In this document: positions 1-64,000 of the stretch, one piece after another
Position numbering within the stretch: position 1 is the first letter of the stretch
How the letters are laid out: each line of letters begins with the position of its first letter
IMG/VR virus record: IMGVR_UViG_3300020573_000227
Location: 1 to 64,000 of that record
DNA: 64,000 nt
Reading direction: 5' to 3' (one strand)
Source of the DNA: a virus
Made by a program: the position numbers and the translations under genes
The notes under the pieces: generated by a model
The model's input: only the letters and a program-made list of their open reading frames with translations
Databases searched by the model: none
What the model was told of the DNA's origin: nothing

Positions 1-590
1 GCAGGAATTGTTTCATTTAAACCACGATTATCTTTAACCCCAATTAATATAATAACACAAGTTTCAGGATCAAGACCAGTGGTCTCAATATCAAACACAA
101 ATCTATTCACACCACTATATTCATCAATACCTTTAAACAATCTCTTTTTTGTTTGAATAAGATATTGTTCAACGGGCGATAATACCGTAAAATTATGTCT
201 AACTTTTTCATCCCATGGGTTTAATCCGCCCATTCTAAAAAACGAAATCAAATCCGTATACGATTTAATACTTTTGACTAAGTATTTCATACCCGACTCA
301 AGTCTTTCGTCACCATGAGTTTCTAACTTCTCAATAATAATCCCAAACTCACCCATACGTTTTTTTTGTACGGATTTAGAATTACCATAAAAATTTAAAC
401 CTGACAAATCACCAACCCACATAAATGGTGTGAATGAATCTGGTTTTACTATTTTTCCCTTTTCGGGGTCTTGAATAATTTTGTAAATTGTGTTGGTGGG
501 GTAGTCGTATTCAACTCCGACAATGAATTCTTCGGGGTCACCACCGTTAAGGAAGTTTTCGATAACTTCCTGAGAGATAACTTCTTTCAT
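1..590 (-). CDS. DNA polymerase family B, N-terminal part with 3'-5' exonuclease motif I (runs off the window)
   Basis: Not in ORF track. Hand translation from ATG at 590: MKEVISQEVIENFLNGGDPEEFIVGVEYDY...NRFVFDIETTGLDPE, open to the edge. DIET is the ExoI motif. Confidence 0.75.
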   Translation of the reverse strand, partial: MKEVISQEVIENFLNGGDPEEFIVGVEYDYPTNTIYKIIQDPEKGKIVKPDSFTPFMWVGDLSGLNFYGNSKSVQKKRMGEFGIIIEKLETHGDERLESGMKYLVKSIKSYTDLISFFRMGGLNPWDEKVRHNFTVLSPVEQYLIQTKKRLFKGIDEYSGVNRFVFDIETTGLDPETCVIILIGVKDNRGLNETIP

Positions 591-681
591 CTTATGATTT
601 TTTTAAATGTGACGTATTTTCTTGTGGAAAATCCACAGTTTGCCTTGTTACATTTATAAATATAAGAAAAAAAATGGGTAA

Positions 682-1050
682 TTAAAAAATATTAATGAAT
701 AATTTTTCTTTTACTGGAAGTATGAGTTTTGTTGTTGGATTACCGTTCGTATCTAAAAATTGAACAGTTATTTTCCCTTCAAATTTTCCAATTTCAGATG
801 TTTGTGATTCTGTAAATCTATGTGTGATATAATATTCATCGGTTGTTTGATCATACCTTTTATTCCTTGTTGTGATTAAACATTCACTATTAAGAATATG
901 AGGGACCCCTGTTTTTGTATCAGACATTTCAAATGTAATATCAGAATTTTCAAGCAAGTCATTAAATGACGATTTATCGTTTTTACCGTCATCTAACAAT
1001 CTCATTTTTAATATTGGGTCACTTGCCCCTTGTCTGATAAAGAATTCCAT
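682..1050 (-). CDS. Putative virion structural protein, BppU N-terminal-like
   Basis: 122 aa beta-rich ORF (FFIRQG...GKFEGKITVQF...LILP) at the end of a structural gene run. Confidence 0.45.
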   Translation of the reverse strand: MEFFIRQGASDPILKMRLLDDGKNDKSSFNDLLENSDITFEMSDTKTGVPHILNSECLITTRNKRYDQTTDEYYITHRFTESQTSEIGKFEGKITVQFLDTNGNPTTKLILPVKEKLFINIF

Positions 1051-1075
1051 ATTTTATAAATACATACTATTAAAT

Positions 1076-3256
1076 TTAACTATTAGTAGAAACACTAATG
1101 TAAACAGGTTCACCCACATTCCACGTTGTTCCTGATTGAATCAAAGTCGCAACACCCGACGGACTTCCGACTGGTGGTAGACCGATTCCTGTCCCAAACA
1201 CAAATCCACTACTTGGAGATTCATCCCATAATTTAAATGAACTTGTATCCCCCGAATAAATCACCGTACTCAAACCCTGAGTCATACTAACAGTAATTGT
1301 TTGTCCCGTAAATTGTGAATAATAATCTGTTCTATCTATACCATCCGAATCTATCGAATTCCAATATATACCCCTACCATTTGTCGCTAACATACTTGGG
1401 TCAGTACTTCCCGTTTGAATTACTCCTTGATTCATAATGGTATTACCAGTTGTTGGGAAAGTATATGGTAATACAACCAAATTAAACCCATAACCCGTTA
1501 CAGGTAATGGTGTTGGTGTTATGGTGGGTGTCGGAGTTGGAGTACTTGTTGCCGTTGGTGTTGGTGTTGGTGTTACCGTGTTTGTTGCATTATCTAATGT
1601 AATATCAAAATATAATGGTGAATTAGATGGAATTGATCCACCACCTTGACATCCATAAGCCAACGATGATGGTATAATTAATTTAATTCTACCACCTATA
1701 CCGATTAATGGAAGACCTATTTTCCAACCATCTATTAAATCATTTAATGTAACCGGAAATGTTATATTATTTGAAGAATCAAAAGTTGTACCGTTCATTA
1801 ATTTACCAACATAATCTACCGTAATGTTTGAAGATAATGTTGGTCGATTGTTATTACCAGATGAAATTATTTGATATAAAATCCCACTTGAATCTGTAGT
1901 ATATGTTATTCCGTTTGAATTTGCGAATGAAACCATTGTCGACGTTTCACCTGATATTGGTGCCGGTGTACAAGTAGGTGTCGGAGTTGGAGTACTTGTT
2001 ACCGTTGGTGTTGGTGTTGGAGTAGCGGTTGGCGTCTCCGTTGGTGTAGCGGTTGGCGTCTCCGTAGGTGTTGCGGTTGGTGTTGATGTTGGTGTAGCGG
2101 TTGGTTGAATAGTATTACAATTTGTTAAGCTAATTATTGATCCTAAGTTGTCTGTATCTATTGCATATCTATTTTCTTCATCTTCAATTATAAAGTAATT
2201 TCCAATTTCAGTAGCATATACACTTGATAATTCCACATCTGCGTATAATACATCACCAACATTTAATGTTGGATTTATACTGTAAAATATAGAATCAACT
2301 GTTTGATTTTGACACGCCGTATATGGATCTAAATATGTCCCACCTAAATGTACTCCGTAACTATATAAAGGTGTTTCTGTTGGTGTTGGTGTTGGGGTAG
2401 GTGTATTAGTTGGTGTAACTGTAGGTGTAGGAGTTGGTGTTTGTTCCACAAATCTTGGTGCCAAGAAATTATATTGTTGTGTGATTTCAGAAAGAGATAA
2501 TTGTCTATTGTAGAAATACATATTGGCAACGTGTCCCCAAGGTTGACCTGTTAAATTATTATTACCCCATCCCCAATGTGTTGTTCCACCGGCACCGAAA
2601 GCAATTGTACTTCCCACTTGTGAACCATTTATGTAGAATGTTTGAGATGAGTTAGTTCCAACCACTGCAAATTGAACCCAAATACCACCTTCAGATGAAA
2701 CATCATATCCCGAATTTCTAAACTCGGAATCCCAATATCCTAATGTGTTTGTCCCATTAGGGATAGTAATTGGTGTGTATCTTGGTGAGTTTGTATAAAG
2801 TAATGTTCTAAATCCAGTATTACTTGTTAACATTCTTGCCCAAGTAATATATGTATATCCACTTGTTGGTAATGTAGGACCCGTTCCATTCACAACAACT
2901 CTATTAGTTCCTGTTGTACAATCAAAACATTTAATACCGTTAAGAACTACGTAATTCGCACCTGTTAATGTATGGTTATATCCACTTGTAATATCAAAAA
3001 CAGTTGTTCCGCCAGAATAACTTGTACTATCATAAGCATCTAATTGAATAACTAAACCGTTTGTAACTAAATCTGGAATTGGTGTGTTAGTTGGGGTAGG
3101 TGTATTAGTCGGCGTCTCCGTTGGAGTAGATGTTGGTGTAGGTGTAGGTGTAGGTGTTTCAGTTAATAAAGACCAAACAACATTTCCATTTAGATATGCG
3201 TTAGTTACTGAAGAACCATTAAAATATATGTTACTACTATTTTCAAATAAACTCAT
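1076..3256 (-). CDS. Modular Pro/Thr-linker virion protein with LamG/ConA-like domain and FKBP-type peptidyl-prolyl isomerase domain
   Basis: Four PT-repeat linkers; LVIQLDA...FYINGSQ...MYFYNRQLSLSEITQQYN (LamG-like); VDYVGKLMNGTTFDSS...LIDGWKIGL...LIIPSSLAYG...IPSNSPLYFDITL (FKBP). Confidence 0.8.
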   Translation of the reverse strand: MSLFENSSNIYFNGSSVTNAYLNGNVVWSLLTETPTPTPTPTSTPTETPTNTPTPTNTPIPDLVTNGLVIQLDAYDSTSYSGGTTVFDITSGYNHTLTGANYVVLNGIKCFDCTTGTNRVVVNGTGPTLPTSGYTYITWARMLTSNTGFRTLLYTNSPRYTPITIPNGTNTLGYWDSEFRNSGYDVSSEGGIWVQFAVVGTNSSQTFYINGSQVGSTIAFGAGGTTHWGWGNNNLTGQPWGHVANMYFYNRQLSLSEITQQYNFLAPRFVEQTPTPTPTVTPTNTPTPTPTPTETPLYSYGVHLGGTYLDPYTACQNQTVDSIFYSINPTLNVGDVLYADVELSSVYATEIGNYFIIEDEENRYAIDTDNLGSIISLTNCNTIQPTATPTSTPTATPTETPTATPTETPTATPTPTPTVTSTPTPTPTCTPAPISGETSTMVSFANSNGITYTTDSSGILYQIISSGNNNRPTLSSNITVDYVGKLMNGTTFDSSNNITFPVTLNDLIDGWKIGLPLIGIGGRIKLIIPSSLAYGCQGGGSIPSNSPLYFDITLDNATNTVTPTPTPTATSTPTPTPTITPTPLPVTGYGFNLVVLPYTFPTTGNTIMNQGVIQTGSTDPSMLATNGRGIYWNSIDSDGIDRTDYYSQFTGQTITVSMTQGLSTVIYSGDTSSFKLWDESPSSGFVFGTGIGLPPVGSPSGVATLIQSGTTWNVGEPVYISVSTNS

Positions 3257-3257
3257 G

Positions 3258-4259
3258 TTAATCGATTATAATATATAGTGTACCACTAACAGGTGTCAAT
3301 GCGGCGTATGATGCTGATGTTATTGTTTGAATTGAAAATAAATTTGGTGATGTAACAATTTGAGATCCTACTGTGTTTGATTGTTTTGTAATATCCAAAA
3401 ATGCCCCTCTTGTGTCTCCTCCTTGTTCAAAAATTCTAATACTATCTCTATATGAATCTATTATTATTCCACTACCACTTATGTTTGTATTTGTTATTGG
3501 TTTTACAAACATCATTTCACCACCTTCTTCACCAATACTACCACCAATTACCGCAATTCCATTTACATTTAATGAACCTGTTATCTGCACATCGTTTGTG
3601 GTTGACCATACTGAACCTGTTTCCGCAAATATAGAATCTCCACTTGTTCCTGATGTTCCACTTGTTCCTGAAGAACCTGATGAACCACTAGAACCAGATG
3701 TACCTGAAGTACCGCTCGTACCAGATGAACCACTTGTTCCTGATGAACCTGAAGAACCCGATGTCCCACTTGTTCCTGAAGTTCCTGATGACCCCGAAGA
3801 ACCGCTTGTACCTGAACTTCCACTTGTACCTGATGATCCTGAAGTACCCGAAGAACCACTTGTACCTGAAGTACCAGATGTTGCTGCATTGTAAGATGTT
3901 CCATTGATTACAACATCACCTTGAACATTTATTGAACCGGTTACAAGAACCGAACCGGTCATTCGATGCGTATCATTTAAAGTATCTCCAAAAACAGTTG
4001 ACCCACTTTGGGCTAAAGAGGTTACATGTGTAACTGACGAACTAACAATAAATTCTTTTGCGGTTATCGAACCCGTAACAATTAAATTACCATTAATTGT
4101 CTGATTACCCTGAAATGTATGTGAAACACCATCAACAATAGTATTTTTTAATGTTTCTAACGTTGTTTTATATGTTGTCACACCATCATCAAAAATAGTG
4201 AAACCCGTTAAACTTGGGTTTGTGGTGCCGGTTAAATCCTTTATATACTTGTTTGCCAT
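3258..4259 (-). CDS. Tail fibre-like protein with (S-G-T/S)n repeat
   Basis: Gly every third residue over ~80 aa, flanked by beta-rich fibre-like segments; C-terminus SGTLYIIID. Confidence 0.6.
   Translation of the reverse strand: MANKYIKDLTGTTNPSLTGFTIFDDGVTTYKTTLETLKNTIVDGVSHTFQGNQTINGNLIVTGSITAKEFIVSSSVTHVTSLAQSGSTVFGDTLNDTHRMTGSVLVTGSINVQGDVVINGTSYNAATSGTSGTSGSSGTSGSSGTSGSSGTSGSSGSSGTSGTSGTSGSSGSSGTSGSSGTSGTSGTSGSSGSSGSSGTSGTSGTSGDSIFAETGSVWSTTNDVQITGSLNVNGIAVIGGSIGEEGGEMMFVKPITNTNISGSGIIIDSYRDSIRIFEQGGDTRGAFLDITKQSNTVGSQIVTSPNLFSIQTITSASYAALTPVSGTLYIIID
3640..3880 (-). repeat. Imperfect 9-bp coding tandem repeat (SGT/SGS)
   Basis: Recurrent ACCTGAAG/TCCTGATG/ACTTGT units encoding SGTSGS. 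Confidence 0.85.
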
Positions 4260-4340
4260 TTCTGTTTTTTCTTTTAAATTGTCTACAATAAATACTTTAT
4301 TTTGTTATAACTTTTATAATTTATTATTTATTCTTTTTGA

Positions 4341-5978
4341 TTATCCATTTGGTGTAGGGGTTGGTGTAGGTGTAGGAGTTATAGTCGGTGTTGGTGTAGG
4401 TGTAGGAGTTATAGTCGGTGTGGGGGTTGGTGTAACCAAAGCGGTAATGTCGTCCACACAATCGTCCCCACATATTTCAAAATTGTAGTTATTTAATCTG
4501 GTTATAAAATTATGTCTAACGTGTACAAAATCTAACGGCTCCTCATAATATTTTATTGATTTAATATTAAAACAAGAAACTCCATTATGTATTCCATTCA
4601 TTAAACCCGTACCACCTCCCCAAGATTGGATATATGGTTGTTCACCCCTATCCGACGGTATAATTTCTTCCCAATCCTCTATTTTGTAAATTGGTCTTCC
4701 ATTAAGGTAAATTTTTAATATACCTAATCTTCTTTCTCTTTCTTTATTCCATTCTCTATTTAAAACTTCTAAATCGGTATAATTCGGAGTGGATCCCGTT
4801 AACCAATCGTATATACTTGTGTTTAAAGTTCTACCAGTAATTAAATCATTCCAACCACCATCGTTTTCTAAATTACAATCAGTATATCTTTTATATCTAT
4901 CAAACGATATTGTTATATTAAAATCTTTTGTTGGTTGAGTAACACATAATTGTGGGGTTTGACCACTGGCAATATAAAACCCGTCACTGTAACCATTTGT
5001 TGGGTCACAAACACCTGAATAGTGATGAGAAACCCATTTTATTCGTCTATCTGAAGTAAATTGAAATGATAAATTATTATCGGAATAATTTAATGGATTA
5101 TTTTCACCCCTAACACCCAAATAATAAAAAACACCACCGGATGACCATGACTGATTTTGTCTATTAAAAATAAAATCTAAAGTCCACCCCTTTTCAGTTC
5201 TTCTTTTTATTATTGGAGAACAATTATCTACACCAGCACCTGAGTCAAATTTATACGCCCACGGTTTATTATATAATTTTAACGGTTGTAAACAACAGTT
5301 ATCATCATCGTCTAAAGATTGAATACAATCGATAAAATCACTATCAAACTCATCAATAATCGTACCATAGGTTAACGGATCCGACACCACAATTAGATTA
5401 TTGTCGTTAGTGTCAATAATATTCGAATCGTCCGAAATGTCTAAAATGTTTTGATTTACCCTAACTTCTAAATCAAATTCATTAATAAATTCTAATAATT
5501 CATCATCTTCGGTAATAATTAAAGAATTGTCATTAATAGTAGATAATCCACCGTGAAACGCACCAATTGGATTTCTTAATGGTTCATTAAACCTATAAAT
5601 TTCAAAATAGTGAGTATTATCGTCCCAAGTTGTTAAGGAAAAAATATTATTATTTAAAATGGTGTGTGTGTAACCAGTACCAAAATGAGACACAAACAAA
5701 TCATAATCCACAGTTACGGTTATTCCCGAATATATATACGTATTATCATTTACTCTATTATCATATTCTCTTAATGTAATAGTCTCTCTATCACAATCAA
5801 AATTAGTTAACGATGTGTTTATCGTTAACCCCGTATATGATATCTCTTTAGATAAATCCAATACATCCGTATTATAATCTATATCGTTTTTTCCAAGTTC
5901 GTAATCATAAAATTCAGACGAATCTAACTTTAAATCCAGTTTTGACCCGTAAAACCTTAAAATATTCTGTGTGTTCAT
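4341..5978 (-). CDS. Putative virion structural protein, ConA/LamG-like, with C-terminal PT tail
   Basis: 545 aa; LKIYLNGRP...IKYYEEPL; ends (TP)n. Confidence 0.5.
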   Translation of the reverse strand: MNTQNILRFYGSKLDLKLDSSEFYDYELGKNDIDYNTDVLDLSKEISYTGLTINTSLTNFDCDRETITLREYDNRVNDNTYIYSGITVTVDYDLFVSHFGTGYTHTILNNNIFSLTTWDDNTHYFEIYRFNEPLRNPIGAFHGGLSTINDNSLIITEDDELLEFINEFDLEVRVNQNILDISDDSNIIDTNDNNLIVVSDPLTYGTIIDEFDSDFIDCIQSLDDDDNCCLQPLKLYNKPWAYKFDSGAGVDNCSPIIKRRTEKGWTLDFIFNRQNQSWSSGGVFYYLGVRGENNPLNYSDNNLSFQFTSDRRIKWVSHHYSGVCDPTNGYSDGFYIASGQTPQLCVTQPTKDFNITISFDRYKRYTDCNLENDGGWNDLITGRTLNTSIYDWLTGSTPNYTDLEVLNREWNKERERRLGILKIYLNGRPIYKIEDWEEIIPSDRGEQPYIQSWGGGTGLMNGIHNGVSCFNIKSIKYYEEPLDFVHVRHNFITRLNNYNFEICGDDCVDDITALVTPTPTPTITPTPTPTPTITPTPTPTPTPNG

Positions 5979-6031
5979 GTTTATATAAATATCTTTCGTA
6001 TCATTTGATATTTATATAAAAAGTGATTTAG

Positions 6032-6769
6032 ATGAATAATTTTATAAAACAGGTAATTGAGGAGAAATTTGCGTCAAAAGCACAACAAAGGTTCTTCTTT
6101 GCTAAGTCTAAGGGTGGTAAAAATAAGAAGTGGTCTAAGTGGGCAAAGGAATTCTCAGACGATACAGATTATAGTAAAATACCCGATAAGGTAGAAAAAG
6201 AGGTTGACGAAGTTGTTGATGATAAGGGTAATATCGCAATGAATAAAAAACCAACCAATTTCGATAAAGTAGGAATCACTCAAAATAAAACAACAGACGA
6301 GGTTGTAAAATCGGCACACGGTGCGATGGGTGCAATTGGTAAGGTTAGTGGTAGAGGAGCAATGAACACATTGAAATATTGGGCGGAATCTGACATGAGT
6401 AAGGTTTTAGGAGCAGATAAGTTATTGACTAGAGATGATGTGGATTACGAGGAAGCAAAAGATGAATATGAAGATTTAGGTATTGAAGACCCTATCGAAC
6501 AGGATAAAAGAGCAAAACAATTAGGATACGACCCAAATCTACCAGACGGACAAACTAGGTTAGTTGAAAACCCTAAGAAATATATGGAGGAATATATTGA
6601 AAGTATTCTTTCAAAGAAAAGGATTGATAATGAGATTGTTTCTAATGAAACCGAGATGAAGGAAATTAGTCCAATAATTAAGAAACAAATAAAATCACTA
6701 AAAAATAGTATGGACAGTCATAATTTAACAATTAATGACATAATGAACCATTTAAAAGATAATGAATAA
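6032..6769 (+). CDS. Hypothetical protein, probable head-internal protein
   Basis: N-terminal IKQVIEEK followed by FASKAQQRFF; upstream TATTTAT. Confidence 0.5.
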   Translation: MNNFIKQVIEEKFASKAQQRFFFAKSKGGKNKKWSKWAKEFSDDTDYSKIPDKVEKEVDEVVDDKGNIAMNKKPTNFDKVGITQNKTTDEVVKSAHGAMGAIGKVSGRGAMNTLKYWAESDMSKVLGADKLLTRDDVDYEEAKDEYEDLGIEDPIEQDKRAKQLGYDPNLPDGQTRLVENPKKYMEEYIESILSKKRIDNEIVSNETEMKEISPIIKKQIKSLKNSMDSHNLTINDIMNHLKDNE

Positions 6770-7256
6770 AGAATTAAAAGGTAGAGTTTTTAATCTTCCA
6801 CAAAATATCTTAGATAAGATTAACCATATGATTATAGGTCTAAACGGCCAACATGTGGACGGATTGAATCGTGCTAAAAAATTATTATCGGATAAGACGG
6901 TAAATTACGGTCAACTTAAAAGGATTATACATGACCTTAAAAATATTGATAAAACCAATGACCGAGTTAAATATGATCTTTGTGGTGGTGAGTTGATGGA
7001 GAAATGGTCAGAACAACACTTAAAAGGTGAAAGAGACTTAGTAAGTAATAGAAAAGATTCAAGAAAAAACGCGGACTCCATGTCTAGCATTACCGGAGAA
7101 AGAAAGAACAGTCATCTTAAAAAACACACTAAAAAAGATAATTTTAAAATACCGACAAATTTAATAAAAAGTAATTCACATAAATCATCTATTTCACCAA
7201 TAACCTCTTTAGGTTTATTTGAAGAAATAGAAAGAATGAAAAAATTAATGTTATAA
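6762..7256 (+). CDS. Hypothetical protein with C-terminal LFEEIERMKKLML motif
   Basis: 164 aa ORF overlapping the upstream stop. Confidence 0.55.
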   Translation: MNKELKGRVFNLPQNILDKINHMIIGLNGQHVDGLNRAKKLLSDKTVNYGQLKRIIHDLKNIDKTNDRVKYDLCGGELMEKWSEQHLKGERDLVSNRKDSRKNADSMSSITGERKNSHLKKHTKKDNFKIPTNLIKSNSHKSSISPITSLGLFEEIERMKKLML

Positions 7257-7257
7257 A

Positions 7258-7893
7258 ATGGCAACACAATTAGAAACATTGGCAGATAAATTCAGACAAG
7301 AAAGCATTGCCAGAAATACATATACCACCAAGGGTATTTACGACTCAAATCACCCAAACGCTATATCTGACGGTGACGAAAAAGGTAAAGCAAATATCGG
7401 TTCATCAATTGATATTCAAAATAGAATTAATAATTTAACCAGAAATACATATAACGAAAATAATGGTTACGGAACGAATCATCCAAATGCTATATCTGAT
7501 GGAGATGAAAAAGGTAAAAATGAATTAGGTTCTTCAATAGATATCCAAAATAGAAATGAACTTTTATCTAGAAACATTTATGCTAAAAATAAAACATATA
7601 ATTCAAATAGTAAAAACGCATTATCGGATGGTGACGAAAGAGGTAAAGGTGAAAACAACGGTAGTGTCGGTTCATCAGTAGACATTCAAAATAGAATTGA
7701 TAACATCGGTCGTAATACTTATAATAATCAAAATGCCTATTCTATGGTACATCCAAACGCAATGTCTGATGGTGATGATAAAGGTAAAGGTGAAAATAAT
7801 GGTAATGTTGGTTCATCAATTGATATACAAACAAGGATTGATGTTGTGGCAAGAAATAAATATAATGGGTCTAAGGGATATCCTGATTTTTAA
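7258..7893 (+). CDS. Repeat protein with four ~40-aa units (RN.Y...Y...HPNAISDGDEKGK...GSSIDIQ.R)
   Basis: Four clear internal repeats in the translation. Confidence 0.7.
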   Translation: MATQLETLADKFRQESIARNTYTTKGIYDSNHPNAISDGDEKGKANIGSSIDIQNRINNLTRNTYNENNGYGTNHPNAISDGDEKGKNELGSSIDIQNRNELLSRNIYAKNKTYNSNSKNALSDGDERGKGENNGSVGSSVDIQNRIDNIGRNTYNNQNAYSMVHPNAMSDGDDKGKGENNGNVGSSIDIQTRIDVVARNKYNGSKGYPDF

Positions 7894-7896
7894 AAT

Positions 7897-8754
7897 ATGT
7901 TAAACAAAATAATCTTTGAAATTCTTGAGGAACAGTCGGTCTTAAAAACAACAAGAACGAAACCTATTGTTGATGCAATCAAAAATAGGAAGAAGATTAC
8001 ATTTTATTATAGTGGACCAAGAAAACCTAAGAAAGATAGTGTTAAGGCCGGATATCGTGTTAAGGCGGAAGTGGTGGCTTTAGGATTAAGTAAAAAAGGT
8101 AATTTAGTGATGAGGGCATATGTTCAACCACCATCAACATCCAAAAAAGGATTTGAAAAACATGGATGGAGAACTTTCATGTTAAGTAGAATGAGTGGAA
8201 CTAATGTTACTGATGAAGTTTTTAACGAAAAAAGACCGGGTTATAAAGAAGGTAACGACAATGGATTAAGTGTTACATATGTTACTACGGATTGGACAAA
8301 TAAACCGGAAGTTAAAAAACCAAGAATTGTTACACAAAAACCATCAACAGAACCAATTAAACAAGTTGAACCTCCTATTGAAAAACCTCCTGTTAAAGGT
8401 GAAAAACCTACAACTAATATTGAACCAATAGAACCGTCAAGTTTACCGGAACCAAAACCAGAAAAAACTCCTGATTTAACACCACAAGATACTACTGGTC
8501 AAGATTTAAAAGATAAAGAAAAAGAATTATACGATAAGAAAAAATCTGATTGGGTTAATAAACAAAAAGAAATTGGTGGTAATATAAAACCGGGTCAAGG
8601 TACAAGAGAGAGATTTAAAAAAGAAGTTGAAAAAGAATTACCTCAACCAAAACCGGAAGAGAAACCAAGTGTTAATCCTGAAGAAAATGATGTCGAAGAC
8701 GACAAAAATCTTCAAGAAAATATAAAAAGAATTAAAAGTTTAATGTTATTTTAA
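7897..8754 (+). CDS. WYL-like domain protein with Pro/Glu/Lys-rich linker and C-terminal tag
   Basis: IVDAIKNRKKITFYY...VMRAY...GWRTFMLSRM fits the WYL pattern; ends LQENIKRIKSLMLF. Confidence 0.65.
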   Translation: MLNKIIFEILEEQSVLKTTRTKPIVDAIKNRKKITFYYSGPRKPKKDSVKAGYRVKAEVVALGLSKKGNLVMRAYVQPPSTSKKGFEKHGWRTFMLSRMSGTNVTDEVFNEKRPGYKEGNDNGLSVTYVTTDWTNKPEVKKPRIVTQKPSTEPIKQVEPPIEKPPVKGEKPTTNIEPIEPSSLPEPKPEKTPDLTPQDTTGQDLKDKEKELYDKKKSDWVNKQKEIGGNIKPGQGTRERFKKEVEKELPQPKPEEKPSVNPEENDVEDDKNLQENIKRIKSLMLF

Positions 8755-8786
8755 AAAACATTATATTATAGAAAATATTTAAAATT

Positions 8787-9374
8787 ATGTCACAAGGTCA
8801 AGGGTCAATATCGTCAAATGAGTTAATGAAAAAATTGGTTCAAGCAAAAAAAGTTATGAACAAGGTTGATGGTGGTAATTTTGAAAGGGGTCATGTTAAT
8901 GAATCTATGTTATTATCGGACCCAGAAGAGTTAATGAAATCTCAATATGGAGAGCAACAACCACAACCAAATCAAAGACCAGTAAACGGACAAGCCAGTG
9001 TTGATAAAATACAAAATTCTAAATTACCTGACGCAATAAAGAGAGCCATGATAGAAAGCCCAATTCCTCAAATTTCTTTAAACGACACTTTAGATATGGA
9101 CTTCGTAAAAGGAGCAAAGCGATTAATGGAACAAGAAGGTGTCTCATCAAAAAAATCACAACCTCAACAAAAACAATCACAAGTACAAAGTTCTAATATT
9201 GACATGAACGCAATTGCTCTTATGATTGAAAATACAGTTCGTAAAGTTATGGATGAGAAATTAAATCAAATTCTTACCGCGTCCACAACGTCTTCAATCA
9301 ATGAGAATTTAGTTTTAAAGGTTGGTGACTCGATTTTCAAAGGTAAAATCACAGGGGTAAATAAAGCAAAATAA
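8787..9374 (+). CDS. Hypothetical protein
   Basis: 195 aa ORF within an operon. Confidence 0.55.
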   Translation: MSQGQGSISSNELMKKLVQAKKVMNKVDGGNFERGHVNESMLLSDPEELMKSQYGEQQPQPNQRPVNGQASVDKIQNSKLPDAIKRAMIESPIPQISLNDTLDMDFVKGAKRLMEQEGVSSKKSQPQQKQSQVQSSNIDMNAIALMIENTVRKVMDEKLNQILTASTTSSINENLVLKVGDSIFKGKITGVNKAK

Positions 9375-9377
9375 TTT

Positions 9378-9959
9378 ATGGGAGAAAATCTTCATCTGTG
9401 GCACGCGGACAGAGGAACATACTACGATAGAAATGTCAATATTATTTCGTGGAGTGATGATTATCATATAAACCTCGGAAAATATAACTCAATTGGTAGA
9501 GATTGTAACTTTTTTTTACACGCAAATCACCGACCTGATTGGGTAACAACATCATCTCAACTATTAGGACCAGTAAACAAAGACATCGAAAATATGATGT
9601 TTGAAATGGGTCACCCATCATGTAAGGGTGATATTACAATAGAAAATGATGTATGGATTGGCGCTAAGTCAACCATAATGTCAGGAGTTAAAATTGGTAA
9701 TGGTGCCGTTATTGGTGCGACCGCAACTGTTACTAAAGACGTTCCTCCTTATGCTATTGTCGTTGGTAATCCAGGTAAGATTGTAAAATATCGTTTTACT
9801 GAAAAACAAATAGATTTACTTTTACAAATTTCTTGGTGGAATTGGGACGAAGAAAAAATAAAAAGAGAATTCAAAACTCTTTGGTCATCTGACATTAATG
9901 AATTCATTAACAGACATTTATCTCCTGACCTAATCAATATTAGTATGTTTACTAAATGA
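9378..9959 (+). CDS. CatB/Vat-like hexapeptide-repeat O-acetyltransferase
   Basis: KGDITIENDVWIG...GVKIGNGAVIGA...TKDVPPYAIVVGNPGKIVKYRF...WWNW. Confidence 0.85.
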   Translation: MGENLHLWHADRGTYYDRNVNIISWSDDYHINLGKYNSIGRDCNFFLHANHRPDWVTTSSQLLGPVNKDIENMMFEMGHPSCKGDITIENDVWIGAKSTIMSGVKIGNGAVIGATATVTKDVPPYAIVVGNPGKIVKYRFTEKQIDLLLQISWWNWDEEKIKREFKTLWSSDINEFINRHLSPDLINISMFTK

Positions 9960-10023
9960 TTTTGTTTTTCCATTTTTTTTACTTATATTTTTGATATAAC
10001 CTCATATTAGAGGTATTTCATTT

Positions 10024-11250
10024 ATGTCAAAAATTAAAATTTTAGCAATTCCATCGGATAAACATGGTGTGGGTAAATTCAGAATAATGGACCCATATAC
10101 TTTTATTGGTGAAAAACATTCAGATGATGTTCACGTGGACATTACATTTAACGCAGAAGATAACGACGAATACTTTTTAAATTACGATATTGTAGTTTTT
10201 CACTCCTTTATTCATCAAACAACTCACGATTCTAATGTTAACAGAATAAAATGGTTAAAATCAAAGGGTATCAAGGTTATCATGGATATTGATGATTTAT
10301 GGTTTGTTGACCAACGTCACCCAATGTATCATCAAATTAAAGCATCAAGAATTGGTGAAATGAAAATCGAAATGATGAGGTTAGTTGATGCGATAACAAC
10401 CACAACATCCATTTTTGCAAAAACAATTATGGATAGATTAGGTGTGAAAAACGTTCAAATTTTCCCAAATGCGGTTAATGAGGATGAGTCACAATTCCAA
10501 GTGAATACAACTAAATCAGATAAAGTCAGATTTGGTTGGTTAGGCGGGTCATCACATTTACACGATTTAGAACTGATGTCAAACGGTATTTCATCAACAC
10601 ATTATTCATTTAAAGATAAGGCTCAATTTGTATTATGTGGTTTTGATTTAAGAGGTACGGTTACTGAAATGGCACCTAATGGTGAAAAGAGACAAAGACC
10701 TATTCAACCTTTAGAAACTGTTTGGTATAAATACGAAAAATTCTTTACAGACAATTATAAAGTTCTGAGTGAAGAATATAAAAATTATTTACATAACTTT
10801 ACAGAGACACCTCCATTCAACGATGAAAATGAACCATACAGAAGAAGATGGACTAAAGAAATTAATAGTTACGCGACTAACTATAACACTTTTGATGTTT
10901 CATTGGCGCCATTAGTTGATTCTCTTTTTAATGGTAACAAATCCCAATTAAAAGTTATTGAGGCTGGTTTCCATAAAAAGGCGATTATTGCAAGTGATGT
11001 TGACCCATATACTATAGATTTAATATCCGCGGTGGATAACGGAGTTTTAAATAATAAAGGAAACGCCCTATTAGTTAACCCTAAGAGAAATCATAAAGAT
11101 TGGGCAAAACACATGAAACGTTTAATTGAAAATCCTAATATGATTGAAGATTTAGGTAATAGATTATACGAGACAGTAAAAGACAAATATTCATTAAAAA
11201 ATGTTTGTAATGACAGAGTACAATTTTTCAAAACAATTATAAATAAATAA
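10024..11250 (+). CDS. Glycosyltransferase, GT-B fold (GT4-like)
   Basis: DIDDLW; FGWLGGSSH; DVSLAPL...FNGNKSQLKVIEAG...IIASDV. Confidence 0.8.
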   Translation: MSKIKILAIPSDKHGVGKFRIMDPYTFIGEKHSDDVHVDITFNAEDNDEYFLNYDIVVFHSFIHQTTHDSNVNRIKWLKSKGIKVIMDIDDLWFVDQRHPMYHQIKASRIGEMKIEMMRLVDAITTTTSIFAKTIMDRLGVKNVQIFPNAVNEDESQFQVNTTKSDKVRFGWLGGSSHLHDLELMSNGISSTHYSFKDKAQFVLCGFDLRGTVTEMAPNGEKRQRPIQPLETVWYKYEKFFTDNYKVLSEEYKNYLHNFTETPPFNDENEPYRRRWTKEINSYATNYNTFDVSLAPLVDSLFNGNKSQLKVIEAGFHKKAIIASDVDPYTIDLISAVDNGVLNNKGNALLVNPKRNHKDWAKHMKRLIENPNMIEDLGNRLYETVKDKYSLKNVCNDRVQFFKTIINK

Positions 11251-11260
11251 ATCAAAAAAC

Positions 11261-11494
11261 ATGCACTACTTAGTAACAATCGGTTATGAAACCGAACAAA
11301 TGGACAGAGAGGGTAACCCTCGTATTAAAAAATTTAAATACATTATCGAAGCGGAATCTGTGGAAGAAGCAACATTAGTTGCATCAAAATACAGAGCAGG
11401 TGACGTTCGTTCAAGTGAGAGTATTTCGGTTGCAAAAATGGCAATTGAATGTATCATTGATATGAAAAACACACCAGAATACTACAAAAAATAG
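11261..11494 (+). CDS. Small hypothetical protein (possibly DUF4494-like)
   Basis: 77 aa; KYIIEAESVEEA pattern. Confidence 0.4.
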   Translation: MHYLVTIGYETEQMDREGNPRIKKFKYIIEAESVEEATLVASKYRAGDVRSSESISVAKMAIECIIDMKNTPEYYKK

Positions 11495-11519
11495 TAACAA
11501 ATATAACACCAACTGAATT

Positions 11520-11750
11520 ATGGATTTCTACGGTAGAGATATACAGATAATGCGTCAATCGCAAAGTAAAATGGCTTTAGAATACCTTAATACAGTTGGT
11601 GTTCAAGTTACTTTTGAGGAATTACAACGTGTAACAGATATTTTTGTTGAGTGTTGTTTAAGACCGCAAGATAACGACTTAAAGGAGAGAGTTAAGAAGT
11701 TAGATAAATGGATTTTAGAAAAAAAAGTAAAACAGAATGACGGAGAATGA
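11520..11750 (+). CDS. Hypothetical protein
   Basis: 76 aa ORF within an operon. Confidence 0.5.
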   Translation: MDFYGRDIQIMRQSQSKMALEYLNTVGVQVTFEELQRVTDIFVECCLRPQDNDLKERVKKLDKWILEKKVKQNDGE

Positions 11751-12372
11751 TATCAAAGATTATCTTGAAAAGTTAAAACAAATTGAACAACAATTAAATT
11801 CAGATGATGATATTCAAGATTTTGATTTTTTAAAAGACGTTGATAAAGTGTTGGGTAGTTTGAACTCAGATTTAGCACAACAAATGAGTCAACCGTTAAA
11901 TAATACTGTTCCATTAAATGGGGATACAGGAATTGTTACACAAGGTGTTATGGTCAAAGTTAAAAAATTAGACCCTAATGCAGTGATACCATCATACTCA
12001 AAAGTTGGTGACGCTGGTATGGATTTAACCATTACAAGAGAAATTGAAAACACCTCGTTTAGTGTATCGTATGGTTTCGGTATTGCGATGGAAATACCTA
12101 AAGGGTTTGTTGGTTTAGTGTTTCCACGATCATCTGTACGTAATCAAGATTTAATTCTATCTAATTGTGTTGGGGTAATAGATAGTGGGTATAGAGGTGA
12201 ATTACAAGCCACATTTAAAAAAACCAATGGATTAGATTCACTAAAATATAAAGTAGGTGAAAGAGGTGCCCAAATTATAATATTACCATATCCGCAAGTA
12301 TTTATGACTGAAGTACCTGAATTATCCAATTCTGAAAGAGGAGAAGGTGGGTTTGGTAGTACCGGAAAGTGA
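11737..12372 (+). CDS. dut: Trimeric dUTPase with ~70-aa N-terminal extension
   Basis: AGMDL, PRSS, GVIDSGYRGE, AQIII, RGEGGFGSTG motifs. Confidence 0.95.
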   Translation: MTENDIKDYLEKLKQIEQQLNSDDDIQDFDFLKDVDKVLGSLNSDLAQQMSQPLNNTVPLNGDTGIVTQGVMVKVKKLDPNAVIPSYSKVGDAGMDLTITREIENTSFSVSYGFGIAMEIPKGFVGLVFPRSSVRNQDLILSNCVGVIDSGYRGELQATFKKTNGLDSLKYKVGERGAQIIILPYPQVFMTEVPELSNSERGEGGFGSTGK

Positions 12373-12412
12373 TATATTTATAATAAATAATTTGAATTTA
12401 AATTAAAAAATT

Positions 12413-13150
12413 TTGGCATTAAAACCTAGAGTCGGAAAAAGTAACCAACAAACCGCCACCTTAACCTTAGACGAAAAAAAAGTTTCACACAAAGAAAAAA
12501 TTCGTCAAATAATAAAAAAACCAAAAGAAAAGTTCCTTACAAAGAATCAAGAAACCTATTGGAATATTCTTGGTGAAAATCAAATAACATTATGTTTCGG
12601 TCCCGCGGGTGTAGGTAAGTCCTATATAGCAATGAAACGTGCTGTAGACCTATTACACGACGATTCTAACAAGTATGAAAAGATTATTATAGTTAGACCC
12701 GCAGTTGAGGCTGAGGAGAAATTAGGATCACTTCCAGGGGGCTTAGAAGAGAAATTAGACCCATACATTTATCCATCATATTATCTATTAAATAAAATTA
12801 TTGGTAAAGAGGCTCGTGAAACTTTAAAAGACATGGGATATATTGAAGTTGCCGCACTTGCTTACATGAGAGGATGGAACGTAGACAATACAATATTAGT
12901 ATTTGAAGAGGCACAAAATGCTACACCATCCCAAATTAAATTATTACTAACTCGTATTGGATACAATTCAAAATTCTTTATTTCAGGTGACTTAGAACAA
13001 TCAGATAAATTCAGAGATAAAACAAAATCGGGATTATACGATGCGAAGAAAAGATTGAGTGACGTAAAAGGTATTGGTATATTTGAATTTGGAAATGAAG
13101 ATATCGTAAGAAACCCAATTATTGGGGAAATTTTAAATAGATACGATTAA
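12413..13150 (+). CDS. phoH: PhoH-family ATPase
   Basis: GPAGVGKS, RPAVE...LGSLPG, YMRG, EEAQN, LTRIG, GDLEQSD, DIVRNP. Confidence 0.95.
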   Translation: MALKPRVGKSNQQTATLTLDEKKVSHKEKIRQIIKKPKEKFLTKNQETYWNILGENQITLCFGPAGVGKSYIAMKRAVDLLHDDSNKYEKIIIVRPAVEAEEKLGSLPGGLEEKLDPYIYPSYYLLNKIIGKEARETLKDMGYIEVAALAYMRGWNVDNTILVFEEAQNATPSQIKLLLTRIGYNSKFFISGDLEQSDKFRDKTKSGLYDAKKRLSDVKGIGIFEFGNEDIVRNPIIGEILNRYD

Positions 13151-13245
13151 CAATAAATTAAATATTACTTAATAAACCCACATCGTTTATCATAATGGTG
13201 TGGGTTTATTGTTTACTTATAAGTCTATATATGTTATATTACCGT

Positions 13246-13896
13246 ATGGAAATATTCATTAGTATAGACGGTGTTTTACGAAACACAATTCAAAAATTTG
13301 ACTATCACTATAACGACGCATATCTAAGTGGTGATTTACCTGAGGATAACAAATTTGAATATGGTATAACAGAACCAATTCAAAATGATAATTTATTAAA
13401 TTCATATAAATTCCAATCTAAAGAGGAGTTTGAATTTTTTTTATTTATCGAATACCCAATAGAAATTTTTGGTCACGCGGGGTTAAGTTATTCAACAACG
13501 TTTACTGATTTACATAAAATTATTTATGAAAATCAAGAACATAATTTTACGTTAGTTGGTCTTGACGAATTAGGTAAATCAAAACCAGCAACATTATTCT
13601 TTTTATCTAAAAATGGTTACTTAGGTAATAACATTAAATTTATAAAAAGTGAAAACATTTCCGACACGTGGAAAAATTGTGATGTGTGGATTACAGACAA
13701 TAAAAAAATTGTCGATTCGTGTCCGGAAGACAAAAGTGTTATCAAATTCAATAACACTTATAATCAATACTTTACTTATCATAAAGAAATAACTAAATTA
13801 ACTGAAATACAAGAACCATGGTTGAAATTTTTGGAAAATCCTACTACATTGACCTTGACGGAATCACAGAAAAATGTAGAACCGGAAGTCAAATAA
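13246..13896 (+). CDS. HAD-superfamily 5'(3')-deoxynucleotidase-like protein (motif I variant)
   Basis: Likely start ATG 13246: MEIFISIDGVLRN; later WKNCDVWITD...YN. Confidence 0.55.
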   Translation: MEIFISIDGVLRNTIQKFDYHYNDAYLSGDLPEDNKFEYGITEPIQNDNLLNSYKFQSKEEFEFFLFIEYPIEIFGHAGLSYSTTFTDLHKIIYENQEHNFTLVGLDELGKSKPATLFFLSKNGYLGNNIKFIKSENISDTWKNCDVWITDNKKIVDSCPEDKSVIKFNNTYNQYFTYHKEITKLTEIQEPWLKFLENPTTLTLTESQKNVEPEVK

Positions 13897-14099
13897 GTGA
13901 AGAAGACGGTAGTGAAGTCACCGAAGTAAACATCTTCAAATACGAAGTAATAAAAATGTGTTTAGATAGAGTTTTATCGGAGTATGAAGAAGTAGATGAG
14001 GGATTAGGTCCATTCGCACAAAACAATACTACGACATCATTTAAAATAGCTTTTAACACTTTAATAAAAAATCAAATATTAATAGAAGACAATGAGTAA
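13818..14099 (+). CDS. Hypothetical protein
   Basis: 93 aa ORF overlapping both neighbours. Confidence 0.55.
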   Translation: MVEIFGKSYYIDLDGITEKCRTGSQISEEDGSEVTEVNIFKYEVIKMCLDRVLSEYEEVDEGLGPFAQNNTTTSFKIAFNTLIKNQILIEDNE

Positions 14100-15156
14100 A
14101 GAGAACATTGAAAAATTAGAAAGTGCACTAACAAGATTAGACACAAATGAAAGTGTTGTTTATTTTTTAACATATGACACTAAAAACAATCCAAGAGCAT
14201 CAGTAAAACACATTTACGACCTTGCACTTGTTTTAAAAAATAACGGTATAACTTCTAAAATTCTTGTGGAAGACAACACATACGGTGGTGTGTCTGCTTG
14301 GTTAGATGAAAAATACACAAACATTCCTGTGGTATCGATTAAAGACGATAAACCAGAATTAAAAATCGACGACATTTTAGTTGTACCTGAATATTATTCA
14401 AATGCCCTACAACAATTGGCAAATGTAAGATGTGTTAAAATCATGTTATTACAACAAAAAGATTACATGTTTGAAACATTACCAATCGGAAGTAGATGGA
14501 GTGATTATGGATTCGATAAGGTAATCACAACAACAGAGACCGCTAAGAAATATATTCAAGAGTATTTCCCTGAAAATTTAGTTCACATTATTCCACCGAT
14601 TATTGGTGATAATTTTAGTCCGTCAGAATCCCTACTAAAACCGTTCATTGCGATTAGTTGTAGAGATAGGATAAAAAACAGAAAAGTTATTTCAGAATTT
14701 TATTTAAAATACCCACATCTTAGATGGATTACATTTAAAGACATGGTACAATTAAGTTATACTGAATTTTCAGACGCACTTAAAGAGTGTGTGGTTTCTG
14801 TTTGGATTGATGATGAATCAACATTCGGAACTTTCCCATTAGAATCTATGAAATGTGGTGTACCCGTTGTTGGTAAAATCCCATCAACTGAACCAGATTG
14901 GTTAGATGAAAATGGTATGTGGACGTACGATGAAAATAAAATTGTAGAGATTTTAGGAACATATGTTTTAGCTTGGTTGGATGGTGTTGAATTAACCCAA
15001 GAGGTAAAAGATAAAATGAGAGAAACTTTATTACCATATTCATCATCAATTACTGAAAATAATATTTTATCTGTATTTGATTCTTTTAAAAATAAAAGAA
15101 TTGAATCAATAAAAAATGCTGTAGAAAAATTAAAACAAGAAGAAAATGAGCAATAA
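14092..15156 (+). CDS. Glycosyltransferase, GT-B fold
   Basis: ESTFGTFPLESMKCGVPVVG (GT4-like nucleotide-sugar motif). Confidence 0.75.
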   Translation: MSKENIEKLESALTRLDTNESVVYFLTYDTKNNPRASVKHIYDLALVLKNNGITSKILVEDNTYGGVSAWLDEKYTNIPVVSIKDDKPELKIDDILVVPEYYSNALQQLANVRCVKIMLLQQKDYMFETLPIGSRWSDYGFDKVITTTETAKKYIQEYFPENLVHIIPPIIGDNFSPSESLLKPFIAISCRDRIKNRKVISEFYLKYPHLRWITFKDMVQLSYTEFSDALKECVVSVWIDDESTFGTFPLESMKCGVPVVGKIPSTEPDWLDENGMWTYDENKIVEILGTYVLAWLDGVELTQEVKDKMRETLLPYSSSITENNILSVFDSFKNKRIESIKNAVEKLKQEENEQ

Positions 15157-15940
15157 AAATATTACTATTATATTACCAGTTCACACCGTAGAGGGTGATT
15201 ATAAAGAAATGCTAAAAATGGCATTAGAATCTGTTGACAACTTTCATAATGATGTTAAAGTTAAAATTGTTTGTCCGACAGATGTAAAAAATAAACTTAA
15301 TGATTTTGAATTTGGTCAAAAATTAGAAGTCGAGGTTGTTTCTAACACATCGAAAGATACTGATTTTTGTAGTCAAGTAAATCTTGGTATATCCGTATGT
15401 GATACTGAATGGTTTAGTATTTTAGAAATAGATGACCAATACAGACCAATATGGTTAAGTTTGGTTAATGAATATGTAAAACATAACCCTGACGTTGATG
15501 TATTCTTACCGGTTGTGAGAGACATTAACACTGAAGGTAAGTTTATCAGTTTTACAAATGAATCCACTTGGGCATATGGGTTTTCAGAAAAACAAGGATT
15601 TTTAGATAACGAAGTATTATTAGATTTTCAAAATTACCAAACAAGTGGTGGTTTATTCAGAACAAACGTAATTAAAGAGAACGGTAATTTTAAAGAAAAT
15701 ATTAAACTAACCTTCCTATATGAATTCTTATTACGTTTAACTCATAACGGAGTAAAGATATTAACATTACCAAGAATCGGTTACCAACACGTAAACTTCA
15801 GAGAAGACTCTCTATTTTGGAAATACAAAAATAATGAGGAAACTAAGTTAAGTGATGACGAAGTAAAATTTTGGTTGGAAACCGCTAAGAAAGAATTTTT
15901 CTTTAAAAATAAACGCGATGTAAATTACACAACTAATTAA
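15146..15940 (+). CDS. Glycosyltransferase family 2 (GT-A)
   Basis: ITIILPVH...ALESV...VNLGI...WFSILEIDD. Confidence 0.75.
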   Translation: MSNKNITIILPVHTVEGDYKEMLKMALESVDNFHNDVKVKIVCPTDVKNKLNDFEFGQKLEVEVVSNTSKDTDFCSQVNLGISVCDTEWFSILEIDDQYRPIWLSLVNEYVKHNPDVDVFLPVVRDINTEGKFISFTNESTWAYGFSEKQGFLDNEVLLDFQNYQTSGGLFRTNVIKENGNFKENIKLTFLYEFLLRLTHNGVKILTLPRIGYQHVNFREDSLFWKYKNNEETKLSDDEVKFWLETAKKEFFFKNKRDVNYTTN

Positions 15941-16638
15941 TGCCAAGACCAAGAACCCAAAAAATTTATTTTGGTGAGGATCAAGAAAAGGCGGTAGTCA
16001 TGTATCTAGAAAGTACTGATGAAGCAGAAAGAAATAAGATATTCAACGAATATTTGAGAGAACCCCTTATCATAATGGTCGAAAGTATTATTCGACGTTA
16101 TAAACTTTACAGAAAAGACATGGAATTTGAAGAAATTCATACAGACACCATGTCCTTTCTTATTACTAAAATTAATAAATTTGATCATACTAAGAATACT
16201 AAGGCATATTCATATTTTGGTACCATCTGTAAAAACTACCTTATGGGGGCAATACAGAAAGATACTAAGGAACAGAATAGACAAGTATCATATGATGACA
16301 TATCCTCCGACATGGAAGATAGTCCAACCTTATCTTATGTAATTGATGAGTACGTAATTGATTTTAGAGATGTCATTATAAAACTAACTATTTCATTAGA
16401 AGAATTCATGGAAAATGAAAATCTAAATGAAAATGAACAAAAATTAGGATACGCATTACTCGAAATATTCGGTAATTTCGATAAGATTTTTCAAGTGGGT
16501 GACGGAAACAAATTTAACAAAAATCTAATTCTGTTGTCCTTAAGAGAAATGACTTCTTTATCAACCAAAGAAATTAGAATATCAATGAAACGATTCAAAA
16601 AGTTATACGATGGTATTTTAGGTGGATTTTTAGAATAA
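15940..16638 (+). CDS. Phage RNA polymerase sigma factor (gp55-like, probable late sigma)
   Basis: Region-2-like KINKFDHTKNTKAYSYFGTICKNYL. Confidence 0.65.
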   Translation: MPRPRTQKIYFGEDQEKAVVMYLESTDEAERNKIFNEYLREPLIIMVESIIRRYKLYRKDMEFEEIHTDTMSFLITKINKFDHTKNTKAYSYFGTICKNYLMGAIQKDTKEQNRQVSYDDISSDMEDSPTLSYVIDEYVIDFRDVIIKLTISLEEFMENENLNENEQKLGYALLEIFGNFDKIFQVGDGNKFNKNLILLSLREMTSLSTKEIRISMKRFKKLYDGILGGFLE

Positions 16639-16652
16639 ATCTATTTATTGAT

Positions 16653-17024
16653 ATGAGAACACAGAAAAATAACATTACATTAGACGTAGATTCCGCCTTA
16701 GCACTAATGCAGGAAATTTATAATGATGTTGTTGAAAATAGAAACACCGCGTCCACCATTTTGAGAAAAATGATGAGTTTTATGAAAGACGCTGAGGACA
16801 TGAGTACAATAGGTCCCGTTATTAAAGAACAACAAAAGATTTTAAATGATTGTACAGAGAAGAAAATTTCATTAGTTAAGTTACAAGGTGTTTTACTTAA
16901 ACAAACGACAGGAGGTGGTGGTAAGAGCGGTCCGTTGGGTACGTTATCTGAAGAAGATAGAGAAATATTAGAGAAATTAATGAACTCGGATGATGATAAC
17001 AAAACTACTAACTATAAACTATAA
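16653..17024 (+). CDS. Hypothetical coiled-coil protein
   Basis: 123 aa; upstream TATTTAT at 16642-16648. Confidence 0.55.
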   Translation: MRTQKNNITLDVDSALALMQEIYNDVVENRNTASTILRKMMSFMKDAEDMSTIGPVIKEQQKILNDCTEKKISLVKLQGVLLKQTTGGGGKSGPLGTLSEEDREILEKLMNSDDDNKTTNYKL

Positions 17025-18919
17025 TGAGTAAGTTAAAGACCACCAAAAATAAAATTAAGTCAAAATTAGAGGTCATTAAAAAATTTAATGATGAGGCAAA
17101 ACCATTTGATGAGAATAGTTTTGATTTGTTATTAAAGGACTTACCGTCGTCCGATTTTATTGGTAAAAAGGTTGGTGATTTAACAAATAGTTTAAAGAAA
17201 AAAAAGGAAGAGTCGGGTAACATTTTTGGTGATTTAGTCGGGATTGTTGATTCTTTTTTGGCGTCAGGTCAAAAGGTTAAATCACAAAATCCTTTAGAAA
17301 CAAAATCAAGAATTAAACAACATGCGAACGATTCAATTGATGTGACATTACAATCATCAAAACAAATTGTTCTCGATAATGTAAAAAAAATATTATTTGC
17401 TGGTGACGGTATTTGTGGAACTAATAAAAATTTTACCGGGACTCAGTTTGATACTGTTAGATTAAAACCAAAAGAATTTGATTTTTTAAATGTACTAACG
17501 GTTGACCCCAACAGCAATGTTGGTAAAATAGTATACGAACCATCAAATACAGTTACGAGTAAAGAAAAAACAAATAGAGAACTTTATACTACATTTTCAG
17601 GAACACAATATAGGTTTGATACTTCAAGTAATAAAACACTATTTGATATGAATTGGAGTAGTGGTGACCAAGAATTTATTCTTTCGGGATTAACTCAGGG
17701 AACCAGTTCTGTTCCAGTTGAAGACTTTTTAAATGACTATTATTCATCAATAGAACTTCCCGATATTTCTGGTATTACAAAAATGGCCATGTTAATGACC
17801 ATTCAAGGAGACTCAAGTGAAACCCCTTTATTTACGGGGGCATTTAATGATTTGAATAGATTAATTACTAAACTATGTTCTGTTTGTGGTAATCCTAAAA
17901 AAACGAATACGTTGTCTAATCAAAACGCAATTGATTTATTTAACGAAAATGATGAAGACCTTGAATTGTATTTTAATTTTGACGATGTGGAAGGTATTGA
18001 CTTAGATGATGAAAATGCTAGATATCGAAAAGTATTACGTTTTCAAGATTGTAATAATTTTGAGGTTCCTGTCAATACTGACTTATTTGAAGACTTTGTT
18101 TATTTATCAGGTAAAAAAAATTTAAATGATTTAGTTAATAGTACTTTAAATAAAGTTGCCTCAGATTCATTTGAACAATCGGACGGATCTTCAATTACTT
18201 TAGGTGATTTCCAAGTATCGATAAACAATCTTTTTATTTTAAATTTACCTAAAGCACTTATAATGAGTGTAATATCGCCAAAAATATTTTTACCAATTGT
18301 TGTTGTATATAAGTTATTTAAATCGGTAATTACATCCACCGCAAATCAGCTTGTGGAAACCGCTAAAGAGTTTATGAAAAAGTTTCATAAATTATTTAGT
18401 GCAATTATTAAAGATTTGTTTTGGAAATTTATCAGTGAATTTTGGAAAAGAGTAAAAGTAGATTTACTAAACTTCGTTTTGAAATTGGCACAAAAAATCT
18501 TAAAAAATAAATTAAAGAGATACTACGGAGTTATCGCAATATTAATCGCATTATTAACTAAAATATTAGAACAAGGTTTTGATAATTGTTATGATTTATT
18601 CAATGCCGTCATATCAACATTGACCACCGCAATTAATACATCTATACCATTAAAAATACCACCAGTTTTATTGTTAATTACACCGTTCTTACCCGGATAT
18701 AGTCCTGAAAGGGCATACATGGCAGCAATTGAGGGAATGTCCGCAGCTGGAATACCTACCGGACCAATAAACGGAGAACCAAATGATTTCATTGAAGCAC
18801 ATAAGAAAGTTATTTTTGCGGTAAACGAAGAAGAAAATAATTTTGGTGCATTCGATGCGGTTACAATCCCAACACCCGCCGGTTTTATGGAAACATTTAT
18901 TAAAAGAAGAGTTGGATAA
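17024..18919 (+). CDS. Large hypothetical protein, probably virion-associated
   Basis: 631 aa with hydrophobic C-terminal helices, upstream of the baseplate-like gene. Confidence 0.5.
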   Translation: MSKLKTTKNKIKSKLEVIKKFNDEAKPFDENSFDLLLKDLPSSDFIGKKVGDLTNSLKKKKEESGNIFGDLVGIVDSFLASGQKVKSQNPLETKSRIKQHANDSIDVTLQSSKQIVLDNVKKILFAGDGICGTNKNFTGTQFDTVRLKPKEFDFLNVLTVDPNSNVGKIVYEPSNTVTSKEKTNRELYTTFSGTQYRFDTSSNKTLFDMNWSSGDQEFILSGLTQGTSSVPVEDFLNDYYSSIELPDISGITKMAMLMTIQGDSSETPLFTGAFNDLNRLITKLCSVCGNPKKTNTLSNQNAIDLFNENDEDLELYFNFDDVEGIDLDDENARYRKVLRFQDCNNFEVPVNTDLFEDFVYLSGKKNLNDLVNSTLNKVASDSFEQSDGSSITLGDFQVSINNLFILNLPKALIMSVISPKIFLPIVVVYKLFKSVITSTANQLVETAKEFMKKFHKLFSAIIKDLFWKFISEFWKRVKVDLLNFVLKLAQKILKNKLKRYYGVIAILIALLTKILEQGFDNCYDLFNAVISTLTTAINTSIPLKIPPVLLLITPFLPGYSPERAYMAAIEGMSAAGIPTGPINGEPNDFIEAHKKVIFAVNEEENNFGAFDAVTIPTPAGFMETFIKRRVG

Positions 18920-18920
18920 T

Positions 18921-19121
18921 ATGGATAAAGAAAAATTAATAGAAATTGCCACTGATGTAGAGAATAAATCAAACAAAGATTTATTCGTTTGTGTAAATGA
19001 ACTTTACGACGAACATCAAAAAACAAAAAACCTTATAATTGACTTAACGAGACATTTAGAGAGTGTTGAAAACCTTTATAATACCGTTAATAAAGAAGTT
19101 GAAAAAAGAATTAAGAAGTAA
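18921..19121 (+). CDS. Small coiled-coil hypothetical protein
   Basis: Likely start ATG 18921 (MDKEKLIE...), coupled to neighbours. Confidence 0.5.
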   Translation: MDKEKLIEIATDVENKSNKDLFVCVNELYDEHQKTKNLIIDLTRHLESVENLYNTVNKEVEKRIKK

Positions 19122-20638
19122 TGAAAATAATTGATATTGCAATATGTGTTGATAATATTGACCCAAAAGGTATGGGTAGAATTCGTTGCGTTAGATACAA
19201 CGATTATGTTGGAGAAAAAGAAAATTCAACAAAATACGAAAAATGGTCACAAAATGACCCATTTATTGCTTCTCCATTTTTACCAAATAATATTAATTTC
19301 GTACCTGAAAATGGTCAATCAGTCAAACTTTTAAATTACAATACCGATAATGAAAACATTAATTTAGAATACATTGCGGGTCCATTTACAACTCAGTATG
19401 ATTTCAACGGTCAAACGTTTTCACAACAAATTGAAAACACCACATATGGTGTGGCAACAAAACATAGGGGGGATGTAAAAAAATCTAGTGGTGAATTTAT
19501 TAAAAATAAATCTAACAATTCATTTGCTAAAGATAAAGATTTCGCAATTTACGGAAAATATGGTTCGGACATTTTATTTACAGAAAATGGAATACAATTA
19601 AGGGGAGGTAAACTTCTATCAAAAGAGGCGGCAAGTTATCTTAATAGAGAAACTATGCTAACTCATCCATTGATGGCTGACAAATCATCAAGACTTTACT
19701 TGAAAAAATTCCCTAAAAAAATGACATTAGGTAATAGAAAAGTAAAGAAAACAAATGTTGAGGTTAAGAGTATTAAAACCATCGTCGAGTATGATATTGA
19801 AGGTTCTCTTTCGAACGTAACAGGAGTCAATTTTAATGTTTATACTGTTAAAAGTGAGTATGGTGAAACATTCAAGTCCAACTTTTTTACTGAAAATACT
19901 TCATTACCGATGGCTTCGGTTAAATTAATTAATACGGACGACTCAAATTCTACTGTCACATATAGAGAAGATGTTTCTTCGGTAGAAGACGCATATAAAA
20001 CAATTAGGGACACAATTTTTACAATACACGATATTGGGTTAGGGGAGCTAAATACATTATATAATAATGAAGATGAAAGACATCCTATTTTTTTTAGACC
20101 TAAAATCGGTGGTGAGTTGTCAAGATTTGGAATTAGTCAAACTGAAGATAACAATAAAAAAACAATATTAAATAAAGTCAGTGTTAGTAGAATCGGACCA
20201 AAAAGTGGATTATTGTGGTCGGCAACAAAGACAAAACCTCCTGTAACATCTAAAGATTATGTTGAGGAATTTTTAAAGATAGATCAAAATACACCAGAAC
20301 AGACATTTGCCACTGTTACATCAGATAAAATTTATTTTTTATCCACAGATTTAGGTTCAAATGAAGGAGAAAGTCCAATTAATTTTAAATCGTTGGATAA
20401 GTACGATTTCACTCAAGAAGATTACATTAAAAATATTGACCCAAAAACATACTCAACTGTTAGAGGTGAAAATCTTTTAACATTACTTAGAAGTATGATT
20501 CAAGTAATTTTTACACACAGACATAACCCACTTAAACCAATTATTGGGCAAACTGAATACGCAGAAGGTGAGGAGTTGAAAAAACTTTACCAAACCGTGG
20601 AAAACGATATTTTAAATAAATCGATTAGAATCAACTAA
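19121..20638 (+). CDS. Baseplate hub/spike protein (gp5-like N-terminal OB fold)
   Basis: VDNIDPKGMGRIRC...FVPENGQSV; C-terminal VRGENL...HRH motif. Confidence 0.6.
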   Translation: MKIIDIAICVDNIDPKGMGRIRCVRYNDYVGEKENSTKYEKWSQNDPFIASPFLPNNINFVPENGQSVKLLNYNTDNENINLEYIAGPFTTQYDFNGQTFSQQIENTTYGVATKHRGDVKKSSGEFIKNKSNNSFAKDKDFAIYGKYGSDILFTENGIQLRGGKLLSKEAASYLNRETMLTHPLMADKSSRLYLKKFPKKMTLGNRKVKKTNVEVKSIKTIVEYDIEGSLSNVTGVNFNVYTVKSEYGETFKSNFFTENTSLPMASVKLINTDDSNSTVTYREDVSSVEDAYKTIRDTIFTIHDIGLGELNTLYNNEDERHPIFFRPKIGGELSRFGISQTEDNNKKTILNKVSVSRIGPKSGLLWSATKTKPPVTSKDYVEEFLKIDQNTPEQTFATVTSDKIYFLSTDLGSNEGESPINFKSLDKYDFTQEDYIKNIDPKTYSTVRGENLLTLLRSMIQVIFTHRHNPLKPIIGQTEYAEGEELKKLYQTVENDILNKSIRIN

Positions 20639-20661
20639 TTTGATATTTATTAATAAAAAAG

Positions 20662-22032
20662 ATGTCATATTTCCGTTCATATTTTGAGAAGAATAATACC
20701 ATCATTAAAAATTCTCAGGTTAACACCGCAAAAAACCCAACAACTGAGATTTTTTATGGTTCTGGTTTTTCTAAATTTCTATTTAAAGTCGATTTTACTG
20801 ACTTAATATCTAAAGTTACTTCTGGTGAATATGTTGTTACCCCAAGTACAACACACACACTTCATTTAACAAATACCATATTTGGTGATGAGACATTCTT
20901 AGGTGCTAAAAGAGGTACGGGTAGACAAAGAACTAATTCATTTGATTTAATATTATTTCAAATACCTGAATTTTGGGACGAAGGATTGGGATTTGATTAC
21001 GAAGACGGTGGGTATGACTTCACCACAGGTAATGTCACTTTCGACGAAAGACCATCCAACTGGTACAACAGAACAACAATAAATGAATGGACATCTGAAG
21101 GTGTTTATGGAACCACACCAACAATCGTTGATACAATACATTTTGATAACGGTAATGAGGATTTAAATGTTGATATAACAAGTTATGTAAACGGGATTAT
21201 TACGGGAAACACAAATCATGGTTTAGGATTGGCATTTGCGGTGGTGTACCAAGACTTAACACCCGAGGTTGATAGGTCAGTTGCTTTCTTTACAAAATAC
21301 ACACAAACATTTTTTGAACCGTACGTTGAATCTTTCTTTAATGATAGAATTAACGATGATAGAAACAATTTTGTGGAAAAAGTCAATCAAAATTTATATC
21401 TATACGTGACTAAGGGAACTAATTTCTATGATTTAGATACTTTACCTACGGTAGACATTTTAGATAGTACTAACACTATAATATCGGGTTTATCCAACCT
21501 AACCTCAACAAAAATAAAAAAGGGGGTTTATAAAATCACATTTGGTTTGGATGGTGTGTTGTGTGACGGAAGAAGATTCTTTTTCGATAAATGGAAAGGT
21601 TTAAGTTTAGATGGTGTAGACATTTCAGATGTAACACAGAAATTCATTCCTAAACCTTATACGTCTTTATATACTGTCGGTCAAAATCAAACAGATTTAG
21701 ATAGATATGTGATACAATTTTTTGGTATAAAACAAAATGAGAAAGTTAAAAGAGGTGAGAAACGCAAAATCGTTGTAACATTCAGATCTATTAATAATCC
21801 GATAAATACATTATTTGATGAGGTTTATTATAGATTATTCATCAAAGAAGGAAGAACTGATGTGATTGTTCATGATTGGACACAAATCGATGTAACAAAT
21901 GAAAATTCATTTACATTAGACACTTCCATTTATATACCAAGAGAATACTATATGGAAATAAAAGGTAAGACTCATAATGAGGAAATATTCTATAATGAGC
22001 ACATTAAATTCGAAATATTATCCGAGAAATAA
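20662..22032 (+). CDS. Putative virion structural protein
   Basis: 456 aa beta-rich; WDEGLG...LNVDITSYVN...NHGLGL (DNRLRE-like pattern). Confidence 0.5.
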   Translation: MSYFRSYFEKNNTIIKNSQVNTAKNPTTEIFYGSGFSKFLFKVDFTDLISKVTSGEYVVTPSTTHTLHLTNTIFGDETFLGAKRGTGRQRTNSFDLILFQIPEFWDEGLGFDYEDGGYDFTTGNVTFDERPSNWYNRTTINEWTSEGVYGTTPTIVDTIHFDNGNEDLNVDITSYVNGIITGNTNHGLGLAFAVVYQDLTPEVDRSVAFFTKYTQTFFEPYVESFFNDRINDDRNNFVEKVNQNLYLYVTKGTNFYDLDTLPTVDILDSTNTIISGLSNLTSTKIKKGVYKITFGLDGVLCDGRRFFFDKWKGLSLDGVDISDVTQKFIPKPYTSLYTVGQNQTDLDRYVIQFFGIKQNEKVKRGEKRKIVVTFRSINNPINTLFDEVYYRLFIKEGRTDVIVHDWTQIDVTNENSFTLDTSIYIPREYYMEIKGKTHNEEIFYNEHIKFEILSEK

Positions 22033-22047
22033 AACTATTTATTTATT

Positions 22048-22797
22048 ATGAAATTAGAAGAAATAATTAAAAAACATCTTAATAAGGTTGTTAAAGAAAA
22101 TGAATCAACCGAAAATTACATGTTTTTCAGTAATATACAACAAATACACAGACAATGTGAAATGTTGATGAAAATGAATCCACAGGAATTAGACCAAATT
22201 ATTAAAAATGGTCATGATTGGGCGGATGATCATGTATCTGAAGCAAAGAACAACATGGACCAAGTTTTTGATTTCTTTATGAACGAAACAAAACGTAACG
22301 ATAAAGAAAATGTCACAGCTGATATGAATCAGTTTAGTGTGAACGAAGAAAAACAACTTGATGAAAAATGTTGGGATGGTTACAAACGAATCGGTGGTAA
22401 GAAAAAAAATGGGAAAATGGTACCAAATTGTGTACCTACAAATGAAGAAGAAAACCCATACGATGATGATGACGATAAATCGGACATCCACCCAACGGGT
22501 TCATCCGATTGGAGACACAAAAAGAAAAAAAATGAATCCACAAGTCCCGCACAACAAGCAGCAATTGCCATCAATATGAAGAAAGAAGGTAAAAAACCTA
22601 AAAATGAATCAGAAAGGGAAATGTACGAAGCTATGGAAATAGATGAAAGTAAAAACTGTCCTACAGATCCTGCAAAATGGGCAGCATCTAAAGCTAAAGC
22701 TAAAGCCAAATTTGACGTTTATCCTTCAGCATATGCAAATGGTTTCGCGGCAAAAGATTATAAATCAAAAGGTGGTGGTTGGAGAAAATGTAAATAA
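22048..22797 (+). CDS. Modular basic protein, probable head-internal protein
   Basis: Modules KCWDGYKRIGGKKKNGKMVPNCVP and KFDVYPSAYANG...YKSKGGGW separated by xxE sites. Confidence 0.55.
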   Translation: MKLEEIIKKHLNKVVKENESTENYMFFSNIQQIHRQCEMLMKMNPQELDQIIKNGHDWADDHVSEAKNNMDQVFDFFMNETKRNDKENVTADMNQFSVNEEKQLDEKCWDGYKRIGGKKKNGKMVPNCVPTNEEENPYDDDDDKSDIHPTGSSDWRHKKKKNESTSPAQQAAIAINMKKEGKKPKNESEREMYEAMEIDESKNCPTDPAKWAASKAKAKAKFDVYPSAYANGFAAKDYKSKGGGWRKCK

Positions 22798-23562
22798 ATG
22801 AATTTACAAGAACAGATAAGTAGAATGGAAAAAATGATGGGACTGTCCGAAGGGATGGTTCAATCAAATGCGTGGAAACCAATAGGAAAAACGATAGAAA
22901 TTCTAAAAAATAAAAAAAAAGTTCTACTATTAAGTTGTTCTAACAGATATAATTGGGATGAGAAAAATGTCGACGTACCCAAATCAAAATTATTAGCAAC
23001 ATATATTCACGAAGAATTGGGTGATAATTCAACTCTAATTGATGTTACCGACCTTAAAATATTACCTTGTGAGGGTAACGTATCGAGAAAAGAAGGTAAC
23101 AGTTGTGGGGTATTAAAAGCAAAATTAAAAGATAAAGACAAAAACCCAAGTGGTGAACACAGATGTTGGGTTAACATTAACGAAAAATCAGACGAACTTT
23201 GGAAAATATCTAAAGAATTACTTGAGTCTGATGCGGTTGTTTTCTTCAGTTCAATTAGGTGGGGTCAAACCAATATGTATTATCAAAATTTGATTGAAAG
23301 ATTAACATGGTTACAAAATAGACATTCAACTTTAGGTGAAAGCAATATCATTAAAAATATAGAATCTGGATTTATTTGTGTTGGACATAATTGGAACGGA
23401 GAAAATGTTAATAATACTCAAATGAAGGTTCATGAATTTTACGGGTTTAAAATCAATAAAGATTTATATTGGAATTGGCAATACACTAAAAATGTTCATG
23501 AAGAATCGTTAAAATCATATAAAGATTCTCACGATAAATTCATAAAAGATACTAGAATATAA
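22798..23562 (+). CDS. NAD(P)H-dependent FMN reductase / flavodoxin-like protein with N-terminal tag
   Basis: KVLLLSCSNR...LKILPCEG...LLESDAVVFFSSIRWG...LIERL. Confidence 0.75.
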   Translation: MNLQEQISRMEKMMGLSEGMVQSNAWKPIGKTIEILKNKKKVLLLSCSNRYNWDEKNVDVPKSKLLATYIHEELGDNSTLIDVTDLKILPCEGNVSRKEGNSCGVLKAKLKDKDKNPSGEHRCWVNINEKSDELWKISKELLESDAVVFFSSIRWGQTNMYYQNLIERLTWLQNRHSTLGESNIIKNIESGFICVGHNWNGENVNNTQMKVHEFYGFKINKDLYWNWQYTKNVHEESLKSYKDSHDKFIKDTRI

Positions 23563-23563
23563 T

Positions 23564-23842
23564 ATGAAAATTATCATAACCGAAAATCAAAAGAAGAAGA
23601 TTATGAATAGTAGTAGTTGGAAGGAAGTTAATAACAGACTCACCAAAACATATTATTTCAAAGATTATAAGAAAGTTATGTCATTTGTTGATGGGGTAAT
23701 GAAGATTGCCGATAAACAGAATCATCATCCAGATATGACCGTTCATTATGACCATGTGAAATTATCAATTACAGACCACGATAAGGGTAAAGTATCAGAC
23801 AAATGTCATAAATTCACTAACGAAGTTGATAAATTGTCTTAA
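23564..23842 (+). CDS. phhB: Pterin-4-alpha-carbinolamine dehydratase
   Basis: LTKTYYFKDY...ADKQNHHPD...TDHDKG. Confidence 0.85.
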   Translation: MKIIITENQKKKIMNSSSWKEVNNRLTKTYYFKDYKKVMSFVDGVMKIADKQNHHPDMTVHYDHVKLSITDHDKGKVSDKCHKFTNEVDKLS

Positions 23843-23860
23843 AAATTAATATTTATAATT

Positions 23861-24610
23861 ATGAAAATAGTCGTTTCAAAAGAAGATAAAGAATATATAG
23901 TAGAATCTATAAAATCAGGAGAAGTTTTAAGAGAAGACCTTGCAAGATGGTTTAAAGAAAAGTGGGTAGATGTTAGTAAAAAGGTAGATGGTAAACACCC
24001 ACCTTGTGGCAGAAAAGATGCTGATGGTAAATCCTATCCAAAATGTAGACCTTCTAAAAAGGTATCTAAAGAAACTCCAAAAGTTGCATCATCTTATGAT
24101 AAAAAAGAAAAGAAAGCAATGACATCACAAAAAAGAAGAGCGGAAAAAAAGGACCCTAAGGTTGGTAAAGGTAATAAACCAACAATGACCAGATTTGACG
24201 AACAAAAAACTAAAAAAATGATTATAAGTATAACTGAAGACCAATTTGAAAGATTATTTGAATTTAACGAAGAGACTCCTGTTTTATTATTTGAGGATGA
24301 ATTTGGTTCAATCGAAAAAACCAACCTCGAATCTACCAATATGTTAAACGAGGCGGAATACCAAGGACGTAAGGTTCAGTTAGGTAAAATAATGCAAGGT
24401 GACATCAAGAAGTTTAAAGTATATGTTAAAAACGATAAAGGTAAAGTCGTTAAGGTAAACTTTGGATTTGGTGGTAAATCTGCTAAAGGTAAAAGAATGG
24501 TTATTAAAAAGAATAACCCAGAAAGACGTAAATCATTTAGAGCAAGACATAATTGTGAGAATCCGGGTCCACGTTGGAAACCAAGATATTGGGCTTGTAG
24601 AACTTGGTAA
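23861..24610 (+). CDS. Two-module basic protein, probable head-internal protein
   Basis: LARWFKEKWVD...CGR...YPKCRP and AEYQGRKV...RRKSFRARHNC...RYWACRTW modules. Confidence 0.55.
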   Translation: MKIVVSKEDKEYIVESIKSGEVLREDLARWFKEKWVDVSKKVDGKHPPCGRKDADGKSYPKCRPSKKVSKETPKVASSYDKKEKKAMTSQKRRAEKKDPKVGKGNKPTMTRFDEQKTKKMIISITEDQFERLFEFNEETPVLLFEDEFGSIEKTNLESTNMLNEAEYQGRKVQLGKIMQGDIKKFKVYVKNDKGKVVKVNFGFGGKSAKGKRMVIKKNNPERRKSFRARHNCENPGPRWKPRYWACRTW

Positions 24611-25051
24611 TTAATAATATTTCACATCAACCCCACATTCAAGGAGGAGTTGGAGAGATTTCTTTTGAGATTCATCCCACTTCTCCTTATTTTTTGTAGT
24701 ACATACCTCTTTACAGTAAACGATTTTAATCCCACTATTCACTATACCTCTGGCACAGTCCATACATGGTAATCCAGAGGTAAGATATATTGTTGAGTTT
24801 TTTAATGGTGTACCCACCCGAGCGGCATTATAAATGGCATTACGTTCAGCATGTTCAAACCAGAAGTATTTTTCAGGTCTTTCCTGACGTTCTTGTAATG
24901 AATCGTCCAAACCCCTTGGAAATGAATTATAACCCGTAGAGAGGACCTCATTATCGATTCCTACGATAACGGCACCTATCTGTGTAGATTGGTCCTTAGA
25001 TTTCAGTTTTACCTGTTCTGCGATGTTCAAAAAATATTCTGTCCAATTCAT
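24611..25051 (-). CDS. dCMP deaminase
   Basis: Likely start MNWTEYF; TGYN, HAERNAI, PCMDC zinc motif. Confidence 0.92.
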   Translation of the reverse strand: MNWTEYFLNIAEQVKLKSKDQSTQIGAVIVGIDNEVLSTGYNSFPRGLDDSLQERQERPEKYFWFEHAERNAIYNAARVGTPLKNSTIYLTSGLPCMDCARGIVNSGIKIVYCKEVCTTKNKEKWDESQKKSLQLLLECGVDVKYY

Positions 25052-25364
25052 TATATTAACTTTTGTGGTGACCAATACCAAACCCTATTATCTGAATATC
25101 TATTGAGTGACCAAGCATCCTTTTTTTCTTTTAATTTACTTATTTGTAGTAAATCTGTGCGATTTCTAATATCAATACCGACGTTATAACCACCTTCAGA
25201 TTTTTCATAGATAGTATTGTTCATTGGGGGTTCATATTTTCCCTCATCATCTAATTTTAACATTTTAATCATCTCATCCTTCTTCATTTTACACTCAATA
25301 CCTCTTGTGTGTATCATTTTTTCAAGGACGTCCAATCTTAATTTACTATAATCTACTTCAGACA
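25051..25364 (-). CDS. Hypothetical protein (start uncertain)
   Basis: MSEVDYSKLRLDVLEK..., coupled to the deaminase start. Confidence 0.45.
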
Positions 25365-25404
25365 TAACGCAAATATAAGAAATATTCTGGAATATACCAA
25401 AAAT

Positions 25405-25435
25405 AAAAAACCCCCACATTTCTGTGAGGGTTTTT
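25405..25435 (-). terminator. Intrinsic terminator after the major capsid gene
   Basis: AAAAACCCCCAC-ATTTCT-GTGAGGGTTTTT hairpin with T-runs on both strands. Confidence 0.7.
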
Positions 25436-25455
25436 AGTATGATAAATCATTAAGA

Positions 25456-27201
25456 TTATCTTAAAGTATCCAAACTGAATGTTTGTAAACCACTTACGTT
25501 AATCAAACCAAAGTAACGGTTGTTAACCATTTTCTTAGCGTATCTAGTCATGATACCCTTGATTGGAGTGAAGTTAAATGGATTGTACATTGTTGGAGTT
25601 AATTGTAATGGCACATATGGTGCGTATACATAACCTGCATCTAACAAAGATTTACCTTTGTGACCGATTAAGATTTTACCTGCTGGGAAGTAAGGATCAC
25701 GGTATACTTGGTAGCGACCTGCCAATGAACCGATTTTCTCGATACCCATGTTGTAAGAATCTTGCTCAGGAGCTGCGTTAGAAACGTGGAAATACTCTAA
25801 ATCATCGAATACTGCAGAAACTTCTGAAGATACAACGATCCAGTTAGCACCACCTCTTAACGTAGTCTTGTGGATTTGTGCAGAGATTTGGTTAACTTTA
25901 GTAACTAAAGTTTGGTTCCAATCTTTTTGAGTGTAACCTTGGAACGGAGTGTTTCCACTAGCACCATATTTCCACTCATTGTAATCCCATTTTGCAGTCC
26001 AAGCCGCACCTTTACGTAAGTCACGTAAGATTTCACGGTCAACCTCAGCAGCGATTTGCTCAGATAACAATGCTGTTAATTCAGCCTCAGCATCGATGTT
26101 GTGGAACGCACTAACGTCTTGTGCCAATTCTGGAGACCAGCTTGCTCTTAATTTTCTTTCAGTTACAGAAACTGTTACTGATTCTAAATCAAAAGAAACC
26201 TCACCAATTTCATCTTCAAATTCTAAAGATGCGTATTGACGATAAGTTACTTGGAAATCTGTTTTTGCTAATGTAGAACTTGCTACAACGTAATCAGAGA
26301 AACCTGAAGTTGCAGAGTAAGCTTGTAAATCAACATTGATGTAGATGAAACCATCACCATCACAGATATCATTATACTTACCTGTTACACTTGAAGATCT
26401 TTGACCGTATTCAACAATACCTTTACCGTATTTCTGAGTTACGATATTGATTGGTAATTCTTGAGTACCAGTGTGTCCAGTTAAAGCTGCATCAATACCT
26501 TTTACAGTTAATGAAGCTAAAAACTCTTCAGTGTCCATTTCGTTACCGTTAGGACCTGCTAATTTTCCAGCACCTGTTTGGGTGAAACCAGAAACTTTCA
26601 AAATCACGTTAGATACTGAAGTACCTGTTGCGATTGCTGATGCCGCTGAAGCAACACCTGCAGAGAAAGTAACCATATCAGCAACAGTTGCGGAAACTGT
26701 AGTGAATGAACCTTTTGAATAATCAAAAAGACCTTGATCGTTTGCGTCAGATCCTTCGTAGAATCTATCGTACAAGTTAGTACCTGTGTAACCAGTTGTT
26801 GCACTTGCTCCACCAGCTCCACCAGGGATACCGTAAGGTGCGTAGTGACCGTTACTTGCGTTTCTTTCTTGAATTTTAGGTACGAAGTAGAATAATTTAC
26901 CGATAGGTAAGTTCATTGCTTGTACTGAAACGATGTCGTTTGCTAATAATTTAGAGAATACACGACGGATAATTGGGAAAACTACTGTCTCGAAAGAACC
27001 ACTAGCATCAGAAACTGCTGCTTCGTTGATTAAATAAGACGCTTGGTTTTCATACAATTGCGCGATGTTATCTTTTTGGTGACCGTCTAATCCGTCAAGG
27101 AATCCTAAGTCATCCCATTTTTTGATGGTATCTTCTTTGATAACTCTAAGGTGTTTTAAACCGATGTTACCTACCATACCTGATTCTAATAATGCTCCCA
27201 T
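25456..27201 (-). CDS. gp23: Major capsid protein (T4 gp23-like)
   Basis: IAQLYENQ; LLANDIVSVQAM; RKLRASWSPELAQD...DAEAELTALLSEQIAAEVDREI; YAPYVPL; GIMTRY. Confidence 0.97.
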   Translation of the reverse strand: MGALLESGMVGNIGLKHLRVIKEDTIKKWDDLGFLDGLDGHQKDNIAQLYENQASYLINEAAVSDASGSFETVVFPIIRRVFSKLLANDIVSVQAMNLPIGKLFYFVPKIQERNASNGHYAPYGIPGGAGGASATTGYTGTNLYDRFYEGSDANDQGLFDYSKGSFTTVSATVADMVTFSAGVASAASAIATGTSVSNVILKVSGFTQTGAGKLAGPNGNEMDTEEFLASLTVKGIDAALTGHTGTQELPINIVTQKYGKGIVEYGQRSSSVTGKYNDICDGDGFIYINVDLQAYSATSGFSDYVVASSTLAKTDFQVTYRQYASLEFEDEIGEVSFDLESVTVSVTERKLRASWSPELAQDVSAFHNIDAEAELTALLSEQIAAEVDREILRDLRKGAAWTAKWDYNEWKYGASGNTPFQGYTQKDWNQTLVTKVNQISAQIHKTTLRGGANWIVVSSEVSAVFDDLEYFHVSNAAPEQDSYNMGIEKIGSLAGRYQVYRDPYFPAGKILIGHKGKSLLDAGYVYAPYVPLQLTPTMYNPFNFTPIKGIMTRYAKKMVNNRYFGLINVSGLQTFSLDTLR

Positions 27202-27229
27202 TTTTTGAATATTTGTTTTTTAGTTTTTA

Positions 27230-28474
27230 TTATTTTATTTTTCCCATTAAATCTTTCATTCTCTTGAATTGTGGGTTTTCGTAAGCTTTCGCTTCAGCCA
27301 ACACTTGTTGAGATGATGATGTTGATGGAGTGTTAGAGATTTTTTCAACAACTGTTTCGGTAACTGTAGTTTTTGTACCTAATTCAGATTTGATAGTGTT
27401 GAATAAACCTTTAGATTCATTCATAGTAGAAACTGAATCAAATCTCTTTAATATGTTCAATTTCTCTTGTTTTGTTGTTGAATGTTCAGTGAATAAACGT
27501 GTAGCGTACGCTAAGTTTGCATTGAACACAGCAACTTCGTTAAGTTTTTCCTTGAAAAGAACTAACGCCTTTTTATATTCAGCATTTTGTTTCTTTAAAG
27601 TTTCAACCTCTTCGTTGATTCCAAAAACACCAGAACCTGCCTTGTAAGTTTTCTTACTTGGTAAACCTGCTCTATTAGCACCACCCTTATTTCCATGAGG
27701 GTTTGATTTAGTTCTCGCAGCTTCTGTAGCCTCAACTTTCTCAACGTCAGAATCTTCCTCTTCAGACATTTCACTATCTTTAGATTCTTCTTCCTCTTCT
27801 TCATCTAATTCAATTTCGTAAAGAGTTTCATCTTCAGCCATATCAGAATCCATAGTATCATCAGACATTTCGTCCATGTTCATACCCATTTCATCTCCAA
27901 CCTCAGTTTCTTCTTCACCATCAAGTTTGATGATATATTCGTCTTCGCCAGTTGACATTTCAACGTTATCTCCGTCTTTCTTAACTACGATACCATCTTC
28001 TGGTTTCATTGCTTTGAAAACTTTCAATACTTCGTCGTCAGATGCTCCTGTCATGTCCATAAAGTCATCTTCGTCATCCATTGACTCTTCACCATCTAAT
28101 GATAGTTCGTCGTCTAAAGATGGTTCTTCTTCTGAATCGTCAGATGCTGGTAATTCCTCACCATCTTCTTCAGAGTCTAAAGAATCGATTCCTTTAGTTG
28201 GGTCTTCGTTATCGAGGTCGTCTACATTTTCAGAATCGTCGGCATTTGCCTCATCATCTGACATATCATCTGTTTCCTCTTCATCAGAATCGGGTTGTTC
28301 AGACATTTCGGTGTCTTTTACTTCCTCTTCCTCTTCTTCCAATGATTCTTTAAGCAAATCGTTTAGTTCTTGCTTCATTGTTGACGCAAGTATACCTTTT
28401 GCATTTTGCTTCACGGCTTCTTCAAGAGTTTGTACTTGAAGTAACGCATTTTCTAAAATTGATTTTTCGCTCAT
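27230..28474 (-). CDS. Prohead core/scaffolding protein (gp22-like position)
   Basis: Very acidic middle and coiled-coil C-terminus; lies between protease and capsid genes. Confidence 0.75.
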   Translation of the reverse strand: MSEKSILENALLQVQTLEEAVKQNAKGILASTMKQELNDLLKESLEEEEEEVKDTEMSEQPDSDEEETDDMSDDEANADDSENVDDLDNEDPTKGIDSLDSEEDGEELPASDDSEEEPSLDDELSLDGEESMDDEDDFMDMTGASDDEVLKVFKAMKPEDGIVVKKDGDNVEMSTGEDEYIIKLDGEEETEVGDEMGMNMDEMSDDTMDSDMAEDETLYEIELDEEEEEESKDSEMSEEEDSDVEKVEATEAARTKSNPHGNKGGANRAGLPSKKTYKAGSGVFGINEEVETLKKQNAEYKKALVLFKEKLNEVAVFNANLAYATRLFTEHSTTKQEKLNILKRFDSVSTMNESKGLFNTIKSELGTKTTVTETVVEKISNTPSTSSSQQVLAEAKAYENPQFKRMKDLMGKIK

Positions 28475-28561
28475 TGTGAAATTTTTGTTTTTATTATCTT
28501 ATAAATACTTTGATTTTATGAAAAATTTACTTTTTCAATATAACTACACCAATAAAATTGA

Positions 28562-29245
28562 TTATTTGGATAAAAAACTATCCAAATTACCCATTAATTT
28601 AGCCATTCTATTGTCGAGAGTTGGTTTCTTCACTTCCGCCTCTTGATATTGTTCTCTTTCTGACGGATCACTAAAAATGTAGGCACCGGGTGTTGATGGT
28701 GACGATACTAAATCGAAACACACCAACTCAAAGTCCTCCTGAACAATATTTTGTCCTTTTACATTTTTAAGTGAACCAACACCACGAGAGGAGATACCTA
28801 ATGTTGCACCATTCATTATTAACATTGCGGCTTGGTCACCTTTAGTAGATACGATACCCATCTTCTTCCAACCTGGAGAAGTGAATAATTTTATCTTACC
28901 CATAAGGATTTTACCGTCCCACCACGTTTCAAGAATTGAATGTGATACCCTATCTAAGTCGATAAGTGAAGATGAAGGGTGATTTAATTCATTTAACGCA
29001 CCACCCTTCTTAATAAGATTTTGATATTTTTCGTTTTCTCTCTTTAATAAGACTTCAGGGTATATTCTACCATTCTTATTTGGAGTGTCGTATTTTTGTA
29101 AAACGGCAAAAAGAATAAGGTCTTCTGAGAAGTCCAAATTCTTCATTTCCGATATAATTTTCTTGTTGTCGTCAGGAGACACATGGCCAGCGTCATATTC
29201 AATCAATATTCCGTGTCCTGTTTCCTTTGGTCCTAATATTTTCAT
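28562..29245 (-). CDS. gp21: Prohead protease (T4 gp21-like)
   Basis: NKNGRIYP, ALNELNHP, VSH, LGISSRGVGS, FDLVSSPS. Confidence 0.93.
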   Translation of the reverse strand: MKILGPKETGHGILIEYDAGHVSPDDNKKIISEMKNLDFSEDLILFAVLQKYDTPNKNGRIYPEVLLKRENEKYQNLIKKGGALNELNHPSSSLIDLDRVSHSILETWWDGKILMGKIKLFTSPGWKKMGIVSTKGDQAAMLIMNGATLGISSRGVGSLKNVKGQNIVQEDFELVCFDLVSSPSTPGAYIFSDPSEREQYQEAEVKKPTLDNRMAKLMGNLDSFLSK

Positions 29246-29285
29246 TTATGGAATTAATATTCCTATAAATACATCAATATCTAAG

Positions 29286-29711
29286 TTATTTTTTAGTTTT
29301 ATAAAAATTGAACAACTTTTTGTCGTTTAAACCATCTTCCACCAAGTTTTCCATAAGATTTTTAACCATATGTTTCACTTCTTTTGATTTAACATCAAAT
29401 TGCCTATCAATGTATAGAGTCACCTCTAAATTCATGAAAGACCTTTTTTCAAGTTTTATTCCTTTTGTTCTTATATCCAAATCAACAATAGATTGTTGTT
29501 TAAAGTGTGGATTTTGTAAATTATAAATTATTTCTTTTATTTTACGTCTTGATTTAAGAATCGTATGATCAAAGTCATCCGTTTCATTATCTGGTTGTAA
29601 CCAAGAATTTAATTTTAAGTAAATTGTCTTTAAGTTTTTGTAATCTACGGTACCATAACCGATTTTTACATCTTGGTATGTCCCTAATGGGATATACTTT
29701 CCATTTTTCAT
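29286..29711 (-). CDS. Hypothetical protein in the head module
   Basis: 141 aa ORF. Confidence 0.6.
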   Translation of the reverse strand: MKNGKYIPLGTYQDVKIGYGTVDYKNLKTIYLKLNSWLQPDNETDDFDHTILKSRRKIKEIIYNLQNPHFKQQSIVDLDIRTKGIKLEKRSFMNLEVTLYIDRQFDVKSKEVKHMVKNLMENLVEDGLNDKKLFNFYKTKK

Positions 29712-29811
29712 TATTTCATCATATTATTTTATTTATGGTGTAATAAAAATATAAATAAAAAAACTTATAAATCCAAAAAATATTTTGTATATTTTAGAAT
29801 ACTTATATATT

Positions 29812-30003
29812 ATGATTGTAATTGATGTAACAAAAGAAAAAAGTCTTGAAAGTGCACTTAGAACTTATAAACACAAAGTTCAAAAAGTTAAACAAGTCCA
29901 ACAATTAAGGGAAAGAAAAGAATTCGTTAAACCCTCAGTTATTAAAAGAAAAGAAAAATTAAAAGCGGTGTACGTTCAACAAATAAAAAATGGTCTTAAT
30001 TAA
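29812..30003 (+). CDS. rpsU: Ribosomal protein bS21 (Bacteroidota type)
   Basis: ATG 29812: MIVIDVTKEKSLESALRTYKHKVQKVKQVQQLRERKEFVKPSVIKRKEKLKAVYVQQ; ALR..K and R.R.EF.KPS are bS21 signatures. Confidence 0.9.
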   Translation: MIVIDVTKEKSLESALRTYKHKVQKVKQVQQLRERKEFVKPSVIKRKEKLKAVYVQQIKNGLN

Positions 30004-30736
30004 GACCATTTTTTAATTCATTTAATCTGTAGTAATTATATTTTGAAGGTTTCATATCCTTTACTTCCTTCTCCACATTTGATAACTTATTTGTTAAATC
30101 CGTATCATTTGATTCACTTAAAAGTGAACCTACTTGAGTTAGAATACTTTCTTTAAGTTCTGTGGTTTTATTATTTAATTCATCTTCACTTAAAGAAAGA
30201 ATGTTTTTTAATTCTTCTTTCTGTGATTCATTCATTGTATTTGAATACAATACGTTAAAATTATTTGCTAACACTGCGTGTAACAAACTTTCGTTTGGTG
30301 TTACACTACTAGAAACACTCTCAACAATATCTTTTTTAGTTATTAAATGTTCAACCAATTTTTTCTTAGCCTTAACCTTCTTTTCTAAATTCGATAGAGT
30401 ATCTTCTTCAGATAAGTGATCTAACGCAGTATAAATTTCATTTTCGTTAATTTCAGAAACATTAACTTTCTCGTCCAATGATTGACAAAATCCTTTAAAC
30501 TCATTAGTCATTTGTTGTTTTAACATAGACCCCATCCCCTCAACGTATAATTGAGCAGTTTCCTTATCTTCAAAATATTTGTTCTCTATTTCTTCATAGA
30601 ATAGATAAAGTTCTTTAAAACTTTTATTTTCTTTAATTGTACCCAATATATCTTTTACCTCTTTCTTATTTTGTTTAGAATAAGATTCGGTTAATTTTGA
30701 TAATATCTTAGATTTTAATAATCCGAAATTTTTCAT
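29996..30736 (-). CDS. Hypothetical helical protein downstream of portal
   Basis: 246 aa; overlaps the portal stop. Confidence 0.6.
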   Translation of the reverse strand: MKNFGLLKSKILSKLTESYSKQNKKEVKDILGTIKENKSFKELYLFYEEIENKYFEDKETAQLYVEGMGSMLKQQMTNEFKGFCQSLDEKVNVSEINENEIYTALDHLSEEDTLSNLEKKVKAKKKLVEHLITKKDIVESVSSSVTPNESLLHAVLANNFNVLYSNTMNESQKEELKNILSLSEDELNNKTTELKESILTQVGSLLSESNDTDLTNKLSNVEKEVKDMKPSKYNYYRLNELKNGLN

Positions 30737-32550
30737 TTTTGTTCGTTTAATATGTCGTTTAATTTAGTTTCTATCTCATAAATATTCTGTTGTGCCTTAT
30801 TAATATCAAATAATTGAGATATATCATCTCCCTCACCCAACATACCTAATATTTTTGATTTTTTAGACTCACTTAATGGTCCTTCTCCTCCCGGTGGTTC
30901 AGCTGCCGGAGGTGCTCCTCCTCCCATATCCATTCCACCACCACCATCTGGTGATTCACCACCACCTGCCGCTTCAACTTTTGCTCTTTCTTCTTCAGGT
31001 ATACCGTATTTCTTATCCACCACATCAAAGACACCAGAACGCTTAATGATATTTTGTGTATTTGTTAACTCAAATCCCATCGCCCTTTCAAGTCTTTGTT
31101 GTTGTAAGTCTAAAACAACTTCAGACTCACTCATACCCAAGATATTCTTTTTAGCCCATGTATGTGACACAGGTAATATACCAACTTGTGATTGGTCAGA
31201 AGTTGCGTCTTTATATAAAGTGATTTTTTCTTTCCATTGTTCAATACGTAATAAATCAGATTGTGCCGATGGATTTGTTAATGATAAATTAAAATTATTT
31301 AATTCATCTTCCATTCCCGTTAGGTAAAGATGTATTAATGCGATTTTATTTAACTCTTGAATTAAAGATTTTTGAATTCTATTAATTGTACGAGCAAAAC
31401 GAATATCCATTAATGCTAAACTCTTACCCTCACCAACAACCTCCTCAAATCCTAAAAATGCTTTAGGTATACGTAACGCAGCCAATAATTTCTTTTGAAT
31501 ATATTCAATATCGGCAATCTCACCTAAATTTTGTGCTCCGGGTAATGTTTCAATTGGGTTTGTTTGTGATGGGTCACGAACAGGTATGAAATAATCTTGG
31601 TCAACCGCCATTTGATTATATCTCATATCTACTTGACCGTTACGTGGGTCAGAAATCTGATCTCTTTTAAATTTGTTCGCTACACGTTGTACGTAAGGTT
31701 CAATGTCCTTATCATCCATATTACCAACGAATACTTTGAATACACGTCTCTCAGGTGCTCTTGATGTTCTGTAAATTAACATCGCATCTTCAGCAAGTAA
31801 AAGTTGTTTCCAAATACGTCTAATCTTATCTAACATAGAAGTACCATAAGGTAACTTTCTATCATCACCTAATAATCTAAAGTGTGCTATTTCCCAAGCT
31901 TGGAATTCCATTTCTTTGGTTTTCCAATTAAATCTTAATTCTCTTGATGGTACTTTAGTGTCTCTAGTTTGAGTTGGTTGTTTTGATGCGGCACCTTCGA
32001 TTCTTTCAATCTCAATATTTGGAAGTTGTTGACAACCAACAATTCCTTTCTCGGGGTCTATTTTTAAATAAACAAAATCATCACCATACTTACAAAGACC
32101 TCTTGTCCACATTTGTAAGTTTGTATTGATGTCTAACTTGTCATAAAATAATTCTTCCAATATTCCTTTGATTCTTTCGGAATCAGAATATATTGTTAAT
32201 ATTTGACCCTTCTCAGACATTGTTGTAGATTCTTCAGAATAGATATCTAAAGCGGCGGAAATTTCAGGTGTGAACTCCATAGATTCATAGTCATAATACG
32301 CTGATATTCTATTTGGTTCATAATATACCGATTGATTATATAGAGATTGGTCAAGTTTTGTCCACTTATCCGCAATGTAAGAACTTTGTTGTGCTTGCAA
32401 CATTGCCTTTTCATATTCTTCTCTACTATCTGTTTTTAATAATTCGTCTTTACTGAAATTAAATGACGGAGTCTTGTCAACTTTCGTTTGACCCGGATAT
32501 CCGAACATCTTGGTTAATTTCTGAAAAACTGTTAGATTCTGATCTGCCAT
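30733..32550 (-). CDS. gp20: Portal protein (T4 gp20-like)
   Basis: PEISAALD; LLAEDAMLIYRTSRAPERRVF; DYFIPVR; IETLPGAQNLGEIADIEY; LRIP. Confidence 0.95.
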   Translation of the reverse strand: MADQNLTVFQKLTKMFGYPGQTKVDKTPSFNFSKDELLKTDSREEYEKAMLQAQQSSYIADKWTKLDQSLYNQSVYYEPNRISAYYDYESMEFTPEISAALDIYSEESTTMSEKGQILTIYSDSERIKGILEELFYDKLDINTNLQMWTRGLCKYGDDFVYLKIDPEKGIVGCQQLPNIEIERIEGAASKQPTQTRDTKVPSRELRFNWKTKEMEFQAWEIAHFRLLGDDRKLPYGTSMLDKIRRIWKQLLLAEDAMLIYRTSRAPERRVFKVFVGNMDDKDIEPYVQRVANKFKRDQISDPRNGQVDMRYNQMAVDQDYFIPVRDPSQTNPIETLPGAQNLGEIADIEYIQKKLLAALRIPKAFLGFEEVVGEGKSLALMDIRFARTINRIQKSLIQELNKIALIHLYLTGMEDELNNFNLSLTNPSAQSDLLRIEQWKEKITLYKDATSDQSQVGILPVSHTWAKKNILGMSESEVVLDLQQQRLERAMGFELTNTQNIIKRSGVFDVVDKKYGIPEEERAKVEAAGGGESPDGGGGMDMGGGAPPAAEPPGGEGPLSESKKSKILGMLGEGDDISQLFDINKAQQNIYEIETKLNDILNEQK

Positions 32551-32604
32551 GTTTATAAATAGTTTTCTTTAAGAATATATACTTTTTTATTTGGATTAAA
32601 AAGA

Positions 32605-34380
32605 CTATTTCGATTTACCAAATAACCAAGAATATTCTTTATACGCCTCTTTTGGAACACCAGATGGGTTATTTTGATAATAAATTTGATTATTATCCAT
32701 TCCCATAGACCCTATTTGGTCAAATGCTGTACCATAAGAATAAAACGACTTATTTGGTTCGTATGTTCTTTCGGACATAGTCCAAGAGTCCAACATAGCC
32801 TTATTTGCGTTTTCATTTTTTTCCAATTGATTGAAAGACATATCCGCGACATATAAAGCCATTGATAACCCCATAATCGCATCATCGTGAGTCCCCTTCA
32901 TGTGGTCGGGTCTACCGTTCAAATATACGAACGTATTAAGTTCATTTAATAATCTACTTGACCTTACCGCAAATCCCTTTCTTAACTGTTCTTCAAACGC
33001 AGCAACAATTTGTGTTCTTTTATTATTAAAACTAAGACCTGGTATTTTTTCCATAGCCTTTGAATTATACTCCCATATGTTTTTGGTATTAATACCATCA
33101 ATATATAAGTTCTTATAATTCATTTCTTGTAATTTTCTAGATGTGGCAACTCCCATACCTCCCGTTATATCAATAACAATAAACGCTTCGTATAGTATAC
33201 CCCATTTATAAGCCACCGATGCCAAATCGTCCGGTGGTATTTTACCAATATATTCGGCGACTTGTTCCCTCTCATCAAAATCAATAATACTAATCGCAGA
33301 AAAGTCCTCACTATCCCCTCTACTTACATCGACACCCATAATATAACGATGACCTTGAATTGGTTCTTTCCATTGCCAAAACGTACCTTGCATGTATTTC
33401 TCTTTAGGTACACGAATCATATTTTTAGCAATATTCTCTTGGACGTCTCCGGGAATAACCCCATCACCCGAACCTAAAAAGTCACATTCTAATTCCTGAG
33501 CAATCTTACGTCTATCATATTTAAATTTCTTAGACATTGATTCAAACCAAGATGAAAACGGTTTGTATCCTCCCTCTTCCAATTCTTGATATTTTTCCAT
33601 ATCAAAATCGTACAACACAACTTCATTGTCGTCATATTGTTCTCTATTTAACATGTAGTGACAGATATCCTGACACTTAACCCAACGTAAGTCTTTAGTA
33701 TAACGAGGGTCTTTAAACCACCTTAAATCGGTAATATGAAAATCATTCACTCCACGAATTGCTTGGTCGTAAACACCGTAATAGATAGGGTCATATCCAT
33801 TTGGAGTTGATACAAGGATAATCTTACCTCCCGTTGATAGGGACGCCATAGATGCTGCCCAAAAATCGTCACCAGCTTCAATATATGCTGCCTCATCAAA
33901 TACAAGTATGGTAGGTGTATAACCACGTAAGGCATCGGCAGATGTTGCCACCGCTTTAACTTCACATCCATTATTTAATTTGAATCGACTTTCAGAGTTT
34001 TTATCTACTGAGAACCCAACATTAATCCAATCTGGCCATTGTTCTAAGAAGTGACGAACTTTATTCGCCATTTCCACCGCAGTATCTTTCTTATTAGCGA
34101 TTAATAAAACTCTTTCGGGTTCTGTTGCCTTTGCTGTTTGTAGTTTGTGAGAAATCCACGCCGCAGTTACGGTGGTTACCCCCGCCTGTCTATATTTTCT
34201 TGTGATATTCTCATTATATGTTTCATAGTCATTTATTAACTGAATTTGGTCAGGAAATAACTCTAACGGAACGTATTTTTTTTGAGTGTTGTCATATGTT
34301 TGAAGATAGGTCCTTAACGCATAAGGAACGTCTTTCATTATCTTCGCATATTCTTTTAACTGTTCTAATTTAGAATTCAT
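32605..34380 (-). CDS. gp17: Terminase large subunit (T4 gp17-like)
   Basis: Likely start ATG 34380 (MNSKLEQL); KYRQAGVTT, LVFDEAA, STPNG, GVDVSRG, HDDAIM. Confidence 0.93.
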   Translation of the reverse strand: MNSKLEQLKEYAKIMKDVPYALRTYLQTYDNTQKKYVPLELFPDQIQLINDYETYNENITRKYRQAGVTTVTAAWISHKLQTAKATEPERVLLIANKKDTAVEMANKVRHFLEQWPDWINVGFSVDKNSESRFKLNNGCEVKAVATSADALRGYTPTILVFDEAAYIEAGDDFWAASMASLSTGGKIILVSTPNGYDPIYYGVYDQAIRGVNDFHITDLRWFKDPRYTKDLRWVKCQDICHYMLNREQYDDNEVVLYDFDMEKYQELEEGGYKPFSSWFESMSKKFKYDRRKIAQELECDFLGSGDGVIPGDVQENIAKNMIRVPKEKYMQGTFWQWKEPIQGHRYIMGVDVSRGDSEDFSAISIIDFDEREQVAEYIGKIPPDDLASVAYKWGILYEAFIVIDITGGMGVATSRKLQEMNYKNLYIDGINTKNIWEYNSKAMEKIPGLSFNNKRTQIVAAFEEQLRKGFAVRSSRLLNELNTFVYLNGRPDHMKGTHDDAIMGLSMALYVADMSFNQLEKNENANKAMLDSWTMSERTYEPNKSFYSYGTAFDQIGSMGMDNNQIYYQNNPSGVPKEAYKEYSWLFGKSK

Positions 34381-34429
34381 ATATGTATAAATACAAAAAA
34401 GGAGGTTAAAAACCTCCTTTGTATTATTC

Positions 34430-35758
34430 TTAGTCAGGTCTACGTATACCCATACCACCTAAAAAATCGTCAAAATCATCATCATCAGTTTCATCACTGA
34501 TATTGTTTAACTTATCATCGAACTGATTCATTGTTTCTGTGTAATCGTAATCCTGTAATTCTTGTTCAATTGCTCTATATAATAAACCCATTAAATTTTT
34601 ACCATTTTCTGAACCTGAAATAATTTCCTTCATTAATATTAAAAACTCCCTTGCTGGTTTTTGAATAATGTGTGAAAATAATAACAATTGAATTTTATAT
34701 TTTTCTTCATCTACTAAAACTTCCTCAGGAAACTGTCTTCTAACTCTTTCCCAAATCGCTGGACCTAATCTCAAGTCCCACATTTCCTTTTCTAATGTAT
34801 CTTCACTATCTTCAATATCGGTAAAATCTTCTTCATTACCTTCTTCGTCTTTTGGTCTACCTTGAATTGCCAATAACTCCATAACCCCTTTAATTAATTC
34901 ATGAACTAATATTGGAAAGTTAACACCTCTGGCAACGATTGTCGGTGGGTCAGTTTGTCTATCTATACTTTCCTTCCCTCCGATTTGAGCTTCTCCTCCT
35001 CCGCCACCCATCATCATTTGCATGGTTTCATCACTTAACTGCCAATATAATGAATCGTTAATTGACATTAATATACCATATTGATTTACTAAGTTTTCAG
35101 AACCTGTAATTTGTCTAATTTTTTCAGCAACATAATGATACATGTAGTGACCCTTTTTAGATGCTCCCTGTACCATTGCGTTTATTAAACGTCTCTTTGC
35201 CTTTTCTAAACTTAACGTTTCTAATTCATTGAACAAATCTTGTTCTACGTTTACTTCTTGTTGAGATTCTTCTTCTCCTCCTTGTTCTGATTCTTTATTA
35301 AAATCATCAGTACTTATTTCACCAACACCAACGATTTTAGCATCAAACTGAACATCACCCTCTTCTAATCCCATTTCTTTCATCACCAATTCAATTGCCA
35401 ACGATTCTAATTGTTCTCTATATTGACTTTCAGTTCTAACGATTTGATTGTGAGCGTTCATCATTGTCTGTGCCAATGGCATAACCCCTTCACTACCTCT
35501 TAATGTTGTGTTATCACCTGTATATTGTCTAACTCTTTGAACGACATCTTTGTATCTCTCAGACGCCAATAATTCCTGAAAATTTTTATTAGGTTCTTCT
35601 CCCGTGTTAGGTAATGGAACTTTTTTCAATGGCGTATCTCCTTGAGCCAACTTATCTTGTAATCCTTGGTCAGGTCTGTCCTGTGTATCAAAATCCATCG
35701 CCATCTCTTTCAAATTTTCTTTGATTAAAGATAACAATTTTTTCTTTGTAAATGACAT
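34430..35758 (-). CDS. Hypothetical protein in the head module
   Basis: 442 aa; N-terminal LLSLIKENLKE. Confidence 0.6.
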   Translation of the reverse strand: MSFTKKKLLSLIKENLKEMAMDFDTQDRPDQGLQDKLAQGDTPLKKVPLPNTGEEPNKNFQELLASERYKDVVQRVRQYTGDNTTLRGSEGVMPLAQTMMNAHNQIVRTESQYREQLESLAIELVMKEMGLEEGDVQFDAKIVGVGEISTDDFNKESEQGGEEESQQEVNVEQDLFNELETLSLEKAKRRLINAMVQGASKKGHYMYHYVAEKIRQITGSENLVNQYGILMSINDSLYWQLSDETMQMMMGGGGGEAQIGGKESIDRQTDPPTIVARGVNFPILVHELIKGVMELLAIQGRPKDEEGNEEDFTDIEDSEDTLEKEMWDLRLGPAIWERVRRQFPEEVLVDEEKYKIQLLLFSHIIQKPAREFLILMKEIISGSENGKNLMGLLYRAIEQELQDYDYTETMNQFDDKLNNISDETDDDDFDDFLGGMGIRRPD

Positions 35759-35759
35759 T

Positions 35760-36440
35760 TTATTTACTTTTTTTAGTTTCTTTTAAAGCTTTAGGTTTTG
35801 GATTTGGTCCAGGTCCTGGTCTAAATGGAGTTTTTCTTGGGTCTTTGTTTGGTGTTGGTTTTGTACCCGGTTCCTTTGTTGGTGCGGGTTTTGTTGTTGG
35901 AGCTGTTTTAGGTTCCGCAGCATCTACAATCGAATCGTAACTCATAAATTCAGGAACCCCATTATGTCCTTTTTTAACCTTAGGACCATGTTGTACCATT
36001 GTATCTGATTCGTTAAGTTTAACACTTATTAATTCCATAATTTCATTTTTAGATGTGAAACTATGATACTTATTTTCCACTAATTTCTCAACCCATTCTT
36101 TAACTTCAGAAGATTTTTTAACTTCCTTCTTCTGCCCTTTTAATATTTTAAAATCTTGACCATCAATTTTACCATTGTGGTTCTTATCTAATTTCTTTTG
36201 ATTACCTTTTAATTCTTCAGAAACTTCTTCATCCTCACCGACAACCCTAATGTTTTGTTTTGGGTCTTTAGCAGCAGCTTGTAATGCGGGACTTTTTGAA
36301 ATATCAGCCATTGTTGCCGTCAAACCTTCACCTAACATTCTTTCAGATAACTCTAAAAGTTGTTTATCAGTAAACCTAACTAATGTCTTTTCTGACATTC
36401 CTTCCTTGATTAATTTCTCTACTAATGTTGACCTTTTCAT
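35760..36440 (-). CDS. Probable head-internal protein with an EF-hand-like loop
   Basis: LKGNQKKLDKNHNGKIDGQDFKIL; Pro/Lys-rich C-terminus. Confidence 0.55.
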   Translation of the reverse strand: MKRSTLVEKLIKEGMSEKTLVRFTDKQLLELSERMLGEGLTATMADISKSPALQAAAKDPKQNIRVVGEDEEVSEELKGNQKKLDKNHNGKIDGQDFKILKGQKKEVKKSSEVKEWVEKLVENKYHSFTSKNEIMELISVKLNESDTMVQHGPKVKKGHNGVPEFMSYDSIVDAAEPKTAPTTKPAPTKEPGTKPTPNKDPRKTPFRPGPGPNPKPKALKETKKSK

Positions 36441-36838
36441 ACGTTTTTGAATTTTATTTCTTCTTTTAAAAGAATGTAACTTCTTTGTTTTAATTTTTTT
36501 GTAACATTTTCCATCGACTCCCCAAATTTAAAGGTCAGTCTATTAACTTCCACTTCAATATCAAACTTTTCCCACGCTAACGCAATCACACCATCCACAG
36601 CATCAATAACTCCGAAATAATCGGAGTTTTGAATTAATTCTAAATCTAAATCAGTGTTCTTTAAAAGACCCACCAATTTGACATATTCAATATCAGGAGA
36701 TTTTGTTTTTGCGGTTGCAGATGCGGGTATTACGAACCACTCATCTATGTCAATTTCAGATGAATCACTAAAAATAAATTCATATTGTTTCTGACCTTTA
36801 TAATCGGAACCAATTTCATTGACATAAATTAGATTCAT
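36437..36838 (-). CDS. Hypothetical protein
   Basis: 133 aa ORF. Confidence 0.55.
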   Translation of the reverse strand: MNLIYVNEIGSDYKGQKQYEFIFSDSSEIDIDEWFVIPASATAKTKSPDIEYVKLVGLLKNTDLDLELIQNSDYFGVIDAVDGVIALAWEKFDIEVEVNRLTFKFGESMENVTKKLKQRSYILLKEEIKFKNV

Positions 36839-36839
36839 T

Positions 36840-37838
36840 TTAGCTAAAATATTTACTTAATCTTTCACCAATTGCTTGATTTATATCGTTTTTTATTTCA
36901 TCTAAATCTAATTCCTTTAATTCATCTTCCTCTTTTATCTTACCTAAGTCTGAATAGTTTGATAAATTAATTTCTTCTGCTTCAATAGGTGTGTTAATAA
37001 AAGATTCTAAAGCGTCCATTGAGTCATATTCATTAACTTCCGCCTCAGGTTCTGGTTCTACTGCCGGTTCTTCAGAAGGAACTTCATCTTCCACAGATGG
37101 TTCTTCGGAACCCATTTCTTCCTCATCTCTTTCGAATTTCTTTCCTATTTCTTCAATATCGTCATCATCTAAATTATCTAATTTCACCGCAGAAATAACC
37201 ATATTTAAAATGTACTTAATATCATCACTTTCCATTTTATCCTGTAAATCTCTTAGTTCTTGACCTAATTTACCGGCAAATTTCTGAGCTTCCGCCATGT
37301 ATGATGAACGTTTTCCTGCCTCATCATCTGCTGCAAAATCTTCACCACCCATATCATCTACAGGTGCAGCAACCTCATCCGAAGGTGCCGTTGCGTCTCC
37401 CGTTGGTGCGGCCATATCTCCCGAAGCGTCCGCTTCAGGTGCTGGTGGTAAATCCATAGACGGCTCCGGCATTGGTGCCTCTTCCTGAGGTTTGTTTTGT
37501 TTTAAGACATATTTTGTAGCCTCTTGTAATTCCTCTTGACCTTTAATAAAATCAAGTCTTTTGTATGCGTCCGCATATGAAGAAAATCTATTTTTATTCT
37601 TCATGAACATACCACCGATATAATCAAGTGATGATTCATTTAAACCTCTTTTTACATAGTATCCGTCTTTTTCTTTAACGATACCATATACACCACCGGT
37701 TTTAGATTCCTTCACTAATTCTGGTTTTACAGAAGAAGACTTTTTATTTTTGTCGTTGAAGTAGGTTAACTCAAGGATTCTCTTTAATTTGTCGTCTCCG
37801 TTAAGTTTTTCACTACCAAGGGGTTTTAAATCTGCCAT
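36840..37838 (-). CDS. Acidic hypothetical protein, possibly a prohead core component
   Basis: 332 aa, acidic low-complexity linkers, many xxE sites. Confidence 0.55.
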   Translation of the reverse strand: MADLKPLGSEKLNGDDKLKRILELTYFNDKNKKSSSVKPELVKESKTGGVYGIVKEKDGYYVKRGLNESSLDYIGGMFMKNKNRFSSYADAYKRLDFIKGQEELQEATKYVLKQNKPQEEAPMPEPSMDLPPAPEADASGDMAAPTGDATAPSDEVAAPVDDMGGEDFAADDEAGKRSSYMAEAQKFAGKLGQELRDLQDKMESDDIKYILNMVISAVKLDNLDDDDIEEIGKKFERDEEEMGSEEPSVEDEVPSEEPAVEPEPEAEVNEYDSMDALESFINTPIEAEEINLSNYSDLGKIKEEDELKELDLDEIKNDINQAIGERLSKYFS

Positions 37839-37909
37839 TTTATAAATTGTTAAGATATACTTATTCTTATCCTATAAATACATAGATATATAGAAAAAAA
37901 TAGGTATAA

Positions 37910-38665
37910 TTATTGTGTTATGGACAATTTCTTATCTGTTATGTCCTTTTTTAATTTTATTAGTTTTTCGATATATCCGTTTCTTCGTAATAATTTAAAG
38001 GTTAGGTTCTCATATGAATACTCTCCACCACTATCTAAACCACTTTGTCTAAATTCCTTTATCTTTTTTCTCAATACCTCAATTTGTGATAAAACGTCTA
38101 TTTTATGTGATTTTTTAATTAAAGAGTCAATTTGTTTTGCGTAATGTTCTCCCTTTTGTAGAATCATTCTATCGTCAATATTAGGTGTTTCCTTTTTAGG
38201 TTCAACTAACCATTTGTTGTGTAAAATAGAATAAACACCAGAGGAAATATGTTCCTCATTAACATCTTGTACGTAAACCTCAACATCATAACCTTTTATT
38301 TTAATGTCATGTTTTTCATTCCAAATGTTTTTCTTAGCGTCAAAGAATTCTTTAACTAAGTCAATTGGATATTCGGTTTCTTCAAAATCAATTAAAACGT
38401 GTAAATCAACGTCGGAATATTGGGACCAATTAAAATTTGATAGTGATCCAGTAAGAACAATATCGTGAATAAAAAACTCAACCCCAAAAGATTCAATAAA
38501 ATCATTTGAAATTTCAATTAACCTTTTTCTAACATCATCACGCATAGTATACGTCTTACCCGATAACTCAAATATGTTATCAGATAACGTATCCTTTGAC
38601 GTAAACGACTTGATAATTTTCTTATCAAGTTCTTTATCCTCTATTAATTCTTCAAATAGACTCAT
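37910..38665 (-). CDS. Nucleotidyltransferase (pol-beta superfamily)
   Basis: IVLTGS...YSDVDLH...DVEVYV: GS and DxD motifs. Confidence 0.8.
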   Translation of the reverse strand: MSLFEELIEDKELDKKIIKSFTSKDTLSDNIFELSGKTYTMRDDVRKRLIEISNDFIESFGVEFFIHDIVLTGSLSNFNWSQYSDVDLHVLIDFEETEYPIDLVKEFFDAKKNIWNEKHDIKIKGYDVEVYVQDVNEEHISSGVYSILHNKWLVEPKKETPNIDDRMILQKGEHYAKQIDSLIKKSHKIDVLSQIEVLRKKIKEFRQSGLDSGGEYSYENLTFKLLRRNGYIEKLIKLKKDITDKKLSITQ

Positions 38666-38907
38666 GATAATTTAGTGTACTTATGACTTCTACCGATATT
38701 TTCGTTGAAGTATTTTCCTTGGGATTCGGACATTCTAAATTTAGTGAACTTATTCCAAGGGACTTTATTATATACATAAATACTTCCATTGTTGAAAGTA
38801 ATGGTTAAGTCTTCGGTTTCTGTGTTATAAGATGCCGTTTTAAGGTTGGATGATTGAATTGTAACCTCAATCGTGGTTCCGTCGATTTTTTCTGATATGA
38901 TACCCAT
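38662..38907 (-). CDS. KTSC-domain protein
   Basis: SSNLKTASYN...LTITFNNGSIYVYNKVP...SQGKYFNENI. Confidence 0.9.
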   Translation of the reverse strand: MGIISEKIDGTTIEVTIQSSNLKTASYNTETEDLTITFNNGSIYVYNKVPWNKFTKFRMSESQGKYFNENIGRSHKYTKLS

Positions 38908-38979
38908 AATGATAAATATTTTATGATATAATATAAGAAAAATAACCCAAATAAAAAACCCCGATAAATCGGGGTTATA

Positions 38980-39153
38980 TTAAAACTTCTTTTTTAATTG
39001 ACTCAATAACTTGTCATTAAGGTATTCTTTTCTTGTTGTACCCTTAATTTCAGGATCCTTAAATTTATTACGTAATGACTCACCATCGGTTCTTTGCTGT
39101 AATAGAATATTGGCATTCTCAATATGATTACGTTTCATTAAATTCTTATTCAT
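38980..39153 (-). CDS. 57-aa hypothetical protein (not in ORF track)
   Basis: MNKNLMKRNHIENANILLQQR...KKKF*; own TATTTAT upstream and terminator (38955-38976) downstream. Confidence 0.6.
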   Translation of the reverse strand: MNKNLMKRNHIENANILLQQRTDGESLRNKFKDPEIKGTTRKEYLNDKLLSQLKKKF

Positions 39154-39204
39154 GATATCTCTTTATTATAAATATAAAAAAACCCCGTAAAAACGGGGTC
39201 TAAT

Positions 39205-39573
39205 TTAATTAAGAGATATTAACCTCTCGATTGACTTTTTCTTATCAATCGGTAATGTTAATTCAAGAATTCCATTTTCAACCTTACCAACGATGTCTTT
39301 TTCTTTTACATCATCAGGAATGTTATAAGATTTTACAAAAGAGGTGGTGAAATCGTTTCTTTCATCTTTCTCCTCTCTTTCAAATGAAATTCTTAAAATT
39401 CCATCTTTAGTGGAAATTTTTAAATCTTCCTTGGTTAAACCAGGAACACTTATTGAAACCTTATATTCGGTTTCGTTTTTAGACACTTTAGTTTCTGGTG
39501 TCTTTAAGAATTTTGATGTGTCAAATGCACTTTCAAAACCTTGAAAAAATGGGTCTTTAAATAATGTAATCAT
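39205..39573 (-). CDS. Small heat-shock protein (Hsp20)
   Basis: VPGLTKEDLKI...FVKSYNIPDDV...ENGILELTLP. Confidence 0.92.
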   Translation of the reverse strand: MITLFKDPFFQGFESAFDTSKFLKTPETKVSKNETEYKVSISVPGLTKEDLKISTKDGILRISFEREEKDERNDFTTSFVKSYNIPDDVKEKDIVGKVENGILELTLPIDKKKSIERLISLN

Positions 39574-39614
39574 AGTATATAAGTTTTTTTACATTTATTT
39601 ACAAATTATTTACC

Positions 39615-39670
39615 AAATGTCTAAAACTGACATTTAGACATTCTTTAGACATTTTTTTAGACATTTTGTC
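39615..39670. promoter_or_regulatory. Operator-like array between divergent hsp20 and clpC
   Basis: TTAGACATT at 39634, 39645 and 39657; inverted copy AATGTCTAA at 39616; GACATTTTGTC dyad. Confidence 0.6.
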
Positions 39671-39675
39671 TTTTG

Positions 39676-39707
39676 TTTGTTTTTTAGAATGAAATATGTT
39701 ATGTTTG
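39676..39707 (+). promoter_or_regulatory. Bacteroidota primary-sigma promoter for clpC
   Basis: TTTG (39676) - 20 nt - TATGTTTG (39700). Confidence 0.65.
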
Positions 39708-39731
39708 TATTGTAAACTAAACTTATAAAAT

Positions 39732-41750
39732 ATGTCTGTAGATTTTTTTGAAGATGGCCCAACCACAAATCCTAAAAAGGTAAAGAAGGGTTCTACGACA
39801 CCGATTTTAGATAACTTCTCACGTGATCTTGTAAAGATGGCCGAAGAAGGTAAAATTGATCCGGTTGTTGGTAGAGATAAAGAGGTAAAAAGAATTGCTC
39901 AGATTCTTTCTAGAAAGAAGAAAAACAATGCGGTTATTGTCGGTGATGCTGGTGTCGGTAAATCGGCTTTGGTTGAAAAATTAGCGTTAATGATTTACAA
40001 GGGTGAGTGCCCTACAAGTCTTTTAGACAAAAGAGTTATGTCCTTAGATTTAACATCTTTAGTTGCTGGTACAAAATACCGAGGACAATTTGAGGAGAGA
40101 ATTAAGGCCATTTTAAACGAATTACAAGAATCACCAAACGTAATTGTTTTTATTGACGAATTACACACCATGGTCGGTGCTGGTAACGCGAGTGGTTCAA
40201 TGGATGCCGCAAATATATTAAAACCAGCATTAGCGAGAGGAGAGATACAATGTATTGGAGCAACCACATTAGATGAATTTAAAAAACATATCGAAAAGGA
40301 CGCCGCACTTGTTAGACGTTTTCAAAAGGTATTGTTAAAGGAACCAACACAATCAGAGACTGTCGAGATTTTAAAAAATCTTCTTCCGTCATACGAAGAA
40401 TTTCATAAAGTAAAATATGAAGAGGGGGTTGTAGACACTATTGTTAAACTTTCTTCAAGATATATCACTGACAGACAATTTCCCGATAAGGCTATCGATG
40501 TATTAGATGAATTGGGTTCAGAAAAAAGAGTAATTTCAAGAATACCCGAATCTATTGAAAAGTTAAAAAAAGAGGTAGACGAAATTAAGGAGAGAAAACT
40601 ATTGGTTGTAAAAAATCAAAATTACGAACAAGCGGCTAAGTTAAGGGATGAAGAGAAAAAAGTTATTACTAAGCTTGAGGAGGAAAAAAACAAATGGTCC
40701 GAAAAACAAAAAGATAATAAAACACCGGTAAGTGTTGATGATGTTTATAACATTGTAACCGATATGACCGGTGTTCCAATTACTAAACTCGATTCCAAAG
40801 AGACACAAAAATTACTAAAGTTAGAAGAAACACTTTCAGCAAAAGTAATTGGTCAGACCGAAGCGATTACCACCATCTCAAAATCGATTAGACGTAATCG
40901 TGTGGGTATTAAAGACGCTAATAAACCAATCGGTTCATTTATCTTTATTGGTTCCACTGGTGTCGGTAAAACGTTTTTAGCAAAATCAATTGCGGATACT
41001 TTATTTGGTGACCCTGAGAAAATCATTCGTGTTGATATGAGTGAATTTATGGAGAAACACAACGTATCAAAATTAATCGGTTCTCCTCCGGGGTATGTTG
41101 GATATGATGAAGGAGGCCAATTGACTGAAAAGGTTAAGAATAATCCATTCTCGGTTATTTTGTTTGATGAGGTCGAGAAGGCACATAAAGACGTGTTTAA
41201 TCTTTTATTACAAATTTTGGATGAGGGTCATTTAACCGATTCATTTGGTCGTAAGGTTAATTTCACCAATACCATTATTATCATGACATCAAATGTTGGT
41301 GCAAAGAGAGTATCTGAATTTGGTGGAGGTGTTGGGTTTAACACAAAAGGTACGGATGAACAAACATACGAGGTTAAAAAATCCATGATTCAAAAGTCAT
41401 TAAAACAACAATTTAATCCCGAGTTTTTAAATCGTATTGACGATATTATTCTATTCAATTCATTAACAGAAGACGTTCTTAAGAAGATTATTAATATTGA
41501 GGTTGGTAAACTTGTTAATAGACTTAAAGATAAGAACTACAAGGTTTCATTTGATAAAACAGTAATCAGTAGAATTTTTGAACTTAATGTTCAAGAAGAA
41601 TACGGAGCTCGTCCAATTAAGAGAATTATACAAAACCTATGTGAAGATTTTCTTAGTGAAGAAATTTTAAAAGGTAATATCATTGAAAATCAACAAGTTA
41701 CCTTAAAATATAAAGACGAAAAATTAAATATTGTGAAAAAAATCTTATAA
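39732..41750 (+). CDS. clpC: ClpC-type AAA+ unfoldase lacking the N-terminal Clp-repeat domain
   Basis: Two NBDs (GDAGVGKS; GSTGVGKT), UVR-like M-domain (QNYEQAAKLRD), GSPPGYVG, GVGF loop. Confidence 0.9.
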   Translation: MSVDFFEDGPTTNPKKVKKGSTTPILDNFSRDLVKMAEEGKIDPVVGRDKEVKRIAQILSRKKKNNAVIVGDAGVGKSALVEKLALMIYKGECPTSLLDKRVMSLDLTSLVAGTKYRGQFEERIKAILNELQESPNVIVFIDELHTMVGAGNASGSMDAANILKPALARGEIQCIGATTLDEFKKHIEKDAALVRRFQKVLLKEPTQSETVEILKNLLPSYEEFHKVKYEEGVVDTIVKLSSRYITDRQFPDKAIDVLDELGSEKRVISRIPESIEKLKKEVDEIKERKLLVVKNQNYEQAAKLRDEEKKVITKLEEEKNKWSEKQKDNKTPVSVDDVYNIVTDMTGVPITKLDSKETQKLLKLEETLSAKVIGQTEAITTISKSIRRNRVGIKDANKPIGSFIFIGSTGVGKTFLAKSIADTLFGDPEKIIRVDMSEFMEKHNVSKLIGSPPGYVGYDEGGQLTEKVKNNPFSVILFDEVEKAHKDVFNLLLQILDEGHLTDSFGRKVNFTNTIIIMTSNVGAKRVSEFGGGVGFNTKGTDEQTYEVKKSMIQKSLKQQFNPEFLNRIDDIILFNSLTEDVLKKIINIEVGKLVNRLKDKNYKVSFDKTVISRIFELNVQEEYGARPIKRIIQNLCEDFLSEEILKGNIIENQQVTLKYKDEKLNIVKKIL

Positions 41751-41863
41751 ATATTTTGTTTTTTTAATAAATTATATATATTTATATTCTCAGAGGTTCT
41801 CTTTGTCGATTACCTTTTCGTTTTTTTTCATAAGTAAGTGGGGTTGAACTCACCGAAAGACCT

Positions 41864-41895
41864 TAAACCCCGACATCTCGTTGGGGTTTTTTTTT
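41864..41895 (+). terminator. Intrinsic terminator
   Basis: AAACCCCGAC-ATCTC-GTTGGGGTTT followed by a T-run. Confidence 0.75.
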
Positions 41896-41939
41896 ATTAA
41901 TATTTGGTTATTAGGAATAAATTTAGTATATTTACCTAT

Positions 41940-42164
41940 ATGAAAAAATATACATTTATTTTCGCTATTGGTGCTATGTTAGCATTAACGGCATGTGGTT
42001 CAGGGTCAACCACAACTGAAACAACAGACTCCACGTCGGTTAATTTAGATTCTACTGCGGTAGCTGCAACAGACTCAACAACCTCAGAAATTACTTCTGG
42101 TGGTGCAAATACGACGACTACTGATGATGGTTTAAAGAAACCTTTAGTAGAAGAAGTAAAATAA
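41940..42164 (+). CDS. Small Thr/Ser-rich lipoprotein
   Basis: ATG 41940; MKKYTFIFAIGAMLALTA-C lipobox. Confidence 0.75.
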   Translation: MKKYTFIFAIGAMLALTACGSGSTTTETTDSTSVNLDSTAVAATDSTTSEITSGGANTTTTDDGLKKPLVEEVK

Positions 42165-42209
42165 AAATACGGCCGGGTAATACCGGCCTCATTTTTAAAA
42201 TTAGAAAAA

Positions 42210-42632
42210 ATGGAAAAAGAATATGTGGGTGATTTAATACTGTTAAGAGGAGTACCTGGTAGTGGAAAAACCACGTTAGGTAATATAATTCTTTTTAATA
42301 CTCAATCAAATATTCAAGATGTGTTATCTGCGGATAATTTTTTTGTTAATGAAAAGGGTGAATATATTTTTGAAGCAACAAAATTAAAAGAAGCCCATAA
42401 TGATTGTCAAGTAAAATGTGCCGAAAGAATGAGAAATCAATTTTCTAAAATTGTTGTTGCTAACACATTTACCCAAGAGTGGGAAATGGAACCATATTTC
42501 ACAATGGCGGAAAGATACAATTATAGAATACACAGTGTAATTGTGGAAAATAGACACGGTAACAAGAATGTTCATAATGTTCCCGATGAAAAAATATCAG
42601 CGATGACTAATAGATTTGAAATTAAACTATGA
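42210..42632 (+). CDS. Polynucleotide kinase-like P-loop protein (AAA_33/N4BP2-like)
   Basis: LILLRGVPGSGKTT, SADNFF, EAH, VANTF, HNVP. Confidence 0.85.
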   Translation: MEKEYVGDLILLRGVPGSGKTTLGNIILFNTQSNIQDVLSADNFFVNEKGEYIFEATKLKEAHNDCQVKCAERMRNQFSKIVVANTFTQEWEMEPYFTMAERYNYRIHSVIVENRHGNKNVHNVPDEKISAMTNRFEIKL

Positions 42633-42633
42633 T

Positions 42634-42822
42634 ATGAAACTTTATTTAGATTTTAATACTTCGGTATGGTCCGTACATGTTATTCCATGTATTAGTTTAT
42701 ATTTTGATGCTCATTCCCCTCATGTTCATAGTAGATTATTTAGAGATGGTATAAGTGGTTTATATTTTTCATTATCTTGGTTAAAATGGACTTTTACAAT
42801 TGGTATTCATAAAAAAATCTAA
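42634..42822 (+). CDS. Small hypothetical protein
   Basis: MKLYLDFNTSVW..., between kinase and ligase; start uncertain. Confidence 0.4.
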   Translation: MKLYLDFNTSVWSVHVIPCISLYFDAHSPHVHSRLFRDGISGLYFSLSWLKWTFTIGIHKKI

Positions 42823-44012
42823 TGATAAAATTTTTAGAGGGATATCACACAGATGGTTTGTTACATAAACAGACTCACCCAACTCTTGATTTAACTATTT
42901 GGAATTATTCCCCAAAAGTTCAATACGAAAGATTGTGGGATGAAATTACTTTGCAATGTCGTGGATTAGTTACTAATTCAAAAGGTGAAATTGTTGCTCG
43001 ACCATTCAAAAAATTCTTTAATTACGAAGAACACAAACCAGAAGATTTGCCAAATGAATCTTTTGAGGTTTATGAAAAAATGGACGGATCTTTAGGTATA
43101 CTTTTTTATTACGAATACGAATTGAGTGATGAAAGAAGATATAACATTTGGTTTAATAACAATTACGAAACAGGTATGGAAAGGTTTTTTGACCCGAACA
43201 ACTTACCTGATTATGACAATTCATATTATGAACCAACACCAAAGACTAAGGGTGAATGGATAATAGCAACTCGTGGGTCATTCACATCACCACAAGCAAT
43301 TAAAGGTAAAGAACTTTTAGAGAAGTATAATTTTGAAAGATTACACACGGGATACACATATTTGTTTGAAATAATTTATAAAGAGAATAGAATAGTTTGT
43401 GATTATGATTATGATGATCTTGTTTTGTTAGGTATGATAAATACAAAAACAGGCGACGAGATTAATATCCATAATGATTATGAAGATGTTCGTTTTAAAA
43501 ATATGATATCCAATATCGGGTTTCGTGTTGTTATGTTATATAAAACGTGGGGAGAAGGGTATGATTTATTAAAAGAAGAAATATCTAATGATAGAGAAGG
43601 TTATGTGATTCGTTTCAAGAATGGATTTCGTATGAAAATCAAAGGTGAAGAATACAAAAGATTGCATAGAATCTTAACCAACATATCTAACAGAGACATA
43701 TGGGAATATTTGAAAGATAATAAACCATTTGATGAATTACTTGAAAAGGTACCTGATGAGTTTAATGATTGGGTTAAAGAAACGGTTAGAGATTTTACAA
43801 TTAGATTTGATAATATTAACAAAGACTATATTGAGATTTATGAAAATTTAAAATCACGAAATTTAGATAGAAAAGAGTTTGCAATCAGAGCAAAACAATA
43901 TAGACATTCTAACATTTTATTTAACATGTTAGACGGAAAAGAACATAAACAAAATATTTGGAAAATTATATATCCAAATTATTCAAAACCATTTAAGAAA
44001 GATGAAAATTGA
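42822..44012 (+). CDS. T4 Rnl1-type RNA ligase
   Basis: CRGL, RPFKKFFN, EKMDGSL, ATRGSF, FEII, EGYVI, KIKGEEY. Confidence 0.92.
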   Translation: MIKFLEGYHTDGLLHKQTHPTLDLTIWNYSPKVQYERLWDEITLQCRGLVTNSKGEIVARPFKKFFNYEEHKPEDLPNESFEVYEKMDGSLGILFYYEYELSDERRYNIWFNNNYETGMERFFDPNNLPDYDNSYYEPTPKTKGEWIIATRGSFTSPQAIKGKELLEKYNFERLHTGYTYLFEIIYKENRIVCDYDYDDLVLLGMINTKTGDEINIHNDYEDVRFKNMISNIGFRVVMLYKTWGEGYDLLKEEISNDREGYVIRFKNGFRMKIKGEEYKRLHRILTNISNRDIWEYLKDNKPFDELLEKVPDEFNDWVKETVRDFTIRFDNINKDYIEIYENLKSRNLDRKEFAIRAKQYRHSNILFNMLDGKEHKQNIWKIIYPNYSKPFKKDEN

Positions 44013-44484
44013 GAGGAAAAGATTATACTTGGACGACGTTAGAACTCCAATAGGGGACGATTGGATTATTGTTCGTAATTACGATGAGTTTGTATCAACC
44101 ATTAAATTCCACGGACTAGAAAATTTTGATGTGATTTCATTGGATCATGATTTGGGTGAACAATCTATGGTTGAATACTACACTAATGTAAAAAATAATT
44201 ATAAATTAGATTATAATAACATAGTCGATGAAAAAACTGGATATGATTGTTGTAAATTTTTAGTTAGTGAAAGTATGTCAAAAAACATACCATTACCTCA
44301 AATATACGTTCATTCGGCAAATCCAATAGGTAGTGCAAATATGATGGGTTACATTAACAATTATTTTAAGAATAGTAAATCGCCACAGACATGTATTAGA
44401 GTAGAAATAAAACACACTATAGACGAAAGTCATCACTTGTCACCAGAGGCAAGAAAGGCTAAATGGGATAGAACAAAAAATTAA
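44002..44484 (+). CDS. Cyclic-phosphate-processing receiver-like domain protein
   Basis: LYLDDVRTP, ISLDHDLG, TGYD, VHSANP.G; directly follows the RNA ligase. Confidence 0.75.
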   Translation: MKIERKRLYLDDVRTPIGDDWIIVRNYDEFVSTIKFHGLENFDVISLDHDLGEQSMVEYYTNVKNNYKLDYNNIVDEKTGYDCCKFLVSESMSKNIPLPQIYVHSANPIGSANMMGYINNYFKNSKSPQTCIRVEIKHTIDESHHLSPEARKAKWDRTKN

Positions 44485-44491
44485 ATTATAT

Positions 44492-45160
44492 ATGTATCAA
44501 GGAGTTCAAATTTATCAAAAAGAAGATAAAAGAATTATTTCGTTTTTAAGATGTGGACATCGCACAATTAAGGAATTAAAAGACGACAATGGGTTTTCAT
44601 TTTTTAAAAACTTACCTATTGGTCCTGAATTTGTAAAAATTTATGACATTTATTCTTACACAGGAAAAACATTTTTTGTTATTCGTGACCCGTTTGAACA
44701 TTTGTTAAGTGCCATTACATTTACAATGGGTATTAACTATGACGATTCAATTAACAAGAACGGAACTTTTCACCTACTAGAAGATGAAGAAAAGTTACAA
44801 TTAACCATTAATGAAATTTTTGAGCAAAAAGATAATTTTCATTGGGTCGACAAAAGATATCAATTTATCTACAAATCAATCGCAACTAATTTAAATAAAG
44901 AATTTGATTATGAATTTGTTTTATTAAAGAATTTAACTCAATTTCTTAAAAATGAATTTGATGTAGATAAAGTACCTAACATAGAAAATTTTGGTCACCC
45001 CAATTATACTCCGGCTTATGTAATGAAATTATTAAAATTACGTAGGTATGATAATATTAAAAATTTAGTTGATATGTGTTTTATTGAAAGGTATTATTAC
45101 TATCTTTTGAAGGACGATAAAATAAAAATAAATTTTTTACACGATTCCATTTTTTATTAA
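44492..45160 (+). CDS. Sulfotransferase-family-like protein (degenerate motifs)
   Basis: FLRCGHRTI and FFVIRDPFEHLLSA resemble PAPS-binding motifs. Confidence 0.45.
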   Translation: MYQGVQIYQKEDKRIISFLRCGHRTIKELKDDNGFSFFKNLPIGPEFVKIYDIYSYTGKTFFVIRDPFEHLLSAITFTMGINYDDSINKNGTFHLLEDEEKLQLTINEIFEQKDNFHWVDKRYQFIYKSIATNLNKEFDYEFVLLKNLTQFLKNEFDVDKVPNIENFGHPNYTPAYVMKLLKLRRYDNIKNLVDMCFIERYYYYLLKDDKIKINFLHDSIFY

Positions 45161-45198
45161 AAAAAAATACTATTTTTGTAATAATAAACTACTACCAC

Positions 45199-45552
45199 AT
45201 GCCAATCTCCAAAAAACCTAAACAATCGTATTTCAAGGAATTATTCATAGAGGGAAGATATAAAGATTTTAATGATTTTTATGACGAAAATAAATTTATT
45301 ATATATAAATCCATCATTGATATTTTCTTAGAATTTAAAAAAACCAATAAAAAAACATTAACCCTAAACATATCCGCAAAAATTAAGGGGATGGATTGGG
45401 ACACGGAATTCACCTTTAATAGAAATGAAACGATTGTTTTGAAAAGAGACGTTTTACCTTACTTTGAAGATATTGAGGATTATGAATCTTGCTCCGAAAT
45501 ATTAAATTTATACAAAGACTTGACATTTCAAAAAGAAAGTATTATAATTTAA
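45199..45552 (+). CDS. Hypothetical protein with UVR-like C-terminus
   Basis: FEDIEDYESCSEI. Confidence 0.5.
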   Translation: MPISKKPKQSYFKELFIEGRYKDFNDFYDENKFIIYKSIIDIFLEFKKTNKKTLTLNISAKIKGMDWDTEFTFNRNETIVLKRDVLPYFEDIEDYESCSEILNLYKDLTFQKESIII

Positions 45553-45620
45553 ATGTATCAGGAGAGAGGTACATTTATTTTTTGTCATATCCCCGGTGGT
45601 TTTAATCATCGGGGATTTTT

Positions 45621-47060
45621 TTATAGTATCATTCTTGAACCGATTAGGAAGTTACTTAACCACGGTGTTCCCGAAGCGGTGTTCCCACTCAATTTGTAGT
45701 TAAAACTAAACCCAAATCTTTTACTCAACTTGTAATCAAACGAACTACCCAATAAAAATCCCATATGTCGATTAACGGTGGATGTTCCCGCAACAGTGTT
45801 CCAAGATAATGGTGCAAACATTGTAAATAGTTGTGGGGACACCGTTAACTTTTTACTATATTGATATGGTTTAGTCCAAAAAGCAACAACCGATGATGAC
45901 ATGTTATAATCATAGTTATCTTTTTCATTTTTAAGAAATAGATTTATCAATCCCAAATTATATCCAAATACACCATATTTTGGTGTTGGTTTAATCCACG
46001 TGTAACCCAACAAATTCATGTAATTTCCATTCAAATACGCAAATGCTGTTGAATATGAATGTATAGCCTTTAATTTACCTTCTGAAAAATCCATTTTAGT
46101 GTATCCACCACTGACAATAAATGTTTTTAAGTCACTCATAATAACTGTATTTGCGGAATAACTTTCATCTCCCATCAATGACGATTTAGACACCCCAATA
46201 GTGGCCGATTGTAACCATCGACCATCTGGAGATTCAATTGTGGATAAATCGGATGACAATAACATTGGGTTAGAAACTACAGCCTTTTCTTTTTTCTTCT
46301 CTTCTTTCTTTTCCTCTTTTTTCTCTTCTTTTTTCTCTTCCGATTTAGAATCCTCTTTCTTTTCTTCTTTAGATTCTGATTTAGCCTCTTCTTTCTTTTC
46401 CTCACTCTTACTTTCAGATTTAGATTCGGATTTAGATTCAGATTTAGATTCTGTTTTAGCTTCGGTCTTTGTTTCTGTTTTTGTTTCAGAAGATGAAGAT
46501 GATCCACTACTTGATGACGAACCACTTGATGAAGATGATGAACTTCCACTACTTGCTGGCGGAGGTGTCGATGAACTACTACTTGTTGGTGGTGGAGTAG
46601 TGGGTGGTGGAGTTGATGCCGCTGAACTCGCGGCGGCGGAACTTGCACTTGAACTAGCAGCAGAACTTGCCGATGATGATGCCGCACTACTTGCCGCACC
46701 ACTGGCAGCAGAACTAGCGGCAGCAGAAGCGGCCGATGCCGCCGCATTACTTGCGGTTTGTGCCGCCGCGTTTGCTACCGTTTGTTGAACAATTGGATTA
46801 TTAATTACAGGACAAGTCAATGCCTCATATGTTGCTTTAGTTGTAAATAACCAAGTCTGAACAATTCCCGTTTGTACTTCCATAGGGGTAAATGTTCTTA
46901 CTTGATTGTAAAAAGACACGGTAGCATTACCATTTATAATGGTTGTTGTTGCTATCTTTTTTTCACCACTACATTTATCAATAAATGTTTGTGTGTATGT
47001 TTGTCCAAAAGATTTACCACAAAAAAACAATATTAGGAGAGAGATAATATATTTTTTCAT
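45621..47060 (-). CDS. Secreted protein: N-domain, Ala/Ser/Pro/EK linker, C-terminal putative beta-barrel
   Basis: Signal peptide ending SFG-Q; alternating aromatic strands (GSSFDYKL, FGFSFNYKL). Confidence 0.65.
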   Translation of the reverse strand: MKKYIISLLILFFCGKSFGQTYTQTFIDKCSGEKKIATTTIINGNATVSFYNQVRTFTPMEVQTGIVQTWLFTTKATYEALTCPVINNPIVQQTVANAAAQTASNAAASAASAAASSAASGAASSAASSSASSAASSSASSAAASSAASTPPPTTPPPTSSSSSTPPPASSGSSSSSSSGSSSSSGSSSSSETKTETKTEAKTESKSESKSESKSESKSEEKKEEAKSESKEEKKEDSKSEEKKEEKKEEKKEEKKKEKAVVSNPMLLSSDLSTIESPDGRWLQSATIGVSKSSLMGDESYSANTVIMSDLKTFIVSGGYTKMDFSEGKLKAIHSYSTAFAYLNGNYMNLLGYTWIKPTPKYGVFGYNLGLINLFLKNEKDNYDYNMSSSVVAFWTKPYQYSKKLTVSPQLFTMFAPLSWNTVAGTSTVNRHMGFLLGSSFDYKLSKRFGFSFNYKLSGNTASGTPWLSNFLIGSRMIL

Positions 47061-47061
47061 T

Positions 47062-47895
47062 TTAAAAATTGATACCTAAACCAAAGGTACCGTTACGAAT
47101 TACCGGGTCATAGTCATACTTTATTGTTATATTTTTGAAATCGTGTAATATTCCAACTTTAACAGTTGCGAATCTATCTTTATATTTTGGGAAAGTAATA
47201 TATCCAATATCATCTTTACCTCTCCACTTCACATCTTCCGTCACACTACCAATCATAAGGTGAATACCCGTTCTTTTAATCCTCTTACCAACACCAACAT
47301 AGAAATTTCTTTGTTCTATCAAATCACTTACCATTGGAAAATCGACTTGTGTTATATTACCATAAGGAAAGAATGTTGAATTATCTCTTTCAAATGTTGA
47401 GTTATACTCAGCAATAAAATATGCTTTAGTCCCTATTGTAAAAAATCCACCAATCTGATTACCACCTGTTTTCTGAATACCAAAGCTGACGATTGGTCTC
47501 TTACCTTTAATGGTGTCCAATTTTCCATTATCATAAACATACACTCTTGCAGGTTGTCTATAACCCCAATCGTTTAAGTAAAAGCCTGGGTTCCAAAAGT
47601 TCCAACCAAATGCAGGTGCCCCCCACATATCCCATCTATTCCATCCCCATCCAAAATTATTCATTAACCATGGGTCTCTAACAATTATATTTGAACCCGG
47701 TCTTGTTCTTATAGGTCTATCATACCCTCTTGATGGTGGTTGACTCCTCCAATTACTAACATCGTTTCTTTGTGGGGTTGATGGTTGTATTGATGGTGTG
47801 GACCTTTGAGGTGTTGGAGGGTTATTTCTCCATGATGACACTTGTCCTAACACAATAGTTGGGGTGAGTAATAATAATATTAATAACGTTTTCAT
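47062..47895 (-). CDS. Putative outer-membrane beta-barrel protein with Pro/Arg/Trp-rich N-region
   Basis: Signal peptide; ends FGLGINF (BAM beta-signal-like). Confidence 0.65.
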   Translation of the reverse strand: MKTLLILLLLTPTIVLGQVSSWRNNPPTPQRSTPSIQPSTPQRNDVSNWRSQPPSRGYDRPIRTRPGSNIIVRDPWLMNNFGWGWNRWDMWGAPAFGWNFWNPGFYLNDWGYRQPARVYVYDNGKLDTIKGKRPIVSFGIQKTGGNQIGGFFTIGTKAYFIAEYNSTFERDNSTFFPYGNITQVDFPMVSDLIEQRNFYVGVGKRIKRTGIHLMIGSVTEDVKWRGKDDIGYITFPKYKDRFATVKVGILHDFKNITIKYDYDPVIRNGTFGLGINF

Positions 47896-47972
47896 ATGAT
47901 TATTCTTTTATTATAAATATAAAAAAAGGAGGTTATTACACCTCCTTTTAAATAATTCTTAATGTAATTAAA

Positions 47973-48692
47973 CTATTTTGTGAATATTCCTTTTTTAATC
48001 ATTCTATCAAGGATGTTAGCACATGCAATATCTAAAGCCTTTTTAGTTGCTATGGAAATTGTTGATTGATTAAATTTTATTGGGTCTACAGTTGCATCAG
48101 ATAAAAGGGTTAACTCTCTTTTTGTGGTTGCCTCACCTAAACCCGATCCTCCAAATACAACACCCGTTTCAGCATCTGTAAATCTAACCTGAAGACCTAT
48201 ACGAGTCACCATATTGTCTTGTATACCGTTTTTAAGGTTGATGGTTTCATCTTCCGATACTGAGTAGTCATAACACTCAATCGTAACAAAATACTTCGCC
48301 AAATTGATTTTACCGCGACCGTCTAATTTATTCTCGGAAATACCGGCTTGTGATGCTTGGAATTGTTTTACCATACGATTCTTAATTTCCGTCTTATCTT
48401 CGGTAAATTTGAATCTGTTTAAGTTTTCAAGGTATTCCATTGAAATGTTAGCAACACCAAGTCCCACGCGTTTTTCTTTTAACTCAGGATACATTTCATA
48501 CATCTCGTCAGAAATTCCTGCCTTTAGTATTTGAATTGGGATTTGCGGGCCGTCGTAATCCATGTAGTCACTTATATCTCTTTTCTTCTCAAAGTCGGCC
48601 TTATAGTCTTCCGTTTTAGTTTTACCTATTGTTTGTGCAAATGAGGTTATACTCATGAGTATAATACCTAAAAGTAAAATTATTTTTTTCAT
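47973..48692 (-). CDS. CsgG/HfaB-family protein
   Basis: Signal peptide; GLGVANISMEYLENLNRFKF; IGLQVRFTDAETG...GSGLGEA; SIATKKAL. Confidence 0.65.
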   Translation of the reverse strand: MKKIILLLGIILMSITSFAQTIGKTKTEDYKADFEKKRDISDYMDYDGPQIPIQILKAGISDEMYEMYPELKEKRVGLGVANISMEYLENLNRFKFTEDKTEIKNRMVKQFQASQAGISENKLDGRGKINLAKYFVTIECYDYSVSEDETINLKNGIQDNMVTRIGLQVRFTDAETGVVFGGSGLGEATTKRELTLLSDATVDPIKFNQSTISIATKKALDIACANILDRMIKKGIFTK

Positions 48693-48741
48693 ATTTTTTT
48701 ATTATAAATATTAAAAAGGGGAGTTAAAAACTCCCCTTATA

Positions 48742-48993
48742 TTAACCTTCTAATACTTCCTCTTTCTTTTTGTGAGAGAATTTATCCAAAGTGTCAGCAC
48801 CCATTCCAATTCCCGTGATTAACATAACCGCATTCACCAATTCAGGTGATGGGGCAAAATCCGCGTGAGAGAATGAATTTAAAATCATAGTTATACATAG
48901 GAATAAAGCTCCTATCATAGCTATTACTGGTTTTACTGATATTGACCCTCTTTCATCTTTGAAAAGTTCAATAACCCATTGTTTAAAGTTCAT
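48742..48993 (-). CDS. Small two-TM membrane protein (holin-like)
   Basis: LFKDERGSISVK, two hydrophobic helices, charged tail. Confidence 0.55.
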   Translation of the reverse strand: MNFKQWVIELFKDERGSISVKPVIAMIGALFLCITMILNSFSHADFAPSPELVNAVMLITGIGMGADTLDKFSHKKKEEVLEG

Positions 48994-49022
48994 AGTTTTT
49001 TGTTTTTTGTCTTTTGTTTATT

Positions 49023-49652
49023 TTATCCTTCCGAATGCATTTCTGCGTTTTCATCTTTTATTTTACCACATTTTAAGCATTCTTCAGTTCCGTCTCCGTC
49101 TAGGTCACCCCAAACGTGTTCACATTGTCTATGTGCGAAATACATGTCAATTTTACCGTCGCCGTCAAAATCTATACCGTCCATTGTACCATCACCATCT
49201 TCATCAACTTCAACACCAGTTCTTGGTTGAACGGTTGGTACTTGTTCGAACGTATCGTTTACCTTTTCTATTTTTGAATTTTCAATAGCGGTTTGAAATG
49301 ACTCAGGTATAATTGGTGTGTTATTAGGTGGGGTATCTGGTAAATCGGAGGTATTTGACAACGATGTACCATCTTCCTCATCCATTTTTTGAACTAACAT
49401 CTTATCCTTATCCGTATCACTAAACCAATAGTCAATTATTTTACCATAAGAACCGATGAAAGCTCCTAACAATAATAGAAGAAGTTCTTTCCACTCTCCT
49501 TCTATCGCTGATTTATTTAATATAGCGAAGAACATTCCTCCTATAATAAACATAAATCCACCCAATACTAATGCGGTGATGTACCATCTTCTGGCCATCA
49601 TATTACTTAATAAATCTTTAAAACCACTTGGGGGTTGTTTGTTTTCTTCCAT
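49023..49652 (-). CDS. Two-TM membrane protein with DxDGDG Ca-binding loops and Cys/His cluster
   Basis: Two TM helices; DEDGDG, DFDGDG, DLDGDG; CEH...CLKC. Confidence 0.65.
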   Translation of the reverse strand: MEENKQPPSGFKDLLSNMMARRWYITALVLGGFMFIIGGMFFAILNKSAIEGEWKELLLLLLGAFIGSYGKIIDYWFSDTDKDKMLVQKMDEEDGTSLSNTSDLPDTPPNNTPIIPESFQTAIENSKIEKVNDTFEQVPTVQPRTGVEVDEDGDGTMDGIDFDGDGKIDMYFAHRQCEHVWGDLDGDGTEECLKCGKIKDENAEMHSEG

Positions 49653-49670
49653 CTTTTTCTTTTTTTTAAT

Positions 49671-49829
49671 TTATGGTCTATTCCAAGACCATCCCTTTTT
49701 TCTACCTCTTATTATTAAATAACTACAACCTCCAATAAAAAATGTTAAAAACATCAATGGAGAATTAAATACAAACATAGCTATCATACATAATACGATT
49801 ACGGCTATAAAACTTAATCCCTGTTCCAT
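49671..49829 (-). CDS. 52-aa membrane protein (not in ORF track)
   Basis: MEQGLSFIAVIVLCMIAMFVFNSPLMFLTFFIGGCSYLIIRGRKKGWSWNRP*; fills the operon gap. Confidence 0.6.
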   Translation of the reverse strand: MEQGLSFIAVIVLCMIAMFVFNSPLMFLTFFIGGCSYLIIRGRKKGWSWNRP

Positions 49830-49835
49830 TTTAAA

Positions 49836-50147
49836 TTACCACTTAGGTGCCTCTTCCTTAAACTCGTCACCTTCTTTCTTTTTTACAGGAGCTGGTTTTT
49901 CTTTAACTGTTTCTTTTTCTTTAATAATTACAGTCTTACCACCACCCGCCGATTGTTGTTGAGTTTGTGAATTTGTAATGTTAATTACTGGTGCCGCTTG
50001 TACTGGTGCCGGTTCTGCCTTATCACCACCACCTAAAAGTGTTGATAACCATACTCCCGCCGCGGTCACTAATGTTCCTGCAACCCCAATTATTGTCTTT
50101 TTTAAACCCGACCAAGTTCCTTCTGATTGTTCTACTTCTTCTGACAT
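49836..50147 (-). CDS. Single-TM membrane protein
   Basis: One hydrophobic helix, then PVINIT...KTVIIKE. Confidence 0.6.
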   Translation of the reverse strand: MSEEVEQSEGTWSGLKKTIIGVAGTLVTAAGVWLSTLLGGGDKAEPAPVQAAPVINITNSQTQQQSAGGGKTVIIKEKETVKEKPAPVKKKEGDEFKEEAPKW

Positions 50148-50185
50148 TGTATTTGTTTTTAGTTTTTTAGTTTATTTTATTAATA

Positions 50186-50905
50186 TTACGCACCCAATGC
50201 TTTACTGAATCCATTAGGACAAGTTCTAGTACATATCAAATCTGCTATAATAGGTGCTACTGCAGTTCCGATTGCAATACCAACTCCAGCAGGGGTAGCC
50301 CATAATGCCGCCGAATCTAAACTATGATAGATACAATTTGAACATACGTTTCTTAATAATTCTGAATCAATATTTTCACCAACACCAGGTATTGATAAAA
50401 ATCCATCTGCCACTATTACACCCATTGCCGTTGATACCGCCATTTTAGCTGCCGTATCTGCAATGTAAAGAACAGGCGTAGCCATCAACGATAATGTAGT
50501 TGAAGTTGCCGCTCCAGCAGGTTGTGCTGGTGTAAATGCCGCAACAACACCGGCAGAGATTAGTGCGGTTATTGCTATATTACAAGCGTTTTCGTCCGCC
50601 CAGTTATATGCCATCACAGCACCATCTTTTACCACTTCATATCCCTCTTTAACACCAGATTCTATTTGATTTCCAACATTAATAAGTACCGGCATAACTT
50701 CTTCTTCCCATTCTCTACCTACCACATCTTCAACTCTATGATTTATTTCAGGATGGTCGTGAATGTATCTTATTGCTTTATTGGTTAATCCCCACGTATC
50801 ACACGCCGAACAAGGTCCATCTCCTCCGAATCCATACCATCTTACATAGTTATCACCACAATCCGAGCGATGATAAACAACTCCGTCTCCGTTTCTGTCT
50901 GCCAT
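50186..50905 (-). CDS. Cys-rich protein with hydrophobic Ala/Gly-rich helices
   Basis: 239 aa, no obvious signal peptide. Confidence 0.55.
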   Translation of the reverse strand: MADRNGDGVVYHRSDCGDNYVRWYGFGGDGPCSACDTWGLTNKAIRYIHDHPEINHRVEDVVGREWEEEVMPVLINVGNQIESGVKEGYEVVKDGAVMAYNWADENACNIAITALISAGVVAAFTPAQPAGAATSTTLSLMATPVLYIADTAAKMAVSTAMGVIVADGFLSIPGVGENIDSELLRNVCSNCIYHSLDSAALWATPAGVGIAIGTAVAPIIADLICTRTCPNGFSKALGA

Positions 50906-50925
50906 AATTTTTATTTTTTAATTTT

Positions 50926-51306
50926 TTAGTTTATTTTATTGAAATCTGTTATTCCTAATTGTTTATTGTTAGAATCGAATAACCCTATTCTATATGCTGA
51001 TGATGGTAACGCGTTAGTGTATACCTTTAAAAGATTATCACCCGCAACTACATTCATCGTTTCTTTAGATACTACTCTGTTTGAAATGTCGAATATTTTA
51101 ACCGTCACTGAACCCGCAGTTTCGGTTTTAACATTCATTGCCACCTCAGAGGTTACAAAAACAGTTTGTAATTTAATACCGACTGAATTTGTCATTTTAA
51201 GATCTTCCGATATCGATTGAGGGGCGGGTAAAATATCGTCCTTATAACATCCTGTTAAAATTGTGGATACCAATACTAATAAGAGAATCTTTTTCATTTT
51301 TGTCAT
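50926..51306 (-). CDS. Lipoprotein consisting of a T9SS C-terminal-domain-like fold
   Basis: LTG-C lipobox; VTVKIFDISNRVV...GDN...LPSSAYRI. Confidence 0.65.
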   Translation of the reverse strand: MTKMKKILLLVLVSTILTGCYKDDILPAPQSISEDLKMTNSVGIKLQTVFVTSEVAMNVKTETAGSVTVKIFDISNRVVSKETMNVVAGDNLLKVYTNALPSSAYRIGLFDSNNKQLGITDFNKIN

Positions 51307-51309
51307 TTT

Positions 51310-51651
51310 TTAATTTACTATTATTGTTGTCTTTTTTAATTCTTTTTTATTCACATCCTCAAGTACTAAATATAAATATCCCTTGGGTAGTGAATTGGTA
51401 TAAATCTTTTTTTCATTTTCACCTATTTGACCAATAAACTTTTCTCGACTTATTACTTGTCCACTATTTTTATCGATTAAAATTAAATAATGTACAGTAT
51501 TAGAGGTTAAATCAAAAAAAATTGATTGACCATTTGTTACACTACTTTCACCCACATTGAATATTTTTTCAACAGGAGGAGTTGGAGTTGGGATATCCAT
51601 CTTAGTACAACCCCATAGTAAAATCACAAATATGAATAGTATTTTTTTCAT
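51310..51651 (-). CDS. Lipoprotein, paralog of 50926-51306 (T9SS-CTD-like)
   Basis: LWG-C lipobox; LIDKNSGQVISRE...GEN...YTNSLPKGYLYL. Confidence 0.6.
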   Translation of the reverse strand: MKKILFIFVILLWGCTKMDIPTPTPPVEKIFNVGESSVTNGQSIFFDLTSNTVHYLILIDKNSGQVISREKFIGQIGENEKKIYTNSLPKGYLYLVLEDVNKKELKKTTIIVN

Positions 51652-51654
51652 ATG

Positions 51655-52548
51655 TTAAAATTGAAAGTTTGTTCCTATCATAAACATTATTGGATTACTC
51701 TTTTTATACCCAACCGATTCACTCAATTTGTCAAAAGTTGTGTTATATCTAATATTAGTATTCAAAATGAACCTTTTAGTTATTTTCCAATCAATAGATG
51801 TTCCATAATATAAGTCCAAATTGAAATCGTCTATATATGCTAAATCCGATTCAGTACCATCTTTAAATACTTTATATACATCACTCATTGCAAATATTTG
51901 TGGTGATATGTTTACTCTTTTTGTTTTAAATGTATATGTGTACATCACCATACCTCTATAACTTATTTCACTTGATGCTGGTATCATTGGGTATATTAAA
52001 TCTTTAAAATCACCATTTTCATCTACCGTATATTTTCCTTCCCACTCACCCTGATAAGTCCCCCAAAATGATTTTGACGCAATTACACTATAACCAAATG
52101 TTCCCCATTTTTTAGTTCTGAATACATCAATGAATGATAGGGTAATATCTTTTTGAAAATCAAAATCGGTTGAGTAAAATGATTGTAATGTTGTTGTTCT
52201 CTTTTCGGTATTTTTACTAAGTCCATAACCCACACCATAGTAGTTCCATATAGGATTTATTGATGCTGCGAATGTATGTCCCCATTGGCCATTCATAGAT
52301 GATTTATTATAACCCAAATTGAGAGTAGTAGATACTTGCTTTCCAATTATACCCACTGAAAGGTTTGACGATGATAGAACATCTTTTGAAAAATTAACAT
52401 AGGATTGTAATATACCCACATCGTTCCAATCATCACTTTCCCCAAATAATTCTTTTGGTGATAGTTGTAATGTATCGGGTTTTTGTATTTGTGCGTTTGT
52501 AACAAATGTTGTCGAAATTAGTGACAGAATTATTATTAGTTTTTTCAT
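51655..52548 (-). CDS. Putative outer-membrane beta-barrel protein
   Basis: Signal peptide ending TNA-Q; amphipathic strands; ends MIGTNFQF. Confidence 0.7.
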   Translation of the reverse strand: MKKLIIILSLISTTFVTNAQIQKPDTLQLSPKELFGESDDWNDVGILQSYVNFSKDVLSSSNLSVGIIGKQVSTTLNLGYNKSSMNGQWGHTFAASINPIWNYYGVGYGLSKNTEKRTTTLQSFYSTDFDFQKDITLSFIDVFRTKKWGTFGYSVIASKSFWGTYQGEWEGKYTVDENGDFKDLIYPMIPASSEISYRGMVMYTYTFKTKRVNISPQIFAMSDVYKVFKDGTESDLAYIDDFNLDLYYGTSIDWKITKRFILNTNIRYNTTFDKLSESVGYKKSNPIMFMIGTNFQF

Positions 52549-54842
52549 TAGTTCATTTTTACTTTTAATTGTGTTCCATTCTTATTGACGGCATCAGTTG
52601 TTGATATTGAAGTTAAACCCAAAGTACCACTCAATCCTATTAATGGTAAAAATGTTATTTTATATTCTGTTGTTTTATCCAATGATGTTGAACCATCAGT
52701 AATCAATGAACCTAATGTTATTGATGAACCTCTATTAGTTCCAAAATTGGTAGGAGTTCCCTTTGTGGTGAATTCTACCTTTTCAAACTTTAATGCTGTG
52801 TTATCATAGTTTAAGTTAAATTGAGTACCAACTACCTCTTGTTGTAAAGGGTCTACCGAAATCGTTACTACTAATTTACCTTCAACATTTTCACCTATTA
52901 GGTACGCATTGATTTGATTAGGGATTGAATTGGTACTCAAACTCATAGTTCTAATAGAATTACCAGCAACGCCGGTCGCACTTTGTTGTGCGGAATGAGA
53001 TAGGTTTACATCACCCAACCACGTTACACTTATATTGTATGTGTTATTTAAACTACCTAATGTAAATGGAATTAAGTTACGAGTTGAATTGAATTTAGTT
53101 GCCCAATTTGATGTTGTTACCCCATCATAATCTGATTTGTTATACAACTTCATTAAATAAGTTAATGCGGTAGATTGTGAAAGTGATTGAACACCTGTAA
53201 GATGTTGTAATAGTCTGTAGGTATCTGCTTCATTGAATATACCATTACCATCCACATCTGCATTTAAATACTGAATACCATTTGTAAATTCTAATCCACT
53301 TTGGTTTCCAAATAATCCACCATTTGATAATTCTTTAAATGCAATGAATACATCCGATACAGTTACAATACTATTATATAAACTATTTAACTCCGTTTGA
53401 TTTGAATGTGTCAATTCCATTCCATGTGGTTTGTATGATAATACCGGTGAGAAACTAAATTCAGCTCTCGTTCCATACCAGCCATCTTGTAATCTTAATT
53501 GAGCTTGAAATGTAGATGAAGTTATTTTGGTTGTCAAATTACCAGGCATTATATAGGTTTTCCAAAAACCACTTACACTATGAACACTAACTGGTCCATC
53601 GTATATATCAAATAATTTAATTGATGTTACATTGTTTGGGGATACTCCTGTTCCATCAAATTCTCTTTCATCTATTAATAATTGATGTCCACCTAAATTG
53701 GCATCATATGGATTTATTATTGCCCATTCAACTTGTCCGGCAGATGTTGTTGCTCTAATCCCACCACCTGAAACCTTTGCAGTATCCAACAAACTTGTCA
53801 AATCAACTTTACCTAAACCACTTAATTGTCTAGCAGTTCCGTTTACTATATTCCAATTGTTATTTGTATATGTGTACCCTTTTGCTGTGAATTTAGTTTC
53901 ATCCACATTAGTTCCGAAATCAACATTAAATGAAGCTCTCAATACTTCTCCGTTTGAGTGAGTCACACTGTTAGTATAAAATTCAGTAAAGGTTGCATCA
54001 TCGGGGTTAGTCCACGTTCCAAATTCAACTACATAAGCACAACTAAAATGATTAGGTAAATCGTTCCATTGAGAACCTCCTCCCCATTTAGTTACCGCAT
54101 AATCTTCGTTACCACTATTGTTTGGTTCTCCCGGTGCCCAGTTATTATATTGACCAGGAATGTTTCCGTTTAGTTGTCCGTTATTTATTTTAATTAAAGT
54201 TCCCTTTTCAGGTCCGGCATCTATTGTCCATCTAGCTTCCTCTACTTCATCCGTCAATGCAAACCAAATACTAGATTGTGGAACATTAGCAAATATAAAA
54301 GCATCCTCCGAAGCGGATGTTATTGTTACTAAATATCCTTGCTGGCCTTTGAATGTTTGTTGAGATGATAATGTTCTTGCGTTCGTATAGGTTGCTCCCG
54401 TTGCTATTGGTCTATAAAAGTGTCCATTGACACCATTGTAAAAATAACCAACAGGGTTTACAGTTGCGGCTACCGATAATTGAACATTACCAATTACCGA
54501 ACCCGTATTTATTTTTAGGGATGCTAATGCAGTATTAATATCTGCCATCGTTCCATTTACCACCAAACGAGTTTTATTACCTGTTAAAGTAAATCCACTT
54601 GCGGCGGTTAAACCTGTTGTTGTGGTTAGATAAAATGTGGTATTTGTCGATGGATTTATTAAACTGATTGATGCTAACAAAGTCGATGTTGTACTAAATC
54701 CACTTAATTGGAATCCACTTCCATCTTGTGCAGTTGTGGACGGTATAAACGATTTAGAGTCCGGAGCAGATACACTCTGTCCGAACCCTAAAAATGAAAT
54801 TAGTAAAAAACATATTACTAATAGTTTCTTCATATTACTCAA
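52548..54842 (-). CDS. Secreted modular protein: C-type lectin domain, dockerin-like repeat, C-terminal cohesin-like domain
   Basis: NGHFY...GYLVTITSASE...YNNWAPGEPNN...EDY...WNDL (CTLD); ADVDGNGIFNEADTYRLLQHL (dockerin-like); VVGTQFNLNYDNTALKF (cohesin-like). Confidence 0.75.
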   Translation of the reverse strand: MSNMKKLLVICFLLISFLGFGQSVSAPDSKSFIPSTTAQDGSGFQLSGFSTTSTLLASISLINPSTNTTFYLTTTTGLTAASGFTLTGNKTRLVVNGTMADINTALASLKINTGSVIGNVQLSVAATVNPVGYFYNGVNGHFYRPIATGATYTNARTLSSQQTFKGQQGYLVTITSASEDAFIFANVPQSSIWFALTDEVEEARWTIDAGPEKGTLIKINNGQLNGNIPGQYNNWAPGEPNNSGNEDYAVTKWGGGSQWNDLPNHFSCAYVVEFGTWTNPDDATFTEFYTNSVTHSNGEVLRASFNVDFGTNVDETKFTAKGYTYTNNNWNIVNGTARQLSGLGKVDLTSLLDTAKVSGGGIRATTSAGQVEWAIINPYDANLGGHQLLIDEREFDGTGVSPNNVTSIKLFDIYDGPVSVHSVSGFWKTYIMPGNLTTKITSSTFQAQLRLQDGWYGTRAEFSFSPVLSYKPHGMELTHSNQTELNSLYNSIVTVSDVFIAFKELSNGGLFGNQSGLEFTNGIQYLNADVDGNGIFNEADTYRLLQHLTGVQSLSQSTALTYLMKLYNKSDYDGVTTSNWATKFNSTRNLIPFTLGSLNNTYNISVTWLGDVNLSHSAQQSATGVAGNSIRTMSLSTNSIPNQINAYLIGENVEGKLVVTISVDPLQQEVVGTQFNLNYDNTALKFEKVEFTTKGTPTNFGTNRGSSITLGSLITDGSTSLDKTTEYKITFLPLIGLSGTLGLTSISTTDAVNKNGTQLKVKMN

Positions 54843-56487
54843 TGGTTAAATCAACTTTATTTCCTTTCGCGTCAACAGCATCCGATAAAACAAAGTAGAA
54901 TAAACCCGCGGTATTTGTTAAAGTTGTCTTTGGTGTAAAAATTAATTTATACGGTGTACCAACTTTAATTCTTGCAGTTTTAGTTTGATCAATAGAACCA
55001 AACGTTAATCTGCTACCTTCATGTGTTGTGAAGTTAGTGATTGTAGAACCAGCATCAAATATTACATTATCCAAACTTAATTTTGAATCATCATAATTCA
55101 TGATAACTTGTAACCCCGCCAATTCTGCTCTTGTTAAAGTGGTTGTTAATACAACCTTACCATTTTCTAACGTTGATGACACACCAAGTTTAGCGATTTC
55201 TACAGCTTCTGTTTTATATGCCATAGATGTTGACATACTCATAGTTTTTAATGTGTTAACTTCGCCATTTACTGAATTAGTATATAAACCAGAACTTATT
55301 CTGCTAGCAATTACTGCTGGATCAGATGAATGTGACCAGTTTAGATCACCACCCCATGCAAATACTGCATGTACTTCTTTTATTGGTGTGTCAATTAAAA
55401 CTCTATTCTTAACCACACCGTCTAACCAACTTTGATTTAATAAACCACTGTACCATCTTACTGATGTTGAAGTTGACGTTGGTATCATTGCTGTTGTTGA
55501 CATATTTTGACCCATTACGTGCGCAAATAATGCGTATGAATCTGCTTCTCCAAATGGATTGTTACCTAAACTAACTTTACCAACTTTCTTTTCTAATGCT
55601 GGTAATGTAAAGAAGTTAGCGGTTCCACCAATATCTGTTTGTGAATGACCTAAAAACGCTTTATAAGCATCTGATACAGTTATAATATTGTTCATCCATG
55701 TTTTAGTCATTGAAGGCGCAACAAATAGACCAACCGAATCACCTACTTTAACCTGTGTTGTAAAAAGAACTTCACCACTAGCATCTAATGGTAATTGTGC
55801 AATAGGTTGTTGTGACCAATCAATATCACCACTACCATCTGATTTCAATTTCATTAATTGAACATTATGATCTGTGATTGCATATCCCTGTGGAAATAAT
55901 ACTTTAACTTTAAATTGTGATGTGTTACCAACAACACCTGTTAAAGATGACCAACCAGCACCATTTATGGTTCCAACATTCGTACCAGTTGTATCAGTAC
56001 CTGTTGCTAAATCCAATCTGAAAATATTGTTATAAGTATTTTGATCTTTTAAGATATACTTTTGTGTTGCGATTAATCCATTAATAGATTGATCTGCTCT
56101 TTGAACAGTCAATTGACCAACATTCCAATCAGCATTTACAGCATAATTCCATGGTGTTAAACCATATTGAACATTTAAATCATTATCACTTGCACCACTG
56201 TTTGGTGTGAATTTATAGTTATTCCAACCAGTGTAGAAAGTTTGTGCAGATGTTCCTTGGTTAAAAGCTGTTGAAACATATGTTAACGCTTTATTATTAA
56301 ACTGATATCTAAACCAAATATAACGTGGGTTCTTTATTACAGTACCTTTTGTTAAATTATATCTAACAGTAATAGTATCACCAACCTTTAATCCACTTGC
56401 TGGTGTTAAAGATTGACTTATTGTTAGTTGAGCAAACGATGTAAAAGCAATCAATAAAAAGAATCCAAGAGAGAGTAGTTTTTTCAT
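54835..56487 (-). CDS. Secreted modular protein with N- and C-terminal cohesin-like domains and a degenerate dockerin-like segment
   Basis: GDTITV...FRYQFNNKAL; ITVSDAYKAF; WGGDLNWSHS; LAGLQVIMNYDDSKL. Confidence 0.65.
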   Translation of the reverse strand: MKKLLSLGFFLLIAFTSFAQLTISQSLTPASGLKVGDTITVRYNLTKGTVIKNPRYIWFRYQFNNKALTYVSTAFNQGTSAQTFYTGWNNYKFTPNSGASDNDLNVQYGLTPWNYAVNADWNVGQLTVQRADQSINGLIATQKYILKDQNTYNNIFRLDLATGTDTTGTNVGTINGAGWSSLTGVVGNTSQFKVKVLFPQGYAITDHNVQLMKLKSDGSGDIDWSQQPIAQLPLDASGEVLFTTQVKVGDSVGLFVAPSMTKTWMNNIITVSDAYKAFLGHSQTDIGGTANFFTLPALEKKVGKVSLGNNPFGEADSYALFAHVMGQNMSTTAMIPTSTSTSVRWYSGLLNQSWLDGVVKNRVLIDTPIKEVHAVFAWGGDLNWSHSSDPAVIASRISSGLYTNSVNGEVNTLKTMSMSTSMAYKTEAVEIAKLGVSSTLENGKVVLTTTLTRAELAGLQVIMNYDDSKLSLDNVIFDAGSTITNFTTHEGSRLTFGSIDQTKTARIKVGTPYKLIFTPKTTLTNTAGLFYFVLSDAVDAKGNKVDLTIE

Positions 56488-56491
56488 TTTT

Positions 56492-57142
56492 TTATTTTTT
56501 ATCCATTAATTTATTTATTAATTTTTCACTAGCCTTTTTGAGGGCATTACTCAAAGATGTTTGATTAAATGACCCTCCTTCGTCAACAATAAGAGTTGAC
56601 ATAGAAACTTCAGATGATGATTCTTCAACAACAAATTCCTTTTCTTTTTTACCGTCTTTTGTTAATGTCCCCTTCAATCTAATAACCACTTCTTCCTGAT
56701 TAGAATGGAAAACAGATATGTTCTTCTTTGTTGTAAGAACATCTAAATAAACAATTTGTACTTTTAATTTGTAAGGAGATGATTCGGATAAGTCGTAACC
56801 CTTTTCTTGTAAAAACTCCTCTAAGATGTTTTTAACTCCGAATGCTAAATTTCTATTACCTGCCAATTTACCAATCTTAACTTCATTTGTCACACTTTCA
56901 ACCCAAATGTGGTCTTCAGCATTATACCAAATATTTTCGGGAGAGTTTTTGAATGTACCATCGATTCGCCATTCAATCCAATTTACAATGTTTCTTTGTA
57001 ATTCATGTTTACCAGAAAGTTCTAAATAAACGAAGAATAATTGAAAACAAAGGGCGAACGCAATCCAAAACCCGACTAATGATAAAAATACCATAGCAAG
57101 TTTGTCGCCGATGTTAATTGTAAGTGATTTGATTTTTTCCAT
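56492..57142 (-). CDS. Membrane-anchored protein, possibly CsgG/LptE-like alpha/beta fold
   Basis: N-terminal TM helix; AFGVKNILEEFL...FNQTSLSNALKKASEKL resembles the C-terminus of 47973-48692. Confidence 0.5.
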   Translation of the reverse strand: MEKIKSLTINIGDKLAMVFLSLVGFWIAFALCFQLFFVYLELSGKHELQRNIVNWIEWRIDGTFKNSPENIWYNAEDHIWVESVTNEVKIGKLAGNRNLAFGVKNILEEFLQEKGYDLSESSPYKLKVQIVYLDVLTTKKNISVFHSNQEEVVIRLKGTLTKDGKKEKEFVVEESSSEVSMSTLIVDEGGSFNQTSLSNALKKASEKLINKLMDKK

Positions 57143-57340
57143 AAAGTTCTAAGTTTTTTGTTACTCACTCAGAACCACATATGAATATGATATGTAATGT
57201 ATGAGAGAGATACATTTATTTTTTGTCTGTTTATAAATACTATTGATTTGAACTACCGATGAAAGTCCCACATTATTTTTTTAAAAAATATTTTGTTTTA
57301 TCTAAAAATGATGTTATATTAGACATATAATTATAAAAAT

Positions 57341-58120
57341 ATGAGTAATTTTAAACATCTTACAGATTTAGAAATCCAACAAATGACATTTGATTGGAGA
57401 TACCGTGGATTTACAACACTTGAACTTTTAACCGAAGAAGAATGTGATGAAATCAACGAGGAACTTGAACGTTTACGTCAAGAAAGAAAAGGTACAACCA
57501 CACAAGACGGTAAAGAGTGGGGTGAATGGGATCCATTTGCTTATCCTCATAAATTATCAGATAAATTGGAAAAATTATTTGCTCACCCTAAGTTAATCGA
57601 GGCTTGTGAGTTTTTAATGGAAGGTGAACTTGTTGGTATGCAAAGTTGGGCATATTTTAAACCACCAGGACAATTGGGTCGTGACCAACACCAAAATGCG
57701 TTCTATACAGGTTGTAAACATAATGAAATCATCAACACCGCACTTGCGTTAGATAACCATGATTCTGGTAATGGTTCCGTGTGGAACTATGAAGGTTCAC
57801 ATAGATTACAAACTCTACCAATTGAGATTGATGAGGAAAGAGCTAAAACAAACCCATCTTTTTGGAGAAATGAAAGAGGTAAACCATGTATTATGCCTGA
57901 AGGACATGACTTCCGTAAAGTTGAGGGTATCTTGAAAAAGGGTCAGGTTGTGTTATTACACTCACACTGTGTACACGGGTCGGAAGCTAACACTTCGAAT
58001 AGAATGAGAAGAAACTTCTTGGGTGGATTCTTAAAGAAAGGAGCATATTACAATCAAGGAAGTCATATGAAACGTGAACCTATTGATATGTACGAATTGA
58101 GAGATAAACACTGGAAATAA
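57341..58120 (+). CDS. Phytanoyl-CoA dioxygenase (PhyH)-family 2OG-Fe(II) oxygenase
   Basis: FKPPG...HQN...ALD...NG...GSH...KGQVVLLH...HGS..N.S..R. Confidence 0.85.
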   Translation: MSNFKHLTDLEIQQMTFDWRYRGFTTLELLTEEECDEINEELERLRQERKGTTTQDGKEWGEWDPFAYPHKLSDKLEKLFAHPKLIEACEFLMEGELVGMQSWAYFKPPGQLGRDQHQNAFYTGCKHNEIINTALALDNHDSGNGSVWNYEGSHRLQTLPIEIDEERAKTNPSFWRNERGKPCIMPEGHDFRKVEGILKKGQVVLLHSHCVHGSEANTSNRMRRNFLGGFLKKGAYYNQGSHMKREPIDMYELRDKHWK

Positions 58121-58174
58121 TTTCGAATATTCGTATTTATTTCTTACCTTTGTTTAAACAATAAGGATATTAAA

Positions 58175-58303
58175 ATGGCGAAAGCACCGAGAACATCTAA
58201 AAGGGTTGGTAAAGTGGCGAGTAAAGCATTAAGAAGTAAAAAAACCAGTAAGACGACGAAAACACTTGCGGGAAGTTCTTTAAGACAACGGAGAAGAAAA
58301 TAA
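58175..58303 (+). CDS. 42-aa highly basic small protein (not in ORF track)
   Basis: MAKAPRTSKRVGKVASKALRSKKTSKTTKTLAGSSLRQRRRK*; TACCTTTG -7 box at 58145 and TAAGGA at 58162. Confidence 0.65.
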   Translation: MAKAPRTSKRVGKVASKALRSKKTSKTTKTLAGSSLRQRRRK

Positions 58304-58400
58304 AATATTGGTTGATTGGGATTTAACGGGGCTAGCAATAGCGAGAAACGCCAATCATAAAAACAGATGTCCACACCCCCATCTTCTGTTTTCCATAGTA

Positions 58401-58472
58401 GCCTCTTAAGCATTGCAGGCGATGCGCATGACTTGTAATCATGATAACTCGGTTCGATTCCGGGCGGAGGCT
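58401..58472 (+). tRNA. trnT: tRNA-Thr(UGU)
   Basis: CATGA-CTTGTAA-TCATG anticodon arm; CTCGG-TTCGATT-CCGGG T arm; one acceptor mismatch. Confidence 0.85.
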
Positions 58473-58662
58473 CAACAGGTGACGACGGTGGTGGAACCCC
58501 ACTGTCTATAAATCTCAACACCCGCCTTGATTCGCGGTATTATAGCGGTGAGAGTAGAGTTACTACAAGTCGGGAGTAATTAACCCAATGACGAAAGTGT
58601 AACCACAGATATAGAGATATATTTGTTATGATGTACGAAAGGGTACGAAAAACCTGTAATTT

Positions 58663-58736
58663 GGATTGTTGGTGAAGTTGGTTATCATGCCACCCTGTCA
58701 CGGTGGAGTTCACGGGTTCGAGTCCCGTACAGTCCG
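58663..58736 (+). tRNA. trnD: tRNA-Asp(GUC)
   Basis: GGATTGT/ACAGTCC acceptor; CCACC-CTGTCAC-GGTGG. Confidence 0.92.
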
Positions 58737-58745
58737 CAAAATATT

Positions 58746-58831
58746 GGAAGGATGGCAGAGTTGGTCTATCGCGTCGGTCTTGAAAACCGAAGTACTGAAA
58801 GGTACCGTGGGTTCGAATCCTACTCCTTCCG
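58746..58831 (+). tRNA. trnS: tRNA-Ser(UGA)
   Basis: GGAAGGA/TCCTTCC; TCGGT-CTTGAAA-ACCGA; long variable arm. Confidence 0.93.
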
Positions 58832-58930
58832 CAAAGAATTAACTAAGATACCGTAAAATCGGTAGGTGGTGATTCCAGATTTATCTGTGAACCATTTAAA
58901 CCCTGAAAGCAATGTTAGTTCTTTTTTTTT

Positions 58931-59002
58931 GCTCGGTTCGACTAGTGGTTAGGTCACCACCCTTTCACGGTGGTTGCACGGGTTCGAATCCCGTACCGAG
59001 TA
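58931..59002 (+). tRNA. trnE: tRNA-Glu(UUC)
   Basis: GCTCGGT/ACCGAGT; CCACC-CTTTCAC-GGTGG. Confidence 0.92.
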
Positions 59003-59081
59003 CAATATTTTTTTTATATCAAGATATTGATTTACAATATTTTATTCTGTATATTTATCATATTATTAATATTTATAATAT

Positions 59082-59384
59082 ATGATAGATAAAATCACAT
59101 TATCGTTAATGTTATTTTTTAACACATTAACATCATCTATCGACCCAAGTCTTTCCGATGAAAGAAAGTCAGTCAATCAAATAAAAAAAGAGATTAAGTC
59201 TCTTGAAAGAAAGATTGAATGGGTTGAAGTAACAGATGAGAATTACGCTAGCAGGGCCGTCAAAACCAAAGAAATCACGGACGAGATTACCAAATTGAAT
59301 GGTAAAATTGTAAAGATTGAGAAGGTAGCAATTTTAAAAGAGAAATGGGCTAAGGAAGATTCCTTAACCAAATCGAAAAAATGA
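59082..59384 (+). CDS. Putative exported coiled-coil protein
   Basis: Hydrophobic N-terminus followed by heptad pattern. Confidence 0.55.
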   Translation: MIDKITLSLMLFFNTLTSSIDPSLSDERKSVNQIKKEIKSLERKIEWVEVTDENYASRAVKTKEITDEITKLNGKIVKIEKVAILKEKWAKEDSLTKSKK

Positions 59385-59830
59385 AAAAAATTTTTTTAGT
59401 GCTGACGTTACTTTTGGGAGTGGAAGTCGTGGCAAATGGACAAGAGTGGTTTATAACCGCCACTCGAAAAGGCGGTCCATCAGATGGTTATATAACAGGT
59501 GGTTTTATGAAAAAAGGTTGGGGGTTCTATGCTGGTCTTCCTTATGGTGAAATAGGTGGTACTAATGGTGGAATTTCAATTCCTCCTGGCGTCAACACTA
59601 AAACAGGAAATGTGTCTGATAACATGAAGTTTGGTGTTCTTAGACAAGTAAAAGAGGACAAGGCGATTGTTGGATTTGGATTACAACCAACGATTGATGG
59701 TAACAAACCAAATTTTCTTATAATGTACAATCCACTTAGACCAAGTAGTGTTTTAAATCTATGGACAATTGGTAATATGGTTGGTGATGATTTTACATTA
59801 GGACTTGGATTATCGTATAAAGTCAAATAA
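59381..59830 (+). CDS. Small putative outer-membrane beta-barrel protein
   Basis: Signal peptide ending ANG-Q; Gly-rich strands; ends LGLGLSYKVK. Confidence 0.6.
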   Translation: MKKIFLVLTLLLGVEVVANGQEWFITATRKGGPSDGYITGGFMKKGWGFYAGLPYGEIGGTNGGISIPPGVNTKTGNVSDNMKFGVLRQVKEDKAIVGFGLQPTIDGNKPNFLIMYNPLRPSSVLNLWTIGNMVGDDFTLGLGLSYKVK

Positions 59831-59945
59831 AAATTTTAGTTAATTTAATTCCCCGAACAAACTAAAAAATGTTCGGGGTTTTTTTATACCATATTTTTTT
59901 GTTATATTTAAATTATAGTTCTTTGATGTATTGGAAAAACAAAAT

Positions 59946-60030
59946 GCCTGGGTGATGAAATGGTATACATGACAGACTTAAAATCTGTTGAGCAGAAACG
60001 CTCGTGCGGGTTCAAGTCCCGCCCCAGGTA
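59946..60030 (+). tRNA. trnL: tRNA-Leu(UAA)
   Basis: GCCTGGG/CCCAGGT; ACAGA-CTTAAAA-TCTGT; long variable arm. Confidence 0.92.
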
Positions 60031-60182
60031 CAAATGTAATGACTCAGAAATGAGTGACGGAACGGACGCTATGTATGAAATGGAAACTTTTGAATCACGT
60101 ACAAAGGTGATAATTAGACACAAACCGTACAGACATTACATTTAAACACTATCGTTCTTTGAAAATAAAGGAGAAAATTAAT

Positions 60183-60431
60183 ATGGACATATTATCATTT
60201 ATTTTAGGAATGTCAATAGTTGTGGTTATCGCAGTTGCGGTAGTTGCGGTTATTGCCTTTGTTAAGGTTAATAAAACTAACAAAGAAATTGAAACGATTC
60301 ATACCATTATGGGCAATGAATCTGAAAGGTCGCATAGAGAGCGTGAAGAAGCAATTCAAAATGTTTATAGAACATTAGATTCACGACTTGATAAACTTGA
60401 GAGTAAAATAACAACAAGCCGTAAGGCATAA
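60183..60431 (+). CDS. Single-TM coiled-coil protein inside the tRNA array
   Basis: ATG 60183 MDILSFILGMSIVVVIAV...; AAGGAG 9 nt upstream. Confidence 0.65.
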   Translation: MDILSFILGMSIVVVIAVAVVAVIAFVKVNKTNKEIETIHTIMGNESERSHREREEAIQNVYRTLDSRLDKLESKITTSRKA

Positions 60432-60471
60432 CGATTAAATAAAAACTTTCAAAGACGATAGTGTTATTTTT

Positions 60472-60545
60472 GGTTCCGTAGCTCAGTTGGATAGAGCAAC
60501 ATCCTTCTAAGATGTGGGTCTTTGGTTCGAATCCAAACGGGATCA
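60472..60545 (+). tRNA. trnR: tRNA-Arg(UCU)
   Basis: GGTTCCG/CGGGATC; ACATC-CTTCTAA-GATGT. Confidence 0.92.
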
Positions 60546-60555
60546 CGTAAATTTT

Positions 60556-60629
60556 GGACTTGTAGCTCACTCGGTTAGAGCGGCACACTCATAATGTGAA
60601 GGTAATAGGTTCGATTCCTATCTGGTCCA
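60556..60629 (+). tRNA. tRNA with CAU anticodon (probably Ile2, possibly elongator Met)
   Basis: GGACTTG/CTGGTCC; CACA-CTCATAA-TGTG; lacks initiator features. Confidence 0.8.
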
Positions 60630-60825
60630 CAAACAATTAACTCATGGGTCTCCGATGGAAGTCCGCAAGAAAAATAGATGTTTTTCATCCATCAAAAAAT
60701 TACCATAGAGACCGCTAAATCGAGTTAGTGAAAATCTACATTCTCATTGGTAATCATTCATGACACCTACCGGTGGTTCCACACTAAGGTTATGTGAGGC
60801 TTCGGCTGATAAAAGGGTGTTATAT

Positions 60826-60976
60826 TGTAGTGTGACGAAATTGGCAAACGTGCCCTCCTGTCTCGGGGGTGTGGACAAAGAAATAGATTGATAATATTAG
60901 GGGGTAGACCACCAGCTTGCAAGCGTCATGTTATCAGTTGAATCTCCACTTGGTGGTTCGAACCCATCCACTACAG
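60826..60976 (+). ncRNA. 151-nt tRNA-like RNA with 82-nt variable arm
   Basis: TGTAGTG/CACTACA acceptor; Leu-like D arm; CCCTC-CTGTCTC-GGGGG; GGTGG-TTCGAAC-CCATC T arm. Confidence 0.75.
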
Positions 60977-60993
60977 CATTAAATTTTTAAAAT

Positions 60994-61347
60994 ATGATAA
61001 AAGAACAAATTATAAACCTCATCTATTCTCTAATCTTATTTTTATTAGGATCGGTAGGACATTGGTACATTATGTATTGGCAGTTTAAATTACCTAATTG
61101 GATTAAAACCCCATGGCCATATATGATTTCTATTGTATGTACGTTCTTATGGATTTTGGCGTCACATTATGGTGTAAAGGCATTCAATGGTGAAATGTGG
61201 AGTAACCGATTTTTATTCTTTGTAACCGGTATCGTCATTGCAGCAATGTTATATCCATATCATTTTGGTCAACCGTTTACCGTTAAAACTATGGTACAAT
61301 TAATATTGGCGTTTACAATAATTTTAATTTCACTTTTTTGGAAATAA
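60994..61347 (+). CDS. Four-TM membrane protein (DMT/EamA-like half)
   Basis: Four hydrophobic helices in 117 aa. Confidence 0.55.
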   Translation: MIKEQIINLIYSLILFLLGSVGHWYIMYWQFKLPNWIKTPWPYMISIVCTFLWILASHYGVKAFNGEMWSNRFLFFVTGIVIAAMLYPYHFGQPFTVKTMVQLILAFTIILISLFWK

Positions 61348-61397
61348 ATTTTTTTATTTGATTTTTATTTCTTATATTTTATTATAACCTATTAACT

Positions 61398-61619
61398 ATG
61401 AAATGTATTAAAGCAATTAAAGAAACCAAATCCTACAAATTAGGAGAAATTCGTAGAACTGATGATATTGATGCCAACCAAAAAGTGGTAAGTGGTGTTT
61501 GGAAGTTTATTCCAAAATCAGAATGGAAGGGTGAAAAGAAAACAAAAGTCATTGAGGTTCAACACGATATGGGTGGTTCTTATGAAGTTAAGAACGAAAA
61601 GAAAAAAAATAAAAAATAA
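61398..61619 (+). CDS. Small basic hypothetical protein
   Basis: 73 aa; WKFIPKSEWK. Confidence 0.55.
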   Translation: MKCIKAIKETKSYKLGEIRRTDDIDANQKVVSGVWKFIPKSEWKGEKKTKVIEVQHDMGGSYEVKNEKKKNKK

Positions 61620-61631
61620 TTTAATTATTAT

Positions 61632-61690
61632 TTTGTTTTTACAAAAACTCTTCGTATATTTGTAAAACAATAAGAGAAAAAGTTCTTTGA
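61632..61690 (+). promoter_or_regulatory. Bacteroidota promoter plus boxA-like element driving the large ncRNA
   Basis: TTTG (61632) - 19 nt - TATATTTG (61655); GTTCTTTGA at 61682-61690. Confidence 0.7.
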
Positions 61691-61700
61691 ATTAAAAATA

Positions 61701-62503
61701 TTGGCCGCCTATGGTCGATTAAAATAAACCATGAAAGTGGGATAAAGTGACGAACCTTTGGTTGAGGTAAGTTGCGGTTTCAGAAATGGAACTCGAGTAG
61801 GCAAGTGGAGTATCGTTGAACCTTAAGTACTGAGGGTAACACTTTAGGGAAAGTGGTTTGACGACCAAGCAATCCGAGTTGTTTGGTTGAGGTGGGAACA
61901 CCAATAAGAATAATCCATAGAGTTATTACAAGAAGTAGGACCTCCAATCTTACAATTGTGTGATTCAATATGATGGGAATCTTAAAACCGAAAGGTATGG
62001 TGAAGTACGAGTGGTGTCGTTATCATCCTTTATTAGACTCTACCAAGGGTTTAGTACTGAAGGGGTCCAAAAATATGGTGGCAGGGATGTTACAGAGAGT
62101 AGTTTAGTATCGAGTCGTTCAAAAGATGGCTTGGCTGGTCGACGAACCGCTACTTTCCAAATTCGGAAACTAAATTTTGTTAATTCAGGTTTAACAACTT
62201 AAACATAACAAGAAAAAGTGTTCGTCAGTCGTTGTAGACAGGTGGCTACATAGTCGTGAGGGGTTCACGGCCACAAAGGGTCTCAAGCCCGATGTGATTT
62301 TTAAAAAAGTTCTCTAGACCCGCAAGGTTGAATCAGGGAGGCATCTTTGATGAGTAATGAGTATTAAAAGAGTATATAACGACTCAAGGATTGGTTAATC
62401 TAATTGACCGCCGCTGATTGGTACTACTCAAAAGGTAGTGGAAAGGGGAAGAATCAAATAATGTCCCTAAGTCAATTATTAAGACATGTATTCTCAGTGT
62501 TTT
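61701..62503 (+). ncRNA. Large structured ncRNA, GOLLD-like (~800 nt)
   Basis: Purine/GC-enriched, no credible ORF, many hairpins with GNRA loops, long-range helix 62227-62236/62375-62384, terminal AAGACA-TGTATTCTCAG-TGTTTT hairpin, next to tRNAs. Confidence 0.65.
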
Positions 62504-62574
62504 ATTTTCTTTGTTTAATAAAACAAAGTGGTGGAATCGAAACGAATTAAAACCGTTTGGCCCAAAGAAATTAG

Positions 62575-62598
62575 TCATAAGAAATTATGACTTTTTTT
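62575..62598 (+). terminator. Intrinsic terminator after the large ncRNA
   Basis: GTCATAA-GAAA-TTATGAC followed by T7. Confidence 0.75.
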
Positions 62599-62615
62599 AT
62601 GCCCTATTTATTACT

Positions 62616-63242
62616 ATGGAAGAAATGAGAAAAATAATGGATATTGAACACGAAAGTTTAGATTATATATCTAATTTTTTTAATAATTTTGATTATAATA
62701 ATCCAAATTTAGATATTTGTAAAATTGGTGAAATTAGGAACGATTTAATTTATTATAATGAAAATGTGTCCTTAAGAACGTATTACCACTTCCCAATTGA
62801 CAAATCTATAATTGTTCATTTTAAGGATAAAAAATTAACCGAGGAATTAACAAAATTTGTTGATTATTTAAAAACAATTTATAACATAAAATACCTATGG
62901 TTAATGATATATTCACCAACATCTTTTTTAAACTTTCATTGGGACCATGGTAAAAATAGACATATAATTTCGTTGAATCGTAATGAAAGATTTTTTAATT
63001 ATGAAAATAATAATCTAATTAGAAATAATGGACAAACTAAATGTAATTTATACAATGAAAAATTGTTAGAACAAAAAGATAATATCGATTCTTTTAATGA
63101 ATTTTTTACTAATGATTCCGAACTTTCTAATATTCATGTTTTAGACACTAAATCTGTTTATGTGTTTGGCAATTCATTACATACGTTTGTAAATGCGTCT
63201 GATAAGTTAAGATCTGCCTTGGTATTTGAAATTATCGAATAA
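62616..63242 (+). CDS. 2OG-Fe(II) oxygenase (Asp/Asn beta-hydroxylase-like)
   Basis: Likely start ATG 62616 after TATTTAT; FHWD...HIISL...LHTFVN...R..LVF. Confidence 0.6.
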   Translation: MEEMRKIMDIEHESLDYISNFFNNFDYNNPNLDICKIGEIRNDLIYYNENVSLRTYYHFPIDKSIIVHFKDKKLTEELTKFVDYLKTIYNIKYLWLMIYSPTSFLNFHWDHGKNRHIISLNRNERFFNYENNNLIRNNGQTKCNLYNEKLLEQKDNIDSFNEFFTNDSELSNIHVLDTKSVYVFGNSLHTFVNASDKLRSALVFEIIE

Positions 63243-63260
63243 TTTATTTACATTTGTTAT

Positions 63261-64000
63261 ATGAAAATAGTTTGTATATCTGATACCCATAGTTTACATA
63301 GAATTATGGATGACATTAATCCATTACCGGAAGGTGATATATTAATTCATGCTGGTGATTGTACAAACGTGGGTAAACCTCATGAGGTAAAAGAATTTGT
63401 TGAGTGGTTTATGAACATTGAAGGTTTTGACAGTAAGATATTCATTGCGGGTAATCATGATTGGGCATTTGAAAATCATAGATACCCACATCACAAAGGT
63501 GACTACGATTGGTATTATAATTTAATGAATGAAGAGAACCTTTCACAATCAAATGTAACTTATTTGGAAGATACAAACTTCACAATTGAATCTCCCGAAT
63601 TTTCGAGACCCATTAAAATACACGGTAGTCCGTGGCAACCCAATTTTTATGATTGGGCATTTAATTTACCAAGAATGGGTGATGAAATTAAAGGTAAATG
63701 GGACATGATACCAGACGATACTGATATTTTAATTACACACGGACCACCACAAGAAATTAGGGATTTTGTGAGTAATTGGAGACAAGGTGATATGAATGTT
63801 GGGTGTGAATTATTAAGGTATGAATTGGATAATAGACTCAAACCAATATTACACGTATTTGGACATATTCATGGGGCATATGGTGGAGCACACATCAAAG
63901 ATACCCTTTATGTTAATGCTTCAACGTGTAATGATAGGTACGTACCTTCAAATAAACCAATCGTGGTGGAATTAAACGAATATGACGGTCAGATAATAGC
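63261..64000 (+). CDS. Calcineurin-like metallophosphoesterase (runs off the window)
   Basis: Not in ORF track; MKIVCISDTH...IHAGD...IAGNHD...LITHGPP...HVFGHIH. Confidence 0.9.
   Translation, partial: MKIVCISDTHSLHRIMDDINPLPEGDILIHAGDCTNVGKPHEVKEFVEWFMNIEGFDSKIFIAGNHDWAFENHRYPHHKGDYDWYYNLMNEENLSQSNVTYLEDTNFTIESPEFSRPIKIHGSPWQPNFYDWAFNLPRMGDEIKGKWDMIPDDTDILITHGPPQEIRDFVSNWRQGDMNVGCELLRYELDNRLKPILHVFGHIHGAYGGAHIKDTLYVNASTCNDRYVPSNKPIVVELNEYDGQII

Follow-up and report, generated by a model that had tools for sequence, protein, structure and literature searches.

An envelope-directed gene block with CsgG-fold, barrel, lectin and cohesin-like proteins in a large T4-like phage of Flavobacterium-type bacteria

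Results

Genes of the block

The 64,000-nucleotide stretch of DNA analysed here (the window) carries T4-like head, portal and terminase genes, which agrees with its earlier attribution to a phage, and its source is a large, T4-like phage infecting Flavobacterium-type bacteria of fresh water. Within the same window, positions 45621-57142 hold a block of 14 open reading frames (ORFs), all on the minus strand and 11.5 kb in extent, most of them overlapping or separated by 0-40 nt, exactly where a first-pass annotation had described 14 co-oriented, tightly packed genes. In the order of their transcription, these are:

g14, 56492..57142, minus strand: 216 aa, N-terminal transmembrane anchor and conserved domain of ~140 aa; second predicted CsgG-fold (YajG-like) protein
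g13, 54835..56487, minus strand: 550 aa, signal peptide, variable N-part, conserved C-terminal dockerin-like and cohesin module
g12, 52548..54842, minus strand: 761-764 aa, signal peptide, C-type lectin head, EF-hand/dockerin-like loop, C-terminal cohesin-like domain
g11, 51655..52548, minus strand: 297 aa, signal peptide and predicted 12-14-stranded outer-membrane beta-barrel, C-terminal Phe
g10, 51310..51651, minus strand: 113 aa lipoprotein, small beta-sandwich; C-T-K-M-D, a partial export-signal motif
g09, 50926..51306, minus strand: lipoprotein of 126 aa, with C-Y-K-D-D following the lipobox
g08, 50186..50905, minus strand: 239 aa, 8 Cys, Ala/Gly-rich hydrophobic segments, transmembrane 107-125 and 203-221; accessory gene
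g07, 49836..50147, minus strand: 103 aa, predicted to be bitopic in the inner membrane, Pro/Lys/Glu-rich tail; core gene
g06, 49671..49829, minus strand: 52 aa, small membrane protein, transmembrane 3-21
g05, 49023..49652, minus strand: 209 aa, N-terminal transmembrane 27-45, acidic region, three DxDxDG loops, Cys/His knuckle
g04, 48742..48993, minus strand: 83 aa, transmembrane 20-38, charged C-terminus, holin-like look
g03, 47973..48692, minus strand: 239 aa, SPI signal, CsgG fold; here preceded by a separate promoter box and flanked by terminators
g02, 47062..47895, minus strand: 277 aa, signal peptide, Trp/Gly-rich region, C-terminal beta domain of ~150 aa, ends in Phe
g01, 45621..47060, minus strand: 479 aa, signal peptide, predicted C-terminal barrel homologous to g11, ends in Leu

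Of these 14 genes, 13 encode a signal (Sec or lipoprotein) or a transmembrane helix, against 6 of the 66 other ORFs of the window (Fisher p 1.1e-9), the signals being called with a simple script based on hydropathy and cleavage sites, and the 13/14 count with a strict cut-off. Eight of the proteins bear cleavable N-terminal signals, of which six are of SPI type and end in A/G-Q while the other two have a lipobox Cys, and five more have transmembrane helices; the transmembrane segment of g07 is weaker. The products are predicted to go to host membranes, periplasm and surface, and the annotation was right both in assigning such signals to nearly all the genes and in seeing here a cluster aimed at the host envelope, with CsgG-fold proteins, barrels, lipoproteins and modular lectin, cohesin and dockerin-like proteins.

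The block is syntenic across related viral contigs; g03 occurs on 516 of these, among which are complete genomes of 324 and 335 kb. No equivalent cluster was found in ~400 sampled Bacteroidota genomes or beside the bacterial homologues of g03. On both points, gene order and host chromosomes, the first-pass reading is supported. A reduced and likewise co-oriented version (gp013-gp019) occurs in a cultured phage, Flavobacterium phage vB_FspM_immuto (NC_055915; host Flavobacterium sp. LMO8), hereafter immuto.

Transcription units

The regulatory features read around and within the block are:

57232..57239, minus strand: TATTTATA box, 89 nt upstream of g14
57203..57227, minus strand: copy of a ~35-nt element in the 5' leader; hairpin AATGTAT / CTCTCTC loop / ATACATT
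48703..48740, minus strand: terminator (hairpin and T-run) followed by a TATTTATA box, which lies 10 nt upstream of g03; by sequence reading
47912..47949, minus strand: terminator (hairpin and T-run) followed by a TATTTATA box, which lies 16 nt upstream of g02; by sequence reading
45562..45586, minus strand: second copy of the ~35-nt element, just beyond the end of g01

The view of the block as a single operon has to be abandoned, because junctions of terminator hairpin and TATTTATA divide it here into at least three transcription units (g14-g04, g03 and g02-g01), each behind a box. The window contains 22 such boxes, where 12.7 would be expected; 19 of them lie outside any ORF, and 18 sit 3-89 nt before the start of a gene on the same strand. 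Among relatives, the exact box is found upstream of g14 in 22 of 49 and before g02 in 30 of 54, and before g03 in only 9 of 79, where g03 often follows directly behind another gene. The box also precedes the terminase (34386), portal (32554) and head protease (29264) genes, as well as a 414-aa gene (27230-28474) situated just upstream of that for the major head protein (28500), so that the block is probably transcribed together with the late (virion) genes, the late class being judged from the genes that the box precedes. The two copies of the ~35-nt element bracket the block (the element matches the window twice and 100 shuffles not once), and both are kept in the related loci L019-L021.

CsgG-fold proteins

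The most conserved gene of the block is g03, with 85-99% identity over 80 loci. The protein itself has no Pfam match at E <= 0.1; its distant homologues match Pfam CsgG (PF03783) in 14 of 32 cases (best 1.9e-17) and LpoB in 6 of 32, its bacterial homologues reach 28.6 and 33 bits against CsgG (cut-off 20.8), and a search of the PDB with the family profile returned E. coli CsgG at E 1e-3. The AF2 model (pLDDT 85) was matched to CsgG by Foldseek with probability 1.0 and a TM-score of 0.45-0.5, and by VIA, where CsgG came top (Z 11.3-11.7, rmsd ~4.0 over 156-175 residues), ahead of Cj1090c (Z 10.6), PelC (9.9), LptE (~8.3) and TraT (6.9); in the viral library the best match was a phage CsgG. The CsgG likeness noted at first pass is therefore genuine at the level of fold and superfamily.

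CsgG is an outer-membrane lipoprotein in which two amphipathic transmembrane beta-hairpins per subunit build a 36-stranded barrel. The signal of g03 ends in ...SFAQ without a Cys, as in the immuto homologue, while the bacterial relatives carry a lipobox; the model has a single long hairpin (134-173), whose extension, as read from sequence and model, is acidic and polar, the counterpart of the first transmembrane hairpin being polar, and the equivalent of the second transmembrane hairpin is ~9 residues shorter and was modelled as a strand end and a short helix rather than a hairpin. Furthermore, Pfam scans of all 14 products and NCBIfam scans of 10 found no member of the csgF, csgE or csgA/B families. 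Hence, a curli-type secretion pore, which the annotation had evoked, finds no support for g03.

The second protein, g14, falls just below the cut-off of Pfam Lipoprotein_16/YajG (E 5e-5), and its relatives have a lipobox or an SPI signal in place of the transmembrane anchor. Its family aligns by hhalign with the second paralogues of bacteria (95% probability, E 2.7e-8), and these in turn with the g03 family (99.8%). By these profile alignments g14 is a remote paralogue of g03, and the C-terminal FNQ..A.KKA helix, already noticed as common to both, reflects true remote homology. The closest cellular relatives of g03 are tandem CsgG-like lipoproteins in metagenome-assembled genomes of the FCB group (Ignavibacteriales, Bacteroidota, Fibrobacterota, KSB1, Cloacimonadota), 33-46% identical to g03 and above the Pfam CsgG cut-off, in which two adjacent paralogues mirror g03 and g14; unlike g03, they possess lipoboxes, and their neighbours are caspase-domain and CHASE2-cyclase proteins instead of barrels and lectins.

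Barrels and lipoproteins

Three barrels, two of them ending in Phe, had been proposed. For g11, the AF2 model is all-beta but of low confidence (pLDDT 53, 13 predicted strands); Foldseek gave TamA, BamA, EspP and FapF, nearly all matches listed being outer-membrane barrels, and VIA gave CymA (Z 14.7, rmsd 3.9 over 212 residues), EspP (13.7), OmpG (13.6) and PelB of a PelBC entry (11.8), with all 50 of the 50 matches listed being such barrels, as are its Atlas neighbours. In 401 Bacteroidota genomes, no match to g11 extends past the signal peptide (a single one, E 1.2e-4, covers model positions 1-56). Its signal, predicted strands, C-terminal Phe and the barrel-only VIA matches listed are those of an outer-membrane barrel, as far as the model goes. 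The C-terminal domain of g01 is one too, by homology in its alignment with g11, and follows a two-Cys domain of ~75 aa and a low-complexity linker of ~180 aa (Ala/Ser/Pro, then Ser/Glu/Lys). The language-model (Atlas) neighbours of g02 (OMP_b-brl_2 0.89, OMP_b-brl 0.88), which are a lead only, together with its sequence pattern suggest that this is probably a small outer-membrane barrel; its relatives are 37-99% identical and some end in NNK instead of Phe. The proposal thus stands for g11, for the g01 domain and for the Phe ends of g02 and g11, and in the case of the g02 barrel it is still a lead.

The lipoproteins g09 and g10 are paralogues (31% identity, E 3e-9), and their lipobox Cys is invariant in an alignment of 27 relatives. 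The surface-export signal LES, K-(D/E)2 at +3 to +5, was defined in Capnocytophaga canimorsus (PMC5080379); g09 conforms to it, most relatives read C-x-K-D/E-D/x, and g10 conforms in part only, so that by this motif g09 would be exposed at the surface. Their supposed likeness to T9SS C-terminal domains (CTDs) is weak: g09 and g10 score 14-15 bits against Por_Secre_tail (PF18962; cut-off 27), the sub-threshold matches among relatives are 7 of 27 for this family (best 1.4e-3) and 10 of 27 for DUF3244, and hhalign with the immuto T9SS CTD gives 16%. These are stand-alone lipoproteins and not cargo tags.

Lectin and cohesin-like proteins

The g12 product, which probably starts at the ATG at 54833, lies just below the cut-offs of Pfam Lectin_C (PF00059; 2.3e-4, 22.3 bits, cut-off 22.6) and Cohesin (PF00963; 5.2e-4, 20.7 bits, cut-off 24.1), and is 37% identical to immuto gp013 (Lectin_C 57.3 bits). 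Lectin_C is recognized in 10 of 25 relatives (best 9.7e-7), and in others the head has been swapped for LCCL (7e-13), PA14 (1.7e-9) or GLEYA. The C-terminus is shared with g13 (29% identity over 300 aa, E 9e-23), Cohesin is matched by 10 of 25 family members (best 1.4e-7), and hhalign of the g12/g13 family with immuto gp015 gives 40% (E 3e-4); g13 itself varies between 24 and 93% identity among relatives. This combination of a constant cohesin/dockerin tail with swapped heads is the pattern expected of host-glycan recognition, and the modular exported proteins of the first description are supported.

A dockerin consists of two calcium-binding loop-helix repeats. Here g12 has a single DVDGNG (DxDxNG) loop, kept in 30 of 32 relatives, about half of the g13 relatives have none, and there is no Pfam dockerin match, so that g12, g13 and g05 are called dockerin-like only. 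No T9SS sorting domain was found in g12 or g13, which have only Sec signals and could therefore remain periplasmic.

Small membrane proteins

The short genes are unevenly conserved: g04 is 88-100% identical in 38 related loci, g06 occurs in 15 (neither has a Pfam match), g07 in 65 related ORF sets, and g08, which lacks a signal peptide and whose sole family match is a weak PHROG, in ~20 of 80 loci. All three calcium loops of g05 are kept in 59 of 61 relatives; it belongs to no Pfam family, and its loops make it a candidate for a dockerin-like partner of the cohesins.

The reduced block of immuto

Immuto retains homologues of g03 (54%), g07 (52%) and g14 (25%), with the g07 homologue, gp016, directly upstream of its g03 homologue; gp018 has the architecture of g01 (N-domain hhalign 96%, E 3.9e-9), and a C-type lectin protein with a signal peptide stands beside a cohesin protein. 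In contrast, it has 7 genes instead of 14, without g02, g11, g09/g10, g04-g06 and g08, and its cohesin protein, gp015, ends in a T9SS sorting domain (Cohesin 36.7 and Por_Secre_tail 34.6 bits, both above the cut-offs). The record describes these products as hypothetical proteins or by their lectin and cohesin domains only. Given the T9SS domain of the cohesin protein and the signal peptide of the lectin, the module would be surface-directed in immuto.

Discussion

The explanation that we favour, as somewhat the more probable course, is that of a late-expressed exported module, which assembles in the infected Bacteroidota host's envelope and anchors variable lectins there. The barrels of g01, g02 and g11 would have been inserted in the outer membrane, with g03, soluble after cleavage of its signal, and g14, anchored in the membrane, lying beneath or inside them. 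PelC forms a ring under the barrel PelB, LptE a plug in the barrel LptD, and TraT an outer-membrane ring; the arrangement of g03 and g14 could resemble the first two of these rather than the curli pore. The matches of g03 to PelC and LptE, and of g11 to PelB, are in keeping with such a logic of ring or plug plus barrel, which fits the co-occurrence of these genes, although no sequence-level membership in those families is seen, g03 is not a lipoprotein, and genes for a polysaccharide or LPS pathway are absent; the pairing itself is conjectural. The lipoproteins g09 and g10 would be flipped to the cell surface, g04-g07, including g05 with its three calcium loops, would make up the inner-membrane side, and g12 and g13 could supply interchangeable glycan-binding heads, tethered by the constant dockerin-like/cohesin tail to the complex or to each other.

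Variable lectins held in this way on the infected cell's envelope and debris would bind surface glycans of the host type, and might glue neighbouring host cells to the infected one or mask receptors; we propose that such masking would exclude superinfection and shield the progeny from debris. In methylophage Melnitz, which carries csgGF, no clumping was observed (PMC9004378), and by analogy this weakens the idea of aggregation. From the lectin-bearing complex on the infected-cell surface envisaged at first pass, the targeting to the envelope, by the signals, and the lectin-like and cohesin-like parts are supported, whilst the surface position of g12 and g13, which have no T9SS domain, is presumptive.

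This last circumstance allows another possibility, which we consider unlikely, namely a complex within the periplasm, where g12 and g13 would dock through their cohesins to g05 in the inner membrane and bind peptidoglycan or glycan intermediates, for example stopping other phages from bringing in their DNA or tail tubes, or stabilizing the wall until lysis. The Sec-only signals of g12 and g13, the three conserved DxDxDG loops of g05 on its predicted periplasmic side and the lack of a lipid anchor in g03 would all be in agreement with it. However, it leaves the three outer-membrane barrels without explanation, the T9SS domain of the immuto cohesin protein and the export signal of g09 point to the surface, and heads of the PA14, GLEYA, LCCL and C-type lectin kinds typically belong to extracellular adhesins.

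Just as doubtful is a lysis or egress cassette, with timers of the holin/antiholin type in the inner membrane and a set of CsgG-fold, lipoprotein and barrel components that would breach the Bacteroidota outer membrane, as spanins or pores do, when infection ends. Phage CsgGF pores have been speculated to be lysis timers (Melnitz, PMC9004378), and late-type promoter boxes, the size, transmembrane segment and charged tail of g04, and the spanin-like joining of inner-membrane, lipoprotein and outer-membrane proteins speak in the same sense. Nevertheless, family scans recognized no endolysin within or beside the block, proteins of 550-760 aa with swapped lectin heads and cohesin tails play no part in known lysis systems, and the hairpins of g03 are seemingly too polar for a membrane pore. 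Moreover, what immuto has kept are the homologues of the lectin, cohesin, g07, g03, g01 and g14 genes, whereas g04, g05 and g06 were not detected there.

A role in nutrient capture, where Sus-like surface glycan-binding proteins, lipoproteins and barrels would raise the polysaccharide uptake of the infected cell, seems very improbable: despite the fact that surface lipoproteins, glycan-binding modules and outer-membrane barrels are the ingredients of Bacteroidota polysaccharide utilization loci, and that SusCD complexes appear among the structural matches of the barrels, scans of the block gave no SusC/TonB-dependent or SusD family match, the barrels have ~12-14 strands rather than 22, glycoside hydrolases are absent, the promoter belongs to the late type, and the swapping of heads between close relatives suits variable cell-surface glycans better than substrates. 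Least credible of all is that the lectin and cohesin proteins are receptor-binding fibres or decorations, exported and joining the particles outside the cytoplasm, as the late-type promoter, the resemblance of the swapped glycan-binding heads to receptor-binding proteins, and the C-type lectin fold of some phage fibres, such as Mtd of the Bordetella phage, might suggest, since g12 and g13 carry classical cleavable Bacteroidota signal peptides, their genes lie among those for barrels and lipoproteins, the homologue in immuto is a T9SS cargo, and neither of the complete relatives (335 and 324 kb) contains another copy of the g12 head.

Returning to the envelope module that we favour, the published precedent is partial only. 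Clusters of csgG and csgF ("curli", type VIII secretion) have been described in T4-like pelagimyophages of the HTVC008M group (PMC7029224) and in Melnitz (PMC9004378), with "sibling capture" and lysis timing as proposed roles (PMC7029224; PMC9004378). As in our block, a T4-like phage there brings a CsgG-superfamily protein and other exported proteins to a host without the cognate system; in contrast, the block has neither CsgF nor curlin-like genes, its g03 lacks a lipobox and convincing transmembrane hairpins, and it further encodes another CsgG-fold protein and three barrels, along with surface lipoproteins and the lectin/cohesin proteins. A BLAST search with g03 against 50,697 phage records found immuto as the sole match, and none to the csgG/csgF phages. 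Thus, the statement that no characterized phage system has this make-up is justified as regards the block in its entirety, but must be tempered by those published clusters and by the small version in immuto with its lectin and cohesin annotation.

Finally, in the case of Llp of phage T5 and plasmid TraT, which serve in surface exclusion or receptor masking, a mobile element likewise places a protein in the outer membrane of its host and changes access to the surface. Each of these is one small lipoprotein directed at defined protein targets, unlike a set of 14 genes with glycan-binding heads; structurally, the TraT decamer weakly shares the fold of g03, and Llp-FhuA is among the barrel matches of g11.

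The phage and the arrangement of the block

The stretch comes from a T4-like tailed jumbo phage of Bacteroidota, since related viral contigs with completeness ratings of 97-100% reach 324-335 kb. Its T4-like head genes lie at 25-35 kb (major head protein, phrog_138, E 1e-67; portal; large terminase; head maturation protease), and the closest cultured relative of the head protein, at about 43% identity, is that of the Flavobacterium phage vB_FspM_immuto, called immuto below. The genes treated here are the following:

45621-57142, minus strand, 14 ORFs, mostly overlapping or tightly packed, from g14 (upstream end) to g01 (downstream end)

Six of their products open with the MKK, hydrophobic core and A/G-Q that are typical of Bacteroidota signals, two (g09 and g10) carry an invariant lipobox Cys, and five have TM helices, with a weaker one in g07. 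By a simple script applied to the ORFs of the window, 13 of the 14 products are exported or membrane proteins, as against 6 of the 66 other ORFs (Fisher p 1.1e-9). Both the co-oriented packing of the cluster and the exported character of nearly all its products, as proposed in the first-pass annotation, are borne out.

Relatives of g03, a CsgG-fold protein, number 6,287 in the database, and a scan with g03 placed them on 516 viral contigs. Gene order is kept in the best 80 related viral loci, with very uneven conservation: in these 80 loci identity is 85-99% for g03, 37-99% for g02, 28-88% for g12 and 24-93% for g13, while only about one locus in four has g08. By megablast the block matched none of 50,697 phage records, and PHROGs (searched with the cluster proteins scanned other than g04, g06, g07 and g09) and NCBIfam returned nothing useful.

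The CsgG-fold proteins

Although g03 itself has no direct Pfam match, a full-library HMMER search gathered 214 relatives, with identity down to 25%, and among 32 of these that were aligned, Pfam CsgG is found in 14 (best 1.9e-17) and LpoB in 6. A PDB search with the family profile picks up E. coli CsgG at E 1e-3, and the AF2 model (pLDDT 85) has CsgG as its first match (Foldseek probability 1.0), with a VIA Z of 11.3-11.7 and an rmsd of about 4 over 156-175 residues; searched against the viral structure library, it has a phage CsgG as its top match. Further matches of the model are Cj1090c (10.6), PelC (9.9), LptE (~8.3), FlgT and TraT (6.9).

The earlier label of a CsgG-like protein therefore stands for the fold, but not for the features of a pore. 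A pore role for g03 is disfavoured because the protein is without a lipobox, because the tip of its TM1-equivalent hairpin, as read from model and sequence, is acidic and polar, because its TM2-equivalent is some 9 residues shorter and forms no hairpin in the model, and because none of the block products is a CsgF, CsgE or CsgA.

The second protein, g14, falls just under the cut-off for YajG/Lipoprotein_16, and its relatives carry its conserved 140-aa domain behind a lipobox or SPI signal, not a TM anchor; a PDB profile search gave nothing meaningful. Direct hhalign between the g03 and g14 families was not significant, and the kinship of the two, whose shared C-terminal helix had been noted at the outset, appeared by a single route, namely that bacterial second paralogues match both of them (hhalign 95%, E 2.7e-8, with g14; 99.8% with g03). 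In FCB-group bacteria the g03 homologues occur as tandem lipoprotein pairs (MAG loci L082-L102; P0219, P0228, P0241, P0261) that adjoin caspase-domain (Peptidase_C14) and CHASE2-cyclase genes, some of the g03-type proteins being fused to caspase or Ser/Thr kinase domains, and in the loci read neither barrels nor lectins lie beside the pairs. This association looks like an uncharacterised form of envelope signalling, or something defence-like.

Predicted barrels, lipoproteins and lectins

The three barrel-like proteins first proposed are not of equal standing. The C-terminal 220 aa of g01 can be aligned with g11, with which they have motifs in common, and the g11 model, although of low confidence (pLDDT 53, pTM 0.52), is all-beta with about 13 strands; among the matches listed for it, all 50 from VIA and nearly all from Foldseek are outer-membrane barrels, headed in VIA by CymA (Z 14.7), EspP (13.7) and OmpG (13.6). 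In g02, a Trp/Gly-rich region accompanies a 150-aa beta domain, and a small barrel is suggested by its language-model neighbours, which are the sole basis for that assignment. The idea that the three are of one family was rejected, as g02 is separate and the barrel-family HMM picks up neither it nor the C-domain of immuto gp018. The g01/g11 family gave nothing meaningful in a PDB profile search. In g01 the order is signal peptide, 75-aa two-Cys domain, 180-aa low-complexity linker and barrel, which by analogy may be that of a classical autotransporter; immuto gp018 is built alike, its N-domain being homologous (hhalign 96%).

The paralogues g09 and g10 share their invariant lipobox, and the C-Y-K-D-D of g09 fits the surface-lipoprotein export signal K-(D/E)2, whose activity has been demonstrated in Capnocytophaga (PMC5080379). 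The resemblance of the two lipoproteins to the T9SS sorting domain stays below threshold, and the description of them as T9SS-CTD-like is accordingly weak. Outside the block, exported proteins include a 74-aa lipoprotein at 41940-42164 (lipobox LTAC) and a 149-aa protein at 59381-59830 whose SPI signal ends in GQ.

The large proteins g12 and g13 have their last 300 or so residues in common (29% identity, E 9e-23), comprising an EF-hand-like loop and a cohesin-like domain, in agreement with the cohesin/dockerin-like modular proteins of the first-pass annotation. Among 25 relatives, 10 have Cohesin (1.4e-7) and 10 Lectin_C (1e-6), and others have LCCL (7e-13), PA14 (1.7e-9) or GLEYA in place of Lectin_C; from these differences, g12 and g13 are, in predicted domain terms, a constant tail that bears interchangeable glycan-binding heads. 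Low-stringency blastn against the window found no DGR-type template repeat for the g12 C-type lectin. Two large proteins on the minus strand (1076-3256 and 4341-5978), with matches in common to phrog_15511 and phrog_38031 (function not known), may be fibre-like structural proteins and have no similarity to the g12/g13 heads. The inner-membrane protein g05, whose three DxDxDG loops are kept in 59 of 61 relatives, would be a candidate cohesin partner.

Transcription

The octamer TATTTATA occurs 22 times in the window (12.7 expected), 19 of the copies being outside any ORF and 18 lying 3-89 nt upstream of a same-strand gene start.

32554, 34386, 29264, 28500, 5984, 6009, 23850 and 59070: example copies of TATTTATA; copies of the box often stand directly after a terminator hairpin

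The box is unlike the host-type Bacteroidota promoter and recalls the T4 late promoter TATAAATA. It is probably the late-class promoter of this phage lineage, because copies precede head and packaging genes: terminase, portal, head protease and the gene for a 414-aa protein (27230-28474), just upstream of that for the major head protein. For the large terminase (32605-34458), the GTG given as its start is probably wrong; a terminator and the box lie at 34386, and the probable ATG is at 34380, 5 nt after the box. Translation of g12 likewise probably begins at an ATG (54833) and not at a TTG (54842).

Within the block, TATTTATA lies upstream of g14, g03 and g02, in the last two cases directly after GC-rich hairpins with T-runs, so that the single operon of the first-pass annotation gives way to at least three predicted units in the window: g14 to g04, g03 alone, and g02-g01. 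Relatives do not all share this layout: 30 of 54 have an exact box ahead of g02, 22 of 49 ahead of g14, and no more than 9 of 79 ahead of g03. A further copy inside g10, 64 nt upstream of g09, was rejected as a promoter, as it coincides with a conserved coding motif, G-Y-L-Y-L.

A hairpin element of about 35 nt (stem AATGTAT/ATACATT, CTCTCTC loop) flanks the block in two copies 11.6 kb apart, both of them conserved in the related loci L019-L021, and it could be a regulatory target or a cassette boundary:

57203-57227, minus strand, copy directly behind the g14 promoter box, within the 5' leader
45562-45586, minus strand, copy just past the end of g01

A reduced block in a cultured phage

Genes gp013-gp019 of immuto are a seven-gene version of the block, with homologues of g07 (52%), g03 (54%) and g14 (25%), the g01 architecture, a signal-peptide C-type lectin (57 bits), a 363-aa exported protein and a cohesin protein; this version therefore shows which block genes are core. 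The cohesin protein has both Cohesin (36.7 bits) and a T9SS sorting domain (34.6 bits) above cut-off, and these predicted domains show that, in immuto at least, the cohesin part would reach the cell surface through the host T9SS. No chromosomal equivalent of the block turned up in a sample of 401 Bacteroidota genomes: the g12 tail module had no matches, the g01/g11 barrel family no real ones, and the g03 family was found in 41, all distant bar the seed genome.

Possible function

PelC sits as a ring beneath the PelB barrel, LptE plugs the LptD barrel, and TraT makes an outer-membrane ring that serves surface exclusion. As these fold partners of g03 suggest a ring or plug mode, the favoured explanation is a late-made envelope complex in which (i) the CsgG-fold subunits would associate with the phage barrels, (ii) the surface lipoproteins would mark the outer face, and (iii) the lectin-cohesin proteins would be tethered to it. 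The swapping of heads points to recognition of variable host glycans, and what follows could be either the capture of cells by cells, an idea put forward for the csgGF genes of pelagimyophages (PMC7029224), or the masking of receptors.

Phages are known to place single envelope proteins in their hosts (exclusion lipoproteins, Lom/Bor-type proteins), and csgG/csgF genes, so far unexplained, occur in a few marine T4-like phages. The statement that no characterised phage system has this make-up holds in that no paper was found describing such a Bacteroidota-phage block, but csgGF phages have been published (PMC7029224, PMC9004378). A lysis device, after the idea advanced for csgGF pores in the second of these, is one rival to the tethered-lectin complex; a purely periplasmic complex is another, and nutrient capture a third. 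The products might also be exported parts of the virion; in two complete relatives the g12 head has no second copy, for instance in a tail fibre, and only the cluster copy is present.

A stronger version of the favoured complex, which we consider rather improbable, is that the block is a self-contained, phage-built display machine of the outer membrane, in which a g03/g14 ring beneath phage-specific barrels would, without the host T9SS, bring folded lectin-cohesin proteins to the cell surface or anchor them there, the lectin heads would be exchanged as host glycans change, and the phage would thereby make infected cells grab neighbouring hosts or would cloak its own receptor. If true, phages would be seen to encode a secretion and adhesion apparatus of a new kind.

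An abundant freshwater phage lineage spends about 11.5 kb on a coordinated set of exported proteins, whose lectin heads are exchanged even among close relatives. Should the lectins prove to act on glycans of the host surface, a lytic phage would have here a novel means of managing its host's surface or the spatial structure of the host population, and the recurrence of CsgG-fold proteins in aquatic T4-like phages would also be explained. As the core genes are present in a cultured pair, immuto and Flavobacterium sp. LMO8, the question is directly testable.

Neighbouring genes

Just upstream of the block, at 42822-44484, an RNA ligase gene (phrog_562, E 2e-73) overlaps that of a cREC_REC "cyclic-phosphate processing receiver" protein (Pfam E 1.5e-23), the two likely forming a tRNA/RNA repair pair. 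A 672-aa AAA+ "ATP-dependent protease" (phrog_4871, E 1e-242) is encoded by the phage at 39732-41750, and a PhyH-family dioxygenase gene (57341-58120; Pfam E 1e-19) is divergent from the block.

Follow-up and report, generated by a model that had tools for sequence, protein, structure and literature searches.

Positions 60826-60976 of the plus strand hold a real RNA gene, which encodes a tRNA-Asp-like RNA with an 82-nt folded variable arm. The gene lies in the 64,000-nt stretch of viral DNA that we analysed, referred to here as the window (positions 1 to 64,000 of IMG/VR virus record IMGVR_UViG_3300020573_000227). The RNA is a member of a large family, uncatalogued, that is common to lake phages and Bacteroidota; the family is native to Bacteroidota (Chitinophagaceae, Saprospiraceae, and Cytophagales) and has been captured by their lake phages. 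The element is very probably a functional tRNA-like RNA that does not decode. The company that the family keeps, an AsnC-like regulator and GatCAB, suggests that the RNA probably acts away from the ribosome, perhaps in asparagine synthesis.

Structure and conservation of the RNA

We built a covariance model, R1, from 32 relatives of the element. R1 finds one copy only of the tRNA-like RNA in the window, and the parts of that copy are as follows.

60826..60976, plus strand: the whole tRNA-like RNA, U1 to discriminator G73; 151 nt; R1 score 153 bits, E 2e-38, full model length.
60826..60832, plus strand: 5' strand of the acceptor stem, UGUAGUG, pairing with 60969-60975 (CACUACA); 7/7 pairs covary.
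60835..60851, plus strand: D arm of the tRNA-Leu type, with a 3-bp stem, an 11-nt loop, and G18 G19; 2/3 stem pairs covary.
60853..60869, plus strand: anticodon-like arm, stem CCCUC/GGGGG; the stem covaries.
60858-60864, plus strand: anticodon-like loop CUGUCUC, with G34 U35 C36 U37 C38.
60870..60951, plus strand: giant variable arm, 82 nt; compensatory changes in Pa, Pb, and Pc.
60871-60874 with 60946-60949, plus strand: helix Pa, 4 bp; covariation.
60875-60878, plus strand: bulge between Pa and Pb, 4 nt.
60879-60881 with 60943-60945, plus strand: helix Pb, 3 bp; covariation.
60882-60885 and 60940-60942, plus strand: conserved internal loop of the arm.
60886-60897 with 60928-60939, plus strand: helix Pc, 12 bp; compensatory changes.
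60901..60913, plus strand: hairpin H1, GGGGUAGACCACC; core GGG[UWGA]CC(A)C with a bulged A.
60915..60924, plus strand: hairpin H2, GCUUGCAAGC; a perfect 10-nt palindrome, typical of phage-type copies.
60952..60968, plus strand: T arm GGUGG-UUCGAAC-CCAUC; 4/5 pairs covary.
60977..60978, plus strand: encoded C74 and then A, no full CCA; C74 in 262/262 members.

The discriminator G73 is position 60976, and the first acceptor pair is U1-A72. A preliminary description of this DNA had already read a 7-bp acceptor, U1-A72, G73, a Leu-type D loop, and a normal T arm at 60826-60976, and all of these are present. It had drawn the arm as a single 5-bp stem (GUGGA/UCCAC) followed by a 12-bp helix and two capping hairpins; the 12-bp helix and both hairpins stand, and covariation replaces the 5-bp stem with a 4-bp helix, a 4-nt bulge, and a 3-bp helix. 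The 11-nt D loop of the window copy is AAAUUGGCAAA, and the D-arm motif GAAAUUGGCAGAC is common to the element and to true tRNA-Leu genes on other phage contigs.

ARAGORN predicts seven tRNAs at 58401-60630, including a canonical tRNA-Asp(GUC) at 58663-58737, the gene that the preliminary description had placed at 58663. Checking the element itself with a tRNA finder, as had been proposed there, did not detect it, because ARAGORN makes no tRNA call at the element. Rfam 15 recovers the same tRNAs and has zero matches at the element, both at the gathering score and at E<=10, RF00005 included. An N73-C-A trailer is found 3' of all seven true tRNAs in the window as well as 3' of the element, indicating that they share a 3' maturation context. 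The element has kept what maturation needs: the 7-bp acceptor, the G18G19/T-loop elbow, and the N73-C74-A trailer seen in true tRNAs. The folding energy of the single element sequence is unexceptional (z -0.86), and the support for the structure is therefore comparative, not energetic. The 195-nt spacer at 60631-60825 folds no better than shuffled sequences, a scan for sigma-70 promoters and terminators stayed at chance level, and the ORFs adjoining the element gave no informative family matches.

A BLAST search of the element against GenBank phages found nothing. The nearest of the records searched is a 316-kb phage contig with a copy that is 94% identical to the window element, and in this copy the long helix and the second hairpin already show compensatory changes. 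An exact 17-mer of the anticodon-like arm is present in more than 119 IMG/VR contigs. As a search with this 17-mer is circular for the invariance of the arm, it was repeated with patterns that exclude the anticodon-like arm, which found more than 120 further IMG/VR contigs; in total, more than 200 IMG/VR phage contigs carry the family. The arm-excluding search revealed variants of the anticodon-like stem (CCCAC/GUGGG, CCUCC/GGAGG, and UCCUC/GAGGA), and the loop GUCUC alone is fixed. Because the stem sequence varies, we rejected the proposition that the stem is an anti-Shine-Dalgarno mimic (CCUCC).

Members of the family score 80-157 bits with R1, and true tRNAs score at most 55 bits. In the window, where the element has 153 bits, the next-best match is tRNA-Leu (45.6 bits), and tRNA-Asp has 42 bits; R1 finds one copy per phage locus. 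We measured covariation over 80 distinct phage sequences and found that 97.7% of cells were paired and that 31 of the 41 pairs had changed on both sides. None of 500 shuffles reached the observed level and slid controls were 43-52% paired; the alignment had been fitted to the model, which somewhat favours the structure, but the margin is nonetheless very large. All four arms of the cloverleaf are supported by covariation, with a 7-bp acceptor and an elbow formed by G18G19 and the T loop. The homologue search and the test for covariation in the arm that the preliminary description had suggested thus yielded a large family with compensatory changes in Pa, Pb, and Pc, and the family-wide compensatory changes exclude the decaying pseudo-tRNA for which it had allowed.

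Across the family, the arm begins with a 4-bp helix and continues with a 4-5-nt bulge that starts with A, a 3-bp helix, the conserved internal loop, and a helix of 8-12 bp, and its tip is a three-way junction. The window copy has the features that mark the family, namely U1-A72, G2-C71, G73-C74, NNGUCUC, and the succession of Pa, bulge, Pb, and internal loop. The H1 core, GGG[UWGA]CC(A)C, is invariant in 78 of the 80 phage sequences, and its outer pair covaries between G-C and U-A. Kissing between the GUC of the anticodon-like loop and the GAC of H1 was considered and rejected, as H1 itself pairs the C of GAC, its outer pair covaries, and short bacterial paralogues have no H1 at all. Full-text literature searches found no description of this giant-armed family. 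A catalogue of viral structured RNAs has some tRNA-like candidates (PMC10690425), none of which could be matched to the family.

Invariant positions and identity elements

We assessed the invariance of individual positions in 262 distinct members (149 phage and 113 bacterial). G73 is present in 262/262, as is C74; U1-A72 is present in 261 of the 262 and G2-C71 in 258, and about 258 have NNGUCUC as the loop. Of the 80 phage sequences, 73 have the T loop UUCGAAU. Position 37, normally a purine in decoding tRNAs, is U in about 260 of the 262 members, including the window copy. The preliminary description had drawn attention to the loop CUGUCUC, with its GUC and U37; the loop is as it was read, and its U37 proves to be family-wide (about 260/262). 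Position 33 is C in 31% of phage members and in 11% of bacterial members, U33 being kept in 89% of the bacterial ones.

The strong determinants of aspartate identity are five: G73, G34, U35, C36, and C38 (PMC9976931). In bacterial tRNA-Asp, G1-C72 and G2-C71 are strictly conserved, and the first pair also governs the amidation of Asp-tRNA(Asn) by the amidotransferase, which U1-A72 confers and G1-C72 prevents (PMC9976931). All five AspRS determinants are present in the window copy and are near-invariant across the family. Compared with these published rules, the invariant positions give the family a full AspRS set together with a first pair that is permissive for GatCAB. The true tRNA-Asp of the window has G1-C72, unlike the element with its U1-A72, and the tRNA-Asn of the carrier host Aquirufa has the same U1-A72, G73, C74 end as the family. 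As for the other requirement of GatCAB, the absence of the D-loop antideterminant U20a, the D loop has a Leu-type form and many phage copies have it enlarged, which obscures this rule.

A true decoding tRNA-Asp isoacceptor that tolerates an exotic arm would be expected to look different at several of these positions, and we consider it highly improbable that the RNA is one. U37 is near-universal, C33 is found in 31% of phage members, and at the first pair, where bacterial tRNA-Asp strictly keeps G1-C72 (PMC9976931), the family has U1-A72. The length of the arm is about four times that of any class II arm, the same array encodes a canonical tRNA-Asp, and a dedicated transcription regulator adjoins the bacterial copies. 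These points have to be set against an intact cloverleaf with a GUC anticodon and G73, the presence of U33 in 89% of bacterial members, and a processing context common to true tRNAs, all of which would suit a decoder. As judged from sequence, U37 and the arm of about 80 nt argue against use on the ribosome. The preliminary description had taken the element to be "not a decoding tRNA", and this view is upheld by U37 (about 260/262), by C33 (about 31% of phage members), by the arm, and by the canonical tRNA-Asp in the same array.

Bacterial loci and phage copies

In a scan with one genome per species, at least 120 Bacteroidota genomes matched the family pattern. Among the matches listed, the named carriers are all Bacteroidota (Chitinophagaceae, Saprospiraceae, and Cytophagaceae/Spirosomataceae), and the carrier genera are Aquirufa, Runella, Niastella, Puia, and Chitinophaga. 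The core is unchanged in the bacterial copies, which have a variable hairpin ahead of H1 and usually lack the palindrome; they are mostly present as one gene or a small tandem cluster per genome. Several genomes have tandem copies, some of which are only 112-119 nt long and have no H1. Even these short bacterial paralogues retain Pa, Pb, and the internal loop, which indicates that the constant part of the arm comprises its base and its internal loop.

In 68 of 115 bacterial loci, a divergent gene of 156 aa lies about 157 nt upstream of the RNA on the opposite strand. This gene encodes an Lrp/AsnC-family regulator. Its best NCBIfam model is AsnC, with 163 bits against 67 for the next model and below the curated cut-off of 227, and in the PDB it is closest to E. 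coli AsnC (2cg4, E 3e-33). The other neighbours of the bacterial RNA (TrmB, an ABC permease, GT2, and SufB) are lineage-specific, and no conserved transferase gene adjoins the RNA in the 115 bacterial loci.

The co-occurrence of the RNA with the AsnC-like gene and with gatB was analysed in an evenly drawn sample of 151 Bacteroidota genomes. The RNA is present in 15 of the 151, and one further copy (80 bits) is cut by a contig end beside the regulator. gatB is over the cut-off in 126 genomes, and the AsnC-like gene is present in 32. Sixteen of these 32 have gatB, and they are exactly the 16 with the RNA; the other 16 lack gatB, and none of them has the RNA. In 6 of the 15 RNA-positive genomes found first, the regulator is on another contig or far off, yet it is present. 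Fisher tests of the co-occurrence gave p = 4e-13 and 3e-9, values that ignore shared ancestry and may reflect few lineages or independent events. The presence of gatB in all RNA-positive genomes is weak evidence alone, because gatB is common (126/151; p 0.08). In the gatB-negative genomes, the AsnC-like genes adjoin genes that are not related to asparagine, such as those for saccharopine dehydrogenase and a Zn peptidase, and the Asn specificity of the regulator is therefore only putative.

We rejected the proposition that the RNA and the asparagine pathway are complementary. Of 15 RNA-positive and 15 RNA-negative genomes, 12 in each group have a synthetase of the asnB type; AsnRS (asnS) is present in all 30 genomes, RNA-positive and RNA-negative; and asnA is found in none of the RNA-positive genomes and is almost absent from the whole 151-genome sample. 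As asnB is equally frequent in the two groups and AsnRS is universal, the RNA is no replacement for a missing pathway.

As our preferred reading, we tentatively propose a mechanism. Host AspRS would charge the RNA with Asp, and host GatCAB would amidate this Asp to Asn on the RNA, off the ribosome. The product would be a supply of asparagine, or an asparagine donor, uncoupled from translation. In bacteria, the AsnC-like regulator would control the RNA; the phage copy would be expressed from the tRNA island without the regulator, so that it would run regardless of host feedback, and would feed an Asn-rich phage proteome. From the observed identity elements, genomic context, and co-occurrence we infer the charging, the amidation, the release of asparagine, and the ligand of the regulator. 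Asn makes up 6.8% of residues in the window ORFs vs 4.6% in the bacterial loci. AspRS and GatB are both missing from five large phage records with the RNA, two of which encode an Asn_synthase-domain protein. AspRS is a class II enzyme that approaches its tRNA from the variable-loop side, and the 80-nt arm might therefore clash with it. GatCAB also reads the D loop, and the Leu-type D loop of the family, which has hairpin inserts in many phage copies, counts against the mechanism.

The RNA might instead act as an aminoacyl donor or regulator outside asparagine synthesis: charged by AspRS, it would feed a tRNA-dependent transferase or sense charge under the control of the Lrp/AsnC-family protein. 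The same identity elements (the determinants of PMC9976931) would serve this role, the coupling of the RNA to a feast/famine-type regulator would suit it, and the bacterial tandem paralogues have different distal arms. However, the transferase that such a donor calls for is missing from the conserved neighbours, the other neighbours being lineage-specific, and the restriction of the RNA to gatB-bearing genomes would be left unexplained. We regard this role as quite unlikely.

Turning to the phage copies, the window and its relatives come from freshwater/lake metagenomes, and in phage loci the RNA lies inside large tRNA arrays. Two metatranscriptome studies have contigs over the element, ending at 60967 and 60972, just short of its 3' end. 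These contigs are a weak hint of expression: the cover consists of contigs with low depth at the element, and their depth and gaps are not a measure of expression level. Contigs of other family members are found at higher depth in metatranscriptomes.

The phage copies are distinguished by a palindrome in the tip of the arm. In 72 of 79 phage copies vs 13 of 101 bacterial ones, the 16 nt that follow H1 contain a perfect palindrome of at least 6 nt. Among 50 distinct versions of H2, 43 are perfect palindromes without a spacer, vs 15% of shuffles, and the palindromes vary from lineage to lineage (GCUUGCAAGC, GCCGGCCGGC, AGCCGGCU, GCUAGCUAGC, GCUGCAGC, and others). Across these versions, the conservation of H2 appears as self-complementarity, not as sequence. 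The predicted energy of the window H2 is -1.5 kcal/mol as a hairpin vs -19.1 kcal/mol as a self-duplex, and H2 palindromes generally are predicted to have 0 to -4 kcal/mol as hairpins and -13 to -27 kcal/mol as self-duplexes. Two whole window RNAs are predicted to pair via H2, with -102.7 kcal/mol vs 2 x -43.3 kcal/mol for the separate molecules. On these predictions, phage-type copies probably form dimers through H2. Many phage copies also have a hairpin inserted in the D loop, and it is often palindromic too.

The preliminary description had suggested that the element might be a decoy for an anticodon nuclease or a synthetase, a scaffold for an aptamer, or a substrate of the phage RNA ligase. 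None of these gained direct support, and the family is native to Bacteroidota chromosomes. We considered the decoy in a wider form, in which the RNA mimics tRNA-Asp or the G34-U35 tRNAs (Asp, Asn, His, and Tyr) and, unconsumed by translation, acts as a sponge that titrates a tRNA-binding protein. Its target could be AspRS, the queuine-inserting transglycosylase, or a defence anticodon nuclease that cuts at YGU, in which case the RNA would be a phage counter-defence. Several phage features would fit: the gene is located in a phage tRNA island, a normal tRNA-Asp is encoded in the same array, and the phage-specific palindromic H2 and D-loop inserts suggest a phage-tuned function. The invariance of G34, U35, C36, and C38 while positions 32-33 vary would fit as well; a pure anticodon-loop decoy, however, would have no need of strict U1-A72, G73, and C74 or of a complete L-shape. 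Linkage of the RNA to a nuclease or defence gene was not found, and a chromosomal family with a dedicated regulator in many Bacteroidota would be odd for an anti-defence decoy. A decoy seems unlikely to us. The origin of the family on Bacteroidota chromosomes, together with an AsnC-like regulator and GatCAB, points to a cellular role linked to amino acids rather than to a decoy invented by phages.

GOLLD RNA (RF02032) is encoded at 62095-62500, as a separate gene 1.1 kb downstream of the element, and the element itself has no match to the GOLLD model (RF02032). GOLLD forms RNA cages and sits near phage tRNA islands (10.1101/2024.12.08.627333). Of 25 large phage records with the RNA, 13 also have GOLLD, vs 1 of 10 tRNA-rich records without the RNA (p 0.03), and GOLLD lies about 0.1-5.5 kb from the RNA in 4 of 13 loci; this co-occurrence may reflect shared phage lineage only.

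These observations raise the question of whether the RNA is a structural component of the phage RNA island, a homodimer joined by its palindrome that works with the GOLLD assembly or is cargo for it. Such a role would account for a palindrome that is found mainly in phage copies and in many different sequences, and the predicted dimer, the co-occurrence and occasional proximity of the two RNAs, and the published link of GOLLD cages with tRNAs (10.1101/2024.12.08.627333) would agree with it. The co-occurrence, however, may come from one phage lineage and from a shared location in tRNA islands; about half of the RNA-bearing records have no GOLLD; and dimerisation is a thermodynamic prediction only. 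As the bacterial members have neither the palindrome nor GOLLD, partnership with GOLLD cannot be the core function of the family, and we consider a structural role of this kind very unlikely.

Taken with the asparagine mechanism proposed above, the phage features would yield a broader account, in which a dedicated non-decoding tRNA serves as a scaffold for asparagine synthesis and was stolen by lake phages, deregulated, and made into a self-pairing dimer in their GOLLD/tRNA islands. As an account drawn from sequence comparison, we regard it as doubtful. The family is strongly conserved, with hundreds of phage and bacterial members, and it would join the short list of tRNA-derived RNAs that act outside decoding. 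The AspRS set, U1-A72, the loop unfit for decoding, and the co-occurrence with the AsnC-like gene and gatB lead to a concrete hypothesis, that of tRNA-dependent amino-acid synthesis uncoupled from translation, which is cheap to test. Decoders are not the only cargo of tRNA islands in jumbo lake phages, and the family RNA is a possible partner for GOLLD.

Comparison with known tRNAs and tRNA-like RNAs

The family resembles bacterial class II tRNA-Leu (RF00005) in its cloverleaf, its 3-bp D stem, and a D loop (AAAUUGGCAGA) that is virtually identical, and also in having a long arm that leaves from the variable position. Unlike tRNA-Leu, it has G73 (262/262) and not A73, and NNGUCUC and not a Leu anticodon. 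Its arm of about 80 nt, with a bulge, an internal loop, and a three-way tip, is likewise unlike that of tRNA-Leu, and ARAGORN and Rfam are blind to the element. With tRNA-Asp(GUC) the family has in common the five Asp determinants and G2-C71, and with the tRNA-Asn(GUU) of the host it has in common U1-A72, G73, and C74. It differs from both in being a chimera of the two on a class II body, with a U37 that is not a purine and with a giant arm.

The rnaC and rnaD RNAs of phage T4 (species 1 and 2 RNAs; AF158101) are similar in being tRNA-like stable RNAs, with function unassigned, that are encoded in a phage tRNA cluster. The T4 rnaC region lacks the GUCUC loop, unlike the family, and we rejected homology because this region scores 15.9 bits with R1, filters off, compared with 80-157 bits for members. 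YrlA and the bacterial Y RNAs are, like the family, non-coding tRNA mimics that use tRNA-processing enzymes (PMC4201824). In YrlA, the 5' and 3' ends form a Ro-binding stem and the tRNA-like part is internal, whereas the ends of the family RNA form a normal acceptor stem (PMC4201824). The element has no Rfam match, and no rsr gene is among the named conserved neighbour families of the RNA.

The allo-tRNAs of Mukai et al. in 2017 are reportedly non-canonical tRNAs with long variable arms that were found by metagenomics, and they are said to have 8/4 or 9/3 acceptor/T geometry and assorted anticodons. The geometry of the family, in contrast to that description, is the standard 7/5; its members have a single fixed loop, and their arm is far larger.

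Variant copies and encoded 3' ends

The family to which the 151-nt tRNA-like RNA belongs contains shorter and longer variants (L-numbers denote phage or bacterial loci, and coordinates are those within each locus). In bacterial genomes, tandem arrays contain two to four members each (L332:502-1048; L299:4047-4160; L278:6171-6286; L287:1512-1630), and among these are short paralogues of 112–119 nt in which the core and the arm base are retained and H1, the hairpin near the tip of the variable arm, is missing. Phage copies (L005, L011, L013, L133, L140, and others) have an enlarged D loop: between A15 and G18 they carry an extra hairpin of 8–25 nt, which is often a perfect palindrome as well (GCGUACGC, GGAUAUAUCC, GGUAGCUACC). 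Separately, two Rfam tRNA matches of 107 and 123 nt (34–38 bits) lie in a phage tRNA island at L029:10174-10280 and L029:10395-10517; these may be additional long-armed or intron-bearing tRNA-like genes.

C74 is encoded in all 262 distinct family members compared. In the window, an encoded C74 followed by A was found after the tRNA-like gene (window 60977) and after all seven true tRNA genes (window 58401-60630), and the full CCA was encoded after none of them.

Asparagine-related genes, TrmB and tmRNA

The tRNA-Asn(GUU) genes encoded by phages (loci L005-L247) have G1-C72 in at least 28 of 42 distinct cases and U1-A72 in only six. The tRNA-Asn of a carrier bacterium, Aquirufa, has U1-A72 (L376:1480-1554). 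An Asn_synthase domain occurs in a 504-aa protein encoded by two complete jumbo-phage records that bear the RNA (G164:C1:204352-205047; G172:C1:40807-41505).

TrmB is the tRNA m7G46 methyltransferase, and its target is the variable loop. In 20 bacterial loci (L272:3756-4490 and 19 others), its gene follows the RNA ~260 nt downstream and shares its strand, an adjacency that may simply reflect lineage synteny. In a 287-kb phage record, a tmRNA gene (RF00023, 83 bits; L067:1511-1856) directly adjoins the tRNA-like RNA.

The region 3' of the tRNA-like RNA

Between the ORFs at window 60994-61347 and 61398-61619 is a stretch of 45–60 nt (window ~61334-61393). A related phage record of 316 kb has three more copies, 78%–88% identical and widely spaced (L002, L003, and L004). 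The stretch may be a dispersed intergenic repeat, and is possibly a promoter or terminator.

Further along is a known structured RNA, 1.1 kb 3' of the tRNA-like element and on the same strand:

Window 62095-62500, + strand, GOLLD RNA (RF02032; 302 bits, E 2e-85)

The conserved 3' domain of GOLLD in the RF02032 model is matched over its full length at window 62095-62500, and the start of the variable 5' domain is probably upstream of window 62095.
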